DNA of 64,000 bases from a bacterium (GTDB taxonomy: Bacteria > Verrucomicrobiota > Verrucomicrobiia > Opitutales > Opitutaceae), in NCBI GenBank assembly GCA_010027235.1, contig RGVP01000001.1:573-64572 (forward strand), in the 5' to 3' direction. The position numbers and the translations under genes were made by a program. Below, piece by piece: positions 1 through 64,000 of this stretch (position 1 is its first letter; each line of letters starts with the position of its first letter). The notes below the pieces were generated by a model, which was given only the letters and a program-made list of their open reading frames with translations, was not told where the DNA came from and searched no databases.

Positions 1-466
1 GCAAGCGGATGGTCTTGGACTGGTTGGCGAGAGCCCGCTTGATCGACTGCTTGATCCACCAGGCGGCGTAGGTGGAGAGTTTGCCGCCCTTGGTGGGGTC
101 GAAGCGCTCCACGGCTTTGATCAGGCCGATGTTGCCTTCGCTGATGAGGTCGAGGAGAGGAAGGCCGAAATCCTTGTAGTCCATCGCGATTTTCACCACG
201 AGGCGCAGGTTGGCGCTGATCATGTGGTCGCGGGCGGCTTTGTCGCCTTTCATGATGCGGTTCGCAAGGGTGACTTCCTCTTCGATGGTCAACAGGGGCG
301 TCTTACCTATTTCTTGCAGGTAGAGCTGAAGATTATTGCGTTCGGGGGTTTCGGCGGGTGCGGCGGCGGCGCGGATGGGCTCCAAGAAGGAGGGCGCGGC
401 GTCTGGCGCAGGGGCGGTCAACAAAGTGTCACTCGAGGCGCGGTCGGTTTGGGACAGAGTGGTCAT
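1..466 (-). CDS. RNA polymerase sigma-70 family factor (RpoD-like), N-terminal part; gene runs off the left edge
   Basis: Own translation of the minus strand from ATG at 464-466: [12 protein letters not shown]...[26 protein letters not shown]...[73 protein letters not shown]. This matches sigma-70 regions 1.2 and 2.1-2.4. It is missing from the ORF track because no stop lies in the window. Confidence 0.85.
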
Positions 467-654
467 GGTAGTTGTAGGGAACCATCTAAAGCCTAGAAGG
501 ATTTGTGCCTAACGCACGGGTTTTGAACGTATAGTTTTGGGAACCTCGGCAGGCGTGAGGGTTCCGTGAAATTTAATTTAATTTAGCTGAGGCTCGATGC
601 GGCTAGGCCGAATACGGTAGGGTCAAGCTGTCTCAATCGTGCTAAACGTGCGGG

Positions 655-2673
655 TCAGGGTAGGGCGGAACTGGGCGGGCTGGTGGGCGCGGGTTCCCAG
701 ATGCGCTGAAGGGCGAGGGCGTCTTCGTTTTCTGGGTGTAAACGCAGAGTTTCCTTGAGGATCAGGCGGGCATTGGCAGGGAAGCTGGGATAGATCTCGC
801 GGGCAAGGTGAAGTAAGTTTTCTGGCGCGAGTGTGTCTCGCGCGAGCATTGCCCTAACGAGGAATTGGAGGAGGAGGGGGTCGTTGCCGCGGGCGCGGAG
901 GGGGAGTTCTAGGGCTTCGAGCTCGGTCCGGTGTTCCTCAAGCCAGTCGGGTTGGGCTCGACGTATGTCGGAGAACATCGTTATAGCCTCGTTCGGGGCG
1001 GAGTTTACCCGAGAATCAAAACGAGCCTTGAATTCTTGCCAGGTTGGCATGTTGGCGGCCGCGCTGGTTGAGGCTGGTGTGACATTCGCGGTGGCGGCCA
1101 GAGCGGCGTCGATACGGGACCGGAGATCGCGCAGGGTTCGGGCGTCCGCAAAGGGTCCCTCGGCTAGCACCAAAATCTGGCGGGCGGTTTGAGTGCGACC
1201 AGCCTCTAATAAGGCAGAGATGAGAGTTTGGTAGAGCACGAGGGCGCCAGGGTGGTCTCCGACGATCTCGATCAGGGAGCGTTGGGTGCCGGAACCGCCT
1301 TCGAGGCAGGCGCGGGTGAGCTTATCCATCGTGTCGAGGTAGACTAGTTCATCGGTCTTAAGACGGGGCCCAGGAGAGGTTTTGAGTCGCTCGATCAGCC
1401 TCGCGAGTTCAGGCCATTGTTTCCTTTCGGTAGACAATTTTAGTCGGGCCCAGAGCACAGGGTGGAGGCTTAGGCCTTGCTCGAGGATTTCACGTTCGAG
1501 GCGATCGAGTCCTTCGTCGTATCCTATCTCGTGAAACGCGTCGCTGGCGGCTGCGTAAAACACCTCCGAAGCGCCGTGGCGGAGAATGAGGCGATCCAGG
1601 GTGATCTTTGCGAGTTGCTCGCGTCTGGTCTGGTGGTATTGTGAGACACGAAAGAGGAGAGAATCGGGATGGGCTGAGTCTAGTCGGTCCAATTGGTCGA
1701 GAGCGGCCTCCATACCGGCAAAGTCGTTTGATTCACGTTCGGCGATGGCCAGCGTTCGCCAAGCTAGAGGATCGCTTGGCAACACAGTCGCCCAGTGCGT
1801 GGCGAGCGTCGTGGCCTCGGTTGGTCGTTTGGTTTTGATCAAAGTTTCGGTCAACAAGCGGAGTCGGAAAGCGTCGTCGTCGGGAAACCTCGTCTCGGCG
1901 ATCTGCATGGCATCCTCCAATCGTCCCGCGTCGATTGACGCAGTGACCAAGCTTTTGTCCAAAAATCGTTTTTCTTCCACCGTGCGCTCCGCCTCCGGAA
2001 TGGCTTCGAACTGGTTCAAGGCGAGTTTGACCGTTTCCAAGCTGACCTCAGGCTGGTCGGACATGGTCAGCAAGCCAAACAGCAATTCTAGGTAGGCTCG
2101 CCCAGGGTAGCCGTAGACTAATCCTTCCCGGAGCAACTTGATCGCCTGCGGCTGTATACGGATGCCAGTGTAAATGCGGGCAACATCTAGCCGGGCGGAG
2201 AAATCCTCGGGAGTGCGTGCCAAGCCCTGGCGCAGGAGGGAGAAGCCTTGCGGGCCCTTTTTATTGGCGATGAGCTCCCGGCCTTGGGTGATCAGGGCCT
2301 TGCCTCGTTTCCGGTTTAGATCGGGCCAGCGGGTGGGCAGGGCGACGTCGAGGTAGGAGAGTTCAATCTTCGGGTAGCGTGATTCGAGGCGCTGATGAAT
2401 GACGACGACCCCGAGCAGGTAGCCCGAGATAGCGAGGCCGAGTAACCATAATAAAAATCCGCGGAGGCTCACGTGGAGGACGTGATTACCTCGCTCGCTC
2501 AGTTCAATGGGGGTAGGTGTGGCTGTCTTATCTTTGCCAATACGTTGATCCAACTTCAGGTTGACCAACGCTAGGTGCCAGCGACCACCGGGCACGGTGG
2601 GTGTTCCCCAAACTATAAGAAGCGGTTGCGAAAACATGCCAGCAACCTGCGAGCCCCTTCGGCCCTCGGGCAA
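655..2673 (-). CDS. Membrane-anchored helical-repeat (TPR-like) protein, function unknown
   Basis: 672-aa ORF with one N-terminal hydrophobic helix (FLLWLLGLAISGYLLGVVVI) followed by long Leu/Ala-rich repeats typical of TPR-like solenoids. The start is uncertain; an alternative ATG lies at 2637. Confidence 0.55.
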   Translation of the reverse strand: MPEGRRGSQVAGMFSQPLLIVWGTPTVPGGRWHLALVNLKLDQRIGKDKTATPTPIELSERGNHVLHVSLRGFLLWLLGLAISGYLLGVVVIHQRLESRYPKIELSYLDVALPTRWPDLNRKRGKALITQGRELIANKKGPQGFSLLRQGLARTPEDFSARLDVARIYTGIRIQPQAIKLLREGLVYGYPGRAYLELLFGLLTMSDQPEVSLETVKLALNQFEAIPEAERTVEEKRFLDKSLVTASIDAGRLEDAMQIAETRFPDDDAFRLRLLTETLIKTKRPTEATTLATHWATVLPSDPLAWRTLAIAERESNDFAGMEAALDQLDRLDSAHPDSLLFRVSQYHQTRREQLAKITLDRLILRHGASEVFYAAASDAFHEIGYDEGLDRLEREILEQGLSLHPVLWARLKLSTERKQWPELARLIERLKTSPGPRLKTDELVYLDTMDKLTRACLEGGSGTQRSLIEIVGDHPGALVLYQTLISALLEAGRTQTARQILVLAEGPFADARTLRDLRSRIDAALAATANVTPASTSAAANMPTWQEFKARFDSRVNSAPNEAITMFSDIRRAQPDWLEEHRTELEALELPLRARGNDPLLLQFLVRAMLARDTLAPENLLHLAREIYPSFPANARLILKETLRLHPENEDALALQRIWEPAPTSPPSSALP

Positions 2674-2793
2674 CTCCGGCGAAAGCGTCCACGTTACGAA
2701 CCCATGAATTGAGTTATATTCGGGTAACGATCAGGTAAAGAAACGGTTATTAAACATGTATTTGCAATAGCATGATCTTCGCCAACCGCAGGC

Positions 2794-3804
2794 TCAAGGA
2801 GCTGGAGAAACCCCTTCCGAGGTCATAACGACACGTTTGATCGAGCCGTCAGGATTATAGTGGAGATAATCGATGCAAACCGAGCGGCGGTAGCTGCCGC
2901 CGTGGGGCTGGATGGCGCCGTTGTGGTAGATGAAGTAATCGCGACCCTTGAACGTGATGATCGCGTGGTGGTTGGTATTACAGTTGCCGGCGATTTCGTT
3001 GATGATCCCGTGCTGCTTCCATGGGCCAGTGGGCGAGTCGGATGTAGCGTAGGTAGTCTTCTCGGGGAAGTCGGTCGAGTAGGTGAGATAGTAGGTGCCG
3101 TTGCGCTTATGCAGCCACGGGGCCTCGGTGAAACGCTTGAACTCCTCGACGGTGTGGATGGGGCCGTCCAGCTGCAGCAGGTCGGGCGTGAGTCGGGCCC
3201 AGCGACACTTGGTGTTCCCCCAATAAAGGTAGGCCTGGCCGTCGTCGTCGATGAATACGGAGGGATCGATGTCGTCCCACCAGATTTTCACGTCGGTGGT
3301 CATGTCGTTCGTCACGAGGGCCGAGCCGCGGGCGTCCACGAAGGGGCCGGTAGGCGAGTCGGAGACGGCCACGCCGATGGCCATACCTTGGATGGTGGCG
3401 TGTTCGACGGTGGCGAAGAAGTAGAACTTGCCCTTGTGCTCTACGACCTGACTGGCCCAAGCGGAGCCCTTGGCCCATTTAAAATTGGTCGCGGCGAGAG
3501 GGGAGCCGTGCGGGGTCCAAGTCACCATGTCGTCGGACGAGTAGCACAACCACCGGTTCATTCGGTAGTCGCTTTTGTTGTCGGGCGCCTCGTCCTGGCC
3601 GGCGTAGAGGTATACGCGCCCGTTGTGAACGAGCGCGGCGGGATCGGCGGTGTGGACGTCGGTGATAATGGGGTTGGCCCCGCGGCTGGACGATAAGCCG
3701 ACCGCGGCCAGAACCAGGGTAAAGGTCAAGGCGCGGGGCAGGCGGTGAAGTAGGGTGGTCATTGTTGCGAGCGAGGCGCGGACGGACCAAAGGCTCAAAT
3801 TCAT
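2794..3804 (-). CDS. Glycoside hydrolase family 43 (secreted arabinofuranosidase/xylosidase-like)
   Basis: Contains NPIITDVHTADPAALVHNGRVYLYAG, AWASQVVEHKGKFYFFAT and TEAPWLHKRNGTYYLTYS, the GH43 five-bladed propeller blocks carrying the catalytic Asp and Glu. The start is trimmed to ATG 3804 (MNLSLWSV...), which gives a signal peptide. Confidence 0.8.
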   Translation of the reverse strand: MNLSLWSVRASLATMTTLLHRLPRALTFTLVLAAVGLSSSRGANPIITDVHTADPAALVHNGRVYLYAGQDEAPDNKSDYRMNRWLCYSSDDMVTWTPHGSPLAATNFKWAKGSAWASQVVEHKGKFYFFATVEHATIQGMAIGVAVSDSPTGPFVDARGSALVTNDMTTDVKIWWDDIDPSVFIDDDGQAYLYWGNTKCRWARLTPDLLQLDGPIHTVEEFKRFTEAPWLHKRNGTYYLTYSTDFPEKTTYATSDSPTGPWKQHGIINEIAGNCNTNHHAIITFKGRDYFIYHNGAIQPHGGSYRRSVCIDYLHYNPDGSIKRVVMTSEGVSPAP

Positions 3805-4233
3805 TGCGGACGAGCTGGGCCGGCGGGCAAAGAGTGTGGACGATGGTTCAAGGATCCTTTGGCAGCAGGGGTCGGGGAGGGGGCGAATGCCCCCGTCACC
3901 GCCAGGGCAAACTGCCGGTATGCGATGTGCACCGTGGCCTCGTCCGCTGTCACCTCTGCCGAGCGCCGCCCGCCGCTCCTCGGGCGCGAGCTGGGCCAGA
4001 TGCGCGTGCACGCGGGGCCTTGCTGGGTCGGGGATGGTGACTTGGATCTGCATGGGCGCTGGGTTTAGGTGGGTTGACTCAGCGGGCGGGGCAGGCCCGG
4101 GCAGGGTATTTTAGTTCCATCGGTAACGCCGCTTTTGTGGTGGGCATCCGGTGGAGCTTAAGGGGGAGCACTCTTTATGGGGTGGTCCCCTTCTTTTTTC
4201 CACATAGAGACCAAGCGGAGGGGCTGAGCGTGA

Positions 4234-6381
4234 TTAGAAGCGGGCGGTGATGCCGAGGCGGATGGCGAGGGGAGAGCCGGGGCTGATATTGTTATTGCTG
4301 TGCGCGTTGGCGTAGTAACCGGTGTCGAAAAGGTTCTCCACATTGAGCTGGGCCTGGAGGTGCTGGTTGAAGCGGTAGAACAAGGCGGCATCGTAGCGCA
4401 CGAAGTCCGGCAGGGTCACGGTATTGTCGGCGGCGGCGAAGAGCTCGTCGCGGTAGATCAGGCCCAAGCCCGCGCCCCAGACGGCGGTGAATTCGTAGCG
4501 GTTCCAGAGGGAGAATGTGTTACGCGGGAGTTGCGGGATGCGGGTGCCGGCCGGGATGGCGCCGTTGTCGGATTGGCTTTCGCCGTCCTGATAGGCGTAG
4601 CCGGCGTTCACGGTCCAGCGGCGGGTGAAGTGGCCGGCGGCGCTTAGCTCGACTCCGCGGACCTGCTGACCGTCCACCAGGATCAAGGTGCCGACCGGAG
4701 GCCCGCCGGCGGTGCCGGCGGCGGGGTCGGTGATGGCCTGGTGGAAGCGGTCGAGTTGGTAGGCGGCGGCGGTGAAGGCGAGCTCGTTGGTCGCGTCCCA
4801 CTTCGCTCCGACCTCGAGGTTTTCGAACCGCTCGGGTTCGAGTGCGGCGTTGGTGACGGAAAGGCCGGCAAGCTGCTCGCCGGCGCGAGGCACGAAGGCG
4901 AGGGTGTGGCTGGCGTAGAACGAGACGTGTTCGATGGGTTTGTAGACGAGTCCGGCGCGAGGGGACACGAGGTCGTCGGAGGTTTCGAGCGTGGCGCCGG
5001 TGCGGTGGTTGGAGAAATCCACCGTGAAGTGATCGAGGCGGGCGCCGGCGACGAGTTGGAGCTTGGGAAGGAGCTGAATCTGGTCCTGGAGGTAAACGGC
5101 CGCGACTTTGGCCACGCTGTGGTTGTCGGCGTCGGTGGCGCTCTGGCGGAAAAAAAGTAGACCGGAGTAGCGCGGGTTGGCGGTGCCGACGCTTCCGAGC
5201 GCGGTGAGGACGGCGGAGGTCGAGGAACCGCTGGCACGGAAATTGTTGGTTACTTGGCGACCGAGCTCGAGGCCCAGCAGGACTTTGTGTCCTATCGGGC
5301 CGGTGGCGAAATCGACTACGTAGTCGGTCTGATTGAAGAGATTCTCGCGATTGGTGGCCTGGTTGTAGGCGGAAATGGCGACGAGGGTGCCGGCGGGGTT
5401 CACGGCGTCAGGGAATACGTTTTGGTAGAATTTATCGTAGGTGGCGTGGCGGGTCGAATTGCGGAAAGTGGCGCCGTTCTCGAAGCCGTGGTCCAGCGAG
5501 GCGGAGAACGCGACGACATTGGTGTTGGTGGGACTGCGTTCGGGGTCGCCGAAAAAGGTGCCCGAGTTGGTGGCGAGCGGTTTGCCGTTGTAGGAAGGCA
5601 CGCCGCGGTCGGCGACGCGCTCCTCGTGGAAGTGTTCAAAACCGACGCGCAGCACAGTGCGCTCCCCGAGGCGGAAGCCGGCGGTCGGGTTGAGGCCTTC
5701 GCGCTGGAGCTCAACGTCTTCGCGATAGCTTCTGGAATTCTCGTAAACGCCGGTGAGGCGCAGTGTCGCGTCACGGGTGACGGGCTGGTTGACATCGAAC
5801 GTGGTGCGATTCTGCTCCCACGATCCGGCGAGGGCGGAGAATTCGTAAAAGGAAGCGCTGCCCGGGCTGGCTTGTTTCGTCGCGCGATTCAGAATTCCGC
5901 CTGGTCCGCTGCGGCCGAACATCATGCCGGCGGAGCCCTTCAGGATTTCGAGCCGCTCGAGGTTGTAGAAGTCGCGGTAGTATTGGACGTCGTCGCGCAC
6001 GCCATCGACAAAGTAGTCGCCGGTGGAGCTGTTGCCTCGCAGGACGATGGTGTCCCGGTTGCCCTCGCCCTGCGCAACGCCAACGCCCGGCACGTAGCGG
6101 GTGGCTTCGCCGATGCTGGTGATTGCCTTGTCCGCGAGAAAGTCCTTGGAGAGCACGGAGACGGACTGCGGGGTGTTAAGAACAGAAGTGGCGGTCTTGG
6201 TCGCGACGGTGGTTTCCTTGACATTGTAACCGTCGGCGCGGGGGGAGTGGATCTCGATCGGGTCAAGCACAAGGGGGACGTCGGCGCTCATCTCTGAGGC
6301 GGTGCACGCCGAGCCCGTGAGCAAACTTAGGGCGAGGGTGCCAAAGAAAAGAACATGAGATGAAATGAGACATGGTTTCAT
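4234..6381 (-). CDS. TonB-dependent outer-membrane receptor (metal/siderophore type)
   Basis: Signal peptide, then the plug block TATSVLNTPQSVSVLSKDFLADKAITSIGEATRYVPGV, a long beta-barrel region, and a C-terminal ...ITARF ending in aromatic Phe. The start is either 6381 (MKPCLISS) or 6399. Confidence 0.9.
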   Translation of the reverse strand: MKPCLISSHVLFFGTLALSLLTGSACTASEMSADVPLVLDPIEIHSPRADGYNVKETTVATKTATSVLNTPQSVSVLSKDFLADKAITSIGEATRYVPGVGVAQGEGNRDTIVLRGNSSTGDYFVDGVRDDVQYYRDFYNLERLEILKGSAGMMFGRSGPGGILNRATKQASPGSASFYEFSALAGSWEQNRTTFDVNQPVTRDATLRLTGVYENSRSYREDVELQREGLNPTAGFRLGERTVLRVGFEHFHEERVADRGVPSYNGKPLATNSGTFFGDPERSPTNTNVVAFSASLDHGFENGATFRNSTRHATYDKFYQNVFPDAVNPAGTLVAISAYNQATNRENLFNQTDYVVDFATGPIGHKVLLGLELGRQVTNNFRASGSSTSAVLTALGSVGTANPRYSGLLFFRQSATDADNHSVAKVAAVYLQDQIQLLPKLQLVAGARLDHFTVDFSNHRTGATLETSDDLVSPRAGLVYKPIEHVSFYASHTLAFVPRAGEQLAGLSVTNAALEPERFENLEVGAKWDATNELAFTAAAYQLDRFHQAITDPAAGTAGGPPVGTLILVDGQQVRGVELSAAGHFTRRWTVNAGYAYQDGESQSDNGAIPAGTRIPQLPRNTFSLWNRYEFTAVWGAGLGLIYRDELFAAADNTVTLPDFVRYDAALFYRFNQHLQAQLNVENLFDTGYYANAHSNNNISPGSPLAIRLGITARF

Positions 6382-6387
6382 ATGGGA

Positions 6388-6459
6388 TTGAGACTCCATA
6401 TCAAATATAGAAAACAGTCAAGTTGGTTTTGAGACTCAATCTCTATAAAATTGAGTGAT
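6388..6459. promoter_or_regulatory. Candidate operator region: TTGAGACTC (6388-6396), TTGAGACTCAA palindrome (6429-6439), TTGAGTGAT (6451-6459)
   Basis: AT-rich divergent intergenic region between the TonB receptor and the COG0523 gene. It carries a 9-bp direct repeat and a 5-1-5 inverted repeat, read directly from the sequence. Assigning it to a Zur/Fur-type repressor is inference. Confidence 0.25.
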
Positions 6460-6494
6460 TGCTCGCGGACTGTGAAATAAAGGAAATAGAAATT

Positions 6495-7709
6495 ATGGAT
6501 ATCCTCGAAGATTGCCGTCCGCCGGTGACTGTTTTTTGCGGTTTCCTCGGTGTGGGTAAAACGACTTTGCTCAGGCACTTGTTAGGGCAGGCGGCCACGG
6601 CTGGGCGTGAGGGTGGGGCGGCGCGGTGGGCGGCGGTGGTCAATGACGTGGCGGCGGTGAACATCGACGGCTCGCTGGTGAGGGCGGAGGCGGCGGAACA
6701 GCGGGCGCTGGGCACGAGCGGGGCGGCGGAAGTGGTGGAGTTGGGCAACGGTTGCGTGTGTTGCTCGGGGGCGGACGATCTCGGGGAGGCGATCGCTCGG
6801 CTGGCGGATAGAGGGCCTTACGACCATATCTGGGTTGAGACGAGCGGGGTGGCGGATCCGCGCGGTGTTGCGACTTTGTTCACCCGCAAAAATCCATTTG
6901 GACGGAGTTTGGCTGACCGAGCGCGGCTAGCGGCGTTGGTAACGGTAATTGATGTAGTCGCCTTCGCGGAGGAGGCGGCAAAGGCGGGCGGGCGGGGGCG
7001 CAGCGTGGCCGGGAGTGGGCAGCGACCAGTATTTGAACTGATGCTGGAGCAGATCGAATGCGCTGACGTGGTGGTGCTTAACCAGTGCGATCGGGTCGAA
7101 CTGGGGGGCGCAGACTTGGCGAGGGCGGAGGCACTGGTGGCCGGCCTCAATGCACGCGCAGAGCTTGTTCGAACGGAGCATGGGCAAATTTCGGCGGAGT
7201 TTTTCACCGAAAGGATGCGTTTTGATGGGGGGGCTACGCTGAGTGCGGCCCGTTGGGTGCGGGAATTAAACCGGGTGGCGGTAGATCGGACTGGAATCGC
7301 GGTAAAACCCCAGACGATCTTTGGGACGCCGCGTCATGAGGCGAAATATGGCATCACCAGCTTTGTTTACCGAGCGCGAAGGGGCTTCGACGGCCAGCGT
7401 TTGCGAGATCTTTTTGTCGGCGGGCTGCCGGGGGTCTTGCGGGCAAAGGGGTTTTTTTGGACCAAGGAAATGCCGGATGAAATGGGTTTTGTTTCGGTAG
7501 CTGGCGGGATAATTCGCTGGGAGGCGCTAAGTGTCTGGTGGGCGGCGCGTATCGCCATGGGGCGGGCGACTTTGGCGGACCGGCCGGAAAGTGTAGTGGC
7601 GAACTGGGCTGAGCCCCAAGGCGATCGGCGTCAGGAAATCGTTTTAATTGGGGTGGATATGGATCAAGCGGCCTTGTTTAAGGCTTTGGATCAATGTCTT
7701 GCGAGTTAA
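6495..7709 (+). CDS. COG0523/CobW-family G3E GTPase (putative zinc metallochaperone)
   Basis: P-loop CGFLGVGKTTLL and metal-binding motif GCVCCS, with a C-terminal CobW_C-like region. The ATG at 6495 is preceded by AAGGAAA. The ORF-track start at 6459 is a TTG. Confidence 0.85.
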   Translation: MDILEDCRPPVTVFCGFLGVGKTTLLRHLLGQAATAGREGGAARWAAVVNDVAAVNIDGSLVRAEAAEQRALGTSGAAEVVELGNGCVCCSGADDLGEAIARLADRGPYDHIWVETSGVADPRGVATLFTRKNPFGRSLADRARLAALVTVIDVVAFAEEAAKAGGRGRSVAGSGQRPVFELMLEQIECADVVVLNQCDRVELGGADLARAEALVAGLNARAELVRTEHGQISAEFFTERMRFDGGATLSAARWVRELNRVAVDRTGIAVKPQTIFGTPRHEAKYGITSFVYRARRGFDGQRLRDLFVGGLPGVLRAKGFFWTKEMPDEMGFVSVAGGIIRWEALSVWWAARIAMGRATLADRPESVVANWAEPQGDRRQEIVLIGVDMDQAALFKALDQCLAS

Positions 7710-7769
7710 CCTCTAGAAAATCGACCAAAGATCGTGTTGATTATTAAAGATACAGAAGGTTGAGACGTA

Positions 7770-9647
7770 ATGGAAACTGACATGGAATCTGCCCCTTCTT
7801 CGAGTGCGCCTGTTTTGAATCCCGCGCCATCGATCTCCACCGGGCCTGCTTTGAGGCCATCTACCATCCTGCTGGTCGAGTATGATAAGCTAAGTCAAAG
7901 ACTGGTTACGATGACTCTGACCGCCTCAGGTCATGAGGTGTTAGTGGCGGGATCGATAGCCGAGGCCATGGTCCACTTGCGCAAAAATCCGCTGGTGGAT
8001 CTTGTGGTTTTAGACAACCAGTTTGGCCTCGAAAAAGGCTTTGGTCTTATCGCTGAGATACGTCGACTAAAGTTCTTAAATGACATTCCTTTAACAGTTT
8101 ATACTGATACACGTGACCGCGATGTCGTTCGTCGCTACTTGGAACTAGGCGTTCAGGGATTTCATCTTAAACCTTACAAGGTGGAGACTTTGCTAGCCGA
8201 GTTGCAGCGGGCGCATGCCAAGGGCAGGTTGGAAAGTTTGATTGAGCCGGCGGAAGTGGCCTGCCGCAGGCTCAAGGTCACGCTAGAGCAATATGCGGGG
8301 TTATTAAACAGCGGGGCGGGGGCCGCCGAGGAGTGTTGCCAGACCGTGCGCCGACTTTTGCTTTCCGCAGATGATTCGCGGGTATCGATGGCGTTTCGCA
8401 CTATGGCGAAACAACTTAACCAACTGGGTGTGCATATAATCGAGAAGCTTGGCGCTCAGGCTGAGGACGAATTGCGAAGGACAGAATACTCGGCCTGCAC
8501 GGAGACCCTCGGAACCATTGATAACGTCGCGATGTTTCTGCGCAGGCGTGCACTCGACTACCTAGCCGTGGGCAACTCCGTAGTTAACGGTGTTCCTGGC
8601 GGCACATTAGTTCCCTTTGGGCAGCGTAAAACCCAGCAAGCACCCACGCCTTCGGTTTTACGTGATAACTCAATAGCGCCCTACGTGCGGGCGATTTTAT
8701 CGCAACCAATAGGTAGCTTCGGCACACAATCTATCTTGCGCATTATGGAAGCCCCTTTTGCTGGGGGCGAATTAACTCCATCGGGCTATAATTGGATAAA
8801 TCACCCCTCTGTTCTCCTTTGGTTTGACGTCATATCCTGGCTGCATGGCGTGGAAAACTACGTCGATAGTGATGTCGTTTCCATGCTGGAGTCTTTGCGA
8901 GGGTTTGAGTCGACTATGGAAGCGGTGCTCAACCGGAGCGAAAGCAATACCGTGCCCGAAGGGTTTGAGGTTGATTACAAATTTGCGGTCAAGAAATTGG
9001 GGGTAACCAAGGGTGCGATACTCGTGGCAGCGGGTCGTATCGCACGTGGTGGGCTAAACGGGAATATTCCACTTAGCCTTTTAAGGCAGCATGCTATTGT
9101 GCTTATGCTCATCGGTTTCGAGTTTGCGCGATTGCTCAAGGTCACACTGCCCCACAAGGTGGCGATTGCGGCCCTTTTGGACAAGATTGGGTTGTGGACG
9201 GTGGCCTTAAACGAACCCCTGTTAGCTGCACTCGCTCTGGCACGCACGCAGCACGTAAGCAGTGCCGTAGAAGCAGAGGAGGAGGTTCTTGGGATCAGCT
9301 TTGGTGCGGCTGGCGCTCTATGGATTAAGGCTGCCGGGGTAAGTAATGACGCTCTTTACATGGATACCGCCAGAGGGACCAGTTCCGTGCAAGAGAACGG
9401 AGTCACTGTGGCCTTGGTCCAAGCGGTGAAGCAGTTGGCCTTAGCGGCCTCCCATGGGGATACAGCTTCGCTCAACGTCGTGGCGGACGCAATGCGTGCG
9501 CCTGATTACCCACTTTGGGAAACATTGAAGCGTCATGCAGTTCCGCTGCCCGCGGAACCGCTTGAGTTAGTTGAACTGATTTTACCGATGGCTAAATCGG
9601 TGGTTTGGATCTCCGAGCAGATGCTCGGTATGCGCAGTAACTCCTGA
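7770..9647 (+). CDS. Response-regulator receiver domain protein with a large unrecognised C-terminal region
   Basis: Receiver-domain landmarks: LLVEYDK, DLVVLDNQF (phospho-acceptor Asp), LTVYTDT and HLKPY. The remaining roughly 470 aa have no motif I can name; an HDOD-like segment is only a weak impression. Confidence 0.7.
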   Translation: METDMESAPSSSAPVLNPAPSISTGPALRPSTILLVEYDKLSQRLVTMTLTASGHEVLVAGSIAEAMVHLRKNPLVDLVVLDNQFGLEKGFGLIAEIRRLKFLNDIPLTVYTDTRDRDVVRRYLELGVQGFHLKPYKVETLLAELQRAHAKGRLESLIEPAEVACRRLKVTLEQYAGLLNSGAGAAEECCQTVRRLLLSADDSRVSMAFRTMAKQLNQLGVHIIEKLGAQAEDELRRTEYSACTETLGTIDNVAMFLRRRALDYLAVGNSVVNGVPGGTLVPFGQRKTQQAPTPSVLRDNSIAPYVRAILSQPIGSFGTQSILRIMEAPFAGGELTPSGYNWINHPSVLLWFDVISWLHGVENYVDSDVVSMLESLRGFESTMEAVLNRSESNTVPEGFEVDYKFAVKKLGVTKGAILVAAGRIARGGLNGNIPLSLLRQHAIVLMLIGFEFARLLKVTLPHKVAIAALLDKIGLWTVALNEPLLAALALARTQHVSSAVEAEEEVLGISFGAAGALWIKAAGVSNDALYMDTARGTSSVQENGVTVALVQAVKQLALAASHGDTASLNVVADAMRAPDYPLWETLKRHAVPLPAEPLELVELILPMAKSVVWISEQMLGMRSNS

Positions 9648-9706
9648 AGCGCTGGCGTGACGCGGGGGCGCTTGGCCCTACAGAGCGTGCTCCTGCGCGA
9701 TAAGGT

Positions 9707-10537
9707 TCAGGCGGACTTGCCGCGCAGCAACGATACGAAGAATAGCACAAGGAACAGAATAAACAAAACCTTGGCAATTGAGGCAGCGGTGCCAGCGATG
9801 ACACCAAAACCGAGGATTCCTGCGAGCAAAGCGATGACTGGCGGATCCTTGCCAATAATCGTAAGTAAGACGGCGCTCTCAATTACCCCAGTGGCGATGG
9901 CGTGCCGGGTGAGGCCGGCGGTGTCGTGAATGCCTAGCTTATCCATCAAATGCTGACGGTGTTTTTCCACAGTCTTGATACTGATACGCAGTGTGGCGGC
10001 GACCTGCTTGTTCGCGGAGCCCTCCGCAACGAGTTGGAGCACCTCGTATTCACGCGAGGTGAGTCGCTGGGGGTCGCTCTTTGTGGGACCTTTGTGATTA
10101 CGCGCCAAGGAGGCGATACTGGCGAGTCGCCGAGAAATGGACGGGCTGTAAAAAGTATGGCCCTTGGCGACCGTGCGGATGGCCTTGGTCAGGACTTCAG
10201 CGGAGCTTTGTTTTTCCAGGAAGCCAACTACACCTGCGGTAAGCATGCGTTGTATGTATTCGTCGTCGTCATGGGCGGAAAGAACGACCACCCGGGCAGC
10301 TGGATTGGTTGCAAGGATCTGACGTGTAGCCTCGAGGCCGTTAAGGACTGGCATGGCGATATCCATGACGATCACATCGGGACGCAGGGCTAGGGCGAGG
10401 GAAACGGCTTCGCGGCCATCGCGGGCCTCGGCTACAATTCGGAAGCCTCCGTCGGCCAGCAGTAGGGCGCATAGACCCTGGCGCACGATCGCGTGGTCGT
10501 CCGCGAAAAGAACGGTAATGGGCTGGGTCGTTTTCAT
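9707..10537 (-). CDS. NarL/FixJ (LuxR-type) response regulator fused to a C-terminal DUF1328/YtjA-like membrane tail
   Basis: Receiver domain ([24 protein letters not shown]) and LuxR HTH ([44 protein letters not shown]). The frame then continues without a stop into [43 protein letters not shown]. Confidence 0.85.
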
Positions 10538-11798
10538 GAAGATTTTTTCTGGGCTGCCGGCGTGATGTCCTTGGCGGAAGCAAGGGGGATTTCGGCGCGC
10601 ACCACCGTGCCGATACCTGGGGTAGATTCGATTTTCAGGCTGCCGCCGATCATCTCGACGCGCTCTTTCATCCCGATAAGGCCGAGTCGCTTGGGATTAC
10701 GTGCGCGAAAGGTTCTTTCGACCGCAAAGGCCCAGCCATTATCGGCGATCTCCATGCGAATCGCCCCGGGTATGGCGCTGATAGCCAGTCGCACTTGAGT
10801 GGCGTGGGCATGACGGACGACGTTGGTCAGGGCTTCCTGAGCGACCCGGAAAAGCACGGTGCGCTGGGCGTTGCCAAGGGCTTCGACACCAGCGAAGGCT
10901 GTCAGGTGAATTTTGATTTTACGCCTTTCCGCCACGCTCCGGCTGTAGGAATGAAGGGCGGGAATGAGTCCGAGGTCGTCCAGCACCGCCGGACGCAGTT
11001 CCCGGGCAAAGCGATGAACAGCGTTTACCGAATTTTCCACCAGTTGGTTGGTGTGCGTTATTTTCGCCCGGAGAGCATGCAAGCCGACAGAGGCGGTTTT
11101 ACTCAAGGCGGAGAGCTCCACATTAATGCCTATGAGAGTCTGAACGACTTCGTCGTGCAGTTCACGGCTGATTTCCTTCCGCTCCTCCTCTTGGGCGGAG
11201 ATAATCTGCCGTGTCAGCAAGCGGAGCTTTTTTGCATGAGATGAGATTCTTTAAGCAGGCCTCGGTATTCTTCTCGGCCAGCATGTAAGCGGGTCTCGGA
11301 CAGGCGCCGTCGCACGATCTCGCGCTGCAAAAGTTTGTTGGCACGAGCCAGTCTCGCGTTGTTTAAGTAGAGGGTCCTGCTGCGAATCTGTAGCCGTCTA
11401 CCTTTTGTCACCGAGGCCCGACGCGCGGCTTCAAAAGGCACCATTGCCTGGGTGAAAAACCAGCTGGCCCGTCGGAGCATCCGGGAACGGGAGCCGTCAG
11501 GCTCAAAAACCGAGGCGAGCGCTAAAATAGCGCGCTCATGCATATTTACTAAGCCTAGGCTATCCAGTCCTGCACCGAGTGCGGCGCGGGCAAAGGTTTG
11601 CACCTGCCCAGTAGAACCGCGCCGGCGGGCGCTCAAGCAACCGCTAAGGGCATCCGTATAACGGCTATTCCAGAGGAGGTAGTTGGCAGCAGAGACGACA
11701 CTGCAGCGAGGAGTGCTCATAAACTTTGGAATGGCGGGTGGAAAGAACGACGGTTCTCGTGATTTTAAAGGAGTCGAACGGGGTTCAACGAAGGTCAC
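10534..11798 (-). pseudogene. HisKA_3-type sensor histidine kinase with its frame broken at an A6 tract (ORFs 11214-11798 and 10534-11220)
   Basis: The downstream ORF has the H-box ISRELHDEVVQTL and HATPase blocks ([32 protein letters not shown]). The upstream ORF ends ...YRGLLKESHLMQKSSAC*. One extra A in the run at 11228-11233 would read ...MQKKLRLLTRQIISAQEEERKEISRELHD, a continuous protein of about 421 aa. Confidence 0.75.
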
Positions 11799-12050
11799 GC
11801 TGTAGTCATGGAGACCACTAACAACGGGCCTTATTTAATTATCCAAGGCTGGGCGTGAACGCGTAACTTAACTCCGGCTGATCCGATGCCGTCTCTGCTA
11901 TCAGGGGTTGCACTGCCCGCCGCGGTTCCCAGGCAATATTTTCCCCTGGGGTGTTTGGGCTCCATTAGTCGAATGGAATTGGCGGTAATCTGGATTTATT
12001 AAAATCTTTAATCGCTATAAATCAATAGATAACATAAGTATACCCAAGCT

Positions 12051-12067
12051 TGGCAACTACACTGCTT
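12051..12067 (+). promoter_or_regulatory. Sigma-54-type -24/-12 promoter motif TGGCAActacacTGCTT upstream of flhB
   Basis: The GG and GC dinucleotides are separated by 10 nt, as in the TGGCAC-N5-TTGCW consensus. The GC ends 15 nt before the flhB ATG. Confidence 0.45.
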
Positions 12068-12080
12068 AGAGGTCTGAGCC

Positions 12081-13205
12081 ATGTCAGACGACAACGATAA
12101 AGACCAAAAAACCGAAGATCCGACCGAGAGGCGTCGGAGTGAGGCGCATGGTCGTGGCGAGTTTGCGCGTTCAGCCGAACTAGGGGTGGTCTTTTCACTG
12201 GCGGGGGCACTGTGTGCATTGAGTGTTGGTGCGGCGAGTGGTGGCCGTGAAATCGCTCAGTTTACGGCTGGTTTGTTTGCTCAGTTGCACACTATCCGGT
12301 TTGAGGGCGGATTTCTGCCGTTGCCGGTTTACTCAGCCGCCAAGATTTTTGGAATTGTAGTGCTGCCGATGTTGGCGGCCAGTGTGATTGCCGCCTTACT
12401 TTCGGGGGGCCTGCAAAGCGGGTTTCAACTCACGCCTGACACCTTGGGTTTTAACTTGGATAAACTGAATCCGCTACCCGGGTTTACCCGACTTTTTTCA
12501 AAGGCAACGGCCGTCCATGGGTTAGTCGATTTCCTCAAAATGTTAGCCATTGGATTTTGCCTATGGCTTGCGATGCGCAACCTGCTGGAAGATCCACTTT
12601 TCAGCACGCCAGTGGAAGTATCCTACTTGGGTGAATTCATCCGGAGGGGCACTCTTGCGCTGCTCTCCCGGATTATCTTGGTCCTCGGGTGTGTTGCAGG
12701 GCTGAGTTATGCTTACGAAAAGCACCGCACGAACGAGAACCTCATGATGACCAAGGAGGAGGTCAAAGAGGAACACAAGCAGGCGGAGGGTAACGTAAAG
12801 GTGAAGATGGCTATCCGTCGTCTGGCTCGCCGATTGATTCAGCGCCAGATGCTCAAGGCGGTGGCTACCGCAGATGTGGTGATTACCAATCCTACGCACT
12901 ATGCAGTCGCCCTGAAATATGAGCGTGGCGTTGATTCTGCACCTGTGGTGCTGGCCAAAGGGGACAATGCCCTTGCTCGTCGTATCAAGGCGCTCGCCGC
13001 TGAGCACGAAGTCCCGATGGTCGAGAATAGGCCTGTGGCCCGCATGCTTTTTGCTACGGCAACCGTCGGTGAACCGATTCCCGCTGAATTATTTCAGGCT
13101 GTGGCCGGTATTCTGGCCTTTGTGTATCGAACGCATCGTTACTATTTCCACCGCCTATCGGCTCGCCGCGCTGGGTTCGTTAATGGAGAGGCTCTCGGTC
13201 AATGA
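12081..13205 (+). CDS. flhB: Flagellar export apparatus protein FlhB
   Basis: N-terminus MSDDNDKDQKTEDPTERRRSEAHGRGEFARSAEL, four TM segments, and the autocleavage motif VVITNPTHYAVALKY. Confidence 0.95.
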   Translation: MSDDNDKDQKTEDPTERRRSEAHGRGEFARSAELGVVFSLAGALCALSVGAASGGREIAQFTAGLFAQLHTIRFEGGFLPLPVYSAAKIFGIVVLPMLAASVIAALLSGGLQSGFQLTPDTLGFNLDKLNPLPGFTRLFSKATAVHGLVDFLKMLAIGFCLWLAMRNLLEDPLFSTPVEVSYLGEFIRRGTLALLSRIILVLGCVAGLSYAYEKHRTNENLMMTKEEVKEEHKQAEGNVKVKMAIRRLARRLIQRQMLKAVATADVVITNPTHYAVALKYERGVDSAPVVLAKGDNALARRIKALAAEHEVPMVENRPVARMLFATATVGEPIPAELFQAVAGILAFVYRTHRYYFHRLSARRAGFVNGEALGQ

Positions 13206-15391
13206 GCACCGCGGCCACCACTACCACAGGCGCTACTGTGCTTTCGCCGCTTTTCCAGCGGCGTGCCGACCTCATTTTCACGGCGGCGTTATTCGCCACG
13301 GTCATGCTGTTGATCATGCCGATTCCGACCCTGCTGTTGGATCTATTATTGGCGATGAGTCTTGGGTTCTCGCTGCTAGTTCTGATGGTGGTTATTTACG
13401 TAAAGGATCCGCCTGAATTCTCTGGATTCCCGACTATACTGCTCGCTTTTACGCTTTTTCGTCTGGCGCTGAATATCTGCACGACTCGTCTAATTCTAAC
13501 CAAAGGTGAGGCTGGTGGTGTGATCGAATCCTTTGGTCACTTTGTTATTCAGGGGAATTACGTGGTGGGCTTCGTGGTGTTTATCATCTTGGTTTTGATC
13601 AACTTCGTGGTTATTACTAAAGGTGCGGGACGTATCGCGGAAGTGACGGCAAGATTCACTCTGGATGCCTTGCCCGGAAAGCAGATGGCGATCGATGCCG
13701 AGCTGAATGCCGGCGTAATTGATGAAACCACGGCGACCGCCCGCCGTTTGAAGGTTCAAAAAGAGGCCGATTTTTATGGTTCGATGGATGGAGCTTCGAA
13801 ATTCGTGCGCGGTGAGGCCATCGCGGGCATCCTGATCACCCTAGTCAACATCTTGGGCGGTTTTGCTATCGGCGTGCTGCAGATGGATTTGTCGCTTAAC
13901 GAGGCGCTCGCTAAATTCACACTTCTTTCCATCGGCGACGGTTTAGTGGCGCAGATTCCAGCACTCATTGTATCGGTCGCGGCGGGTTTGCTGGTCACGA
14001 GGGCATCGGAGAATGCTAATCTTGGTGCGCAGATCGGAGGACAACTCGCGAGCTACCCGCGCGCTTTGCGTGTCGTGGGCGTCATGCTCGGTTGTTTCGG
14101 TCTTCTACCGGGCATGCCGCTCTTGCCTTTTGCCCTGCTGGGTGGCCTAGCCTACTACGTAGGTCGGCAACTGGCGCAGGGGCGCCCGGATGACTTTGCC
14201 GAAGCCCCGTCTTCCGCGCTGGCAGTAGGAGGCAAAGGGGGAGGCACGAGCAAAGCAGGCGAAACCGCTAACAACACCACTACCGCTGGATCGGGTTCCG
14301 GAATTCCTGAGGATTTCCGTAAGGTTATTGACCAGGATGTTTTCGCAATCGAGGTCGGCTACGGTCTGCTCTCTCTTGCCGATGCCTCTCGGGGCGGCGA
14401 TCTCCTTGTGCGTATCACTGGAGTTCGCAAGACCTTGGCACGGGAACGCGGAATTATCGTTCCGCCCATTTCGGTCCGCGACAATCTAGAGTTGGAAACC
14501 AACGACTACCGGTTTCTTTTACGCGGTAAAGTAGTTGGTCGTGGCGTCGTGCATGCCGGGCGATGGATGGCGATGAATATTTCAGGCAGTCGTGTCGCTT
14601 TGCGTGGCACTCCTTGCCGCGAGCCAGTCTTCGGCCTAGATGCGGTATGGATAGAGGAGTCTGAGCGCAAGGTGGCCGAGCTCAATGGCTATACCGTGGT
14701 GGATGCCGCTTCTGTGGTGATTACCCATCTGTCCGAGATCCTAAAAACCAACGCGCACCTGCTACTAGGACGCCAAGACGTGCAGACGTTAATCGATCAT
14801 GTGAAGACCTCGCATCCTGCGTTGGTCACGGAGCTTCTTCCTGATCTGGTAAATCTTGGAGTCATTCAGCGAGTCCTGCAGAATTTGCTTCGCGAAGGTG
14901 TTCCCGTGCTTGGCTTACCGGTTATTTTAGAATGCATAGCGGATTTCGCTTCCGGCACAAAGAACCCCGATGATCTCAGCGAACTAGTCCGCAGGCGCTT
15001 AGGTCTGTATTTCGTAGGCGAATTTGAGAGCCGTCCGGGCGTAGTCCGGGCGCTTACCCTAGATCCGCGACTAGAACAGGCGCTAGCCGGTCGCGTGCAC
15101 CGCGCACCGGGCGAAGTTGGCCTGGCGCTCGACCCCACGCTTGGCCGGCATTTACTGGAGCATCTTTCTAAGGGGGTGGCGTCACTTACTGAAAGTGGCG
15201 GTTCGGCTGTAGTGGTTGTCGGGGCCGAAATCCGCCTTGCGCTACGCCGGTTTCTAGAGCCCTCATTTCCGCGAGTTACGATTCTTTCGTATCAAGAACT
15301 GCCGTCCTCCACGGAGGTCGAAAACGCGGGCATCATCCCTATCCCGCCTGCCCTGGCTAATTCCGGTGCGCCGTTGCGCGTCGCCGCTTGA
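13202..15391 (+). CDS. flhA: Flagellar export apparatus protein FlhA
   Basis: 729 aa. Contains the FHIPEP blocks GEAGGVIESFGHFVIQGNYVVGFVVFIILVLINFVVITKGAGRIAEVTARFTLDALPGKQMAIDAELNAG and a large cytoplasmic C-domain. Its start overlaps the flhB stop (ATGA). Confidence 0.97.
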   Translation: MSTAATTTTGATVLSPLFQRRADLIFTAALFATVMLLIMPIPTLLLDLLLAMSLGFSLLVLMVVIYVKDPPEFSGFPTILLAFTLFRLALNICTTRLILTKGEAGGVIESFGHFVIQGNYVVGFVVFIILVLINFVVITKGAGRIAEVTARFTLDALPGKQMAIDAELNAGVIDETTATARRLKVQKEADFYGSMDGASKFVRGEAIAGILITLVNILGGFAIGVLQMDLSLNEALAKFTLLSIGDGLVAQIPALIVSVAAGLLVTRASENANLGAQIGGQLASYPRALRVVGVMLGCFGLLPGMPLLPFALLGGLAYYVGRQLAQGRPDDFAEAPSSALAVGGKGGGTSKAGETANNTTTAGSGSGIPEDFRKVIDQDVFAIEVGYGLLSLADASRGGDLLVRITGVRKTLARERGIIVPPISVRDNLELETNDYRFLLRGKVVGRGVVHAGRWMAMNISGSRVALRGTPCREPVFGLDAVWIEESERKVAELNGYTVVDAASVVITHLSEILKTNAHLLLGRQDVQTLIDHVKTSHPALVTELLPDLVNLGVIQRVLQNLLREGVPVLGLPVILECIADFASGTKNPDDLSELVRRRLGLYFVGEFESRPGVVRALTLDPRLEQALAGRVHRAPGEVGLALDPTLGRHLLEHLSKGVASLTESGGSAVVVVGAEIRLALRRFLEPSFPRVTILSYQELPSSTEVENAGIIPIPPALANSGAPLRVAA

Positions 15392-16419
15392 AACGTATCA
15401 AAGCCATGGTCCGGACAAAACCCGATTCCACTTCGCCTGAAGGTGCTGCCGGCACCTACCGTTTCTCGGTCGGCTCTGCGGCCGAAGCCGTTGAAGTCAT
15501 TCGCGCCCGCTTAGGCCCCGCCGCACGCGTGGTTTCCGTTCGTAATGAAGCGCGCAACGGGTTGGGGCGTCTTTTTGGCTCCGCCCGATTCGAAGTGGTT
15601 GCAGAGGTGCCGGCCGAGCCTGCACCGGTTCCCACCGCCTCGCCTGCGGACGAGTCATTGGGGCATGTGGAGCCGCGCTTGCCTGCCGTGTTGCGCCGGG
15701 CTGGATTCCCGGAGCGACTCATGGGACGACTGGAGGCCTCGCCAGGTTGGCGCAACGCCGCCCAACGACCTCTCCATGAAGCCTTGGCTGATCTCTCCCG
15801 CGATCTACGAACCGCTGCTCGGCCGCCGAGCTTATTACCTCCACGCGTGGCATTTCTTGGCGCTGCGGGGGTAGGGCGGACCTCTGCATTATGCAAGTGG
15901 CTGGCGCGTGAGGTATTCGAACAATCCCGAACAGGCACGGTTTGGAAGGTGGAGTTTGATCGGCCGAACCCGGCACCTTCTCTTGAGGTTTTTTGCGAAG
16001 CGCTGGGCGTGCCGCTCGAACACTACGCAGCCGGTGCGACAGCTGAGCCGAGTGGCGACTTTCTTTTTGCGGATTTACCCGGTTTGCCGGCGCCTGGCAG
16101 TCGGGCGGAGCGTGAGTGCTCGCGCTTTTTGGAGCGTGAACGCATTTCCGGCCGGGTTTTGGTGTTGAACGCGGCCTACGATGCCGACGCCTTGCGCGCT
16201 GCTTATGCCCGCGGGAGAGATTTTGGCGCTACCCATTTGGTCTGCACGCATCTCGATGAGGCACCGCGTTGCGGACGGCTATGGGAATTTTTAATCGAGG
16301 GTGAACTTGCCCCGCTGTTTCTTGGCACCGGTCCAGGCCTCACCGGCGAACTGGAGACAGATGTTCTAGGCGCGGTCCTTCGCCGCACCCTTCCGCTACA
16401 CGGAGATTCGCGATCATGA
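15388..16419 (+). CDS. flhF: Flagellar placement protein FlhF (SRP-type GTPase fold) with degenerate G motifs
   Basis: It sits after flhA, and its N-terminus (YRFSVGSAAEAVEVIRARLGPAARVVSVR) is typical of FlhF. The NG-like domain has FLGAAGVGRTSALCKWLA, FADLPGL and LVCTHLDEA in place of GxxGxGKT, DTAG and TKLD. The start is TTG 15388 or ATG 15406. Confidence 0.75.
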   Translation: MKRIKAMVRTKPDSTSPEGAAGTYRFSVGSAAEAVEVIRARLGPAARVVSVRNEARNGLGRLFGSARFEVVAEVPAEPAPVPTASPADESLGHVEPRLPAVLRRAGFPERLMGRLEASPGWRNAAQRPLHEALADLSRDLRTAARPPSLLPPRVAFLGAAGVGRTSALCKWLAREVFEQSRTGTVWKVEFDRPNPAPSLEVFCEALGVPLEHYAAGATAEPSGDFLFADLPGLPAPGSRAERECSRFLERERISGRVLVLNAAYDADALRAAYARGRDFGATHLVCTHLDEAPRCGRLWEFLIEGELAPLFLGTGPGLTGELETDVLGAVLRRTLPLHGDSRS

Positions 16420-16751
16420 AATACTTTGTGCTAGGTGCAGGCGCACTCGGATTTGCCGTGGTGGCCATAGCAGGCTATACGGCAGAACGCCTGCCTGACC
16501 TTGTGCTTCGCGATGCGGCCTTGGCCTGTTTAGTTACCGCATTTGTCGGGCGTTGGTTCTGGAGTGTGTTGGAGCGTGCTTTTGCGGATACCGTCGCCGT
16601 TCGTCGCGCTATAGCTGAGGCGGCGGAGGCCGCCGAAGAAGCCGAGGCTGCTAAGAAAAAACAGGCGGCCGCAACAGTGGCACCCGCTGCCTCCGCACAT
16701 ACGACTCTCGGCCAACGCAATTCCACTCCTGCGGCTCAAACTTCCCGCTAA
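16416..16751 (+). CDS. Small two-TM membrane protein with an Ala/Glu/Lys-rich tail, unknown function
   Basis: 111-aa ORF whose ATG overlaps the flhF stop (ATGA). It has two hydrophobic helices (FVLGAGALGFAVVAIAGY and AALACLVTAFVGRWFWSVL) and occupies the slot where flhG usually lies. Confidence 0.5.
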   Translation: MKYFVLGAGALGFAVVAIAGYTAERLPDLVLRDAALACLVTAFVGRWFWSVLERAFADTVAVRRAIAEAAEAAEEAEAAKKKQAAATVAPAASAHTTLGQRNSTPAAQTSR

Positions 16752-16772
16752 AATTCTTAACCTATATCCGCT

Positions 16773-17570
16773 ATGAACTCTGAAGCCTCCCCCGCTCCTG
16801 TCGTTGACGCTCGGCCCTCGCCAGCATCTTCCGCCTGGCGAGCCTACCAGTCCGCAGGCGGCACCGTTAATGACAACGAGTTAATAGAACGTTACTTGCC
16901 TCTTGTTCGTAATGTGGTCGACCGCATGAAGCTAACGCTTCCTGCGCATGTGGACGCCGATGATCTCTACAGCGTGGGCGTCACTGGCCTCATCGCTGCA
17001 GTAAAACGTTATAATCCAGAACAGCAGAACACCTTTGCGGCTTACGCGACAACACGCGTCAGGGGCGCGGTGCTGGACGAGCTACGGCGCTTGGACTGGT
17101 TTCCCCGTCGCGCGCGAGCTAAAGCGCGTAAGATCAAGGCTGCGATTAGCGATCTTGAGCAGTCGTTAGGCCGGCCTCCTTCTGACGAGCAGATCCGCGA
17201 TAAACTCGGGTTATCCCAGAAGGAATATGATCATTGGATGGTAGAGGTGCGGCCCATTAGTTTCATAGCGATCAATGACGCGGGCGAAAACGATGAATCC
17301 GGAACCAATCGTCATGAATTAATTGCCGATGAGCAGGCTATTCCGGTGCAAAATCGCATCGAGCAGGAGGAGCTTTCTCAGCTTATTGCTCAAAAAATCC
17401 AAGAACTGCCCGATATACAGAGACGTGTCCTCTCGATGTATTACCACGAAAACATGCGTTTGGCCGAGATCGCTGCGGTATTTAAACTTACCGAATCACG
17501 TATCTGCCAAATCCATTCGCGAGCCATCCTTGGACTGCGTGCGACCATCGATGCAGCCCGGGATCGTTAA
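16773..17570 (+). CDS. fliA: Flagellar sigma factor sigma-28 (FliA/WhiG family)
   Basis: Contains YLPLVRNVVDRM, DDLYSVGVTGLIAAVKRYNPEQQNTFAAYATTRVRGAVLDELRRLDW and the region 4 HTH MRLAEIAAVFKLTESRICQIHSRAILGLR. Confidence 0.9.
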   Translation: MNSEASPAPVVDARPSPASSAWRAYQSAGGTVNDNELIERYLPLVRNVVDRMKLTLPAHVDADDLYSVGVTGLIAAVKRYNPEQQNTFAAYATTRVRGAVLDELRRLDWFPRRARAKARKIKAAISDLEQSLGRPPSDEQIRDKLGLSQKEYDHWMVEVRPISFIAINDAGENDESGTNRHELIADEQAIPVQNRIEQEELSQLIAQKIQELPDIQRRVLSMYYHENMRLAEIAAVFKLTESRICQIHSRAILGLRATIDAARDR

Positions 17571-17594
17571 GCGAACCTTTCGTTACCCAATATC

Positions 17595-18458
17595 ATGTTA
17601 ATCCTTGTCGGCGCATTTATCGTGATAGCCGCCGCTCTGGGTGGCTTCATGCTGGCGGGAGGTAACCCACTGGTGCTGCTGCATGTCTCCGAGTTTGTCG
17701 TGATCCTAGGTATAGCCGGGGGAGTTTTGGTCATTGCCAGCCCGGCCCATACGATGATCGACCTGATTCATAAAATTAAATTAGCCATAACGGGCAAACC
17801 GGCAGGCAAATCCGATTACGTCGAGATTCTCAAATTTCTCTACGAAATCTTCATGGTAGGCCGGCGTAATGGCCTTATCGCCCTCGAAGAGCACGTGATG
17901 AATCCCGCCAAAAGCGCTATTTTTGCAAAGTATCCTGTTCTGAGTGCCCATCCTGATCGATTAAAATTTCTGCTCAACGGAATGAAGCCCGTCATCGAGG
18001 GTAAGATTAAGCCAGACCAGATTGAGATGCTGATGACGGCCGAGATGAACTCGAAAGCCGAGGAGAGCTCTCACCCGGTCCACCTCATGCAAATGGTGGG
18101 GGATTCGTTGCCGGCCATTGGCATCGTGGCTGCCGTGCTTGGCATCATCAATACGATGTCTGCCATATCGGAGGGGCCTGCTGCGGTAGGTGAAAAGGTC
18201 GCCGCTGCCCTTACTGGCACGCTCTTGGGCATTTTCGTGGCTTATGGCTTCGTCAATCCCATCGCTTACCGCATTAATACACTTAATCTAGGCGATACTC
18301 AGATACTGCGTTGCATCATGATCGCCGTATCCGGTTTCGCCAAGGGGCATTCTCCTTTAATTGCGGTTGAGATAGCCCGGCGCACGCTGGAAAGCACCGT
18401 GCAACCTGATGGAGACGAACTTGAAAACATCCTGAAGACTTTGCAGTCAGGCAAATAA
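17595..18458 (+). CDS. motA: Flagellar stator protein MotA
   Basis: 287 aa with four TM segments. It has a MotA/ExbB-type C-terminal channel region (GDSLPAIGIVAAVLGIINTM, ALTGTLLGIFVAYGFVNP). Confidence 0.9.
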   Translation: MLILVGAFIVIAAALGGFMLAGGNPLVLLHVSEFVVILGIAGGVLVIASPAHTMIDLIHKIKLAITGKPAGKSDYVEILKFLYEIFMVGRRNGLIALEEHVMNPAKSAIFAKYPVLSAHPDRLKFLLNGMKPVIEGKIKPDQIEMLMTAEMNSKAEESSHPVHLMQMVGDSLPAIGIVAAVLGIINTMSAISEGPAAVGEKVAAALTGTLLGIFVAYGFVNPIAYRINTLNLGDTQILRCIMIAVSGFAKGHSPLIAVEIARRTLESTVQPDGDELENILKTLQSGK

Positions 18459-18510
18459 ACTCAGTTTCCTCGCGCCGTGCACACTCCGTCAGCCCAATTT
18501 TATTCCCGTC

Positions 18511-19272
18511 ATGGCCGGTAAAGGTGGAGCTTGGAAGGTCGCTTATGCCGACTTCGTGACCGCCATGATGGCATTATTCATGGTTCTTTGGATTTGTTCC
18601 CAAGACGAAAAAATCCTCGATGCGACTGCCCGCTATTTTCAGAACCCATTTACCTCTAACGTTGATGGTAAAACCGGCATCTTGAATTTCGAGAGTAATC
18701 GCCCCTCTAAAGCTACCGCTGAAAGTAGAAAAACGGAGGGTCCTTATGAAGTGGAGTCCTCCAGTGCGCGCTCAATCGACCTCAATTTTCTAAACTCGGT
18801 GGCGAAAGATTTTTTTCGGCTGCTTAATCTGGACGAAGCTATGGCGAACAAGCCAATCGACGTTCAGGTCTCTAGCGATGGTTTGCGCGTGGTCCTTTAT
18901 GATCGTGCGAAACAACCGCTCTTTGCGGGCAAGACCGCTGATTTGACCCCGTGGGGTGATTTCGTGATGCAAAGCCTGGCCTGGATGATTGACCGCAATG
19001 GTTTCAATGTCGTCATTGAGGGTCATACTCGCTCCGGTCTCGAGTTTCAGGAATCTTACTACGGCCCTTGGGAGTTATCATCCGATCGTGCCAATGCCGC
19101 ACGTCGGGCGATTGTCCGCTACGCGGTAGACGCCCAGGCTATAGAGCGCGTGACCGGTTACGGGGACACCCGTCCACTTGCCCTGACGACACCAGATTCA
19201 GAATCCAATCAGCGCGTAACTTTGAGCCTGCGACTTGGAAAAAAAGACTCGGTCCCAACCAAATCCCGCTAG
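18511..19272 (+). CDS. motB: Flagellar stator protein MotB (OmpA-like peptidoglycan-binding domain)
   Basis: N-terminus GGAWKVAYADFVTAMMALFMVLW with the conserved Asp, and a C-terminal OmpA-like block NVVIEGHT...SSDRANAARRAIV...GYGDTRPL...NQRVTL. Confidence 0.9.
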   Translation: MAGKGGAWKVAYADFVTAMMALFMVLWICSQDEKILDATARYFQNPFTSNVDGKTGILNFESNRPSKATAESRKTEGPYEVESSSARSIDLNFLNSVAKDFFRLLNLDEAMANKPIDVQVSSDGLRVVLYDRAKQPLFAGKTADLTPWGDFVMQSLAWMIDRNGFNVVIEGHTRSGLEFQESYYGPWELSSDRANAARRAIVRYAVDAQAIERVTGYGDTRPLALTTPDSESNQRVTLSLRLGKKDSVPTKSR

Positions 19273-19274
19273 CC

Positions 19275-19544
19275 ATGAAATCCTTCCTGACTGACCGTCA
19301 ACGGGTTAACACGCCCGCTCTGAACGTCCCAGCCCCAGTGCCATTTGTCGCCGCCGTGGCTGCCGGCGGTAAAGCGCCGCCCGCGCTCGGCCGTCCCGGA
19401 ACCCACGGTCACGCTGCCGGAAGTCATGGTGTTACCACGAATGTAGAGTGCGTGCGCCAAGGCGACCGGGTTATCCGCATCATTGTGACTTGTGCTTGCG
19501 GGGAACGCATCGAAGTCGATTGCCTCTACGCAGCTGAAACCTGA
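19275..19544 (+). CDS. Small Cys-containing protein, unknown function, coupled to motB
   Basis: ATG lies 2 nt after the motB stop. The 89-aa product ends VECVRQGDRVIRIIVTCACGERIEVDCLYAAET. The ORF-track entry 19068-19544 overlaps motB, so the start was trimmed to the first ATG after it. Confidence 0.5.
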   Translation: MKSFLTDRQRVNTPALNVPAPVPFVAAVAAGGKAPPALGRPGTHGHAAGSHGVTTNVECVRQGDRVIRIIVTCACGERIEVDCLYAAET

Positions 19545-19788
19545 CCGATCTAGTTTATAGATTCCGTTCCTTTTTTCACGGTGAGCGGGTTAAAAAGAGC
19601 TAGCGGACTATGTGCCTAGCCCTTCATTGGTGGCTTAAATCTTTGGGTTCTTGCGATTCGCTGGCCATTACGGGCCTCCACTTTTTCAGCTGTAGTTACG
19701 ACACGGCATTTTTTTCCTGTCGCCTTGGTGGAATTCATGCGAGAAATAATTATTTTTTAAGTTATTCAATAAGAGAATTTAATGAAAC

Positions 19789-19805
19789 TGGCATCTGCTA
19801 TGCTT
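19789..19805 (+). promoter_or_regulatory. Sigma-54-type -24/-12 promoter motif TGGCATctgctaTGCTT upstream of flgF
   Basis: Same GG-N10-GC spacing as at 12051-12067, and identical to that motif at 13 of 17 positions. The GC ends 12 nt before the flgF ATG. Confidence 0.45.
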
Positions 19806-19815
19806 AACGGTAGGC

Positions 19816-20562
19816 ATGAACGTCGGTCTATACCAAAGCGCAGCTTCTCTCAGTGCCCTCGAGCGCTGGCAGGATGCCGTTTCGCAGAACATAACGTCGA
19901 GCGAGATGGCGGGCTTCAAGCGCCGCACGGTGCAGGTGGCTTCCGAATCAAATGGTGAAGTCTTGGTAGATCCTGGTGCTCGCCCTGACCGGGGCGAGGG
20001 TATGCCGGCGTTGTTTCCTCAGACACGTTACGCGATATCGTTTTTACCGGGTGAAAATCGGCCCACGGGTCGCAATCTTGATTTTGCCATTTCTGGCGAA
20101 GGCTTTTTTAATGTGCGCACTGAAGATGGCACCGCTTACACGCGTTGCGGGCAGTTGCAGGTCCGAGCAGACCGCACTTTGATCACGAGTCAGGGGACCG
20201 AGATACTTGGCGAATCAGGGGAGCCGATTCAGCTTCAGCCCCAAGGCGGACCTCCTCTAATCAACGAGGAGGGTTTTGTTCGTCAAGGAGATGCCATTGT
20301 AGGAAAAATCGCAGTATCCAAGGCGACCTTTCCAGCACGACTCGTTCCGCTTGCCGGTGGTCTTTTTATGCCCGGTGCCGGAGCCGGCATGGTTCCCGTG
20401 GAGAAGCCCGTAATCCTCCAAGGCTACCAAGAATCTAGTAACGTCGCGCCTCTTCGCGAGATGGTTGATTTAGTCAATATCGCCCGAGCCTACGAGGCCA
20501 ACCAGAAGATGATCCAGAGCCGCGACAAGATTATGGAGCGCACGCTCGAAACCCTTACCTAA
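19816..20562 (+). CDS. flgF: Flagellar basal-body rod protein FlgF
   Basis: N-terminus MNVGLYQSAASLSALERWQDAVSQNITSSEMAGFKRR, and a C-terminal LQGYQESSNVAPLREMVDLVNIARAYEANQKMIQ rod-protein heptad block. Confidence 0.85.
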   Translation: MNVGLYQSAASLSALERWQDAVSQNITSSEMAGFKRRTVQVASESNGEVLVDPGARPDRGEGMPALFPQTRYAISFLPGENRPTGRNLDFAISGEGFFNVRTEDGTAYTRCGQLQVRADRTLITSQGTEILGESGEPIQLQPQGGPPLINEEGFVRQGDAIVGKIAVSKATFPARLVPLAGGLFMPGAGAGMVPVEKPVILQGYQESSNVAPLREMVDLVNIARAYEANQKMIQSRDKIMERTLETLT

Positions 20563-20584
20563 ACGCAGCCTTTTACGAATCGCC

Positions 20585-21367
20585 ATGAACTTGTCTCTCT
20601 ACTCCGCCGCTACCGGCATGGAAGCCCAGCAGCTTAACTTGAACACGATTGCCAATAATTTGGCGAACGTGAATACTCCTGGCTTCAAGCGCAGCACGAT
20701 TGAGTTCCAAGATCTGCTTTATCAGAAACCTCGCAACGCCGGTTCGGATGCCGGCGGCGGAAATCAGGTGCCGACAGGCATAGAGGTCGGCAATGGTTCA
20801 CGCGTAGCCGGCACCTCCAAAGTCTTTACCCAAGGCCAGCTGACCAATACAGGTGAACGACTCGACCTTGCCATTCAAGGTGATGGATTCTTCGAAGTGC
20901 AGCGCCCCGACGGCACCGTGGCCTATACTCGCGCCGGCTCTTTCAAACTGAACTCCACTGGTCAGGTAGTCACTACGGACGGTATGCCTGTGCTTAGTGG
21001 GTTTCAAAATGTTCCCGCAGGAACAACTGCAATCAATGTAGCGGAGACCGGTGACGTGACCTATCAGACCTCCGCCGGAAGTCAGACTTTCCGCCTCACC
21101 TTGTCGCGTTTTGCTAATCCGGCGGGCTTGGCTAGCATGGGCGGTAATCTCTACTCCGAGACCGGATCTAGTGGAACAGCCGAGACCGGCCAGCCTGGCG
21201 TCGAGGGTTTCGGCACCGTCATGCAAGGTTATATCGAGACCTCGAATGTGAACATAGTGGAGGAGATGGTGAATTTGATCACCGCCCAACGCGCCTACGA
21301 GGTAAACAGCAAGTCGATCCAAACTTCGGACGAAATGCTTCAAAACGTGAACCAACTGAAGCGCTAA
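20585..21367 (+). CDS. flgG: Flagellar distal rod protein FlgG
   Basis: Contains MNLSLYSAATGMEAQQLNLNTIANNLANVNTPGFKRS, LDLAIQGDGFFEV and MQGYIETSNVNIVEEMVNLITAQRAYEVNSKSIQTSDEML. Confidence 0.92.
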   Translation: MNLSLYSAATGMEAQQLNLNTIANNLANVNTPGFKRSTIEFQDLLYQKPRNAGSDAGGGNQVPTGIEVGNGSRVAGTSKVFTQGQLTNTGERLDLAIQGDGFFEVQRPDGTVAYTRAGSFKLNSTGQVVTTDGMPVLSGFQNVPAGTTAINVAETGDVTYQTSAGSQTFRLTLSRFANPAGLASMGGNLYSETGSSGTAETGQPGVEGFGTVMQGYIETSNVNIVEEMVNLITAQRAYEVNSKSIQTSDEMLQNVNQLKR

Positions 21368-21372
21368 GCATT

Positions 21373-22092
21373 ATGAAGCCCTTCCGTATTAGCCTCTTTC
21401 TGTTTCTACTCGCGGCAACATGTCCTCCGGCAATGCCAGCCGATGTTACGGCGTCTGCACTGCATACCCTGTCTGTAACTTCAGAGGACTCATGGTTGGT
21501 TACGATTTCTGCACTGCTCACCGAGCGTTACAACGCCAAGGGCACCCTTGTGCTCAATTGGAATCGTCCCAGACCCTCGGCAGCACCGGCGGATGCTGAT
21601 CTGGAATTAATCGACGCGCCTTCCGAACTAGCCCCTCAACTATTACTCGGTGTGCTCGCCACCACTGCTGACGGGACTCGAACCCGCTACACTCTCGTTC
21701 TGCGTGCCGAGCTATGGCGGATTGGCGCAGCCCTGCGCATTCCGGCGGCAGCGGGCATGCCTTTACTCAGTGAAGATATTGAGTCTCGTCGTTATGATGC
21801 TCTGCGGGAGCGTGATGTGTTAATGCTTGAGGAAGGCAGCGAACTTGATTTTGCCCGCGCGGTCCCCGCTGGGCGCCTGCTCACTTCGCGGGACGTGTTA
21901 CGCCGCCCTTTGGTCCGCCGTGGTCAATCGATCGATGTAGTTGCCTCCGATGGATCGCTTACCGTGAGCCTTCGCGCTATCGCGCTTCACGATGCGGCGC
22001 GTGGCGATCCAGTGCGGGTTCGTAATCCTGATTCCAAGCGGGAGTTTACCGCCAATGTAACCGGCCTTTCGGTCGCTGCGATCCGTTTCTAA
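21373..22092 (+). CDS. flgA: Flagellar P-ring assembly chaperone FlgA
   Basis: Signal peptide, a SAF-like region, and a C-terminal VRRGQSIDVVASDGSLTVSLRAIALHDAARGDPVRVRNPDSKREFTANV. Its position between flgG and flgH fits. Confidence 0.8.
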   Translation: MKPFRISLFLFLLAATCPPAMPADVTASALHTLSVTSEDSWLVTISALLTERYNAKGTLVLNWNRPRPSAAPADADLELIDAPSELAPQLLLGVLATTADGTRTRYTLVLRAELWRIGAALRIPAAAGMPLLSEDIESRRYDALRERDVLMLEEGSELDFARAVPAGRLLTSRDVLRRPLVRRGQSIDVVASDGSLTVSLRAIALHDAARGDPVRVRNPDSKREFTANVTGLSVAAIRF

Positions 22093-22100
22093 TCCAGACC

Positions 22101-22727
22101 ATGACCTCATTTCCTCCTATCCTTCGTGTGGTCGTTTTCTTTTCCCTTTTCGCGACATCCATCCGTGCTGGTTCCCTATGGTTGGCCGCCGGTTCGCGCG
22201 AGCAGGGATTGGCCTCAGATATCCGGGCCGGACGCGTTGGTGACATCCTCACCATTATAATCGCGGAAAACGCGGCAACGAGCTCCACGCAGAATAAGAG
22301 CACTACCACCGATGCCACATCGGAGGCTTCCGTTTCTCAGTTTTTATTCCCTCCCGGGGTGGATAAATTTGGCACCCGCGGCGGGCAGACACCCGGCATC
22401 AAGTTTGGTGGTAAAAATGCGTTCGCTGGCGGTGGCCAAGTGAGCAACAGCCAGTCGCTCAACGCTCGCGCCGCCGTGTTGGTCACCGACGTTCTGCCAA
22501 ATGGTAATCTTGTCATCGCTGGTGCCCGCAAACTCACGTTCTCGGGCGAGACACAAAATGTAATTCTGCACGGATTGATTAGGCCGGCCGACATCGGTTC
22601 AGGTAACACTATTCTTTCAACTAACATCGCCGAGGCCCGCCTTGAGTTTATTTCGGATGGAAACCTTACCGATGCCCAAAAACGCGGTTGGTTAAGCCGT
22701 TTATACGAAAAAATCCGCCCGTTTTAA
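22101..22727 (+). CDS. flgH: Flagellar L-ring protein FlgH (no lipobox cysteine)
   Basis: Contains GSLW...ASDIRAGRVGDILTIIIAENAATS, VTDVLPNGNLVIAGARKLTFSGETQNVILHGLIRPADI and AQKRGWLSRLYEKIRPF. Confidence 0.9.
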   Translation: MTSFPPILRVVVFFSLFATSIRAGSLWLAAGSREQGLASDIRAGRVGDILTIIIAENAATSSTQNKSTTTDATSEASVSQFLFPPGVDKFGTRGGQTPGIKFGGKNAFAGGGQVSNSQSLNARAAVLVTDVLPNGNLVIAGARKLTFSGETQNVILHGLIRPADIGSGNTILSTNIAEARLEFISDGNLTDAQKRGWLSRLYEKIRPF

Positions 22728-22732
22728 CAGCT

Positions 22733-23830
22733 ATGCTTCGCTTGATTCTTAGTCTTGCTCTTGCCTTCACACCCCTCGCCCTGTCGGCGGCACGGGTAAA
22801 GGATCTCGCACGCTTTGAAGGCCAGCGGGAGAATCAACTCGTGGGCTACGGAATCGTGGTAGGTCTGGCCGGTGACGGTGATTCCAATGCCCTAACAACC
22901 CTACGCTCGGTAGCAAACGCGCTGGAACGCAACGGACTAAAACTTGATCCCGCCCAGATCAAATCGAAGAACGCCGCCGCCGTAATGCTGACCGCGGACA
23001 TAGCCGCATTTCTGAAGCCCGGTGCTCGTATAGATGTGACGGTGTCTTCGGTCGGCGATGCCAAATCCCTCCAGGGTGGGGTGCTGCTGCAAACCCCGTT
23101 GCTAGGCGCCGATGGGCGAGCCTACGCGGTTGCCCAAGGACCTATCGCGGTTGGCGGATTTCTCGGTGGTGCCGGTGGTGCCGGTGGTGCTACTGTGCAG
23201 AAGAACCATCCTACGGTGGGGATAATAAGCAACGGTGCGATCGTTGAGCGAGAAATAGCCGCCGATTTTGTGCGTGATGGGCGCCTTGCACTATCGTTGC
23301 AAAACCCAGACTTCACCTCCGCTGCCCGAGTCGCGACCGCGATCAATCGCGCCATACCTGCATCTCTCGCTGTAGCCCGCGACGCCGCGACGGTGGATCT
23401 CGTTTTGCCGGAGAACTACGCTGGACGTGACGTGGACTTTCTCTCCGACGTTGGCGCGGTTACGGTTTCCCCTGACAGCCTAGCCCGTATCGTAATCAAC
23501 GAGCGCACCGGCACCATTGTGGCGACGTCACCGGTTAGCCTTTCTCAAGTTGCTATTAGTCATGGAGCTCTGACGATCACTATAGCATCCAACCTTTCGG
23601 TCTCGCAGCCAGGTGCTTTTAGTCCAGGCGGCCAGACCGCAGTCGTGCCCAATACTCAAACCAGTATTAAAGAAACGAAAGGCGGCTTTACCGTGGTCGA
23701 AGCCACTTCTTCCATCGATCGACTGGCTTCGGCGCTCAATGCCCTCGGCGTCAGCACGCGTGAGATGATGGCTATTTTCCAAACGCTAAAGACCTCCGGC
23801 GCACTGCAGGCCGAGCTTATAATTAACTGA
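22733..23830 (+). CDS. flgI: Flagellar P-ring protein FlgI
   Basis: Signal peptide MLRLILSLALAFTPLALSA, then RVKDLARFEGQRENQLVGYGIVVGLAGDGDS. The C-terminus is LNALGVSTREMMAIFQTLKTSGALQAELIIN. Confidence 0.95.
   Translation: MLRLILSLALAFTPLALSAARVKDLARFEGQRENQLVGYGIVVGLAGDGDSNALTTLRSVANALERNGLKLDPAQIKSKNAAAVMLTADIAAFLKPGARIDVTVSSVGDAKSLQGGVLLQTPLLGADGRAYAVAQGPIAVGGFLGGAGGAGGATVQKNHPTVGIISNGAIVEREIAADFVRDGRLALSLQNPDFTSAARVATAINRAIPASLAVARDAATVDLVLPENYAGRDVDFLSDVGAVTVSPDSLARIVINERTGTIVATSPVSLSQVAISHGALTITIASNLSVSQPGAFSPGGQTAVVPNTQTSIKETKGGFTVVEATSSIDRLASALNALGVSTREMMAIFQTLKTSGALQAELIIN
23165..23191 (+). repeat. In-frame 9-bp tandem repeat (GGTGGTGCC x2 + GGTGGTGCT) inside flgI
   Basis: Read directly from the sequence. 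It encodes GGAGGAGGA within FLGGAGGAGGATVQ. Confidence 0.9.
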
Positions 23831-23837
23831 TCTCATC

Positions 23838-24185
23838 ATGAGTCCCCTCGCCTCTATTTCTCCGGTAACTCGTCCCCTTGCCGCATCCGCCCTAACTTCC
23901 GCAGGTGCTGCTGCATCGTCCGCTCGGCCATCTCCAGCTGATCTGCAAAAAGCGTCCCGCCAATTTGAGGCTATCTTGGTCCGCCAGATGATCGGTCCTG
24001 CAATTGAGCCGATGATGAGCGGAGGCAGTTTGGGTGGGTCGGAAGGCTCTGGCTCAGGCGGTGGCGTCTATGCCTATATGCTTACAGATGTGCTCTCAAA
24101 TTCCATCACGACGGGCGGTGGCCTCGGTTTATCGGCCGTAATCAGCCGCCAGCTTTCGCCCTCCAGCGCTGACGCTGCAGAGTGA
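23838..24185 (+). CDS. flgJ: Rod-binding protein (single-domain FlgJ N-terminal type, no muramidase domain)
   Basis: The motif ASRQFEAILVRQMIGPAIEPMM is typical of the FlgJ rod-binding domain. At 115 aa it is too short to carry a glucosaminidase domain. Confidence 0.7.
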   Translation: MSPLASISPVTRPLAASALTSAGAAASSARPSPADLQKASRQFEAILVRQMIGPAIEPMMSGGSLGGSEGSGSGGGVYAYMLTDVLSNSITTGGGLGLSAVISRQLSPSSADAAE

Positions 24186-24213
24186 ATCCATCTCCCCTAT
24201 ATTCTATCCTGCC

Positions 24214-24711
24214 ATGAACGTTCTTCCGTTCGTCCCTCTAGTGGAACTTCTCCGTTCCGAGCTTTCCGCCTATGGTGGGCTGCTCGCTCTTTTTGACCAG
24301 CAACAGGCATTGCTCTGGAGCCGTGAAGTTCAGGCGGTTGCCGAGACTTCAATCGAGATCGAGTCTCTGGCGAGCGAGTCTGCCCGCCACCGTGAAGCCC
24401 GCGAACTTTGGGTCTCTCGTTTCGCCATTAAAAACTCTCGGCCGGCTGATTCGAGCCTCCGTCAGTTACTTCCGCTATTCCCTGAGGATCAGCGCGCCTT
24501 GCTTGATGCTTTAATCGTGGAGGTTAATCATCTCATTCACCGCGTGCGCCGTCGCGCCCGTCAAAATCACAGTTTGCTCGCCCGCGCGGTCGAGCTCCAT
24601 CGCGAGGCGATTGCGACCCTTCATCCTGCTGCTCGTCCCCGCACCTACGCCGCCAGTGGCAGGGTAGGCGCCTTCACCGGCCCTGCTGCCGCCTTGAGCG
24701 CCACCGGTTGA
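24214..24711 (+). CDS. flgN: FlgN-family flagellar export chaperone (tentative)
   Basis: A 165-aa helical protein immediately upstream of flgK. It has FlgN-like heptads (LVELLRSELSAYGGLLALFDQQQALL, ARQNHSLLARAVE). Confidence 0.55.
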   Translation: MNVLPFVPLVELLRSELSAYGGLLALFDQQQALLWSREVQAVAETSIEIESLASESARHREARELWVSRFAIKNSRPADSSLRQLLPLFPEDQRALLDALIVEVNHLIHRVRRRARQNHSLLARAVELHREAIATLHPAARPRTYAASGRVGAFTGPAAALSATG

Positions 24712-24723
24712 TCTTCACTCGTT

Positions 24724-26154
24724 ATGTCCGGACTTTTCTCCAGCCTTTCCCAATCTGTTCTCGCTCTTAACGCGCAATCGCGAGGAGTCGAGACCGCCGG
24801 CCGTAATCTGGCCAACGTGAATAATCCCGATTATTCACGACAGCGCGTGCTCTTTGCCAATCGCGGCTCTGTCCTTACTCATGATGGGGTCGAATCGATT
24901 GGGATTGAAGCCAAGAACATCCAGCAGGTGCGCGATAACCTGCTCGATCGCCAACTCGCTCGCGAGCTGGGCCTCACCGCCGCTTTAGAGGCTGAGGATT
25001 CTGCCAATTCTCGAGCCCAAGCCGCCTTAGGCGAATCCATCGATCGAACAGCCTCCACCGACGCACCAGAAGTTTCCGCCCAAGGTATAGCTGCCGCCTT
25101 AGGGGATTTCTTTAATGCATTTCAGGCTTTCGCTGCCCGCCCTACCGATCTCGGCGAAAAACAAAATCTGGTTCAACGCGCAGACATCTTAGCCCAGCGT
25201 TTTAACCTAACAGATGCCCGCTTAGCGCAAATCCAGACTGATCTAGATGTGCAGATTCAAGCCGGCGCGGAGGACGTGAATAATTTACTCGCGAATGTCG
25301 CGGCGCTGAACGGCCAGATCGGTCAGCTCGAGGTTAATGCACCTGGTGCCGCGGTTGATCTCCGAGACCAACGCCAATCCCGCATTGAGGAGCTCGCTAA
25401 GAGCATAGGCGCCGAGACTCGCGCTAACGCCAACAACGCTAGTCAGGTCGATGTTTTTGTCCGAGACAGTAACGGCACGCCCGTCGTGTTAGTCTCTGCT
25501 GCTTCTGTTGCGGCAAGTGTCGCCTTTGACCAAGTCCACATGACCGCCACAACGCCATTGGGGGTTCCGATCAATCTCAATCTTACGGGGGGTTCGATCA
25601 AGGGCGACCTTACGGCAAGAGATGGCTTGGTATCGACTCTTCGGCAGCGCCTCTCCGACTTTGCTGGGCAATTGGCTAGCTCGGTGAACTCGGCCTACAA
25701 TCCCACCGGCACCGGGGGCAATTTTTTCACGGTGGATCCTGCCAAACCCGCCGCCACGATCACACTGGCTACCTCCATCAACCCCACCGCACTCCAAGCC
25801 TCTGCTGGTGGCGCGGCCGGCGACAATACCATCGCTGCTAATATAGTTAATTTGGCCACCCAGAGATTTTCGGTCGCCGCCGGCGATAAGATCAATGGCA
25901 CCTTTTCTCAGTATTACTCGGGAGTGGTCTCGGAATTTGGTCGAACAGTCGCGGGCACAGAGGGACGCCTCGAGGATCAAAAAAACATAGAAACGCTGGT
26001 CAAACAACAGCGCCAGAGCGTGAGTGGCGTTTCCATGGATGAGGAGATGGCTGATTTGCTGAAGTTTCAGCGCGCTTTTCAGGCTTCCTCGAAAGTCATT
26101 TCTATCATCGACGGCCTTTTGGATACCGTTGTGAACGGTCTCGTTCGCGGCTGA
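24724..26154 (+). CDS. flgK: Flagellar hook-associated protein 1 FlgK
   Basis: N-terminus MSGLFSSLSQSVLALNAQSRGVETAGRNLANVNNPDYSRQRV, and C-terminus SGVSMDEEMADLLKFQRAFQASSKVISIIDGLLDTVVN. Confidence 0.9.
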   Translation: MSGLFSSLSQSVLALNAQSRGVETAGRNLANVNNPDYSRQRVLFANRGSVLTHDGVESIGIEAKNIQQVRDNLLDRQLARELGLTAALEAEDSANSRAQAALGESIDRTASTDAPEVSAQGIAAALGDFFNAFQAFAARPTDLGEKQNLVQRADILAQRFNLTDARLAQIQTDLDVQIQAGAEDVNNLLANVAALNGQIGQLEVNAPGAAVDLRDQRQSRIEELAKSIGAETRANANNASQVDVFVRDSNGTPVVLVSAASVAASVAFDQVHMTATTPLGVPINLNLTGGSIKGDLTARDGLVSTLRQRLSDFAGQLASSVNSAYNPTGTGGNFFTVDPAKPAATITLATSINPTALQASAGGAAGDNTIAANIVNLATQRFSVAAGDKINGTFSQYYSGVVSEFGRTVAGTEGRLEDQKNIETLVKQQRQSVSGVSMDEEMADLLKFQRAFQASSKVISIIDGLLDTVVNGLVRG

Positions 26155-26179
26155 TCTCACTAATCTGGCTTTTTTTATC

Positions 26180-27076
26180 ATGCGACTCTCCTCCGCTACT
26201 ACTTCCGATGCCGTTCTGGCTCAACTTAAGCGTCTGAGCTCAAGACAGGCGGAGCTCCAGAATCAGGTTGCGACCGGTCAACGCATCTTTCAACCCGGAG
26301 ACGATTCGGCTGCTGCAGGCCGCGTAATTGGAGACCAACTCGAGCTCCGCTCTCTTGCGCAGTATTCAAGCAATGCAACCTCGGCGCTCGAATACTCTAA
26401 GACCTCCTACGCCGGACTAGACCAGATCAAGAAACTCTCTGACCGGGCCGGGGAGCTCGCGGTGTTGGGTAACGGCAGTATCAACGATCAGGCCATGCAT
26501 GCTTATGCAGCCGAGGTCGACCAGTTGCTCGAACAGACCGTGGCGCTCGGGAATACCCGCTTTCGCAACGATTATCTTTTTGCAGGCACAGCCACTGACC
26601 AGGCCCCCTATGTGCCGACCCGTGATAGCAATGGTCGCATCTCCTCGGTTGCCTACGCTGGCAACCAAAGTCGACTATCGGTGCCGATCGGGGACGGTGC
26701 CTCTATTCATCCGACCCCTGACAGCAGCACTAACTTGGGGATCGCCGATTTTATGACTCGGCTCGTCGCTCTTCGTGATGCGCTTCAGAGTGGTAACACC
26801 GCCGCCGTGCAGGCTGTGCGTCCGAATCTTGAGAATTCTGAGGATGTCTTGGTTACTTCCCTGAGTGGACATGGCGCCATTCAAATGCGAATTGAGGTGG
26901 CTCAGTCCCAGCAACGCGCGCGCATCGATGAACTTGGACGGCAGATTTCAGCGGAGGTGGATGCCGACCTACCTGCCACGATTGTTCAATTAAACCAGAC
27001 AACCCAAGCTTATGAAGCGGCCCTTAGCTCCTCCGCCACTATTCTCAAAATGTCGCTTCTCGATTACATCCGTTAA
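26180..27076 (+). CDS. flgL: Flagellar hook-associated protein 3 FlgL
   Basis: Flagellin-like N-terminus (LAQLKRLSSRQAELQNQVATGQRIFQPGDDSAAAGRV) and C-terminus (IVQLNQTTQAYEAALSSSATILKMSLLDYI). It follows flgK. Confidence 0.85.
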   Translation: MRLSSATTSDAVLAQLKRLSSRQAELQNQVATGQRIFQPGDDSAAAGRVIGDQLELRSLAQYSSNATSALEYSKTSYAGLDQIKKLSDRAGELAVLGNGSINDQAMHAYAAEVDQLLEQTVALGNTRFRNDYLFAGTATDQAPYVPTRDSNGRISSVAYAGNQSRLSVPIGDGASIHPTPDSSTNLGIADFMTRLVALRDALQSGNTAAVQAVRPNLENSEDVLVTSLSGHGAIQMRIEVAQSQQRARIDELGRQISAEVDADLPATIVQLNQTTQAYEAALSSSATILKMSLLDYIR

Positions 27077-27108
27077 CTTAACCGGCGCACTATCCACTCA
27101 CTTTTAAT

Positions 27109-27552
27109 ATGAAAGTCCTCCCTGATAAAACCCCCGTGGTCACGCCCGAAGCTTCGCCGGATGTGCGTGAAGTCCATTTCCCCGTTGGCATTGTGGGTTT
27201 CCCCGAACACCGCCGCGGCGAAATCTTTCATCTTGCCGATCAACTGCCTTTTCAGTGGTTGCGCCTTCATGGTCCTGACCCGCTTCATTTCGTGGTGATT
27301 GACCCCTCCGGCCTAGTCGCTGATTATGCCCCCGAACTTTTTGATGACGACGCACAAGCCCTCGGCATCGCCTCGGGTGAAGATGCGCAGGTCTACAATA
27401 TTGTCACCGTCCGAGACGGACCTACTACCACTGCTACGGTTAATCTAGTTGGCCCCGTCATTATGAACCGCCACACTGGGATCGCCCGTCAGGTCGTGGT
27501 AGCCAACCACGGCCAATACAGCGCGCGCCACCCACTTGTAACCGCCGGCTAA
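27109..27552 (+). CDS. fliW: Flagellar assembly factor FliW
   Basis: Contains [43 protein letters not shown] and [21 protein letters not shown]. Confidence 0.9.
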
Positions 27553-27563
27553 ATCCGCCCGTC

Positions 27564-27815
27564 ATGCTCGTCCTCACTCGTAAGGTTAACGAAGCCATTG
27601 TTATAGGCGACAACATCGAAATTCGCATCACGCGGATTGAAGGTGATTTGGTTAAGATCGGCATTAACGCACCGCGCGAGATTCCAATCGTGCGCAAGGA
27701 GGTGCTTGAATCGATCGCAGCCAATAATCAGGCCGCCGCTGTTCCGCCCATGGCCAGTGGTCCTTCCGGCCTACCGGCCTTGCCTCGTCTCGCCAAACTC
27801 ACCCCGCGCCCTTGA
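27564..27815 (+). CDS. csrA: Carbon storage regulator CsrA (FliW-partnered type with C-terminal extension)
   Basis: [47 protein letters not shown] followed by a tail of about 35 aa. Confidence 0.95.
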
Positions 27816-27832
27816 CCCGGCAACCTTAGTCA

Positions 27833-28711
27833 ATGTCCTCGTTCAATATCCAAAACCATGCGTCGAATCTGGCTGCCGGCCTTAGCCGCATCCAGAATTC
27901 TACAGATGCCGTCACTACACGGATCTCGTCCGGTCAACGTCTAGACCGACCTTCGCGGGATAGCGCCGACACGGGTTTGGTTGCTAAATTAGATAGTCAG
28001 CAATCACGGTTTGGCGCTGTTGAAGTGAACTTACAGAATGGGGTCAGCCGCATGCAGGTGACCTCCAGTCATCTCGAGACCCTGGCCCAAGTGGTTACTC
28101 GGCTCAGTGAGATCGCTACCCTCAAGCAGAACGCATTGCAGAGTGCTTCCGAGCGTGCGCTCTATTCGGAAGAGACCGCTCAGTTGCTCAGCCAATTACG
28201 CCAGACTATTGGAGGCACGCAGGATGAGATCGGCGGCACTACCGCCGTGGTTAGTCCCCTCGGTCAGTTCGATGGCGCCGAGTTGTTTGGCGGTGGCAAT
28301 CCCCAGACTCTGGCCATCGGGGTTGGAGCTAACGACGAACTCAAACTGCCGGTCTTAAATTTCCGCACAGGAGCGCTAGCGGCGGTTTTACGGCAGAATG
28401 CCACTGGGGCCTTTGTCTTTAATGCTGATGACTCCGGTGCGATTTCGGCACTTGGTGCAGCGCTCGATCAAATCTCCCAAGCCCAGGCACAAGTTGGTTC
28501 TGTGCAGAGTCGACTGGAGTTCGCAGCCGGCGTCGCCACCACGGCCCGCACCAATCAGGAAGCGGCACTGTCAGTTATCCGTGACGCGGATATCGCCGCG
28601 GAAACCACCCTAAAGGCACGTTTGCAAATTTTGTCTGAAGGCCACACCGCGATGCTAGCCCAAGCACGAGATGCCACGGCCAAACTCTTGCCGCTGCTCT
28701 CCAGAAGCTGA
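27833..28711 (+). CDS. fliC: Flagellin (short form, conserved N and C helical domains only)
   Basis: N-terminus LSRIQNSTDAVTTRISSGQRLDRPSRDSADTGLVAKLDSQQSRFGAVEVNLQNGVSRMQV, and C-terminus QAQVGSVQSRLEFA...IRDADIAAETTLKARLQILSEGHTAMLAQA. Confidence 0.9.
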   Translation: MSSFNIQNHASNLAAGLSRIQNSTDAVTTRISSGQRLDRPSRDSADTGLVAKLDSQQSRFGAVEVNLQNGVSRMQVTSSHLETLAQVVTRLSEIATLKQNALQSASERALYSEETAQLLSQLRQTIGGTQDEIGGTTAVVSPLGQFDGAELFGGGNPQTLAIGVGANDELKLPVLNFRTGALAAVLRQNATGAFVFNADDSGAISALGAALDQISQAQAQVGSVQSRLEFAAGVATTARTNQEAALSVIRDADIAAETTLKARLQILSEGHTAMLAQARDATAKLLPLLSRS

Positions 28712-28958
28712 AGTATTTGATAGCAAGGATTCTATTATTTACCTGCATGGGGCTTTGGCCTTGTGTCCTACATTTCCGCCCGAACATTTTTTACCCGTAA
28801 GCAGCCCAGCGCCTTGCCCGAGCAATCGGCTTCAGCTAGTAGGTGAAAAGCCCTCGCCGATCACGGTCGGGTAATTTTCGATGGAGTGAATTGCTTGCGA
28901 CTATGCATCGTAACAGGAAGCTCGCAAAGGTTAGTAGGAAAGCTGCCTCTCCTTCCTA

Positions 28959-29897
28959 TTAGTCAAATGCGCTGACTACTGGACGTCCCCAGAAATGAGC
29001 AGGCAGTGGCACGCCAAGCAGCCACAGTGCGGTCGCTGCTGTATCGTATTGCAGCACTGGGGCAGTGACCGTGTAGCTGGATTTAACACTTTTTCCTGCG
29101 GCGACCCAAGGAATGGTGACATCGTCGGAGGTGGCATCGCCGTGGGTGCCAGGCTGTGGGGCTAGTCCGCGCTTCGCGCGTAATTCGTTTTCCTCCGCTG
29201 AACGGTCGTGTCCGCCGTGGTCTGCGGTGAGGATAAACACACTGGAATCGGCTAGGCCGGCCTCAGCGATGGCGGCTTGGATGCGACCAAAGGCAGCATC
29301 ACAGGCGGCCAGCGCCGCGAGTTTTTCCTGAGAACGCACACCGTGGAGGTGGCCGGCAAAGTCGGGGTCGCCGAAGTGGATAAACATTAGGTTGGGACGG
29401 GTTGCTTTTATCGCACGGATGGCGGCTGCGGCGATGCCGTCGCAAAGGTAGTCATCCGGCAGTTCAAAGAAATCGATACCTCCCGCTGCCTCGAAGGTTT
29501 TAAATTTTTCCTTTGAGGCCACGAGTGCAGTCGAAAGGCCGTGGGTGCGGGCGAGTTGAAAGATGGTCGGAACGGTTAGGATTGGTTTGGCGGGATCCCA
29601 GTCGTTCCAGGTGACCTGATGTTTTTGCACACCGACGCCCGTCAACATGGATACGTGGGAGGGGAGCGTGAGGCTGGGCACGATGGTGAAGGCCTCCCAG
29701 GTGTGCGCACCTTCGGTGGCAAGTTTTTTGAACACGGGCATGCTGGCTGCCTCAATGTTGAAGGGCGCGGCTTGGTCGAAGCTCACGATAAATACGTGCT
29801 GCGCACGTGGTGCCTCCGCCAGCAGCACCGGCAGGCAGAATAAGGCAAACCCTAGGCGAATAAATGCGAAAAAAACGAGGCTGGGGTTAGGCTGCAT
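28959..29897 (-). CDS. Secreted alkaline-phosphatase-superfamily enzyme (nucleotide pyrophosphatase/phosphodiesterase-like)
   Basis: Signal peptide, then FIVSFDQ, PSLTLPSHVSMLTGV, FIHFGDPDFAGHLHG and LTADHGGHD, the metal-ligand blocks of the AlkP/ENPP fold. Confidence 0.7.
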   Translation of the reverse strand: MQPNPSLVFFAFIRLGFALFCLPVLLAEAPRAQHVFIVSFDQAAPFNIEAASMPVFKKLATEGAHTWEAFTIVPSLTLPSHVSMLTGVGVQKHQVTWNDWDPAKPILTVPTIFQLARTHGLSTALVASKEKFKTFEAAGGIDFFELPDDYLCDGIAAAAIRAIKATRPNLMFIHFGDPDFAGHLHGVRSQEKLAALAACDAAFGRIQAAIAEAGLADSSVFILTADHGGHDRSAEENELRAKRGLAPQPGTHGDATSDDVTIPWVAAGKSVKSSYTVTAPVLQYDTAATALWLLGVPLPAHFWGRPVVSAFD

Positions 29898-29909
29898 AAA
29901 TATTTCAAA

Positions 29910-30848
29910 CTATTCCTTGTCGTTTGCGAGGGCGTTAGCGTCGTTGCGGTGGCCAAAGCCAGTGTATTTGAGCGATTGCTCGTCTGCGTGGTAGCTAGAG
30001 CGGACCATCGCCCCGCTTTCGATGACCCCGATCCCTATGCCGAGGCCGAACTCCTTCCAGCGGCCGAATTCTTCAGGGTGGACCCAGCGGGCGACTGGCC
30101 AGTGCTGGGGAGTGGGTTGAAGGTATTGGCCGATGGTGAGGATATCGGTCCGGTCTGCGGCGATATCGCGCAGGGTCTGCTCGATCTCGTGTGCTTCCTC
30201 GCCGAGGCCAAGCATGATCCCAGTCTTGGTGGTGAAACCCCGGGACTTTGCGTGGCGCAGAATGGCTCGCGACCGATCGTAGCGGGCTTGCACCCGAACG
30301 GGTTTCTGCAGGCGCTCAACTGTTTCGAGATTGTGGTTAAAAATGTCGGGCTTGGCGTCGAGAACGACATCAAGCAATTCGATCTGGCCCTTCCAATCCG
30401 GGGTTAGGACCTCGATCGCGGTCTCTGGCAGGCGGTGGCGGATGGCACGGATGGTGGCGGCCCAGACGGCAGCGCCGCCGTCCTTCAACTCATCACGCGC
30501 GACTGAGGTGACGACGCAGTGCTTCAGGTTCATGGTCGCGACGGCCTCGGCTACACGAGCGGGTTCGCCGAGGTCGTATTCAGTTGGTCGGCCGGTTTGT
30601 ATCGCGCAAAAATTGCAGGAGCGGGTGCAGATGTTGCCCAATATCATTACCGTGGCGGTGCCGCGCGACCAGCATTCGCCTAGGTTTGGACATTGCGCGC
30701 TTTGGCAGACGGTATGCAGCTTATGGTCGTCCACGAGTTGGCGGACGGCGTTGTAGCCGGGACCGGAAGGTAGCTTGGCTCGGAGCCAAGCAGGTTTGCG
30801 CGACGTATCCATAGTGCTCAAGGAAGTAGGTTTAACCACGGATTCCAC
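29910..30848 (-). CDS. lipA: Lipoyl synthase LipA
   Basis: KPAWLRAKLP, CQSAQCPNLGECW and the radical-SAM motif CTRSCNFCAI, with SSYHADEQ near the C-terminus. Confidence 0.95.
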   Translation of the reverse strand: MESVVKPTSLSTMDTSRKPAWLRAKLPSGPGYNAVRQLVDDHKLHTVCQSAQCPNLGECWSRGTATVMILGNICTRSCNFCAIQTGRPTEYDLGEPARVAEAVATMNLKHCVVTSVARDELKDGGAAVWAATIRAIRHRLPETAIEVLTPDWKGQIELLDVVLDAKPDIFNHNLETVERLQKPVRVQARYDRSRAILRHAKSRGFTTKTGIMLGLGEEAHEIEQTLRDIAADRTDILTIGQYLQPTPQHWPVARWVHPEEFGRWKEFGLGIGIGVIESGAMVRSSYHADEQSLKYTGFGHRNDANALANDKE

Positions 30849-30866
30849 GTTGGGGCACGGATTTTT

Positions 30867-31544
30867 TCAGATACGGTCCGAGGTTATGAAACCAGGCCAG
30901 CGAATTGAGAACTCATCTGCAAAGTCGAGGCTGAGCTGTTCGAAGAATGGGCATAGCGTGCCCAATTCAGTTGCGAGGGAAGTCACGGTGCCTTCGGTCG
31001 CCGTAATACCGCAAGGCACTATGCCGCTAAAGTGATGCAGGTCGGGGGCAACGTTCAAGGCGACGCCGTGCATCGTCACCCAACGGCGCACCGATACGCC
31101 AATGGCCGCGATTTTACGATTTTCGACCCAGATTCCAGTCAGGCCTTCACGGCGCGCTGCGGCTAGGCCATGTCGGGCGACCACGGCGATGAGCACGTCC
31201 TCGAGGAAACGCAGGTAAGCATGCAGATCACGACGGCGATCCAGACTCACGATGGGGTAGGCGACAAGTTGGCCGGGACCGTGGTAGGTTATGTCACCGC
31301 CGCGATTGGTAGTGTGCAGCGCAATTTGTTCACGGGCAAGGGTGCCGGCGTCCCAGACAAGGTGCCGATCAGCGCCAGCACGAAGGCCCACGGTAAAGAC
31401 CGGTTCGTGCTCGGTGAGGACGAGGGTATCTGGAGCAAGGCCTTCGAGGCGGGCAGTTTGCAAGGCCGTCTGGCGGACGAGAGCATCGAGGTAAGCGGTG
31501 CGGCCCCATCTTTCTACTGCGACCGCCGACACGAGTTTAGGCAT
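30867..31544 (-). CDS. lipB: Octanoyltransferase LipB
   Basis: Contains LTEHEPVFTVGLRA, TNRGGDITYHGPGQLVAYPI, KIAAIGVSVRRWVTMHGVALNV and IVPCGI. The start is trimmed to ATG 31544 to avoid overlapping lysS. Confidence 0.9.
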   Translation of the reverse strand: MPKLVSAVAVERWGRTAYLDALVRQTALQTARLEGLAPDTLVLTEHEPVFTVGLRAGADRHLVWDAGTLAREQIALHTTNRGGDITYHGPGQLVAYPIVSLDRRRDLHAYLRFLEDVLIAVVARHGLAAARREGLTGIWVENRKIAAIGVSVRRWVTMHGVALNVAPDLHHFSGIVPCGITATEGTVTSLATELGTLCPFFEQLSLDFADEFSIRWPGFITSDRI

Positions 31545-31681
31545 GTTTTGAGGTTCTGGAATGGGACCGGTCACGAAGGTTGAGGTATAGTTTAAACAGT
31601 ATGCGACGGATTCCTGCTCGTCTCGCCACCTCAATCGTCGGCTTGCCGGGGGCGCGCGCCAAGCTCACGTTGAACTTTTCC

Positions 31682-33220
31682 ATGAGTGACTCCGCCCCCG
31701 ATATATCCAACGATCAACATGCTGTGCGCCGCCGAAAGCTGGACGAAATGCGCGCTGGCGGCTTTGACCCCTTTCGCGCCAATATCTCCCCAACGCACTT
31801 TTCGGCCGACGCTAAGGCGCTTTACGTCGAGGGGCAGGATAATCTGGTCGCGGTTACGGTGGCCGGTCGCTTAGTGACCTTTCGGGTGCAGGGCGGGAGT
31901 TCGTTTGTTAAGATTCAGGATCAGCAGGGGCAGATTCAGCTCTACTTTCGCAAGGACGTGCTCGGTGAAGAGCGCTATCTCTTCTTTAAAAAGCAGCTCG
32001 ACTTAGGCGATATCCTCGGTGTCACCGGCTCGCTCTTTATGACCAAGACAGGCGAGATCACGGTGCGCGTGGACTCCTTTACTCTCGTCGCAAAGGCACT
32101 ACGACCCCTACCCGAAAAGTGGAGCGGTCTGACTGACGCCGAGCAGATCTATCGCCAGCGTTACCTCGACCTTATCGTCAACTCCGAGTCACGCCAACGC
32201 TTGATGACTCGTGCGCGCATAGTGAGCGCAGTGCGACGCTTTTTGGAAGACCGCCAGTTTCTAGAGGTCGAGACGCCCGTGCTGCAAAGTGTGGCGGGAG
32301 GTGCGGCCGCTCGGCCCTTTCAGACCCATCACAATGCTCTCGATACCGACTTCGTTTTGCGAATTTCACTTGAACTCTACCTGAAGCGTATGCTCGTCGG
32401 TGGCTACGATCGGGTCTTCGAAATCGGACGAAATTTCCGCAACGAAGGCGTCTCACGCCGCCATAACCCAGAATTTACCATGCTCGAGGTTTACCAGGCT
32501 TACAGCGATTATCGCGGCATGATGACTCTGGTTAAGGACCTGCTCATTCACCTTGTCAGGGATGTGGTAAAGCCTACCGAGACCGAGGGCGTTGGCGAGA
32601 ATGCGCCGCGCCGGCCAACCATGAAAATCAAGCACGCTGCGAGCGGCCAAGAGATCGACTTCGGAGCTGAGTGGCGCGAAGTAAAATATAAGGATCTTAT
32701 TATTGAGAAGACCGGAGACGCCGCTTGGTTCGATCGGTCAAAGAATGAGAAGATAGCCGGCGTGCAGCGACTCGGCCTATATGCTGATCCGAAGTGGGAA
32801 GAGTTCGAGTTATCCAATGAGATCTTCGGCAAACTCATCGAACCAACGCTCATTCAGCCAACTTTCGTGACGCACTTGCCTAAGGAACTCTGCCCGCTGG
32901 CGAAGATCACTGCTGACGATCCCACAACCATCGATGTCTTCGAACTCATCATCGGCGGCATGGAGGTTGCACCGGCTTATTCCGAGCAAAACGATCCAGA
33001 CGTGCAGCGTTCGATGTTCGAGGCTCAGGCGGGCGAGGAACAGCAAAAGATAGACCACGACTTTCTACTAGCGTTAGAACACGGTATGCCGCCCGCCGGC
33101 GGTATGGGTATAGGCATCGACCGTCTCTGTATCCTCCTCACGGGTGCTGAAAGCATACGCGACGTGATCCTGTTTCCTCAACTCCGCAACGCGGTCGCAG
33201 GCGCGGGAAATGCGGGTTAA
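31682..33220 (+). CDS. lysS: Lysyl-tRNA synthetase, class II
   Basis: Anticodon-binding OB domain, then class II motifs (FLEVETPVLQ, RVFEIGRNFRNEGVSRRHNPEFTMLEVYQAY, GMPPAGGMGIGIDRLCILL). The start is trimmed to ATG 31682 (MSDSAPDIS...). Confidence 0.95.
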   Translation: MSDSAPDISNDQHAVRRRKLDEMRAGGFDPFRANISPTHFSADAKALYVEGQDNLVAVTVAGRLVTFRVQGGSSFVKIQDQQGQIQLYFRKDVLGEERYLFFKKQLDLGDILGVTGSLFMTKTGEITVRVDSFTLVAKALRPLPEKWSGLTDAEQIYRQRYLDLIVNSESRQRLMTRARIVSAVRRFLEDRQFLEVETPVLQSVAGGAAARPFQTHHNALDTDFVLRISLELYLKRMLVGGYDRVFEIGRNFRNEGVSRRHNPEFTMLEVYQAYSDYRGMMTLVKDLLIHLVRDVVKPTETEGVGENAPRRPTMKIKHAASGQEIDFGAEWREVKYKDLIIEKTGDAAWFDRSKNEKIAGVQRLGLYADPKWEEFELSNEIFGKLIEPTLIQPTFVTHLPKELCPLAKITADDPTTIDVFELIIGGMEVAPAYSEQNDPDVQRSMFEAQAGEEQQKIDHDFLLALEHGMPPAGGMGIGIDRLCILLTGAESIRDVILFPQLRNAVAGAGNAG

Positions 33221-33228
33221 AAATTCCG

Positions 33229-33268
33229 AGTTCAAACAGAAGATTGGAAACAATCCTCCATTTGAACT
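33229..33268 (+). terminator. Nested hairpin after lysS (AGTTCAAA...GATTG-GAAA-CAATC...TTTGAACT)
   Basis: Inverted repeats read directly from the sequence. The downstream T tract is weak (TTTAACTT), so its function as an intrinsic terminator is uncertain. Confidence 0.4.
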
Positions 33269-33305
33269 TTAACTTAAGCCTTAACCTTAACCTCGTCGCG
33301 CAGCG

Positions 33306-34535
33306 ATGCCCTGGCCGCTATACCTAGCGCTTAAGCAGCTTTTCCCTAGCGGGCGGAGGTTCCCGTTTTTCACGTGCATCTCCATACTCGGAGTAGCGCT
33401 TGGGGTAGCTCTGCTGATCGTTTCCATCTCGGTGATGGGAGGCTTCGGCCGTGAGATTCGCAACATGATCGTGAACACTCAGGGTGAGGTGCAGGTGCGG
33501 GCGAGCGGCCTGATGGATGATCCTCGCGCAGTAATGGCTGCTATTGAGAAGGTGCCAGGCGTGGTTGCGACCACGCCCTTTGCCGAGGGTGTGGTTATGC
33601 TTCAGTATCAAAATAAACCCGCATTTCCCGCCATTCAAGGAGTAGATGCTAACCGGGTGGATCGCGTTATCCCTCTGCGGAAGTTCGTGGTCGCTGGCGA
33701 CTACGATTCTTTAGACGACGACCGTGTTATTCTCAGCGCACAACTCGCCATGACCATAGGTGCGAGGCTGGGCAGCAAGGTCTCGGTCTATTCTCCGCTA
33801 CTTTTGGAAAAGTTAAAGGCGGACGAGATCCTCATTCCGCGTGAGCTGGAGGTTTGCGGGATCTTCGAGATTGGCCATCAGCAACTCGATAGTAGCGTAG
33901 TGATCGTAACCCTACGCACAATGCAGGAACTCTATGGGATTGGCCGATCGGTCCATGGGATAAATGTAAAGCTTGCGGACGGCTTTGACGCCGACCGCGC
34001 TGCCGCGGCAATCAATCACGCTTTGCCAGTGGATGGCGTGGCCAAGTCTTGGATGGATGCGAACCAAGAGTTTCTCTTCGTGCTTCAACTGGAGAAGAAC
34101 ATGATCTTTTTCCTGCTGCTATTCATTATCGTGGTGGCTGCCTTTTCAGTTGCATCGTCCTTGCTTATTGCGGTGGTGCGTAAGACCCGAGAGATCGGAC
34201 TACTGGGGGCGCTTGGCGCATCTCCCGGGCAGGTGGCTGCTTGTTTTTGTTACCAAGGCGTCATTATCGGCTTGGCTGGCACAGTGTCGGGTCTGGCGCT
34301 GGGCTTTGCGGTGGTGCACTTCCGCAACGACCTTGTGGCAGGTTTTACTCGATTAACAGGCAGCCAAGCCGCCTTGGAGCGGTTTTATCAATTCAGCCAA
34401 CTCCCTGCCTACCTATCGGGCACTGATCTCGCTCTAATCATCACGAGCGCGCTCCTTGTTTCGACATTAGCGGGTCTCCTTCCTGCATGGCGGGCTGCGA
34501 AACTCAAACCGGTGGAGGCCCTGCGCAGTGAGTAG
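33306..34535 (+). CDS. LolC/LolE-family lipoprotein-release ABC permease (MacB/FtsX fold)
   Basis: N-terminus MPWPLYLALKQLFPSGRR, a periplasmic domain, and a C-terminal FtsX-type three-TM bundle (REIGLLGALGASPGQV). Confidence 0.85.
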   Translation: MPWPLYLALKQLFPSGRRFPFFTCISILGVALGVALLIVSISVMGGFGREIRNMIVNTQGEVQVRASGLMDDPRAVMAAIEKVPGVVATTPFAEGVVMLQYQNKPAFPAIQGVDANRVDRVIPLRKFVVAGDYDSLDDDRVILSAQLAMTIGARLGSKVSVYSPLLLEKLKADEILIPRELEVCGIFEIGHQQLDSSVVIVTLRTMQELYGIGRSVHGINVKLADGFDADRAAAAINHALPVDGVAKSWMDANQEFLFVLQLEKNMIFFLLLFIIVVAAFSVASSLLIAVVRKTREIGLLGALGASPGQVAACFCYQGVIIGLAGTVSGLALGFAVVHFRNDLVAGFTRLTGSQAALERFYQFSQLPAYLSGTDLALIITSALLVSTLAGLLPAWRAAKLKPVEALRSE

Positions 34536-35196
34536 CACCGCACCGATTTTAGAGGCTCGCGGCTTGCACAAGAGCTATGTCAGCGGCGAGCGCCGACTTC
34601 AGGTGCTGCGCGGGGTAGATCTGGCAGTGGAGGTGGGTGAGAGTGTGTCGATCCGCGGTGAATCCGGATCCGGTAAATCGACGCTCCTTAATTTGCTCTC
34701 TGGGCTCGACGCGACCGATGCGGGTGAACTGCGCTGGGAGGGAGAAACTACGCTTTCCGCTACTCGACGTGGCCGCTTAATAGGGCTGGTCTTTCAATCG
34801 TTCTACCTTGTGCCCGAACTCGACGCATTGGACAACGTGCTTCTTGCTGCTCGTCTGCTAGGACCTGTGGGAGCATCCGAGCGGGCGCGCGCCGCTGACT
34901 TGCTCTGGCGGGTTGGTCTGGCCGAGCGCGCCACCCATATCCCGGCCAAGCTCTCCGGCGGGGAGCGCCAACGCGTAGCCATCGCACGAGCCTTAATGAA
35001 TAGGCCTCAGCTCATTTTGGCTGACGAGCCCACGGGCAACCTCGACGAGGGTAGCGGCGAAGCAGTGATCAACCTCTTGCTCGCGCTATGTGCCGAATCT
35101 GGCTGTGCTTTGGTGCTGGTTACGCACAACGCCGCCCATGCTGATCGTTGCGGCCGTCGACTTTTCCTCCGCGAGGGCGGTTTCCACTCGGTCTAA
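34528..35196 (+). CDS. lolD: LolD-like ABC transporter ATP-binding protein
   Basis: Walker [10 protein letters not shown], signature [15 protein letters not shown], Walker [13 protein letters not shown]. It overlaps the permease gene. Confidence 0.85.
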
Positions 35197-35416
35197 GTGG
35201 AGGTTTCGTGGTTACGATCTGAAGGAGTCTATAATGAGCGTTTTTACATCATAAATTAGGTTAAACTTGTAACAAAAACGCCACGACTCATCAGAGGAAA
35301 ACGGCTTGCGTGATGGTCCAGTCGGAGGAAACTCCGTTTGCAACGCGCCCTCCGCGCACCTCCGCACTCCCGCTCAACACACCTCCGCTGGCACTGGCCC
35401 GCTTTCGTTAATTCGC

Positions 35417-37414
35417 ATGGATGAGACTCCTTCCCCGCAAACGCCCGAATCTAATTCCGGGCTTAACAAGCTAGACTTAACCCAACTCCAAGGGTTCAGC
35501 TTTGGCACTTCATGGAGTCAGGATAAAGGCGGAGCTGCCAGCGGTGCGCCTCGACAAGAGCGCCGTGACGATCGTCCCCGCCGCGACGGTGGTGCCCCGG
35601 TCGTGCGTGATCGCCGTGGCGATTTTAAGCGTTCTGCCCCTTCACCTGCAGCTCAATCTAATGAGGCCGCAGCTCCCACTGGTGCGGGCGCGCCTTCGGG
35701 CGTCGAACGCCCATCTTTCCGGCGCGACGGTTCTTCTGGCGGCCCCGGCGGCTACCGCGGCGGAGAACGTCCGCGTTTTGAGCGACGCGAAGGCCAGGGT
35801 GCTGGCGCCGGTGGTGCTCGTCGGGAAGGAGGTCCCGGTGTTCCTCGTGGTGATTTTCGCGGCCCTCCGCGAGAGCCGGTCGGGCCTTACATTAGTCCAT
35901 TTTTCAACGTCACTTTTTATCCAGAGGATGCCAGTTTTAAGGTCCTATCGGAGGCAATTCGCAAATCCTGCCGGACTTTTGAACTCTTTTATATTGCTCG
36001 TTCAGTCGTTGAAAAAAACGAACGTTTCGTCGCGGTCGTGCAGCGTATCCAAGCTGGGGGGAAACCCAGCACGGCCCAGATTGAAGGTGAGGCCACAGCC
36101 CAGCCTAACGTCAAAGCGGCGCCGTTTTTCGTATCGGTCCCGGATGGCGTGCCCTTCGACACTGAGGATGCTGCCATTGCTCACGTCCTGGAAAAGCACT
36201 TGGGTAACTTCTTCGAATCCAATGATGTAGAAGTTGAAGCGCCCAAGGGTAATTTCCAAGTGATCAACCGCTGCACGATTACAGGCACGCTGCTCGCCCC
36301 GCCCAATTACCATCGTTACGCCTCCATCCTCGCTCAGCATCATGCGGCTAACATCCGCATCCCTCTTGAAGCCTATAAGAGCAAGATCGAGACCGTCCGT
36401 GATGCCGAGGTAGTCGCGCAGTGGTTGGAGAAGATGAAGAAGACCACTCGCTACACGGTTAAGCCTGTTCCGGTGCGTGCACCCAAGCAGGAAGTGGCGA
36501 CGATTGCAGATGCTTCCGCGCCTGTTGACGCAGCTCCCGCAACCGACGCGGCGCCCGAGGCGGTCGCTGAAACCGCTCCAACCGCTCCCGCTCTGCCCTA
36601 TTTCGATTCGCTGGAAGAGGCCCGCCAATGGCTGCTGACCGAGGCACGTGGGCGAGTAGTGCGTTCGGTTGAACAGTTGCGTTTCCCAGGCAAAATCCTA
36701 GAGCTTATGCCTGAATCCGGTGAGATCCGCCGCGCAGTCGATGGCGCTTTGGCCAACCAGCGCCGCTTCCCGCTCGATACCGCCAACGCCCTGCGTGGAC
36801 GCCTGCGCCGAGAGAGTTTCACGATTTTTAAGAAGGGCTCCAAAGGCATCAGCTACGTTTGCGCGGTGAAGCGTCGCTTCCGCGTTCCCGGGCAGACGTT
36901 CTCCGATTCGCTGGCATCATTGATCGCCTTTATTGAGGCGCATCCGATGGTCAAAGGCAGTGAGCTCGCGGCCAAACACCTCGGCTTGGATCCGCGTCCA
37001 GTTCCTGCCGAAGGCGTGACTCCAGAACCCATTCCTGTCCTCGAACAGGAGCAGTTGCTCAAACTGAAGGGCGACCTTCGTTATCTGGTCAAAGAGGGCT
37101 ATGTCACTGAATTTGTGGACGGCACCTTGTTCTGTCCTCCTGCGATGGTTGAGGCCCGTAAGCGTGAAATTGAAGCTTCAGATATCGATCCGGAAAACTT
37201 CCCCGAGGCGCCTAAGTCTTTAGTATCCGAAGCTCCATTACAGGCTGAGATTACTCCAACGGAATCGGTTGCTGTAGTTGAGCCTCGGTTGGCCCAGGCG
37301 GGTGTGGAAGCTGCCGGCACGGATGTAGCTCAGGACAACTCGGCGACCACAACCGAAGCGAGTGCAGGCGATGCGGCACCCCTTGAGTCTGAAGTTAACA
37401 AATCGGCAGAGTAG
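35417..37414 (+). CDS. Conserved-looking hypothetical protein with an N-terminal Arg/Gly-rich disordered region
   Basis: Long ORF with the start trimmed to ATG 35417 (MDETPSPQ). Residues about 50-190 are RGG/RRD-rich (RRDGSSGGPGGYRGGERPRFERREGQGAGAGGARREGG). The remainder is ordered, but I do not recognise it. Confidence 0.6.
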   Translation: MDETPSPQTPESNSGLNKLDLTQLQGFSFGTSWSQDKGGAASGAPRQERRDDRPRRDGGAPVVRDRRGDFKRSAPSPAAQSNEAAAPTGAGAPSGVERPSFRRDGSSGGPGGYRGGERPRFERREGQGAGAGGARREGGPGVPRGDFRGPPREPVGPYISPFFNVTFYPEDASFKVLSEAIRKSCRTFELFYIARSVVEKNERFVAVVQRIQAGGKPSTAQIEGEATAQPNVKAAPFFVSVPDGVPFDTEDAAIAHVLEKHLGNFFESNDVEVEAPKGNFQVINRCTITGTLLAPPNYHRYASILAQHHAANIRIPLEAYKSKIETVRDAEVVAQWLEKMKKTTRYTVKPVPVRAPKQEVATIADASAPVDAAPATDAAPEAVAETAPTAPALPYFDSLEEARQWLLTEARGRVVRSVEQLRFPGKILELMPESGEIRRAVDGALANQRRFPLDTANALRGRLRRESFTIFKKGSKGISYVCAVKRRFRVPGQTFSDSLASLIAFIEAHPMVKGSELAAKHLGLDPRPVPAEGVTPEPIPVLEQEQLLKLKGDLRYLVKEGYVTEFVDGTLFCPPAMVEARKREIEASDIDPENFPEAPKSLVSEAPLQAEITPTESVAVVEPRLAQAGVEAAGTDVAQDNSATTTEASAGDAAPLESEVNKSAE

Positions 37415-37455
37415 ACCCAGTCTTCACTAACTTTTATCTCGATAACGTTTCCGAT

Positions 37456-37487
37456 CCTAGGCTTCGATTTATCGCATGAAGCCTAGG
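37456..37487. terminator. Perfect 10-bp hairpin CCTAGGCTTC-N12-GAAGCCTAGG between convergent genes
   Basis: Inverted repeat read directly from the sequence. It lies in the AT-rich gap between the 702-aa ORF (+) and the EamA gene (-). There is no strong U tract. Confidence 0.45.
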
Positions 37488-37626
37488 TAACTTATACCCC
37501 AAACGTTGACTTATCTAGCTTAGTCGATCCGGATTCGCTAGATTTCCGTTACTTAAGTCGCTGAATATTGAGCTTTAGCGATTTTATTTAGCCCTGCCTA
37601 GCAGCAGAACAACTTCTTACCCAGCT

Positions 37627-38706
37627 TTAATTTAGAGTGGAATGTGGTTCTGTGTTAGCGGTGCGAGCGGGCGGCTTTAGTTGGATCAATACATTGGCGG
37701 TCGTGATAAGTCCTCCGCCGACTAATAACGTCCAAGTAGCGGTTTCATTTGGATACTCAACGGCTGCCCATACAGAGAAGAGTGCCGGTAAAAACAGCGC
37801 TAGGAGTGAACCGAAAATCGGCTCAGCACAATACACCAAGCCAGCTTCAGTGGCGCTTATCTTTGGTTGCCATGCATTCATCAAACCATAGGCCCCGACT
37901 GTGCACACCAGGGTAAGCAGCAAGGTAAGGGCTATCCACGGCCCTGAAGACCAAGGGGCCGCGAGCGCGGCAGACATTCCTGTAGCGGGGGCTAGTCCGA
38001 GCAGTAGAGACGTGTAAATCCCCGTCTGAGTAGTGAACATAGCCAACGAGAGGCGGGCAGGGCGGTTGCCTGCGAATTCAGGGCGCTCCAGCCAAAGTAT
38101 CTGGCCCATGAAAAAGGTCGAAGCAATCAGGGTCTCAATCTCGCCACGGCCCATGTGAAAGTCGCTCCAGCTAAAGCGGCCTAGCACGGCCACGCCGGCG
38201 AGCACCAGCGCACAAGAAATCCATACTAAGTATTCCGGACCGCGCCGAGCCCGCCAAGCGACGTAAATCGGGATCAGAATAGCATAGAATTGAGTCAAGA
38301 ATGCCGACGTCGAGGCGGCCGTGTATTGCATGCCGTCACATTGGAAAAGCATCCCTGCAGTCGAAAATAGGCCGATCACTCCGCCCTGTATCCACTCACC
38401 GCTTCGGATGTCACCTGCAAGCAAGGCTCGCCATTGCCAGACGGCTAAAAGAAACGCGCCAAGCGCAAACCGAGGCACCAGCACGTAAGTAGTCACGAAC
38501 CAAGAGCTGGCTGTAGAATCGACTCTAGTGTGTATCAGCATCAGGGTTTTAATTAACGGAAAACTGAGTCCCCAGAACGCTGTTGCCAGAACTAGCATGG
38601 CGATCGCCTGCGAGCGGTTGGTGGTGCGTAAAGCGTCGGAAGCTGGCATCATGGGTCCAAGGTGTCGGCGCCTAATCACGCGCTCCAGCGCAATATCACG
38701 GGTCAT
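37627..38706 (-). CDS. EamA/DMT-superfamily transporter
   Basis: About 10 predicted TM helices in two EamA-like halves (AMLVLATAFWGLSFPLIK...). The start is uncertain, with several in-frame Met codons near the N-terminus. Confidence 0.8.
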   Translation of the reverse strand: MTRDIALERVIRRRHLGPMMPASDALRTTNRSQAIAMLVLATAFWGLSFPLIKTLMLIHTRVDSTASSWFVTTYVLVPRFALGAFLLAVWQWRALLAGDIRSGEWIQGGVIGLFSTAGMLFQCDGMQYTAASTSAFLTQFYAILIPIYVAWRARRGPEYLVWISCALVLAGVAVLGRFSWSDFHMGRGEIETLIASTFFMGQILWLERPEFAGNRPARLSLAMFTTQTGIYTSLLLGLAPATGMSAALAAPWSSGPWIALTLLLTLVCTVGAYGLMNAWQPKISATEAGLVYCAEPIFGSLLALFLPALFSVWAAVEYPNETATWTLLVGGGLITTANVLIQLKPPARTANTEPHSTLN

Positions 38707-38784
38707 AGTCGGAGCGCTTCCACTGGTGACCCCTCGGCGCGAACCGAGCTCGACTGCAACTCGGCTTCAGGCCTTAAATAAGAC

Positions 38785-39786
38785 GTGATCGCCTCTGTTG
38801 CTTTCCGGAATTTCAAGGCGCTCCGTTCTGCCCGGATCGAGCTCTCACCGTTTAACCTCGTAATCGGGCCAAACGGTTCAGGCAAAACTAGCCTAATCCA
38901 AGCGGTGTTGCGCCTCCGCACGCTTGCGCGACTACCGATGTCGCAAGCAGCTACTGAAAGTGATAGAGATTCCGCTCAGATCGCTTTCCGGTTTAATCCG
39001 CCCCACGATGGAATTGAAGCGACGCTGACTTGTCGTGATGAGGAAAGCTGTGACCTCTTGCAGTTGACGCCCAGCATCGTTGCTCGAGAGCTGAATGATT
39101 GGTCGGTATTACGGGCCCGCCTCCTTACTGCCCGCGCTTACTTGCTAGATTCTAGGTCAATAGTCCGTCCAGTTCAGGCGGGCGCTTCCCACGAGCTCGC
39201 ATCCGACGGCAGCAATCTGACCGCCTGCCTCGCGGCACTGCGCGAGACTTCGCCCGAAGCCTTTGCCGGACTGCGCGCAGAATTGCTGCAGCTTTTCCCT
39301 GAATATGCCGATCTCGTGATTGATACCAACCGCAGCACCTTTGCGCTTCGCCTTACGGGCGGAGGGTCGCCCGTCTTGGTGCCTGCCGATGAAGTTTCGC
39401 AAGGCACGCTCTACGTCCTAGCCTTGCTCGCCTTGGCTCATGATCCCGTGCCGCCTGCAATTGTCTGCCTGGAGGAGCTTGATCGCGGTATCCATCCGCG
39501 CCTTCTGCGCGGTGTCCGTGATGTGCTTTACCGCCTGACTCACCCCGCTGACTACGGTCATATGCGCGCGCCGGTGCAAGTGATCGCCACCACGCATTCG
39601 CCCCAATTGCTCGATCTTTTTCGAGATCACCCCGAGGAGATTGTGATCGCGGATAAACATGGTCGTGCGGCCACTTTTGCCCGGCTCTCAGAGCGAGCTG
39701 ATTTGACCGAACTCTTGGCCGACGGAGGCACGCTTGGAGACCTCTGGTATTCCGGTATTCTTGGCGGAGTGCCCGAGGCGACATGA
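38785..39786 (+). CDS. ABC/SMC-like AAA_21-type ATPase (OLD/AriA/AbiLi-like)
   Basis: GTG start with an in-frame TAA two codons upstream. N-terminus MIASVAFRNFKALRSARIELSPFNLVIGPNGSGKTSLIQAVL (Walker A), then SQGTLYVLALL, Walker B IVCLEELDRGIHP and H-loop VIATTHSPQLL. Confidence 0.8.
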   Translation: MIASVAFRNFKALRSARIELSPFNLVIGPNGSGKTSLIQAVLRLRTLARLPMSQAATESDRDSAQIAFRFNPPHDGIEATLTCRDEESCDLLQLTPSIVARELNDWSVLRARLLTARAYLLDSRSIVRPVQAGASHELASDGSNLTACLAALRETSPEAFAGLRAELLQLFPEYADLVIDTNRSTFALRLTGGGSPVLVPADEVSQGTLYVLALLALAHDPVPPAIVCLEELDRGIHPRLLRGVRDVLYRLTHPADYGHMRAPVQVIATTHSPQLLDLFRDHPEEIVIADKHGRAATFARLSERADLTELLADGGTLGDLWYSGILGGVPEAT

Positions 39787-40466
39787 ACGCGAAGTGTCTG
39801 CGTCTGGCCCTAATGGGCGAATCCTTGGTGGATGAAGCCGCGCTCGCCATCCTTGTTGAAGCTGTTCTTGGGCGTTCCTTCATTCAGGTTCAGCCCGGAT
39901 TGCGGGCGCGTGGTTGGCCTTCCGTGCTTCAGATTCTTCCGGCGGTCGCTCGCCACCTCCATTTCAACACTGATGCTGACGCCTTAGTTGTTCTTGTTGA
40001 TGCGGACGACACCGAGCCGCATGGTGCCCACCACGAGGTTCCAGGTTATTTCCATCCTCGCTGCCGACTCTGCCAACTTCGGGCGGTTTTTCGGCGCGCA
40101 ACCCGCCATCTCCCACCTGCGCGCGGCCGAGATCGCATGCTCCGCGCAGTCGGGTTAGCTGTTCCTGCCGCTGAGGCTTGGTATCTCTGTGGTAACGATG
40201 AGACGGTCGGCGAAGCTGCTTGGGTAGCGGGCCGCGTAACTGGCCGGGCACCCTACACCCGCCGCGAGCTCAAGGCTCGGGTCTATGGCACTGAACGGCC
40301 TAACCTTGCCCAAGCTGTAGTTGGAGCCACGGCAGCGGCTCGGCGTCATGCTCGCGACCCAGGTCGGCTTGAGCACGACTTTCCAGGTTTTGCGGCGCTC
40401 GCTACCGACCTTCGCAGCTGGCAATTCAAACTATCGGAAGCCGAATCGAGCTGCATCCCTGCCTAA
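39783..40466 (+). CDS. Toprim-like / DUF4276-like protein, partner of the upstream ATPase
   Basis: Its ATG overlaps the ATPase stop (ATGA). It has LALMGESLVDEAAL (Glu13), ALVVLVDADDTEP (Asp73/75/76) and AAEAWYL. This order of acidic motifs is as I recall it for Toprim/DUF4276/RloB-type domains. The family assignment is from memory. Confidence 0.55.
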   Translation: MNAKCLRLALMGESLVDEAALAILVEAVLGRSFIQVQPGLRARGWPSVLQILPAVARHLHFNTDADALVVLVDADDTEPHGAHHEVPGYFHPRCRLCQLRAVFRRATRHLPPARGRDRMLRAVGLAVPAAEAWYLCGNDETVGEAAWVAGRVTGRAPYTRRELKARVYGTERPNLAQAVVGATAAARRHARDPGRLEHDFPGFAALATDLRSWQFKLSEAESSCIPA

Positions 40467-40480
40467 TTTCCTCTCCCTCC

Positions 40481-42700
40481 ATGCGCGCCCAGTATGCACC
40501 GTGGTATATCGCCACTCCCCTTCGTTGGTTGGCCCACTGTCTCTACCGAGTTCATTCGCTTCACGTCGTTAGGTTACCCGCAGGTGGAGCTCTTCTACTG
40601 GCCAATCACTTGTCCTATGTTGATGTAGTTGTGCTCCAGCTCGCTTGTCCGCGGCCGATACGCTTTGTGGGCCACGAAAACCTAATGGCGGCACACTGGC
40701 TTTTTCGGCTCGTTTTCCGCCTCACCGGCACGATCCCGGTTTCACGTAACAATGCGCTTGGTGCTACCCGTAGCGTGGTGGACTGCCTTGGAAGGGGGGA
40801 ATACGTTCTCGTATTTCCCGAAGGCGCAATTTCGCGCACCGGCCAAGTGATGCAGCTAGAGCGTGGCTTTGAACTCATGGCGCGACTCGCTGGCGTGCCC
40901 GTGGTGCCGGTTTACCATGACGGTCTTTGGGGCTCTGTTTTTTCCTTCTCCGGTAACGCCTACGTTTTCAAATCCCCACGTTTAATGCCGACGCCGGTGA
41001 CGGTGGTTTGGGGTGAGCCCATCCCTTCACGGCAAGCGGACACGGCGACGGTGCGGGCTGCCTTGCTGGAGCTAGGGGCGGAAGCTTTTTCCGCCCATCC
41101 CCAGTTACGACGTCATTTGGCCACCGAAGTAATTCGGGCGCTGGCTAAACGACCGGGGAGAATTGAGATTATCGATCGCACCTACACTCGCAGGAAAGTA
41201 TCTGCCGCCGGCTTGTTGGCGACGGCGGCTGCGCTCTCGCGTCACCTGCGCCGGACTGTGCGCGAGAAACGAATCGGCATCGTGCTGCCGCCAGGGGGAG
41301 CGGCGACCATCGCCAACCTCGCGGTGCTTTGTGCGGGAAAAATTCCGGTCAACCTAAACTTCACCACCAGTCGTCCGGCTCTTGAGGCCAGTCTGCGTAT
41401 CGCCGATATCCACACCATTCTCACGGCTGACACGCTGAGGACAAAAATACGTGAATTCCCTTGGACCGAGGACACTAGGGATTTCTCTGCTACCTTGGAC
41501 GCGGCAGGTGGTAAACGGGCCGTCCTGCCTTGGTTTATCGCTACCTGGTTGCTGCCAAATCAGTGCCTGCCTTTCCTGCTCGGCTTGCCGTCTACCGGGG
41601 GCGATACTGAGGCAGGGCTGTTGTTCACCAGTGGTAGCTCGGGGGAACCCAAGGGGGTGGTGCTCACCCATCGGAACCTAATCGGAAATTGCCGCCAGAT
41701 TTCATCGCTCGCCATTTTGCCGGACACGGCAGTGATGCTGGGCTGCCTGCCGCCTTTCCATAGTTTTGGCTTCACCGTCACGATTTGGTATCCGCTATTG
41801 CGAGGTTGCCGGGTGGTGACGGTGCCGAGCGCCTTGGAATCCCGCCGTATCCTGGATGCGATTCGCGAGGAGGCCTGCACCGTCTGGGTTGCAGCCCCTA
41901 CTTTTGTCCGGCCGGTTTTAAACAAGGCACAACGGCGTGATCTGCGGACGCTTGAGGTGCTTGTATCAGGGGCGGAGAAGCTCCCAGAAGATCTAGCGGC
42001 ACTGGCACGGGAGAAATTTCATCTGGAAATCATGCAGGGGTATGGCTCAACGGAGACCTCGCCTGTCGTCTCGGTAAACCAGCCTGATCCACCGGTAACA
42101 ACTGGCACGGGAGAGGCGCAGCGCGGGCAGTGCCCCGGCTCTGTTGGTAGGATGCTGCCTGGCATGGCCGCGCGTTTGTTGGATCCAGTAACCCTAGCCC
42201 CGTTGCCGATTACAGCCAGCGGGTTGGTCGTCATGCGTGGCGCCAACGTCTTTAACGGCTACTTACTGGACCCGGAGCGCTCGGCCCAGGCCTTTCATGA
42301 GGGCTGGTTCATCACTGGTGATTTTGGCCGATTTGATGAGGCTGGATTCCTCTGGATCGAAGGCAGACTATCGCGTTTTTCTAAAATTGGTGGCGAGATG
42401 GTGCCGCATGGAACCATCGAGGAAAAGCTGATTGAGCTTTGCTTAGCGAGTGTAACTGCGGAGGGGGAAACCTACCCCGTATTCATTACCGGTGTGCCTG
42501 ACGCACACAAAGGGGAGGCACTCGTCTTGCTCACCGTTCGAGCGGAACTCACAGCGGAGCTAATCCGAGAAAAACTAGCGGCCGCGGGAGTGCCTAATCT
42601 TTGGATACCCCGTATTGTAAAGAAGGTGGAAACCATCCCCGTGCTCGGAACAGGAAAAATTGATCTTAAGGCCGCTCGAGTTCTCGCCGCTGGACCTTGA
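40481..42700 (+). CDS. aas: Bifunctional acyltransferase / acyl-ACP (AMP-forming) synthetase, Aas-like
   Basis: N-terminal PlsC-type HX4D motif (ANHLSYVDVVV, VFPEGAISRTG). The C-terminal adenylate-forming domain has LLFTSGSSGEPKGVVLTHRNL, GYGSTETS and GWFITGDFG, with GTGKID at the end. Confidence 0.8.
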   Translation: MRAQYAPWYIATPLRWLAHCLYRVHSLHVVRLPAGGALLLANHLSYVDVVVLQLACPRPIRFVGHENLMAAHWLFRLVFRLTGTIPVSRNNALGATRSVVDCLGRGEYVLVFPEGAISRTGQVMQLERGFELMARLAGVPVVPVYHDGLWGSVFSFSGNAYVFKSPRLMPTPVTVVWGEPIPSRQADTATVRAALLELGAEAFSAHPQLRRHLATEVIRALAKRPGRIEIIDRTYTRRKVSAAGLLATAAALSRHLRRTVREKRIGIVLPPGGAATIANLAVLCAGKIPVNLNFTTSRPALEASLRIADIHTILTADTLRTKIREFPWTEDTRDFSATLDAAGGKRAVLPWFIATWLLPNQCLPFLLGLPSTGGDTEAGLLFTSGSSGEPKGVVLTHRNLIGNCRQISSLAILPDTAVMLGCLPPFHSFGFTVTIWYPLLRGCRVVTVPSALESRRILDAIREEACTVWVAAPTFVRPVLNKAQRRDLRTLEVLVSGAEKLPEDLAALAREKFHLEIMQGYGSTETSPVVSVNQPDPPVTTGTGEAQRGQCPGSVGRMLPGMAARLLDPVTLAPLPITASGLVVMRGANVFNGYLLDPERSAQAFHEGWFITGDFGRFDEAGFLWIEGRLSRFSKIGGEMVPHGTIEEKLIELCLASVTAEGETYPVFITGVPDAHKGEALVLLTVRAELTAELIREKLAAAGVPNLWIPRIVKKVETIPVLGTGKIDLKAARVLAAGP

Positions 42701-42730
42701 GAATTGCCTACACTGTTTTTAGGCGCCGGT

Positions 42731-44152
42731 TTATTGCGCCATCTTGGCAACCTTGTATTCCTTGGGCTTCTCACCCTTGGGTAAAGCCAGCAGGTCGTAG
42801 TCACGGGCGCCGGTGATGAGCACATTGGCGAACTCGCCGACAGGGAGGTTGCGTGGCACATAGACGCGACCATCGATGTCAGGCGCATCCGCCTCGCCCC
42901 GGGCGACACCAGGTTCCTCGACGAGGACGCGGAGGGTTTTGCCGACGAAACGTTCGCTCACTTCGGCAGCGATCTCGCGCTGAAGTGACATGGTGCGGCG
43001 GTAGCGGGCGTCCTTCAGCTTAGTGGCGAGTTGCTCCTCCATCTTTGCCGCTTTAGTGCCCTCTTCTTGAGAATAGCGGAACACGCCAAGGCGCTCGAAT
43101 TTTGTCTCCTGGATAAATCTGCATAACTCTTCGACGTCGTCCTCGGTCTCGCCGGGAAAGCCGACAATGAACGTAGTGCGCACGGCGATACCAGGAATGC
43201 CTGCCCGGATGTGGCCAATTAGGTTCCGAATGTATTGGCCGGAGGTCTCGCGTTGCATCCGGCCGAGCATGTGGTCGCTGATGTGTTGGAGCGGAATGTC
43301 GATGTAGCGGGCTACTTTGGGACATTCGGCGATGGTCTTGATTAACTCGTCGGACCAGTGGGCCGGATGAGTATAAAGCAGGCGGATCCAGAAGTCGCCC
43401 GGGATAGCGTTGAGTTGCCGGAGCAGGGTGGTGAGCGCGGTGCCGCGGGAAGAATCGACGGGCGAGCGCGGGTTGGGCCTCTGTTCCCAAGTATCCATGC
43501 CAAAGTAGGTTGTATCTTGGGAGATTAGATTGATCTCCTTTACGCCCTCGGCGACGAGCTGACGGGCCTCGGCGACGACGCTCTCAACCGAGCGGGAACG
43601 ATGGCGGCCGCGGATCTGGGGTATGATGCAGAATGCGCAGGGGTGATTGCAGCCCTCGGCTATCTTGATGTAAGCGAAATGCTTCGGGGTAAGACGGAAG
43701 CGGGGCGTGTCATAATCGGGTATGTAGGTGCTCCGACCCTCAATGAAATTCTGAGGTGCTTCGCCCTTGGCGCGCTTTACCCCGGTCAGCTCTTCGATGA
43801 TGGGACCGACGCGAGTGATCTGGTCGAGACCGATGAAGGCGTCTACTTCTGGCAGTTCTTTCGGCAATTCCTTGGAAAAGCGCTGCGACATGCAGCCGGC
43901 GACAATCAGCTTTTGACCGGCGCGGCGCTTCTTCATGCCTCGAGCCTCGTGGGCCTCCAAGATATGATTGATCGACTCCTCCTTGGACGAATCGATGAAC
44001 GAGCAGGTATTTACGATAACGACGTCTGCTTGGTCTTGGTCGGGGACCACTTGCATGCCGGCTTGATGGAGGTGACCGACCATGATCTCGCTATCGACGA
44101 GATTCTTGGCGCAACCGAGGGAGACGAGGGAAACTTTGACTACCGAGCTCAT
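42731..44152 (-). CDS. rimO: Ribosomal protein S12 methylthiotransferase RimO
   Basis: N-terminus KVSLVSLGCAKNLVDSEIM, radical-SAM motif CNHPCAFC, and a C-terminal TRAM domain. Confidence 0.9.
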   Translation of the reverse strand: MSSVVKVSLVSLGCAKNLVDSEIMVGHLHQAGMQVVPDQDQADVVIVNTCSFIDSSKEESINHILEAHEARGMKKRRAGQKLIVAGCMSQRFSKELPKELPEVDAFIGLDQITRVGPIIEELTGVKRAKGEAPQNFIEGRSTYIPDYDTPRFRLTPKHFAYIKIAEGCNHPCAFCIIPQIRGRHRSRSVESVVAEARQLVAEGVKEINLISQDTTYFGMDTWEQRPNPRSPVDSSRGTALTTLLRQLNAIPGDFWIRLLYTHPAHWSDELIKTIAECPKVARYIDIPLQHISDHMLGRMQRETSGQYIRNLIGHIRAGIPGIAVRTTFIVGFPGETEDDVEELCRFIQETKFERLGVFRYSQEEGTKAAKMEEQLATKLKDARYRRTMSLQREIAAEVSERFVGKTLRVLVEEPGVARGEADAPDIDGRVYVPRNLPVGEFANVLITGARDYDLLALPKGEKPKEYKVAKMAQ

Positions 44153-44193
44153 TGAGGAAAAGGGGAGAGGCGGAACGGCGAGTAGTGAAAACG

Positions 44194-44226
44194 AAAAACC
44201 GCGGCACTCGAAAGGGCCGCGGTTTT
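44194..44226 (-). terminator. Rho-independent terminator (stem CCGCGGC/GCCGCGG, U tract on the minus strand)
   Basis: The plus strand reads AAAAACCGCGGCACTCGAAAGGGCCGCGGTTTT. On the minus strand the stem is followed by TTTTTCGTTTT. It lies 19 nt after the stop of the 40-aa ORF. Confidence 0.75.
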
Positions 44227-44244
44227 AGGGAAGAGGATGGCCCC

Positions 44245-44367
44245 TTACTTCTTGGCCTTGGCGGGCTTCTTGGCGGAGGCGGCTGCTAGTTTAGCAGCCA
44301 CTTTCTTGCGCTTCAGGTAGGCGAGACGACGCTTCTTTTTGATACCTTTATTGTATTGTTGGCCCAT
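44245..44367 (-). CDS. Unannotated 40-aa lysine/arginine-rich protein (possible ribosome-associated small protein)
   Basis: Own translation: MGQQYNKGIKKKRRLAYLKRKKVAAKLAAASAKKPAKAKK*. It is below the ORF-track length cutoff. It is followed by a clean intrinsic terminator and lies on the same strand as the flanking genes. Confidence 0.5.
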   Translation of the reverse strand: MGQQYNKGIKKKRRLAYLKRKKVAAKLAAASAKKPAKAKK

Positions 44368-44427
44368 GGTGAGATTTGGTTAAAGGGTTAGAATCGCGAT
44401 AGTCGCGCGCAGGAGTCAAGCTGGGGT

Positions 44428-45468
44428 TTACAAATCCTCATCATCGGTGGAGGTTGGCGATTCGGATGCAGGCGGATCAATCAGCGGGATGGCGGCGGAT
44501 ACTTTACGACCGTCGTGGCTGAGGGTATACAGCGGCAGCGGAGGATCTTTGGCGAGGCGTTTGACGAGAGCGGGATTAGTTCGTTTCGCCAACTCAAGCC
44601 AATGTAGGCCAGACGCGTCGCAGGCTAGGAACCTAGCGTAGGGCTTGAATACCTCGGGGCGCCCAAGTAGGCGAGCGCTGGCTGCAGCGTGGAGCCCAGA
44701 GCCGGGGCGGGATTGGTTTTCCAGAACGAGGCAGGAGTAGGCTTGGCTGCGGAGGTCGAGGCCAGCCCGGTGAGCGAAACGGACCCAATCGGGAGAGTTT
44801 TGCACGCCTTGGGGCGGACTGGCAAAAAAATGGCACCAGTCGCGGGCGTTGGTTTCGGCAAAGAGCGGGCAATTTTCGCGGTGGGTGCAGGGCGCCACGA
44901 TTCGGTGGGCGCTGAGGAGTTCATCGCGCACGGCGGCAAGGGCGCGACCGTCGGCGTGGGTGCCTGGCTCCACCCAGAGCACAGCGGCGGCGCGGGTGGC
45001 GAGTGCCAGTAGCTCGGCACGGCCCTCTGAGGTGAGCTCATTGAGCACGTGGCTAACCACGAGGGTATAAGGCTCGGTTGGTTCTGGTGTGGTCTGAACT
45101 TTAAGCCCCGGAAATGTTACCCGGGCTCGAGCGGCCGCGAAAGTGACCGCTTCCGGGCTATGATCAAGGAGCGCGAGACTTGAAAAATGAGCAGCGCCAA
45201 AGGTATCTAACACGCGGCGACCGGCTACGCCTGATCCGCAGCCGAAATCCACTAACGTTGTGCCGGCGGGTGGTCGCCAAGCCCGGAGGCTGAGCTCGGC
45301 GAGGAGGGCGTCCCATTTCCAGCCGATGCGTTCTCCGTAGGTGGCGTCATAGGCGGCGAGGGCGGACTGGGTTTGCCAATACGGACCGGAAGCGGCCGCT
45401 TCTCGTGCGAGGAAAACGGCACGTAGGCGGTCGAGGGCGTCCCAGTCGAGGGCGGAGAGGTTAGGCAT
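44428..45468 (-). CDS. Class I SAM-dependent methyltransferase, Rsm22-like (tentative)
   Basis: SAM motif I LVDFGCGSGVAG, plus a downstream Cys/His cluster APCTHRENCPLF...DWCHFF that I associate with the Rsm22 family. Confidence 0.55.
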   Translation of the reverse strand: MPNLSALDWDALDRLRAVFLAREAAASGPYWQTQSALAAYDATYGERIGWKWDALLAELSLRAWRPPAGTTLVDFGCGSGVAGRRVLDTFGAAHFSSLALLDHSPEAVTFAAARARVTFPGLKVQTTPEPTEPYTLVVSHVLNELTSEGRAELLALATRAAAVLWVEPGTHADGRALAAVRDELLSAHRIVAPCTHRENCPLFAETNARDWCHFFASPPQGVQNSPDWVRFAHRAGLDLRSQAYSCLVLENQSRPGSGLHAAASARLLGRPEVFKPYARFLACDASGLHWLELAKRTNPALVKRLAKDPPLPLYTLSHDGRKVSAAIPLIDPPASESPTSTDDEDL

Positions 45469-45474
45469 GGCGGT

Positions 45475-46722
45475 TTAGGCAGTGAGATCGATGCCGAGAT
45501 GGCGCGCGAGCCGCTGCTCGCGTATGCCGTAGAAGGCCGCAAAGGCCCGAGTGCGGTCGAGCAGACGCGTGCGCTGGGCGGCGAAGCTTGGGTCGCCGAT
45601 GGCGTGGACGCGATGGGCGGCTATGAGCACATTTTTCGCGGTATGCTCGGTGGAGATGAACTCGAAGACCTTGGTGCGGAAACCGACGCATTCGAGCAAC
45701 TGCGCGCGCAGGGCGTCGGTCACAAATTCGGACTGACGCTCCTGAAAAATACCGTGTCTTAGGGCATCGGCGAGCACCACGGGTGGGGTGAGTTGGGGCC
45801 GCAGTTCCTTCTGGCAGCAGGGAGAGACGACGAGAAGGCGGGCGCCCGCGGTGAGCCCTGCGGCGAGGGCATCGTCGGTAGCAGTATCACACGCGTGGAG
45901 CGCGATCAATACGTCCAGCGGTTTCACCGGCGAAGGCGCCACTGGGATGTCCCCCTCGATGAAGCGAAGGTGGCTGGAAAAACCAGCATCGTTAGCGAGG
46001 CGATTTGCCGCGGCTACAAGCTCGGCGCGGCGTTCGAGGCCGGTGATTTCAGCGCCGGGGCCGAGCAGGGCGGCAAGGGCGAAGGTAAGGTAACCCTTGC
46101 CAGCACCCATGTCGGCGATGCGTAGGGGCGCTGCGTCGCGAATGGCCAGTGTATCGAGACCGGCTTCGGCGAGCAAGTCGCGGAGGAGTTCGGCGAACTT
46201 TTCGATCTGTCGAAACTTATGTGCCATTCCATCGCGGGGTTGACCGCGATTGTTGGTCACGCCGAGGGCGCGTAACCAAGGGGCGGTAGGATCGAGCACG
46301 CGGTGTTTGCTGCGGTCGTGCCCGGATGGGCGGATAGGTGGGGCCCCATCAATGGTGATTAGGCGGATACGGGCGGGGCGGGCGGCGTCGGCGTTTTGCT
46401 CGAGCTGGATGGTTTGCAGCGGGGTGAACAGGTGGGCGTCGAGAAAAGATTCGGCGAGCAGTCCGGCTAGCAGGACAGCGGCCTCGGCTGGCGGGAGGTT
46501 TTTCGTCACATCTCGGGTGGCGTGACGGAAAACGAGGCAGACCTGCGGGCCGGTTTTTAGCATCACAGGACGAGCAAAAACGTTGCGCAGCGTGAGGTCT
46601 GGCGCGAAGGGGCGAAGTTTACCGAGGGTGAGTTTCACTAGCGTGCCGTCCGCTAGGGCTGCACGCAGCAGGTTTAAAAAACGGTTAGTGGAGTCAGGCT
46701 GGGGCATGGAGGGCGGGTTCAT
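45475..46722 (-). CDS. SAM-dependent methyltransferase with an uncharacterised N-terminal domain
   Basis: Motif I IADMGAGKGYLTFALAALL and ALHACDTATDDAL. Its start overlaps the pabC stop. Confidence 0.6.
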   Translation of the reverse strand: MNPPSMPQPDSTNRFLNLLRAALADGTLVKLTLGKLRPFAPDLTLRNVFARPVMLKTGPQVCLVFRHATRDVTKNLPPAEAAVLLAGLLAESFLDAHLFTPLQTIQLEQNADAARPARIRLITIDGAPPIRPSGHDRSKHRVLDPTAPWLRALGVTNNRGQPRDGMAHKFRQIEKFAELLRDLLAEAGLDTLAIRDAAPLRIADMGAGKGYLTFALAALLGPGAEITGLERRAELVAAANRLANDAGFSSHLRFIEGDIPVAPSPVKPLDVLIALHACDTATDDALAAGLTAGARLLVVSPCCQKELRPQLTPPVVLADALRHGIFQERQSEFVTDALRAQLLECVGFRTKVFEFISTEHTAKNVLIAAHRVHAIGDPSFAAQRTRLLDRTRAFAAFYGIREQRLARHLGIDLTA

Positions 46723-47528
46723 TCCGCAGCGGTAGCGAAGAGGTGGCGCACAGCGGAGGTCTCGGGGGAATGAGCGCGGAACTTATGCGCGTCGAGAGTG
46801 CAGACGGGCATGACGCCCATCAAAGAGTTCGTGAGAAAGACCTCATCGGCTGCCAGCAACTCGTCGAGGGTGAAGGCGGTTTCGTGGGCGCGTTCTGGGC
46901 CGATCAGAGCGAGCACACGTGCTCGGGCGACACCCGGCAGCACACCCAAAGAAAGCGGGGGGGTGTGGGCGTGACCTTCCTTCACTATGAAAACCGACGT
47001 GCTCGAACCTTCCAGCACACGGCCGGCAGGTGTGACGAAAATAGCCTCGTCGAAATCGGAGGCGCGGGCGGTCTCGCGGGCGAGGCGATTTTCAAGGTAG
47101 TTAAGAGTTTTGAGACCGGTCAGGCGGCCGTCTCGCTCCCCCTGTCGGAGGGTCATAACGCGGAAGCCCCGCAAGTAGTCGGGGGCAGAATAGGGCAGGG
47201 TGCGGGCGGTGATGAGTTCGGCGGTGCGGTTTAGTTCTCGGTAGCGGACGATTTTTACGGCGGCATCGGGCAAGCGCACGCTGGCAAGCAGGCGGGTGAC
47301 GCGGTCGGCTAGTTCCGGCGCCGACGCAGGCACCTCGAGATTGAGCGCAGTGCAGGCGGCGGAAAGGCGGGCATGGTGGGCGGAGAAAAGCAGGGGGCGG
47401 CCGCGATGGGTGCGCACGGTCTCGAACGCGCCATGGCCGAATAGAAAACCGTCGGATAAAGCGGAGACGCGGGCCTGTGCGGCCGGGAGGATCTGGCCGT
47501 CTAGGAGGACTTGGGGGGCGATCGACAT
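46719..47528 (-). CDS. pabC: Aminodeoxychorismate lyase (class IV aminotransferase fold)
   Basis: Class IV PLP-fold blocks (FGHGAFETVR, LTGLKTLNYLENRLA, LEGSSTSVFIV). It lies directly downstream of pabB. Confidence 0.7.
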   Translation of the reverse strand: MSIAPQVLLDGQILPAAQARVSALSDGFLFGHGAFETVRTHRGRPLLFSAHHARLSAACTALNLEVPASAPELADRVTRLLASVRLPDAAVKIVRYRELNRTAELITARTLPYSAPDYLRGFRVMTLRQGERDGRLTGLKTLNYLENRLARETARASDFDEAIFVTPAGRVLEGSSTSVFIVKEGHAHTPPLSLGVLPGVARARVLALIGPERAHETAFTLDELLAADEVFLTNSLMGVMPVCTLDAHKFRAHSPETSAVRHLFATAAE

Positions 47529-47587
47529 GGGGAAATCTGAAGCACGAAACTCGAAGACCGAAGTTCGTGGGCAAATGTGGAGTTTGT

Positions 47588-48889
47588 TTAAGGTGCGGTG
47601 AGGGCTGCGCGCATGGCGCTGCCTTTGTGCTCGGTTTCTTGGTATTCGGCGGCGGCATTACTATCCCACGTGATACCACCGCCGACGTGGTAATGAGCGC
47701 GGCCCTCAGCGCAGGTGATGGTGCGGATGGCGATGGCTAAGTCGGCATCACCGTCGTAGCCTAGATAGCCGAGCGATCCTGTGTAGACTTGGCGTGGCGC
47801 TGGCTCCAGTTCGGCGATTATTTGCATGGCGCGGATCTTAGGAGCGCCGGTGATGCTGCCGCCGGGATGAAGAGCGCGCAGGGCATCGAAGCGGTCTAGA
47901 TTTGGGGTAAGTTCGCCGCGCACGGTGGCGACGAGGTGGTGCACCGTGGCGTAGGTTTCGAGGTCGTGGCGTGCGGTTACATGGACGCTACCAGGCACGC
48001 ACACGCGGCCAAGATCGTTGCGGGCCAGATCCACAATCATTAACAACTCAGCGTGGTCCTTGGCACTAGCGAGCAGGCGGGTGCGCTGGGCGGCGTCCGC
48101 GATGGGGTCGGTGAGGCGGGCGACCGTGCCCTTGATCGGGCGGGTTTCCAGGGTGCGACCCGCTACCCGCAGCAGGCGTTCCGGTGAGCTGGAAACTAGT
48201 TGGTGGTCGCCGAAATCCAGGAATGCGGTGTGAGGTGCTGGACTTAGCGCTCGCAAGCGAAGGTGAAGACTGGCGGCGGCCCCGGTAAAAGACGCGGAAA
48301 AGCGCTGGGTGAAGTTTACCTGATAAACGTCGCCAGCGGCTATATAGTTACGGATGCGTTTGATGGCGTCGGCATAGACCTCGGGTGTGAGGTCGGCGAC
48401 GAGTTTTCCCGCGGAAAAGGACTGGGGAGACGGAACTGGAGCCTCGACCAGACCGCGCACGCGGTCGAGGTCGGACGGGTTGGATGCGACGAGATGGGTC
48501 TGACCGGTAATGTGGTCGTGCAGGACGGCAGCATCGTAAAACCCGAAGGCCAGCGCCGGTAGCGCGGAGGGCGATCGGGTGGAAACGCCTTCGAGGGCGG
48601 AACCGTAATCATAACTAAAATAGCCGATGGCGCCGCCTACGAAGGGCAGGCCGGGGACAGGGGCACAAGCGCGAGTCGCAAGCTCGGTGCGCAGGCGGTT
48701 CAACTTCTCGCCGTCGCCTCGCACTACAAGGCTAGGTTCACAGGCGAGGATGCTATGGCGCGCAGTCGCGGACGTAAGGGCTGAATCGAGAAAAACGCAG
48801 CCGGGTCTGGTGGAGAAGGTTTTAAACAGCTCGACCGGGAGCGGGCAGGCCCCGGGAGGCAAAGTTTCCACAAGTGGCGGTGGGCGCAT
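47588..48889 (-). CDS. pabB: Aminodeoxychorismate synthase component I
   Basis: Chorismate-binding enzyme blocks (SSSPERLLRV, RPIKGT, NDLGRVC, HPGGSITGAPK, RQVYTGSLGYL). It sits in a folate-gene context. Confidence 0.8.
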   Translation of the reverse strand: MRPPPLVETLPPGACPLPVELFKTFSTRPGCVFLDSALTSATARHSILACEPSLVVRGDGEKLNRLRTELATRACAPVPGLPFVGGAIGYFSYDYGSALEGVSTRSPSALPALAFGFYDAAVLHDHITGQTHLVASNPSDLDRVRGLVEAPVPSPQSFSAGKLVADLTPEVYADAIKRIRNYIAAGDVYQVNFTQRFSASFTGAAASLHLRLRALSPAPHTAFLDFGDHQLVSSSPERLLRVAGRTLETRPIKGTVARLTDPIADAAQRTRLLASAKDHAELLMIVDLARNDLGRVCVPGSVHVTARHDLETYATVHHLVATVRGELTPNLDRFDALRALHPGGSITGAPKIRAMQIIAELEPAPRQVYTGSLGYLGYDGDADLAIAIRTITCAEGRAHYHVGGGITWDSNAAAEYQETEHKGSAMRAALTAP

Positions 48890-48907
48890 GCGCTGGAGTG
48901 GCGGCGA

Positions 48908-49405
48908 TCAGTTGGTAGCGGGGCGAACACCGGAACGGTCGAGCCTAGCGAGGTGTTGCTCGATCGTGCGGTCGGCGAGAATGAGATCGGGTGCGAGGTC
49001 GTGCAGCGGAACCAAGACAAACGCGCGGTCAAGCATGGCTGGGTGGGGTAGGGTGAGGCGGGTATCTTGCAGGGTAGCTGCACCGTGGAGGAGCAGGTCG
49101 AGGTCGAGGGTTCGGGCGCCCCAGCGTTCGCGGCGGAGGCGGCCGCGGGACTGCTCGATGACGAGCAGCGCATCAAGTAGGGCGAGCGGCGCTAAAGTGG
49201 TGGCGAGGTGGGCGACGGCGTTTAGGTAATCCTGTTGGCCAGCGGGGCCGAGCGGGGCGGTTTCGTAAATCAACGAGGTAGCGAGCAGGCGGGTGCTGGG
49301 TAGATCGGCGAGGGCGATCAAGGCGGCTTCGAGGTGGGCGCGGCGGTCACCTAGATTGGAGCCTAGGGCGATGTAGGCGGAGACGGGGTCGGCGTTTGCT
49401 GGCAC
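48908..49405 (-). CDS. folK: 2-amino-4-hydroxy-6-hydroxymethyldihydropteridine pyrophosphokinase FolK
   Basis: Contains YIALGSNLGDRRAHLEAAL, RERWGARTLDLDLLL, LTLPHP and RAFVLVPL. Confidence 0.9.
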   Translation of the reverse strand: MPANADPVSAYIALGSNLGDRRAHLEAALIALADLPSTRLLATSLIYETAPLGPAGQQDYLNAVAHLATTLAPLALLDALLVIEQSRGRLRRERWGARTLDLDLLLHGAATLQDTRLTLPHPAMLDRAFVLVPLHDLAPDLILADRTIEQHLARLDRSGVRPATN

Positions 49406-49432
49406 GATAAAGGAGGCTAAGTCGGCGCCGGA

Positions 49433-49798
49433 TCAGGGCCTCGTCAGCGTGGTGGTAAGGGAAATGCCGGCGTGATCGCCAGGGATGGGGGCGTGGGGTT
49501 TGTGGACGGTAAGGGTGGCCGAAAGCACGCGGGGATGGGCGGAAAGAACGGCGGCGAGCAGGCGGTTGGAGAGGCTCTCGACGAGGCAAAAACGCTCGTT
49601 TGTCACGATGTCTCGGCAGAGTTCATAGACGGCGGCGTAATTGACGGTGTCGGCTAGATCATCGGTCGCAGCGGCCTGTGCGATGTCTACTTTCAAATCG
49701 AGATCTAGGATCCAGGGCTGGCCAAGCACGGCTTCTTCCGGGAGGACGCCGTGGCGTCCGTGGAAACGCATGGATTTTAGGCGGATGGTGGCGAGCAT
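49433..49798 (-). CDS. folB: Dihydroneopterin aldolase FolB
   Basis: IRLKSMRFHGRHGVLPEEAVLGQPWILDLDL...DDLADTVNYAAVYEL. The start is trimmed to ATG 49798. Confidence 0.85.
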   Translation of the reverse strand: MLATIRLKSMRFHGRHGVLPEEAVLGQPWILDLDLKVDIAQAAATDDLADTVNYAAVYELCRDIVTNERFCLVESLSNRLLAAVLSAHPRVLSATLTVHKPHAPIPGDHAGISLTTTLTRP

Positions 49799-49918
49799 GG
49801 TGGCGTAAGGGGCATAGGAAACCATGTAATGGCGGGTTGGCCCCGCGATGGGCACAAAAAAGCACCGGCATTGGGAGCCGGTGCCAAAGGAGGCGTGGCG
49901 ATCCCGCCGCGCGACCGC

Positions 49919-50590
49919 TTAGAGTTTATCCACTACGCGGTCGGCGAGGCCATAGGCGATGGCTTCGGTGGCGGTGAGGTAGAAATCGCGATCGGTGTCC
50001 TGATTGATGCGTTCAAGAGGCTGACCGGAGGCTCGGGCCAGAATAAGATTAAGCTCGGAGCGGAGTTTCTCCATCTCTTGAGCTTGGATGTTGATATCCG
50101 AGGCGGGTCCACTGAACCGACCGCTGATGAGGGGCTGGTGGATCAGGACGCGGGAGTGGGGGAAGAGCAGACGGCGCCCCTTGGGCGCGCCGCTAAGCAG
50201 GATGGATCCCATCGAGGCGGCCATGCCGGTGACGATCACGGTGATGGGCGAGCTGATGAGCTGCATGGTGTCGTAAACGGCCATGCCTGCGGTGATGGAG
50301 CCGCCGGGCGTGTTGATGTAGAAGAAGATTTCTTTACCGGGGCCTTCGGCTTCCAAGTAGAGGAGCTTTTCGGTGATGTCCTTTGCGGACTCGTCGGTGA
50401 CGGGGCCCCAGAGAAAAATTTTCCTCTGTTCTATGAACTTGTTTTGGATGCGGGCGGCCAGCGGGGCGGAGTTTTTCTTTATGGCAGCGTCGGCTTTGTC
50501 GTCCTCCTTGTCCTCGTCGTCATCGTCATCTGCGCGAGGGGCGAGGGGCTCTTTAAGACCGGTATGGTGGCTGGAGAAATGCGTCATCAA
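49919..50590 (-). CDS. clpP: ATP-dependent Clp protease proteolytic subunit ClpP with an acidic N-terminal extension
   Basis: Core blocks FYINTPGGSITAGMAVYDTM, GMAASMGSILL (Ser) and LIHQP (His). The N-terminus carries PRADDDDDEDKEDDKAD. Confidence 0.9.
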   Translation of the reverse strand: MMTHFSSHHTGLKEPLAPRADDDDDEDKEDDKADAAIKKNSAPLAARIQNKFIEQRKIFLWGPVTDESAKDITEKLLYLEAEGPGKEIFFYINTPGGSITAGMAVYDTMQLISSPITVIVTGMAASMGSILLSGAPKGRRLLFPHSRVLIHQPLISGRFSGPASDINIQAQEMEKLRSELNLILARASGQPLERINQDTDRDFYLTATEAIAYGLADRVVDKL

Positions 50591-50659
50591 AAGTAAGCTT
50601 GGGCGCGGTCGGCCGGCTTGGCAAGTCGGGCGGCGGGTTGGCGCGAGGGTAGTGGCGGG

Positions 50660-50691
50660 AAAAAAATAGCCCTCGGCAGGGCGCCGAGGGC
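50660..50691 (-). terminator. Rho-independent terminator after sucD (9-bp stem GCCCTCGGC/GCCGAGGGC, 5-nt loop)
   Basis: The plus strand reads AAAAAAATAGCCCTCGGCAGGGCGCCGAGGGC. On the minus strand the stem is followed by TATTTTTTT. It lies 36 nt downstream of the sucD stop. Confidence 0.8.
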
Positions 50692-50726
50692 AGGTAGTGA
50701 AAGAATGCGTTATACGTCCGAGTGAC

Positions 50727-51650
50727 TCACGCGAGGGAGACGCCTTTTTTGGCGGCGGCGCGGAGGAGGGCGTCGGCCATGTCGGTGGGGGTCGCCGCGA
50801 CCTCGATTCCGCACTCTTGAAAGACGGCGATCTTGGCGGCGGCGGTGTCCTCGGCTCCGCCGACGATGGCGCCTGCGTGGCCCATGCGGCGACCGGCGGG
50901 GGCGGTAGCGCCGGCGATAAAGCCCGCTACGGGCTTGGTGCAGTTCGCCTTGATCCAGCGGGCGGCCTCGACCTCGGCGCTGCCGCCGATTTCGCCAATG
51001 AGGATGATGCCCTTGGTATCGGGGTCTTCGTTAAAGAGTTTAATCACGTCGAGGTGACTGGTGCCATTGACTGGGTCGCCGCCGATTCCAACGGAGGTAG
51101 ACTGGCCAAGGCCCTTGGAGGTAATCTGAAAGACGGCCTCGTAGGTGAGGGTGCCAGAGCGGGACACGACGCCGACGTGGCCCTTACGATGGATATAGCC
51201 CGGGGCGATGCCGATGCGGCAGCCGCCATTGCTCCTATCGCCCGTGCCCGGGGTGACAAGGCCGGGGCAGTTGGGGCCGATCAGGCGAGTCTTCTTGCCG
51301 GTGATGGCGCGTTTTACGCGGACCATATCTTTGATCGGAATGCCCTCGGTGATGCAAACGGCGAGGTCGAGCCCGGCGTCTACACATTCAAGGATGGCGT
51401 CGCCCGCAAAGGGAGGCGGCACGAAGATGACTGATACGGTGGCACCGGTGATGGCGGCGGCCTCATGGACAGAGTTGAAGATCGGCACCTTGTGGCCGGC
51501 GTGCTCAAAGAACTGGCCGCCTTTGCCTGGGGTGACGCCGGCGACAAGCTGGGTGCCGTAATCGAGCGAGAGTTGAGCGTGTTTGGCACCAAAGGCGCCG
51601 GTGATGCCTTGGACGAGTATTTTGGTCTGCGGCGTGATGAGAATGGACAT
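50727..51650 (-). CDS. sucD: Succinyl-CoA synthetase alpha subunit
   Basis: Contains [40 protein letters not shown] and MGHAGAIV (active-site His). Confidence 0.95.
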
Positions 51651-51710
51651 GTCGAAAAGGAGTTAGGAGCTAGAATCCTAGAGCTAAAAGTTCAGGGGAG
51701 TTCGGATGGA

Positions 51711-52892
51711 TTATGCCACGAGTTTGACCATTTTCTGGGCGGCGTCGGCCATGGTATCGCCGCTGACAAGGGCGAGACCGGAATTGGCGAGGGTTTCCTT
51801 GCCCTTCGCGACGTTGTTGCCCTCCAGCCGGACGACAAGGGGGAGCTTGAGGCCGACTTCCTTTACCGCCTCGACGATACCCTCTGCGATCACGTTGCAG
51901 TCCATGATTCCGCCGAAAATATTAACGAAGATGCCTTTAACATTGGCGTCACCTAGGATGATCTTGAAGGCTGCGATCACTTTTTCCTTAGAGGCGCCGC
52001 CGCCGACGTCGAGGAAGTTCGCCGGGTTGCCGCCGTAGTGCTTGATGATATCCATAGTGGACATGGCGAGACCTGCGCCGTTGACGAGGCATGCGATATT
52101 TCCGTCGAGGGCGATGTAGGCGAGGTCGTATTTGGAAGCCTCGATCTCCTTCGGGTCTTCCTCGTTCAAGTCGCGCAGTGCGACGATCTCGGGGTGGCGG
52201 TAAAGAGCGTTACTATCGAAGGATACCTTAGCGTCGAGGGCCAAGACGTCGCCGGTGGGCGTGGTGATGAGGGGGTTGACCTCGACCATGGCGGCGTCGG
52301 TTTCCCAGAACATGGTGTAGAGATTCTTAATGAGTTTGGCGGCGTTCTTGGCCTCGTTGCCGGTGAGTTCTAGGGCGGCGATAAGTTGGCGAAGTTGGAA
52401 ATCGGCAACGCCATAGGCGGGGTCGATCAGCACCTTGGTTATTTTCTCGGGCGTTTCGTGGGCGACCTTTTCAATTTCGACCCCGCCTTCGGTCGAGGCG
52501 ACAATAACAGGGCGGGAAGAGGCGCGGTCGAGGAGGACGGCGAGATAATATTCTTTTTTGATGTCGCTCGCGACTGTGAAGTAGACGGTCTGGACCTTAC
52601 GTCCGGCAGGGCCAGTCTGAATGGTCACCAGGGTATTGCCCAACATTTTGCCGGCGATCTCGAAGGCGTCGGCCTTTGTTTTACAGAATTTCACACCGCC
52701 CTTATAGCCGTCAATGAAGGTTCCCTTGCCGCGACCGCCGGCGTGGATCTGGGATTTGACCATAGTGGGGCCCTCTGGAAGGGAGGCGAGCGCGGTGGCG
52801 AACTCCTCCGCAGTCTTGGCGGCGGCACCCTTGGGGACGGGCACCCCGTATTTCTCGAACAAGGTCTTGGCCTGATACTCGTGAATGTTCAT
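51711..52892 (-). CDS. sucC: Succinyl-CoA synthetase beta subunit
   Basis: Contains [45 protein letters not shown] and VVRLEGNN. The start is trimmed to ATG 52892. Confidence 0.95.
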
Positions 52893-53016
52893 GCGGAAGT
52901 GTGGACCGTGTCGGGGGTGACACAGCTTGGCACGCCGAAAAGCTGCGGCGTGAGGTAACTTTAGCATGAATTCGCTCGGCCTTGCCTCCCGCTTATAGCT
53001 TGGACAAATTAGTGAG

Positions 53017-53535
53017 ATGCAATCGCACGAGTTGCTCAAAGAGGTTCTCAAACGCACCAGCGCCAAGCAGATCGCTGCAGACTTGGGGCTGTCGTTGTCC
53101 CTAATTTATAAATGGGCGGAGCCACCGACGGATATTTCTGGCAGCGGCTCAAGCAACCCTCTCGATCGTATTGACCAACTGCTGAGATCCACCAGTGACC
53201 CGCGCATTGCCCACTGGGTGTGCGCCCGCGCTGGAGGTTTTTTCATTTCTAATCCCACGGTGCAGGCCAGCGGAAGGGAACTCGTTCCGGCGACCAACGC
53301 CATCGTGCAGGATTTTGCCGAATTACTGGGCACGATTACAGCGGCCAGTGCCGACCTTCAGGTGACAGAGGCTGAGGCCCGCGCTATTCGCGCCCGCTGG
53401 GAAGAACTCAAAAGTGCCACGGAGGCCTTTGTGCAAGCGGCGGAAAAAGGTGCCTATCGTCAGCGAGCCGAGTCGCTCTCCGGTATCGAAACGACGCTGT
53501 CTGCGACGGCACGCACTCGGCCAGGAGCACGATGA
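53017..53535 (+). CDS. HTH protein resembling phage 186 CII / CP76-type regulators (tentative)
   Basis: [25 protein letters not shown], followed by [26 protein letters not shown] and a helical tail with [18 protein letters not shown]. The layout matches my recollection of the Phage_CP76 family. Confidence 0.45.
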
Positions 53536-53589
53536 CGGTGTTCTCGGCGTGGCTTGCGGAGGGGGAAAGGCACTGCATTGTCTGTTGGT

Positions 53590-54057
53590 ATGAATGGTGT
53601 CAAAAACGTAAGGGTTTACCAGACCGGCCGACGCTTTCTGGGCTATGCTTTGTCCCTCGGTTGTCTCGGCTTGCTAGTGGCCTGCGCCGGTCCGGACCTG
53701 CGCATCAAGCGCAACGCGCAACTCTTCGAAAGATTGCCCCCCGCTGAACAAGGGCTGATTCGCGAAGGCAAAATCGGCATCGGGTTTACCGCTGACATGG
53801 TGCGACTCGCCTTGGGTTATCCAGATCAACGCTGGCTACGCACGGATGCGGACGGCCAAACAGAAATCTGGAGCTACACCAGTTACGACGCTTATGACGG
53901 CGTGCCGCTTTTTCGTGGTGACTATCACCGCTACAACGGGGGCTTCCCGCTCTATTCTGACCATTTTTTTAACCACCAAGCGCGAGCACGTGAGTATCTT
54001 AAGGTGAGCTTCAAGGGCGAATTAGTAAACTCCATCGAGCAGGACGCTCGGCGTTAG
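53590..54057 (+). CDS. Lipoprotein with a BamE/SmpA_OmlA-like segment
   Basis: Lipobox LGLLVAC, then IGFTADMVRLALGYPDQRW...QTEIWSY. The start is trimmed to ATG 53590. Confidence 0.5.
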   Translation: MNGVKNVRVYQTGRRFLGYALSLGCLGLLVACAGPDLRIKRNAQLFERLPPAEQGLIREGKIGIGFTADMVRLALGYPDQRWLRTDADGQTEIWSYTSYDAYDGVPLFRGDYHRYNGGFPLYSDHFFNHQARAREYLKVSFKGELVNSIEQDARR

Positions 54058-54150
54058 TTATAGCGACGCGAGTGGTCGGTAGAGAGATGGTCAGGTCGTA
54101 TTTCCGCCCTTGCAGGGAACGCTCCTGAACGGTCTTTTGAGCTTTCGCAC

Positions 54151-54639
54151 ATGTCCGCCCTAGACTCCGTCCAAGCTCTTATTCCCCACCGTCCACCGTT
54201 CTTATTTGTGGATGAGATCATCTCAGAGACCGAGGACGGCTTGACCGCGCGCCGCACTTGGCGGGCCGACGAAGGCTTTTACGCCGGTCATTATCCAGGT
54301 GCGCCCATCACTCCGGGTGTGTTGCTTTGCGAAGCGGTTTTCCAGACCGGGGCACTCTTCATGGCGCTTCAGGCGCAACGTGCAGGGGCTGCGCCCGGCG
54401 CGGGTGTGCCTCTACTCTCTAAGATCAGCGACGTGCGTTTTCGCACCCCGATCTACCCAGGCGATACCGTCGTCATAGAGGTAAAGCGTCAGGAGGCTGT
54501 GGCTGGTTTTACCATGATGCGTGGTGCAGTTAAGAAAACTGACGGCACCCGCGTTTTGAACGTCGATTTTACCGTGGCATGGAAGACGCCTGAAGGCCCC
54601 GCGCAAGTCGTGCAGCACGCTCAGCAAGCCCAACAGTGA
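54151..54639 (+). CDS. fabZ: FabZ-like hotdog-fold 3-hydroxyacyl dehydratase
   Basis: [16 protein letters not shown]...[26 protein letters not shown]. Confidence 0.8.
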
Positions 54640-55475
54640 GGCCCACCTCCAACCCGATGCCTGATTTTCTCCAGTTAACCGGCAAGACCGTTCTCGTTCA
54701 GGGCGTGGCCAATAAAAAGAGTGTCGCTTGGCACGTAGCCAAAACGCTCGAGGCAGAGGGCGCCCGGGTGATTTACGCCGTGAGGTCAGAGGCAAGAAAA
54801 AAGTCCCTAGAGACCTTATTGGCGGGTAAGCCGGTCTTTGTCTGCGACGTTGAGGAAAAGGGTGCGGCCGATCGCTTGGCTGCCGAGGTCGCGGCGGCGG
54901 GGCTCACTCCTCTGCACGGGCTGGTGCACTCGATCGCCTTCGCCAATTACGCGGAGGGCTTTAAGCCCTTTCACGAGACGAAGCGGGAGGATTTCCTCCA
55001 AGCCACCGCGATTTCCGCATTTTCTCTAGTCGAGCTGGCCAACGCCTTCAAAAATCAATTTGCCCCGCGCGCTTCAGTCGTGACCGTCGGCATCTCCTCT
55101 CTCTTGGTTACACCGGACAATTATGGCTACATGGGACCGATCAAGGCAGCGCTTGAGTCAGCAGTTCGTTTTCTGGGCAAATCCTTCAGTAACCACGGTG
55201 AAGTGCGTTTCAATGTCGTCGGAGCTGGTCCGTTAAAGACGAGCGCCTCGGCGGGAATCCCAGGTTATCTGGAGAGCTACCTTTACGCCGAAAAGCTCAC
55301 CTTCCGGAAACGCAATCTTGCAACTCAGGAGGTTGCCGATCCGGTGCTCTTTCTTTTGAGCGAACGCAGTTCGGGAATCAACGCCGCCACTCTGGTGGTC
55401 GATGCTGGCCTGGGCTCGAATTACTTTGACCAAGACATCATCCGCTTGGCCATGCGGCTGGAGGCCAAGTCCTGA
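54636..55475 (+). CDS. fabI: FabI-like enoyl reductase (SDR family)
   Basis: Contains [57 protein letters not shown] and GAGPLKTSA. It overlaps the fabZ-like stop. Confidence 0.75.
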
Positions 55476-55479
55476 GCCG

Positions 55480-56511
55480 ATGCGTTTTTCGCACACCTGC
55501 ATCGAGTCCCTCGCCACCGCGCTGCCGGAGGAAATACTCACGTCCGCTGCGATAGAGAATCGGCTCTCGCCACTTTACCAACGCTTACGCTTGCCCGAGG
55601 GGCGACTCGAATTGATGACCGGGATTCGCGAGCGTCGCGTCTGGCCAGTCGGGACGCGCCCCTCTGATGCCTCCGCTGCCGCTGGGCGCGCCGCACTCGC
55701 GCGCTCAGGTCTACGCGCTGAGCAGGTCGAGCTTTTCATTCATGCCGCCGTCTGTCGTGACATGCTGGAGCCGGCCACCGCGAGTTTCGCCCACCGAAAA
55801 ATCGGTCTTCCCGCTACCGCCCAGATTTTTGATCTCTCCAATGCTTGTCTAGGCTGGCTCAACGCCTTGACCGTAGCTGCCGGTCTAATCGAAAGCGGCC
55901 AGATTCGCTGCGCCTTGGTCTGCGCTGGCGAAAATTGTGGTCCCTTGATTGAACAAACCCTGCGCACACTGCTCGCCGCGCCGCTCGATCGCAACGGCAT
56001 CAAGCCCTACTTTGCTAACCTCACCATCGGCTCCGGTGCGGTCGCTGCGATGGTGTGCCACGAGTCGTTGCTCCCCGCGGGCGTGCGGCCACATCGTTTG
56101 CTCGGCGGCGTCGCCCGCGCTGCGACCGAGCACAGCGAACTTTGCCAAGGTGATACCCATGGTGCGGATGCGCTGGCCATGCAGACTGATAGCGAAGCCC
56201 TACTGGTCGCAGGTATCGACTTGGCGCGCGCAACCTGGCGCTTGTTCACGGCGGACTTTGGAACCGCCTTCAACCGCACGATCTGCCACCAAGTCGGCAG
56301 CACCCATCGACGAAAGCTCTACGAGGCGCTGAGCTTGGATTTGACGAAAGACTTCTCGACCTTCGAAACGTTGGGTAACACCGGCTCGGTGGCGCTGCCA
56401 GCCACGCTCTCCGCTGCGATCGAGGCCTGTGCCGTGCATCCGGGCGACCGGGTCGCGCTACTCGGTATTGGGAGCGGTCTCAACTCCCTGATGTTAGCGC
56501 TAGACTGGTAA
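55480..56511 (+). CDS. KAS III-type thiolase (FabH family, OleA-like features)
   Basis: Contains GIRERRVW, RDMLEPATAS, FDLSNACLGWLNAL (active-site Cys), CHQVGSTH, LGNTGSVALP and GDRVALLGIGSGLNSLMLALDW. The start is trimmed to ATG 55480, 5 nt after the fabI-like stop. Confidence 0.75.
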   Translation: MRFSHTCIESLATALPEEILTSAAIENRLSPLYQRLRLPEGRLELMTGIRERRVWPVGTRPSDASAAAGRAALARSGLRAEQVELFIHAAVCRDMLEPATASFAHRKIGLPATAQIFDLSNACLGWLNALTVAAGLIESGQIRCALVCAGENCGPLIEQTLRTLLAAPLDRNGIKPYFANLTIGSGAVAAMVCHESLLPAGVRPHRLLGGVARAATEHSELCQGDTHGADALAMQTDSEALLVAGIDLARATWRLFTADFGTAFNRTICHQVGSTHRRKLYEALSLDLTKDFSTFETLGNTGSVALPATLSAAIEACAVHPGDRVALLGIGSGLNSLMLALDW

Positions 56512-56521
56512 ACCTGTCCGT

Positions 56522-57406
56522 ATGACGCCCCTACCAAACTGGCTTCGGCCGCTTTATCCGTTCACACCGTATTCGTTTACTACGCCACGCGGCGCACGCC
56601 TCAGTTACCTCGACGAGGGTGGCGTGGGATCCCCCGAGGCGGTGTTAATGCTACACGGCAACCCCACTTGGTCTTTCTACTTCCGCGATCTGGTAAAAAC
56701 GCTCGCCTCGCGTTTGCGCTGCATCGTCCCAGACCACATCGGCATGGGCCTTTCGGAGAAGCCGCAGGACTACTCTTATACCTTAGAAACCCGGATAGCA
56801 GACATCGCCGCTTTGGTGGCTAACCTCGGTTTGAAGCGTGTGCATTTAGTGGTTCACGACTGGGGCGGCGCGATCGGCTTCGGTTTTGCCGCCAAACATC
56901 CTGAACTAATTGGCCGTATCGTAATTTTAAATACTGGGGCTTTTCCTTCATCGAGTATCCCGGCGCGCATCGCTCTCTGTAAAACTAAGTTTCCCGGCAC
57001 CGCGCTCGTCCGGGGGCTCAATGGCTTCGCGAGTCCGGCAGTCTGGATGTCTATGGCTCGTCGCAGTCTCAGTCCGGAGGAAAAGCGCGCCTACCTGCTA
57101 CCCTACGACTCTTGGGGCAATCGCGTGGCGATCGATGCCTTCGTAAAAGATATCCCCATGGATTCCGCTCACCCGAGTTGGCCTACTTTAAAGGAGGTCG
57201 AAGCTGGCCTCGCTCGGTTCAGGGAAACCCCCGTCCTCATAATCTGGGGTGGGCGGGACTTCTGCTTTCATGATGGTTTCTACGCCGAGTGGCGACGGCG
57301 CTTGCCTGGATCGGATGCCCATTATTTAGCCGATGCCGGTCACTATGTTTTGGATGACGCGCGAGAAGAAGTCCTGCCTAGGTTAGCAAATTTCTTCCGA
57401 GTCTGA
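56522..57406 (+). CDS. Alpha/beta hydrolase of the haloalkane-dehalogenase-like family (OleB-like)
   Basis: Contains LMLHGNPTWSFYFRDL, VVHDWGGAIGFGFA (nucleophile Asp) and DAGHYVLDD (His). Confidence 0.8.
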   Translation: MTPLPNWLRPLYPFTPYSFTTPRGARLSYLDEGGVGSPEAVLMLHGNPTWSFYFRDLVKTLASRLRCIVPDHIGMGLSEKPQDYSYTLETRIADIAALVANLGLKRVHLVVHDWGGAIGFGFAAKHPELIGRIVILNTGAFPSSSIPARIALCKTKFPGTALVRGLNGFASPAVWMSMARRSLSPEEKRAYLLPYDSWGNRVAIDAFVKDIPMDSAHPSWPTLKEVEAGLARFRETPVLIIWGGRDFCFHDGFYAEWRRRLPGSDAHYLADAGHYVLDDAREEVLPRLANFFRV

Positions 57407-57411
57407 AGGAG

Positions 57412-58968
57412 TCAGCTGCGCCCGTAAAGTTCACCTAATGCGCGTAGGTATTGGGCGGATTGGCGCTGGAGCGTAGCGAGCTCCGCCGTTGTGTAGCGCC
57501 ACTGCCAGTTGCCGGCGGCTATGCCGGGAGTATTGAACCGAGCCTTTCCGTCGAGGCTGAGTAAATCCTGAAGCGGTAGCACGGCGAGCCGACTGACTGC
57601 GGCATAGGCAGCTCGGATAAAATCCCACGAAATTTCCCGACCGTCGATCCGGAGGTAACGTCGCACATAGTCTGCTTCCGCAGATGTAGCTGCAGCATAC
57701 CAGCCGAGCGTGGTGTTGTTATCGTGAGTGCCGGGATACACGACTGAATTTGCCGTTAGATTGTGCGGCAGATAGAGGTTGGTTGCGTCGCCGCCAAAAG
57801 CGAATTGCAGGATAGTCATGCCTGGCAGACCACATGCGTCACGAAGTGTGCGCACACTCTCAAAGAGATCTCCAAGGTCTTCTGCAATCAGGCGGGCTTC
57901 GGGCAGGAAAGCGTGGACAGCGCGGAAAAAATCTAGTCCTGGCCCCTGTTTCCATACGCCCGCCTTGGCGGTCTTCTCCTCGGCAGGAATAGACCAGTAA
58001 GTATCGAAGGCTCGGAAATGGTCGATGCGCACTATATCGAAGAGCACAAAATTAGCGCGTAGACGTCGCAACCACCAGGCGTAGCCTTCGGTGGCGTGCA
58101 CCGTCCAATCGTAGAGCGGGTTGCCCCAAAGTTGTCCATCAGCGGAGAAGTAGTCGGGCGGCACTCCCGCGACGGCCAGCGGCAGCCCTGTTGTTTGATC
58201 AATTTGGAATAGGTCTGGTCGCGACCACACATCGGCGGAATCGCGGGCCACAAAAATTGGGGCATCGCCGATTAATTGAATTCCGCGCTCGGCGGCGGAA
58301 GACCGGACTAGAGACCATTGACCAAAGAACAGGTATTGGAAAAAGGCATGCGCCTCCGCTCGTTGCAGGACCGAGGCAGGCAGGGCGCGAGTCTTGATTC
58401 GTTGTTGGAAGCGATATTCGGCCGGCCAGAGCCACCAAGGCAATCCGTCGTGAAGATCCTTTAGCGCGAGGAACAGGGCGTAGCCCTCGAGCCAGTCAGC
58501 GTGGGTGGCGCGAAAAGCGGCAAAATCGCCGTAGGGTAGGTGACGGAATTTCCGTAATCGGGCGGCTTTATAGGCCTGGTGCAGCACTGGCCACTTCGTT
58601 ACATAAAGCCAGCCATAGTCTACGCGGTCGGTTGGCAAACGGCGTAAGTCATCCAAGTCTGAATTCTCGAGCAGACCGGCGGCGACTAAGGCATGGAGGT
58701 CGATCAGGTAGGGGTTGCCGGCGAAAGAGGAGAAACACTGGTAGGGCGAATCTCCGTAGCCGGTTGGTCCGAGCGGACAAAACTGCCAGTGTGAGATTCC
58801 CGCCTCTGTTAAAAAATCCAAAAAATGCACTGCCTGACCGTCGAGCACGCCTATGCCTTGATCGCTTGGAAGCGCAGTGGGGTGAAGCAAGACCCCGACG
58901 GCACGATTCTTTAGCCAATCAAACAAAGGCACCGAACCAGGCATGGAAGCAGGGTAGTGATTAGACAT
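57412..58968 (-). CDS. malQ: 4-alpha-glucanotransferase (amylomaltase, GH77)
   Basis: Contains RAVGVLLHPTALPS, GDSPYQCFSSFAGNPYLID, DLFQIDQTTGLPLAVAGVPPDYFSADGQLWGNPLYDW, VRIDHFRAF, IAEDLG and YPGTHDN. Confidence 0.9.
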   Translation of the reverse strand: MSNHYPASMPGSVPLFDWLKNRAVGVLLHPTALPSDQGIGVLDGQAVHFLDFLTEAGISHWQFCPLGPTGYGDSPYQCFSSFAGNPYLIDLHALVAAGLLENSDLDDLRRLPTDRVDYGWLYVTKWPVLHQAYKAARLRKFRHLPYGDFAAFRATHADWLEGYALFLALKDLHDGLPWWLWPAEYRFQQRIKTRALPASVLQRAEAHAFFQYLFFGQWSLVRSSAAERGIQLIGDAPIFVARDSADVWSRPDLFQIDQTTGLPLAVAGVPPDYFSADGQLWGNPLYDWTVHATEGYAWWLRRLRANFVLFDIVRIDHFRAFDTYWSIPAEEKTAKAGVWKQGPGLDFFRAVHAFLPEARLIAEDLGDLFESVRTLRDACGLPGMTILQFAFGGDATNLYLPHNLTANSVVYPGTHDNNTTLGWYAAATSAEADYVRRYLRIDGREISWDFIRAAYAAVSRLAVLPLQDLLSLDGKARFNTPGIAAGNWQWRYTTAELATLQRQSAQYLRALGELYGRS

Positions 58969-59108
58969 AATATTTATTGTGCGATAAAACGAACCATTTC
59001 AAAGCAGATCAATTGAACGCTCGTTAAATGCAATTTACATGCATCGGGGCAATGGGTCAGTCGACAAGTTGCCCTGAAATTGGTTGGCCTTGGTTTCAAA
59101 ATGAAATT

Positions 59109-61133
59109 TCAGCCGTATTTTTCTTTCAAAATGAGCGCGAGCCGACTTAAGAATTCTTCACTGGAGAAAGGCTTGGGGAGAAAGCATACGTCCTGCCGCT
59201 TAAGCGCTTCTTGTGTAGTGGGATCATCCACAAAGCCAGACATGTAAAACACTGGAAGATCAGGTTTAATTGATAGGATATTTTCGGCCAGCACGCGACC
59301 GTTGATACCAGGCATAACTATGTCGGTTATAAGCAGGTCGATTTCGTCGAGTCCGACGTTTCTGACGTAAACCAACGCCTCTTTGCTGCCGGCAAAGCTA
59401 ATCACTTGGTGGCCTTGAGATTGCGCCAGCATGATGGTGACTGCTCGCACGAGATCATCATCTTCTACCAGCATGATACGGACCGGTGCAGAGCAGGAGA
59501 TTTGCCGGGACTCAGCCACTGAATTAAGTAGCGGATCGGCAATCTCAGGCAGGTCCAAGTGGAAAACTGTGCCCTTACCTATTAGGGTTTCGAATGTTAG
59601 ACTGCCACCAAAGTTTTTAGCAATGGCCAAGCTGGTTGCTAGACCGAGCCCGGTGCCATGACCGCGCGCCTTGGTAGTAAAGAAAGGTTCAAAAATCCGT
59701 TTTTGAACCTCTGGTCGTATACCCGGACCAGAATCTGTAACAGATAAGCGAACTTTGCCGCCGCTTTCAGTGGTGTGTATGGAGACACTTAAGACCAACC
59801 GACCTTCCGTGGTCATAACATCACGGGCATTTAGACAAAGATTAAACAGAATCTGTTCAATCTGCTTGCGATCCGCGATACACCATGCTGGCCGATCAGC
59901 CAATTCGACGTCGATGCTCACGTGCTCACTCAAGAGGGAGCGAATAAATCCGCGCAGCTCATCTATGACCTGATTTAGGTCGAGACTCTCAGACTGGTGG
60001 ATTTCTTGTCGGCTAAAGGAAAGAAGTTGCCGGACCAAGTGACTCGCGCGGCTGGAGGCATGCAGAATGTCGTCTATTTTACTAAGCTGTGCCGGTTCGG
60101 TCAGCTCATCGCGCAGTAGGTCGGCGAAACAACGAATCGCGGTGAGAAGATTGTTAAAGTCATGGGCGACGCCACCGGCCAGCAGACCTACCGACTCCAT
60201 TTTCTGCACTTGCAAGGCGCGTTGCTCGCTCTCCCGTAGTTTGGCTTCGGCCCGCCGTCTCTCGTGCGCTATAGCTAATATACCGGCGAGGTCTCGGGCG
60301 TAGTGAATCGGGCCAATCGGCTCAGACTTGGACTCTCGGCAAAGGCCTATCAGGCAGCCGACTTTGGGATTTTGAGGATCGAGCGGAATGGCAATTGCTG
60401 CATTCCAGCCTTGCTCGACCAACCAGCTGGCAGAAAGCGGAAAATCCGAAGCATCGGAAGGGTATTCGAGCACGAATTCAGAAGCCAGTGAAACGATTGC
60501 AAGTTTGGGTGTGGTCTCATCGACCGCTAGCCCGAATTTAGCGACTATCTGCGGTGCTTCTTCCGCCTCGCCGAGAATCAATAAGGCAGCGGTTAACCCT
60601 AGATTTTCACAAAAAAGCCTGAGTGCTTCTTCATCCAGTTCTTTAGTCGTATTTTGCACTAGGGCTACCCGGCTAAAGTAGGTTAAAGAAGTCTGGCGTA
60701 GGGCAATGAGCGCAAGTTTTTGCTCATGTTCTTTCTGCGACTGAATATCAATCGATGTGCCGATATAACCTAGGGTCTGACCTTGGCCATCACGCCAAGG
60801 CTGGATGCGCTCCAGCATCCAGCGGAACGATCCGTCGGTTTGGCGCATACGAAACTCAAAAGTCGTCGGGCTACCTGCGAAGGTGGTGGTTTTGGCAATG
60901 ATACGACTGCGATCGTCTGGGTGCACCAGTTCGGTGAATGTTGTGACGTCCGCCTCATCCACCCTCACCCCTGTGGCTTCGCGCCAGGCGGCATTCGCGT
61001 GAAGCAGATTACCTTGGGTATCGGTCACCCAGACCAACGCTGGAGTAATGTCTAAAAACTGAGCCCAATCACTAGGGATGTTCGGTTTATTGGTTGTTTT
61101 GTTGTGTCCGTTTGCTTGGATAAAATACGGCAT
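59109..61133 (-). CDS. Hybrid sensor histidine kinase (PAS - GAF-like - HisKA - HATPase - receiver)
   Basis: PAS segment (ALVWVTDTQGNLLHANAAW), H-box GGVAHDFNNLLTAI, HATPase blocks (NLCLNARDVM, DSGPGI, GTGLGLA), and a C-terminal receiver (IMLVEDDD, LLITDIVMPG, LPKPF). Confidence 0.9.
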   Translation of the reverse strand: MPYFIQANGHNKTTNKPNIPSDWAQFLDITPALVWVTDTQGNLLHANAAWREATGVRVDEADVTTFTELVHPDDRSRIIAKTTTFAGSPTTFEFRMRQTDGSFRWMLERIQPWRDGQGQTLGYIGTSIDIQSQKEHEQKLALIALRQTSLTYFSRVALVQNTTKELDEEALRLFCENLGLTAALLILGEAEEAPQIVAKFGLAVDETTPKLAIVSLASEFVLEYPSDASDFPLSASWLVEQGWNAAIAIPLDPQNPKVGCLIGLCRESKSEPIGPIHYARDLAGILAIAHERRRAEAKLRESEQRALQVQKMESVGLLAGGVAHDFNNLLTAIRCFADLLRDELTEPAQLSKIDDILHASSRASHLVRQLLSFSRQEIHQSESLDLNQVIDELRGFIRSLLSEHVSIDVELADRPAWCIADRKQIEQILFNLCLNARDVMTTEGRLVLSVSIHTTESGGKVRLSVTDSGPGIRPEVQKRIFEPFFTTKARGHGTGLGLATSLAIAKNFGGSLTFETLIGKGTVFHLDLPEIADPLLNSVAESRQISCSAPVRIMLVEDDDLVRAVTIMLAQSQGHQVISFAGSKEALVYVRNVGLDEIDLLITDIVMPGINGRVLAENILSIKPDLPVFYMSGFVDDPTTQEALKRQDVCFLPKPFSSEEFLSRLALILKEKYG

Positions 61134-61192
61134 TGTAAGATAAAAACATTCGCTCTCGATCCGCGCGAGCGCGAAGAAAATGCGACTTTTTC

Positions 61193-62926
61193 ATGGCGGA
61201 ACTGTGTATCGAAAGTGCACACTCTAGCTTCATGTCGCAGACTTTCGCCCGCTCTGTCTTCGTCTTCACCCTGCTGTTTTTCGCAGCTTTCTTTTTTTGG
61301 CCTGTCTTTCAGATCCTGCGCGGAGGCTTCATGGACGCTGACGGCCACTTCACCCTAAGCACCCTTTCAGCCCTATTATCCGATCCTCTCTATCGCACTG
61401 GGTTGCTCAACTCCTTCTGGCTCGGTCTCGCCACCACCGTGTTCGCCTTCGCGATAGGCCTGCCTCTGGCGTTTATCAGCGATCGCTTTATATTTCCCGG
61501 CAAGACCGCCCTCGCCTCGGTCGTGCTCATCCCAATGATCCTGCCACCTTTCGTAGGTGCCATCGGGATCAAGCAGATTTTCGGTCAATACGGTGCTCTT
61601 AACGCTCTCCTTATTCAGCTCGGTGTCCGACCCGATGGCTGGACCTTCGACTGGTTCGCGGTCGCGCCGTTCTGGGGTATCGCCGCAGTCAATGCCCTAT
61701 CACTCTATCCCATTATTTATCTCAACTGCGCCGCCGCCCTAGCCAACGTTGACCCAGCCATGGAGGAGGCAGCTCAAAACCTTGGTTGCACCGGCCTGCG
61801 ACGATTCCGCCGCATCACCCTGCCGCTGATCCGCCCAGGTCTTTTCGCCGGCGGCACCATTGTCTTCATCGCTGGCTTTACCGAGCTGGGCGTGCCTCTT
61901 ATCTTCGACTACCCCCGAGTCACTTCCGTGCAGATATTTTACGGATTAAAGGACATCGGCGGCAATTCCGCCCCCTACGCGCTTGTTACTCTGCTGCTGC
62001 TATCCACCACGGCGCTCTATGCCGTCGGAAAGGGCCTGTTCGGACGCCAAGGCCATTCGATGATGGCCAAGGCTTCCTCAACCGGCGGAGCGCGCACTCT
62101 CGGCGTCGGGCCTGCCCTGCTCTGCACCACGCTCTTCGGTGGTATCACCGCGTTAGCCGTGCTGCCCCATCTCGGCGTGGTGCTGACTGCTTTCGCCACA
62201 GATTGGTATGCTGCGGTGCTACCATCCGGGTTCACTTTGGAAAATTTCAGTTTGGCCCTCGGCCACCCGCTGACGGTCGATGCCATTGGCAACTCACTCA
62301 AGTTCGCTGCCGCCAGCACCGTTATCGACATCGCCCTAGGCATCGCCATCGCCTATGTAATAGTGCGCTCCAAACTCGCCTGGGGCGGCCTGCTCGATGT
62401 TCTCGCGATGCTGCCTCTTGCCGTGCCCGGTCTGGTCATCGCCTTCGGCTACCTCGCCATGAGTCAGGAGGGACGCTTCTTTGCATTCCTAAATCCCGTG
62501 GCCAATCCCACGGTTCTACTGATCATCGCCTATTCGGTGCGTCGCTTACCTTATGTGGTGCGATCCGCTGTCGCCGGCTTCCAGCAGACCAGCGAAACCT
62601 TGGAGGAGGCCGCGCAAAACCTTGGCTGCCCTCCTTTGCGTGCTCTGCGCAAGATCACCCTTCCGTTGATCGCAGCGAATCTTATCGCCGGTGGGTTGCT
62701 TGCCTTTGCCTTCGCCATGCTGGAAGTTTCGGATTCTTTAATTCTCGCCCAGAAGCAAGCCTTTTACCCAATCACCAAGGCCATCCTGGAACTGTTCCAG
62801 CTACTCGGAGACGGTCAGTTCCTAGCCAGCGCGCTCGGCGTCTGGGCCATGACCTTTCTCGGCATCTGCATCGTCGGGCTCAGTCTGGTGCTAGGCAAAA
62901 AACTCGGCGCCATCTTCCGGGTCTGA
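61193..62926 (+). CDS. Two-domain ABC transporter permease (iron(III)/thiamine-type, FbpB-like)
   Basis: About 12 TM helices and two EAA loops (EEAAQNLGCTGLRRFRRITLPLI and EEAAQNLGCPPLRALRKITLPLI). The likely start is ATG 61232 (MSQTFARS). Confidence 0.85.
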   Translation: MAELCIESAHSSFMSQTFARSVFVFTLLFFAAFFFWPVFQILRGGFMDADGHFTLSTLSALLSDPLYRTGLLNSFWLGLATTVFAFAIGLPLAFISDRFIFPGKTALASVVLIPMILPPFVGAIGIKQIFGQYGALNALLIQLGVRPDGWTFDWFAVAPFWGIAAVNALSLYPIIYLNCAAALANVDPAMEEAAQNLGCTGLRRFRRITLPLIRPGLFAGGTIVFIAGFTELGVPLIFDYPRVTSVQIFYGLKDIGGNSAPYALVTLLLLSTTALYAVGKGLFGRQGHSMMAKASSTGGARTLGVGPALLCTTLFGGITALAVLPHLGVVLTAFATDWYAAVLPSGFTLENFSLALGHPLTVDAIGNSLKFAAASTVIDIALGIAIAYVIVRSKLAWGGLLDVLAMLPLAVPGLVIAFGYLAMSQEGRFFAFLNPVANPTVLLIIAYSVRRLPYVVRSAVAGFQQTSETLEEAAQNLGCPPLRALRKITLPLIAANLIAGGLLAFAFAMLEVSDSLILAQKQAFYPITKAILELFQLLGDGQFLASALGVWAMTFLGICIVGLSLVLGKKLGAIFRV

Positions 62927-62985
62927 ACTAGCGCCTGTCCAGGAGCACTCGTCTGACATAATCATCTGGTCTCCATCTAACCTGC

Positions 62986-64000
62986 ATGAAGTCCCCTGCC
63001 CTCTTCCTGTTTTTAGCCACGATCTTACCCTGCCTATTGGGCCAGAGCGCTCATGCGACTGACGCCGCTTCCGTTGCAAGTGTAGCTTCGCCCGCGGCCG
63101 CATTGAGCCCGCCGCTACGTGAGCCTGCGGCGATTCTCGCCCTGCTTGAGCGCGCCTGCAACTGGCATCTCGCTTGGGCGGATCCGCGTCCCGCCCAACA
63201 CTGGACGCGTGCCACTGGATTTGCCGGGGTTTCCGCACTCGCCACCCTATCGGCCAACCCCGACTACGAACGCGCGCTCCTCGAAATGGCCGAAGCGAAT
63301 GCTTGGTCGCTCGGTCCCCGCCGCTACCACGCAGACGACCATCTAATCGGCCAGACCTACCTTGAACTCTACGCCCGTCACCACGACTCCCGTATGATCG
63401 CTCCGCTGCGCGCCTCCTTCGACGCAATTCTCGCTGAGCCCAAGGTCGGCGATCTTAAACACGTTAAACCAAACCGAGGCGACCGCTGGACTTGGTGTGA
63501 TGCCCTTTTTATGGCCCCCGCGACGTGGGCTGGCCTCGCTGCTTTGACTGGCGAAAAGGCCTATCTTGATTTTATGCTCCGCGAATGGCGGGCGACCGAC
63601 GACTACCTCTACGATCCGATCGAAAAACTATATTATCGGGACGATCGTTTTTTTGAAAAAAGGGAAGAAAACGGTCAGAAAGTCTTTTGGAGTCGTGGTA
63701 ACGGCTGGGTTCTCGCCGGCTACGCCCGCCTTTTGCCGCTGATACCGAACGATCACCCCGAACGTCCGCGCCTGATCGCGCGTTTCCGTGAATTCGCTAC
63801 CCGCATCCGAGATAATCAACCAGTGGACGGTCTCTGGCGCAGCAGCCTGCTCGATCCCGCCCGCTATCCCGAAGCGGAGACGAGCGGTTCTGGCTTATTT
63901 TGTTATGCCTTCGCTTGGGGTATAAACAACGGCGTGCTTGATCGCGAAACCTTCGCTCCTGCCGCGCTACGCGCCTGGGATGCGCTTGCCGCCCACGTTC
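62986..64000 (+). CDS. GH105/GH88-family unsaturated glycuronyl/rhamnogalacturonyl hydrolase; gene runs off the right edge
   Basis: Own translation from ATG 62986: signal peptide MKSPALFLFLATILPCLLGQSAHA, then WTWCDALFMAP, FWSRGNGWVLAG, DGLWRSSLLDP and ETSGSGLFCYAF. It is missing from the ORF track because no stop lies in the window. Confidence 0.75.
   Translation, partial: MKSPALFLFLATILPCLLGQSAHATDAASVASVASPAAALSPPLREPAAILALLERACNWHLAWADPRPAQHWTRATGFAGVSALATLSANPDYERALLEMAEANAWSLGPRRYHADDHLIGQTYLELYARHHDSRMIAPLRASFDAILAEPKVGDLKHVKPNRGDRWTWCDALFMAPATWAGLAALTGEKAYLDFMLREWRATDDYLYDPIEKLYYRDDRFFEKREENGQKVFWSRGNGWVLAGYARLLPLIPNDHPERPRLIARFREFATRIRDNQPVDGLWRSSLLDPARYPEAETSGSGLFCYAFAWGINNGVLDRETFAPAALRAWDALAAHV

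Follow-up and report, generated by a model that had tools for sequence, protein, structure and literature searches.

Two overlapping genes in a 64,000-nucleotide stretch of DNA from a member of the Opitutaceae (the whole stretch is called the window below) are best explained, at a probability that we put at roughly 0.55, as a translationally coupled and chromosomally fixed ATPase-nuclease pair that forms a remote, unannotated sister family of the pairs of HEC-01 and Mad3/Mad4 type. Judged by its motifs and profile matches, gene 1 codes for a compact, HEC-01A-like ATPase of the ABC type that falls into the AAA_15/AAA_21 class. The profile comparisons support gene 2 as a remote DUF4276-like protein whose family is unannotated in every library searched, and we regard it as a putative Toprim-type metal-dependent nuclease. 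[quoted passage not shown] To our knowledge, no activity has been demonstrated for the DUF4276 branch. We will show that the pair was acquired by an Opitutaceae ancestor and was then passed down vertically, and that it stands alone, outside any restriction-modification, Hma or MADS system.

The features of the locus are collected in Table 1. A preliminary interpretation made from the letters of the DNA, called the sequence-only reading here, had described two genes coupled by an ATGA at 39783-39786 and lying between a DMT transporter and an aas-like gene. The coordinates and the overlap were confirmed, and so was the placement, with the EamA gene upstream on the opposite strand. The motifs that it had named in gene 1 (GPNGSGKTS, SQGT, IVCLEELD and ATTHSP) are all at the places given for them, and those of gene 2 (E13 in MGES, D73/D75/D76 in VLVDADD, and AEAWYL) were all found as well.

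Table 1. Features of the ATPase/DUF4276-like gene pair and of its immediate neighbours; positions are those of the window.
Feature	Position	Strand	Remarks
EamA/DMT transporter, divergent	37627..38706	-	Pfam EamA 4.9e-11; context only
Gene 1 ORF	38785..39786	+	333 aa, GTG start
Walker A GPNGSGKTS, residues 28-36	38866..38892	+	G28, G31, G33, K34 identical in 79/79 orthologues
ABC signature-like SQGT, residues 205-208	39397..39408	+	S205 77/79, Q206 78/79, G207 79/79
Walker B/D-loop IVCLEELDRGIHP, residues 226-238	39460..39498	+	E230 79/79, E231 78/79, D233 77/79
H-loop ATTHSP, residues 268-273	39586..39603	+	T269 79/79, H271 78/79, S272 and P273 79/79
ATGA stop/start overlap of gene 1 and gene 2 (translational coupling)	39783..39786	+	Visible in sequence
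Gene 2 ORF	39783..40466	+	227 aa, ATG start
E13-S14-x2-D17, Toprim-type Glu after strand 1	39819..39833	+	E13 130/130, D17 128/130
D73-A-D75-D76, DxD at end of strand 3	39999..40010	+	D73 130/130; position 75 D 94, N 36
H80, H84, C94-R95-x-C97 His/Cys cluster, strand 3 to helix 3	40020..40073	+	Conserved
E131-A-W133-Y134, just past strand 4	40173..40184	+	E131 128/130, W133 130/130
K164, lysine in C-terminal helical region	40272..40274	+	K in 129/130
Aas-like acyltransferase/acyl-AMP ligase	40481..42700	+	Pfam Acyltransferase and AMP-binding; conserved neighbour, given as context

Both open reading frames are real genes and not chance ones, in view of the number of homologues, the low dN/dS, the conserved ATPase residues and the retention of the overlap. 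The pair in Rariglobus has the identical 4-nt overlap, which is also kept in four of five called pairs from other lineages, that of Phycisphaerae included; the fifth has a 21-nt gap instead. Downstream, 14 nt that hold no terminator separate the end of gene 2 from the start of the Aas-like gene, and a scan of 37400-43000 for promoters and terminators gave no more sites than shuffled sequence did. The surroundings in the window consist of housekeeping genes (a Lol-like ABC transporter, EamA, Aas and RimO). Only in the closest relative (locus L006) does an EamA orthologue adjoin the pair, this neighbour being otherwise not conserved. No helicase was found near the pair and no tRNA genes within the window, while two ORFs with methyltransferase domains (Rsm22-like and Methyltransf_32) are located 4-6 kb away, on the opposite strand and past aas and rimO.

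We now consider the ATPase. The Pfam matches of gene 1 (AAA_21 at 3.3e-27 and AAA_15 at 3.7e-16) agree with the AAA_15/AAA_21 type proposed before. The top one of its 123 matches in PADLOC is the HEC-01A model PDLC04177 at 2.7e-40, with five more HEC-01A models at 2.5e-31 or better, and further down the list come AriA (4.8e-27 and 8.5e-19), AbiLi (2.2e-17) and Old (1.6e-12), the last with its best stretch confined to residues 2-44. The NCBIfam model antiphage_MADS3 (MAD3) reaches 88 bits, its cutoff being 420. In addition to the residues listed in Table 1, R234, G235 and H237 of the Walker B/D-loop region, in which IVCLEELD occupies residues 226-233, are found in all 79 orthologues. It was also considered whether the ATPase has become a pseudogene in other phyla, but the short calls at three loci there (L086, L087 and L099) proved to be full-length single-frame ORFs without stops.

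The situation is quite different for gene 2, which has zero matches at E <= 1 among the HMMs of Pfam, PADLOC, NCBIfam and PHROGs; not even at this threshold does it match any HEC-01B, Mad4, DUF4276 or RloB model. The HMM searches of Pfam and PADLOC that the sequence-only reading had proposed are informative for gene 1 (AAA_21, AAA_15 and HEC-01A) and return nothing for gene 2. A Pfam scan of ten of its most divergent relatives also gave nothing, and its profile run against the PDB sequences found only chance matches to Arf GTPases (E >= 0.3). Homologues are nevertheless numerous, 1479 in the protein collection, forming 623 clusters at 50% identity. Among 130 diverged relatives (33-60% identity), two HEC-01B models are matched weakly by 31 and 23 sequences, at best about 1e-5, Mad4 by 18 and RloB by 6, both also weakly, and the Pfam model DUF4276 (PF14103) by a single one, at 3e-3. 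It should be noted that the gathering threshold of PF14103 is 30.2 bits and that genuine DUF4276 controls scored 31-210 bits.

The affinity of gene 2 is also indicated by profile-profile alignment. With hhalign, its family aligns to a genuine and homogeneous DUF4276 subtype with 90.4% probability (E 1.4e-6, 113 columns), and the Glu, DxD, C-R and E-A-W-Y motifs fall at the same positions. A mixed alignment of seven DUF4276 sequences gave a probability of 65.7% over 182 columns; this lower value is due to the misalignment of subtypes, and the homogeneous subtype was therefore used instead. The UniRef name of the Rariglobus orthologue is also "DUF4276 family protein". The literature places DUF4276 and RloB among the Toprim proteins, with catalytic residues of this kind (PMC12065111), and describes HEC-01B as a Toprim protein whose metal site is OLD-like (bioRxiv 10.1101/2024.01.29.577857). 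Given the ATPase class of gene 1 and the remote DUF4276 likeness of gene 2, the pair takes its architectural place among the split ABC-ATPase/Toprim modules.

The residues conserved among the 130 relatives are consistent with this placement. E13, D73 and W133 are invariant, and D17, R95, E131, E144 and K164 are at least 97% conserved. In the hhalign alignment, E13 falls on the VEEPS motif of DUF4276, VLVDADD on VVVVDRDDDD, and AEAWYL (residues 130-135) on EELEAWYF. The residue set of the OLD two-metal site is given in PMC6755086. Compared with it, E13 and D17, a second acidic residue one helical turn further on, appear to resemble E400/E404 of Bp OLD, D73/D75 and E131 would mirror D455/D457 and E508, and K164 may correspond to the catalytic K562. 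Asn replaces Asp at position 75 in 36 of the 130 relatives (28%), so that nuclease chemistry is not guaranteed. The His/Cys cluster (H80 in 108 sequences, H84 in 89, C94 in 113, R95 in 127 and C97 in 109) is invariant at all five positions inside Opitutaceae, and could possibly be a structural metal site.

The AF2 model of gene 2 has a pLDDT of 90 and a beta-alpha-beta-alpha-beta-alpha-beta core, in which the Glu follows strand 1 (residues 7-11), the DxD follows strand 3 (residues 67-73) and E131 follows strand 4. Foldseek gave no significant match for the full model against PDB and BFVD, nor for a core-only model (residues 1-140) against PDB. The best matches are generic three-layer alpha/beta folds (lumazine synthase, CheY and Rho) at E about 7e-3, and the top 50 contain neither OLD, RNase M5 or AriB nor any other Toprim structure. 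The Toprim fold of gene 2 is thus a prediction from motifs and the order of secondary-structure elements. The Toprim likeness seen in the sequence-only reading is accordingly borne out in part, by the Glu-DxD order and the remote homology to DUF4276, but not by the structure searches.

Among the named systems, the closest are the PADLOC candidate HEC-01 ("Hma-embedded candidate 01") and Mad3/Mad4 of MADS. HEC-01 is likewise a two-gene module, in which a Toprim-type protein of some 210-230 aa comes after the ABC ATPase, and several HEC-01A models match gene 1 at 2.7e-40 to 1e-31. On the other hand, PADLOC would not call a system here because gene 2 matches no HEC-01B model, gene 1 with its 333 aa is shorter than the HEC-01A models (363-464), and the present pair is standalone, chromosomal and vertically inherited, with no embedding in Hma, R-M or BREX. 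The one relative that has been tested, a HEC-01 representative, gave no phage protection (bioRxiv 10.1101/2024.01.29.577857). With the pairs of DUF4276 (PF14103) and an AAA ATPase, among them Mad3/Mad4, gene 2 shares its length, the overlapping upstream AAA_21 ATPase and the motif order, i.e. Glu past strand 1, DxD past strand 3 and E-A-W-Y/F past strand 4. It differs in being below detection for the Pfam model and in an extra conserved H-x3-H...C-x2-C segment of its family. The genuine DUF4276 pairs that were sampled are, in contrast to the present one, on plasmids, where they are surrounded by subunits of type I R-M systems, by SNF2/methylase or by helicase genes. Horizontal transfer is indicated for one DUF4276 subtype, whose members in different phyla share 64-85% identity. 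Membership in MADS itself was rejected on the basis of the MAD3 score and the lack of an adjacent same-strand methyltransferase or of mad genes.

The sequence-only reading had suggested a variant of OLD, PARIS or AbiL, and this suggestion does not hold, HEC-01A being matched far better. PARIS also has a split ABC ATPase (AriA) and a Toprim effector (AriB, DUF4435) in adjacent genes, and both might plausibly work by the same logic, the nuclease being sequestered or gated by the ATPase (PMC11464382). However, AriA is a protein of about 55 kDa with insertion sequences for which gene 1 is too short, and neither gene 2 nor any of its 130 relatives matches DUF4435/AriB. PARIS is typically found on satellites or phages (PMC11464382), whereas the gene 2 family was not found in phage and viral collections. 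The OLD family (class 1, P2 Old; class 2, Gabija GajA) also combines an ABC ATPase with a Toprim-type domain, but as one polypeptide, while here the ATPase and the nuclease-like part are separate genes; there is moreover no Toprim_Old match, no UvrD-like helicase partner as in class 2, and only the Old HMM match given above. The lactococcal AbiL (AbiLi/AbiLii) is similar in being a two-gene module of an ATPase and a small partner, but AbiLii is unmatched by gene 2 and its relatives, and the AbiLi match of gene 1 is far weaker than that to HEC-01A. An identity as RecF/RecR was discarded as well, since the recF match (NCBIfam) is confined to the P-loop N-terminus and there is no match to RecR or Toprim_4.

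We turn next to the distribution of the pair. Relatives of gene 2 are present in 307 GTDB species, and the best 80 of them all belong to Opitutaceae or unclassified Verrucomicrobiota, with 9 named genera. Of 80 genome loci, 78 have the ATPase orthologue upstream of gene 2. An Aas-like gene of the same orientation follows no more than 6 kb downstream in about 50 of the 57 Opitutaceae loci, often with a distance of less than 150 nt from the pair, and the flanks of the Opitutaceae loci are generally housekeeping genes. A second lineage has a stable synteny of its own, panBC-smpB-pair. Outside Opitutaceae, the pair is sometimes near toxin-antitoxin genes, an integrase or a SNF2/SWIM pair, and across phyla the distribution appears patchy rather than universal, as far as this can be judged from few named sources. 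No relatives of gene 2 were found on plasmids and phages by tblastn, or in a scan of the IMG/VR viral contigs.

The selection analysis gave dN/dS values of 0.04-0.10 for gene 2 and 0.09-0.17 for gene 1, compared to 0.08-0.16 for Aas. The distances of both genes correlate with those of Aas, with a Mantel r (p = 0.001) of 0.92 in the case of gene 1 and of 0.87 in that of gene 2, whose rate of evolution is 0.88 times that of Aas. Purifying selection on the pair is thus as strong as on its housekeeping neighbours, and the pair is inherited vertically across Opitutaceae at a largely fixed chromosomal site upstream of Aas or LplT-Aas. A mobile defence role of the classical kind is therefore doubtful. 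Defence systems do not typically show vertical inheritance, a fixed synteny or housekeeping neighbours, nor do they typically lack plasmid, phage or IMG/VR copies. A fixed housekeeping context throughout the phylum had been named beforehand as an argument against defence; such a context was found family-wide, in Opitutaceae, and not phylum-wide, and the defence-island reading is weakened by it.

For a sister family of the HEC-01 and Mad3/Mad4 pairs, the following mechanism can be envisaged by analogy to OLD, Gabija and PARIS. The ATPase would dimerise on ATP and then bind or gate the small nuclease, which would cleave nucleic acid by means of E13, D17, D73, D75 and E131, together with K164. 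The most probable role would be to survey or restrict nucleic acid that is foreign or aberrant, as part of the lineage core and not of a mobile accessory defence island. As to the origin, a tentative proposal is that a defence-type module was captured by the Opitutaceae ancestor and has been kept single-copy and syntenic, either as hard-wired innate immunity or by co-option for essential housekeeping. The gene 2 family would then represent, in a chromosomally stable form, what the DUF4276/HEC-01 pairs are in a mobile one.

A different interpretation of the same data is that the pair is a domesticated housekeeping machine with no part in defence, acting in repair, recombination or RNA maturation with a logic like that of RecF-RecR or RNase M5. 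Fixed synteny over at least nine genera with vertical inheritance, dN/dS equal to or below that of Aas and the slower rate of gene 2, the Lol-like ABC transporter, EamA, Aas and RimO as neighbours, the second stable synteny with panBC-smpB, the lack of copies on plasmids, phages and viral contigs, and the HEC-01 representative without a defence phenotype would all fit. However, every detectable relative is a component of a defence system or of a candidate one (HEC-01, MADS, AriA, Menshen, AbiL and Old), and there is no likeness to RecR, RNase M5 or the Toprim Pfam models, with the recF match reduced to the P-loop N-terminus. The occasional toxin-antitoxin, integrase or SNF2/SWIM neighbours outside Opitutaceae and the apparently patchy spread over phyla do not fit either, and we consider this interpretation unlikely, although it has to be taken seriously.

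Doubts can also be raised about the nuclease itself. Gene 2 could be an alpha/beta partner with no catalysis or with a different one, for example an adaptor or a small-molecule phosphoesterase, and its resemblance to Toprim superficial, as the generic folds returned by Foldseek, the lack of recognition by any curated HMM and the Asn at position 75 in 28% of the relatives might suggest. The motif-by-motif hhalign agreement with DUF4276 at 90% probability, the invariant E13 and D73, the nearly invariant D17, E131 and K164, the matches of relatives to HEC-01B, Mad4 and RloB, and the obligate pairing with an ATPase class that partners nucleases render this option improbable. Another option considered was that the pair is tied functionally to the downstream Aas/LplT-Aas gene for lysophospholipid recycling and forms a membrane-lipid operon with it. 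The 14-nt gap without a terminator and the frequent proximity of aas in Opitutaceae would allow this, and in one MAG gene 2 is found beside LplT-Aas with gene 1 absent. But in several genera one to three unrelated genes (MarR, DUF2157, GDYXXLXY) separate the pair from Aas, in some Opitutaceae the pair is instead beside PBP2/MreCD with no link to Aas, and at five examined loci of different context the link is absent too. Furthermore, no biochemical logic joins an ABC/Toprim pair to acyl transfer, and the operon scenario is accordingly very improbable.

The preferred reading, a chromosomally fixed sister family of the HEC-01 and Mad3/Mad4 pairs, concerns a family of gene 2 proteins that every existing defence-finder or Pfam model misses. 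Inheritance like that of a core gene through a whole bacterial family is unusual for immune genes, and evolution slower than that of a housekeeping neighbour adds to the interest of the pair. Its compact size (333 + 227 aa) makes it a tractable biochemical model. If the pair is immune, it would be an example of fixed, non-mobile defence, and if it is not, of machinery of the immune type that has been turned to cell physiology; in both cases the many "orphan" ATPase/DUF4276-like pairs would become easier to interpret.

The two genes overlap by four nucleotides (see the table), and the motifs that the sequence-only reading had assigned to them were all found where it had placed them: GPNGSGKTS (residues 28-36), SQGT (205-208), IVCLEELD (226-233) and ATTHSP (268-273) in gene 1, the ABC-type ATPase, and E13, D73/D75/D76 and AEAWYL (130-135) in gene 2, its small DUF4276-like partner. 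The overlap and flanks it described were likewise confirmed, with an EamA/DMT transporter on one side of the pair, on the opposite strand, and an Aas-like gene (acyltransferase + AMP-binding) starting 14 nt past gene 2. This version of Aas is without the MFS transporter domain. There are no tRNA genes within the window.

Positions of the gene pair and of nearby features in the window
Feature	Position	Strand	Remarks
Gene 1	38785-39786	+	333 aa, GTG start
Gene 2	39783-40466	+	227 aa, ATG start
ATGA overlap common to both ORFs	39783-39786	+	seen in sequence
Aas-like gene	40481-42700		739 aa
ORF without Pfam match	35306-37414	+	702 aa
Rsm22-like and Methyltransf_32 ORFs	44428-46722	-	adjacent

Two further features of the window can be mentioned. 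The 702-aa ORF has no Pfam match at E <= 1e-5; its N-terminal third is of low complexity and Arg/Gly/Pro-rich, and L006, the closest relative, keeps it at 81% identity. The two methyltransferase-domain ORFs, 4-6 kb downstream of the pair, have 80-87% identity in the closest relatives and look like housekeeping genes, unlike MADS-type partners.

The expected AAA_21/AAA_15 assignment was recovered for gene 1 (Pfam, 3.3e-27 and 3.7e-16). Gene 2 itself matches no model of Pfam, PADLOC, NCBIfam or PHROGs at a threshold as loose as E <= 1. The top PADLOC matches of gene 1 are six models (2.7e-40 to 2.5e-31) of HEC-01A, the ATPase of the candidate system HEC-01; weaker ones are AriA (4.8e-27), PDC-M07A, Mad3 (2.6e-19), AbiLi (2.2e-17), PtuA, NsnB and Old (1.6e-12). 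In NCBIfam, MAD3 reaches 88 bits where the cutoff is 420, and a recF match is confined to the P-loop end. The catalytic residues (K34 of Walker A, S-Q-G of the signature, E230/E231 of Walker B and H271 of the H-loop) are kept in 77-79 of 79 orthologues, five of which come from other lineages. Because of the HEC-01A matches and the conserved catalytic motifs, gene 1 has the look of a working HEC-01A-type ABC ATPase, though its 333 aa fall short of the 363-464 aa of those models.

In three long-read assemblies (L086, L087 and L099), the public annotation shortens the ATPase to 144-198 aa. Tblastn and translation give single-frame ORFs of ~335-360 aa with no stop codons (L086 5928-7004, L087 6003-7004, L099 6958-8004). 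The short calls are therefore start-site mis-annotations, and pseudogenes were rejected.

We now consider gene 2, whose homologues comprise 1479 sequences (623 clusters at 50% identity). Among 130 representatives, of 33-60% identity, E13, D73 and W133 are invariant, and D17, R95, E131, E144 and K164 reach at least 97% conservation; position 75 holds D in 94 sequences and N in 36, and a His/Cys cluster (H80/H84/C94/C97) is mostly kept. Weak matches link 31/130 and 23/130 of them to two models of the Toprim protein HEC-01B, 18 to Mad4, 6 to RloB and one to DUF4276, and UniRef names the Rariglobus orthologue a DUF4276 family protein. For a profile-profile test, Pfam-verified DUF4276 proteins were drawn from plasmid-borne ATPase/DUF4276 pairs. 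Against the resulting homogeneous, one-subtype alignment, hhalign gave 90.4% probability (E 1.4e-6), pairing E13 with VEEPS, D73/D75 with VVVVDRDDDD, C94-R95 with C-R, and E131-W133 with EELEAWYF. The Glu ... DxD order proposed earlier is upheld. Sequence comparison shows gene 2 to be distantly related to DUF4276 and to carry a conserved acidic site.

The AlphaFold model of gene 2 is confident (pLDDT 90.3, pTM 0.86), with the order strand 7-11, helix, strand 34-36, helix, strand 67-73, helix 95-107, strand 121-127, helix. The Glu follows strand 1, the DxD strand 3 and E131 strand 4, as has been described for Toprim, DUF4276 and RloB (PMC12065111). The two-metal site of the OLD-family nuclease Bp OLD contains E400/E404, D455/D457, E508 and K562 (PMC6755086), and E13/D17, D73/D75, E131 and K164 of gene 2 would be their counterparts by analogy. 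Gene 2 may be called a putative two-metal Toprim-type nuclease. Foldseek searches of PDB or BFVD with the full and core-only models brought up nothing significant, and no Toprim structure ranked among the 50 best hits, so the Toprim fold stays unconfirmed.

Of the OLD/PARIS/AbiL-like module suggested from the sequence, the pairing of an ABC ATPase with a DUF4276-like protein stands, while membership was rejected for OLD (split genes, no Toprim_Old match), PARIS (no DUF4435) and AbiL. HEC-01 and Mad3/Mad4 are closest in mode of working, but membership failed on partner protein and context. The gene 2 family is best described as a sister family to DUF4276-type partners that carries no annotation, has an additional His/Cys segment and is marked by chromosomal fixation. 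The genuine DUF4276 pairs sampled lie on plasmids, with subunits of type I R-M, SNF2/methylase or methylase/helicase genes on both sides. In one subtype, members from cyanobacteria, planctomycetes, acidobacteria and proteobacteria share 64-85% identity, which clearly marks horizontal transfer and indicates wide, recent spread. The subtype found at L092 (3124-3759, Meiothermus taiwanensis plasmid pMtWR-220) and in proteins P0390-P0509 has the S and R subunits of a type I R-M system on its two sides. Its identity is likewise 64-85% across distant phyla (Thermosynechococcus, Isosphaeraceae, Pirellulaceae, Geothermobacter, Xanthomonadaceae and Fimbriimonadaceae), and the L092 R-M island holds macro-domain and DUF4433 genes directly upstream of it.

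A GTDB scan with one genome per species found gene 2 relatives in 307 species. The best 80 all belong to Opitutaceae or unclassified Verrucomicrobiota, some being mislabelled MAGs (genera Opitutus, Lacunisphaera, Rariglobus, Oleiharenicola, Nibricoccus, Ereboglobus, Cephaloticoccus, Ca. Didemnitutus and Ca. Salsuginivita), and in 78 of them the ATPase is directly upstream. In one of the remaining two the locus is truncated where its contig stops. The second, the Verrucomicrobia MAG locus L053, appears to lack the ATPase: an intact gene 2 orthologue (4196-4849, 63% identity) is followed directly by a 1190-aa LplT-Aas fusion (4957-8529), a 914-aa ORF on the opposite strand fills the upstream space, and the whole 10.8-kb locus has no gene 1 homologue. 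This may be a natural orphan putative nuclease or a MAG assembly artefact.

The Aas-like gene follows on the same strand within 6 kb in ~50 of 57 loci with enough sequence, often less than 150 nt away and often as an MFS-Aas (LplT-Aas) fusion. In many Opitutaceae this is a single MFS_1 + Acyltransferase + AMP-binding protein of ~1145-1190 aa (e.g. L101, 8703-12140). The upstream genes vary, and a few lineages have moved the pair, for example beside PBP2/MreCD. Compared with the window's copies, gene 2 averages 66% identity, Aas 60% and gene 1 57%. Pairwise distances follow those of Aas (46 genomes; Mantel r 0.87 for gene 2, 0.92 for gene 1, p = 0.001), at 0.88x and 1.14x the Aas rate, respectively. 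The pair is translationally coupled and under strong purifying selection (dN/dS 0.04-0.10 for gene 2, 0.09-0.17 for gene 1, 0.08-0.16 for Aas), and it has passed vertically at a nearly fixed locus throughout Opitutaceae. Searches of 72,556 plasmids, 50,697 phage genomes and 2.9 million viral contigs brought up no gene 2 relatives.

Outside Opitutaceae, the family turns up in MAGs with labels such as Phycisphaerae and Blastocatellia, where its annotation goes no further than hypothetical protein. There, gene 2 always comes straight after a full-length AAA_15/21 ATPase gene, and in most cases the two share the same 4-nt overlap. The contexts differ by lineage: panBC-smpB (two related genomes), PIN/Phd and MazEF toxin-antitoxin genes, an integrase 5 kb off, and an SNF2-intein/SWIM pair. 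The last is L100 (1405-6902, 4.3-Mb genome), where a 1529-aa DUF3670-SNF2 helicase with a LAGLIDADG intein and a SWIM zinc-finger protein directly precede the pair, with a Uma2 endonuclease close by; the neighbourhood may be of a defence-like kind.

By analogy with OLD, Gabija and PARIS (PMC11464382), the ATPase would bind and gate the small putative nuclease, whose target would be a nucleic acid. We favour, at a probability of roughly 55%, an ATP-gated DUF4276/Toprim-type putative nuclease module that the lineage has kept as part of its core, for surveillance. All detectable relatives belong to defence or candidate defence systems, which speaks for a defence role. The core-gene behaviour, the housekeeping context and the absence from mobile elements speak against a typical defence island and do not fit the defence module first pictured; the tested HEC-01 representative was also without phenotype. 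These points would suit a fully domesticated pair with a housekeeping role, a possible but less probable reading in view of the defence relatives. That gene 2 is not a nuclease, as the Foldseek result might suggest, is unlikely given its conserved acidic site. A functional tie to Aas would account for the recurrent adjacency, but seems very improbable, the pair having moved in a few lineages. For the favoured surveillance module the architecture is familiar; what is notable is that it is unseen by current defence finders and at the same time behaves as a core gene pair.
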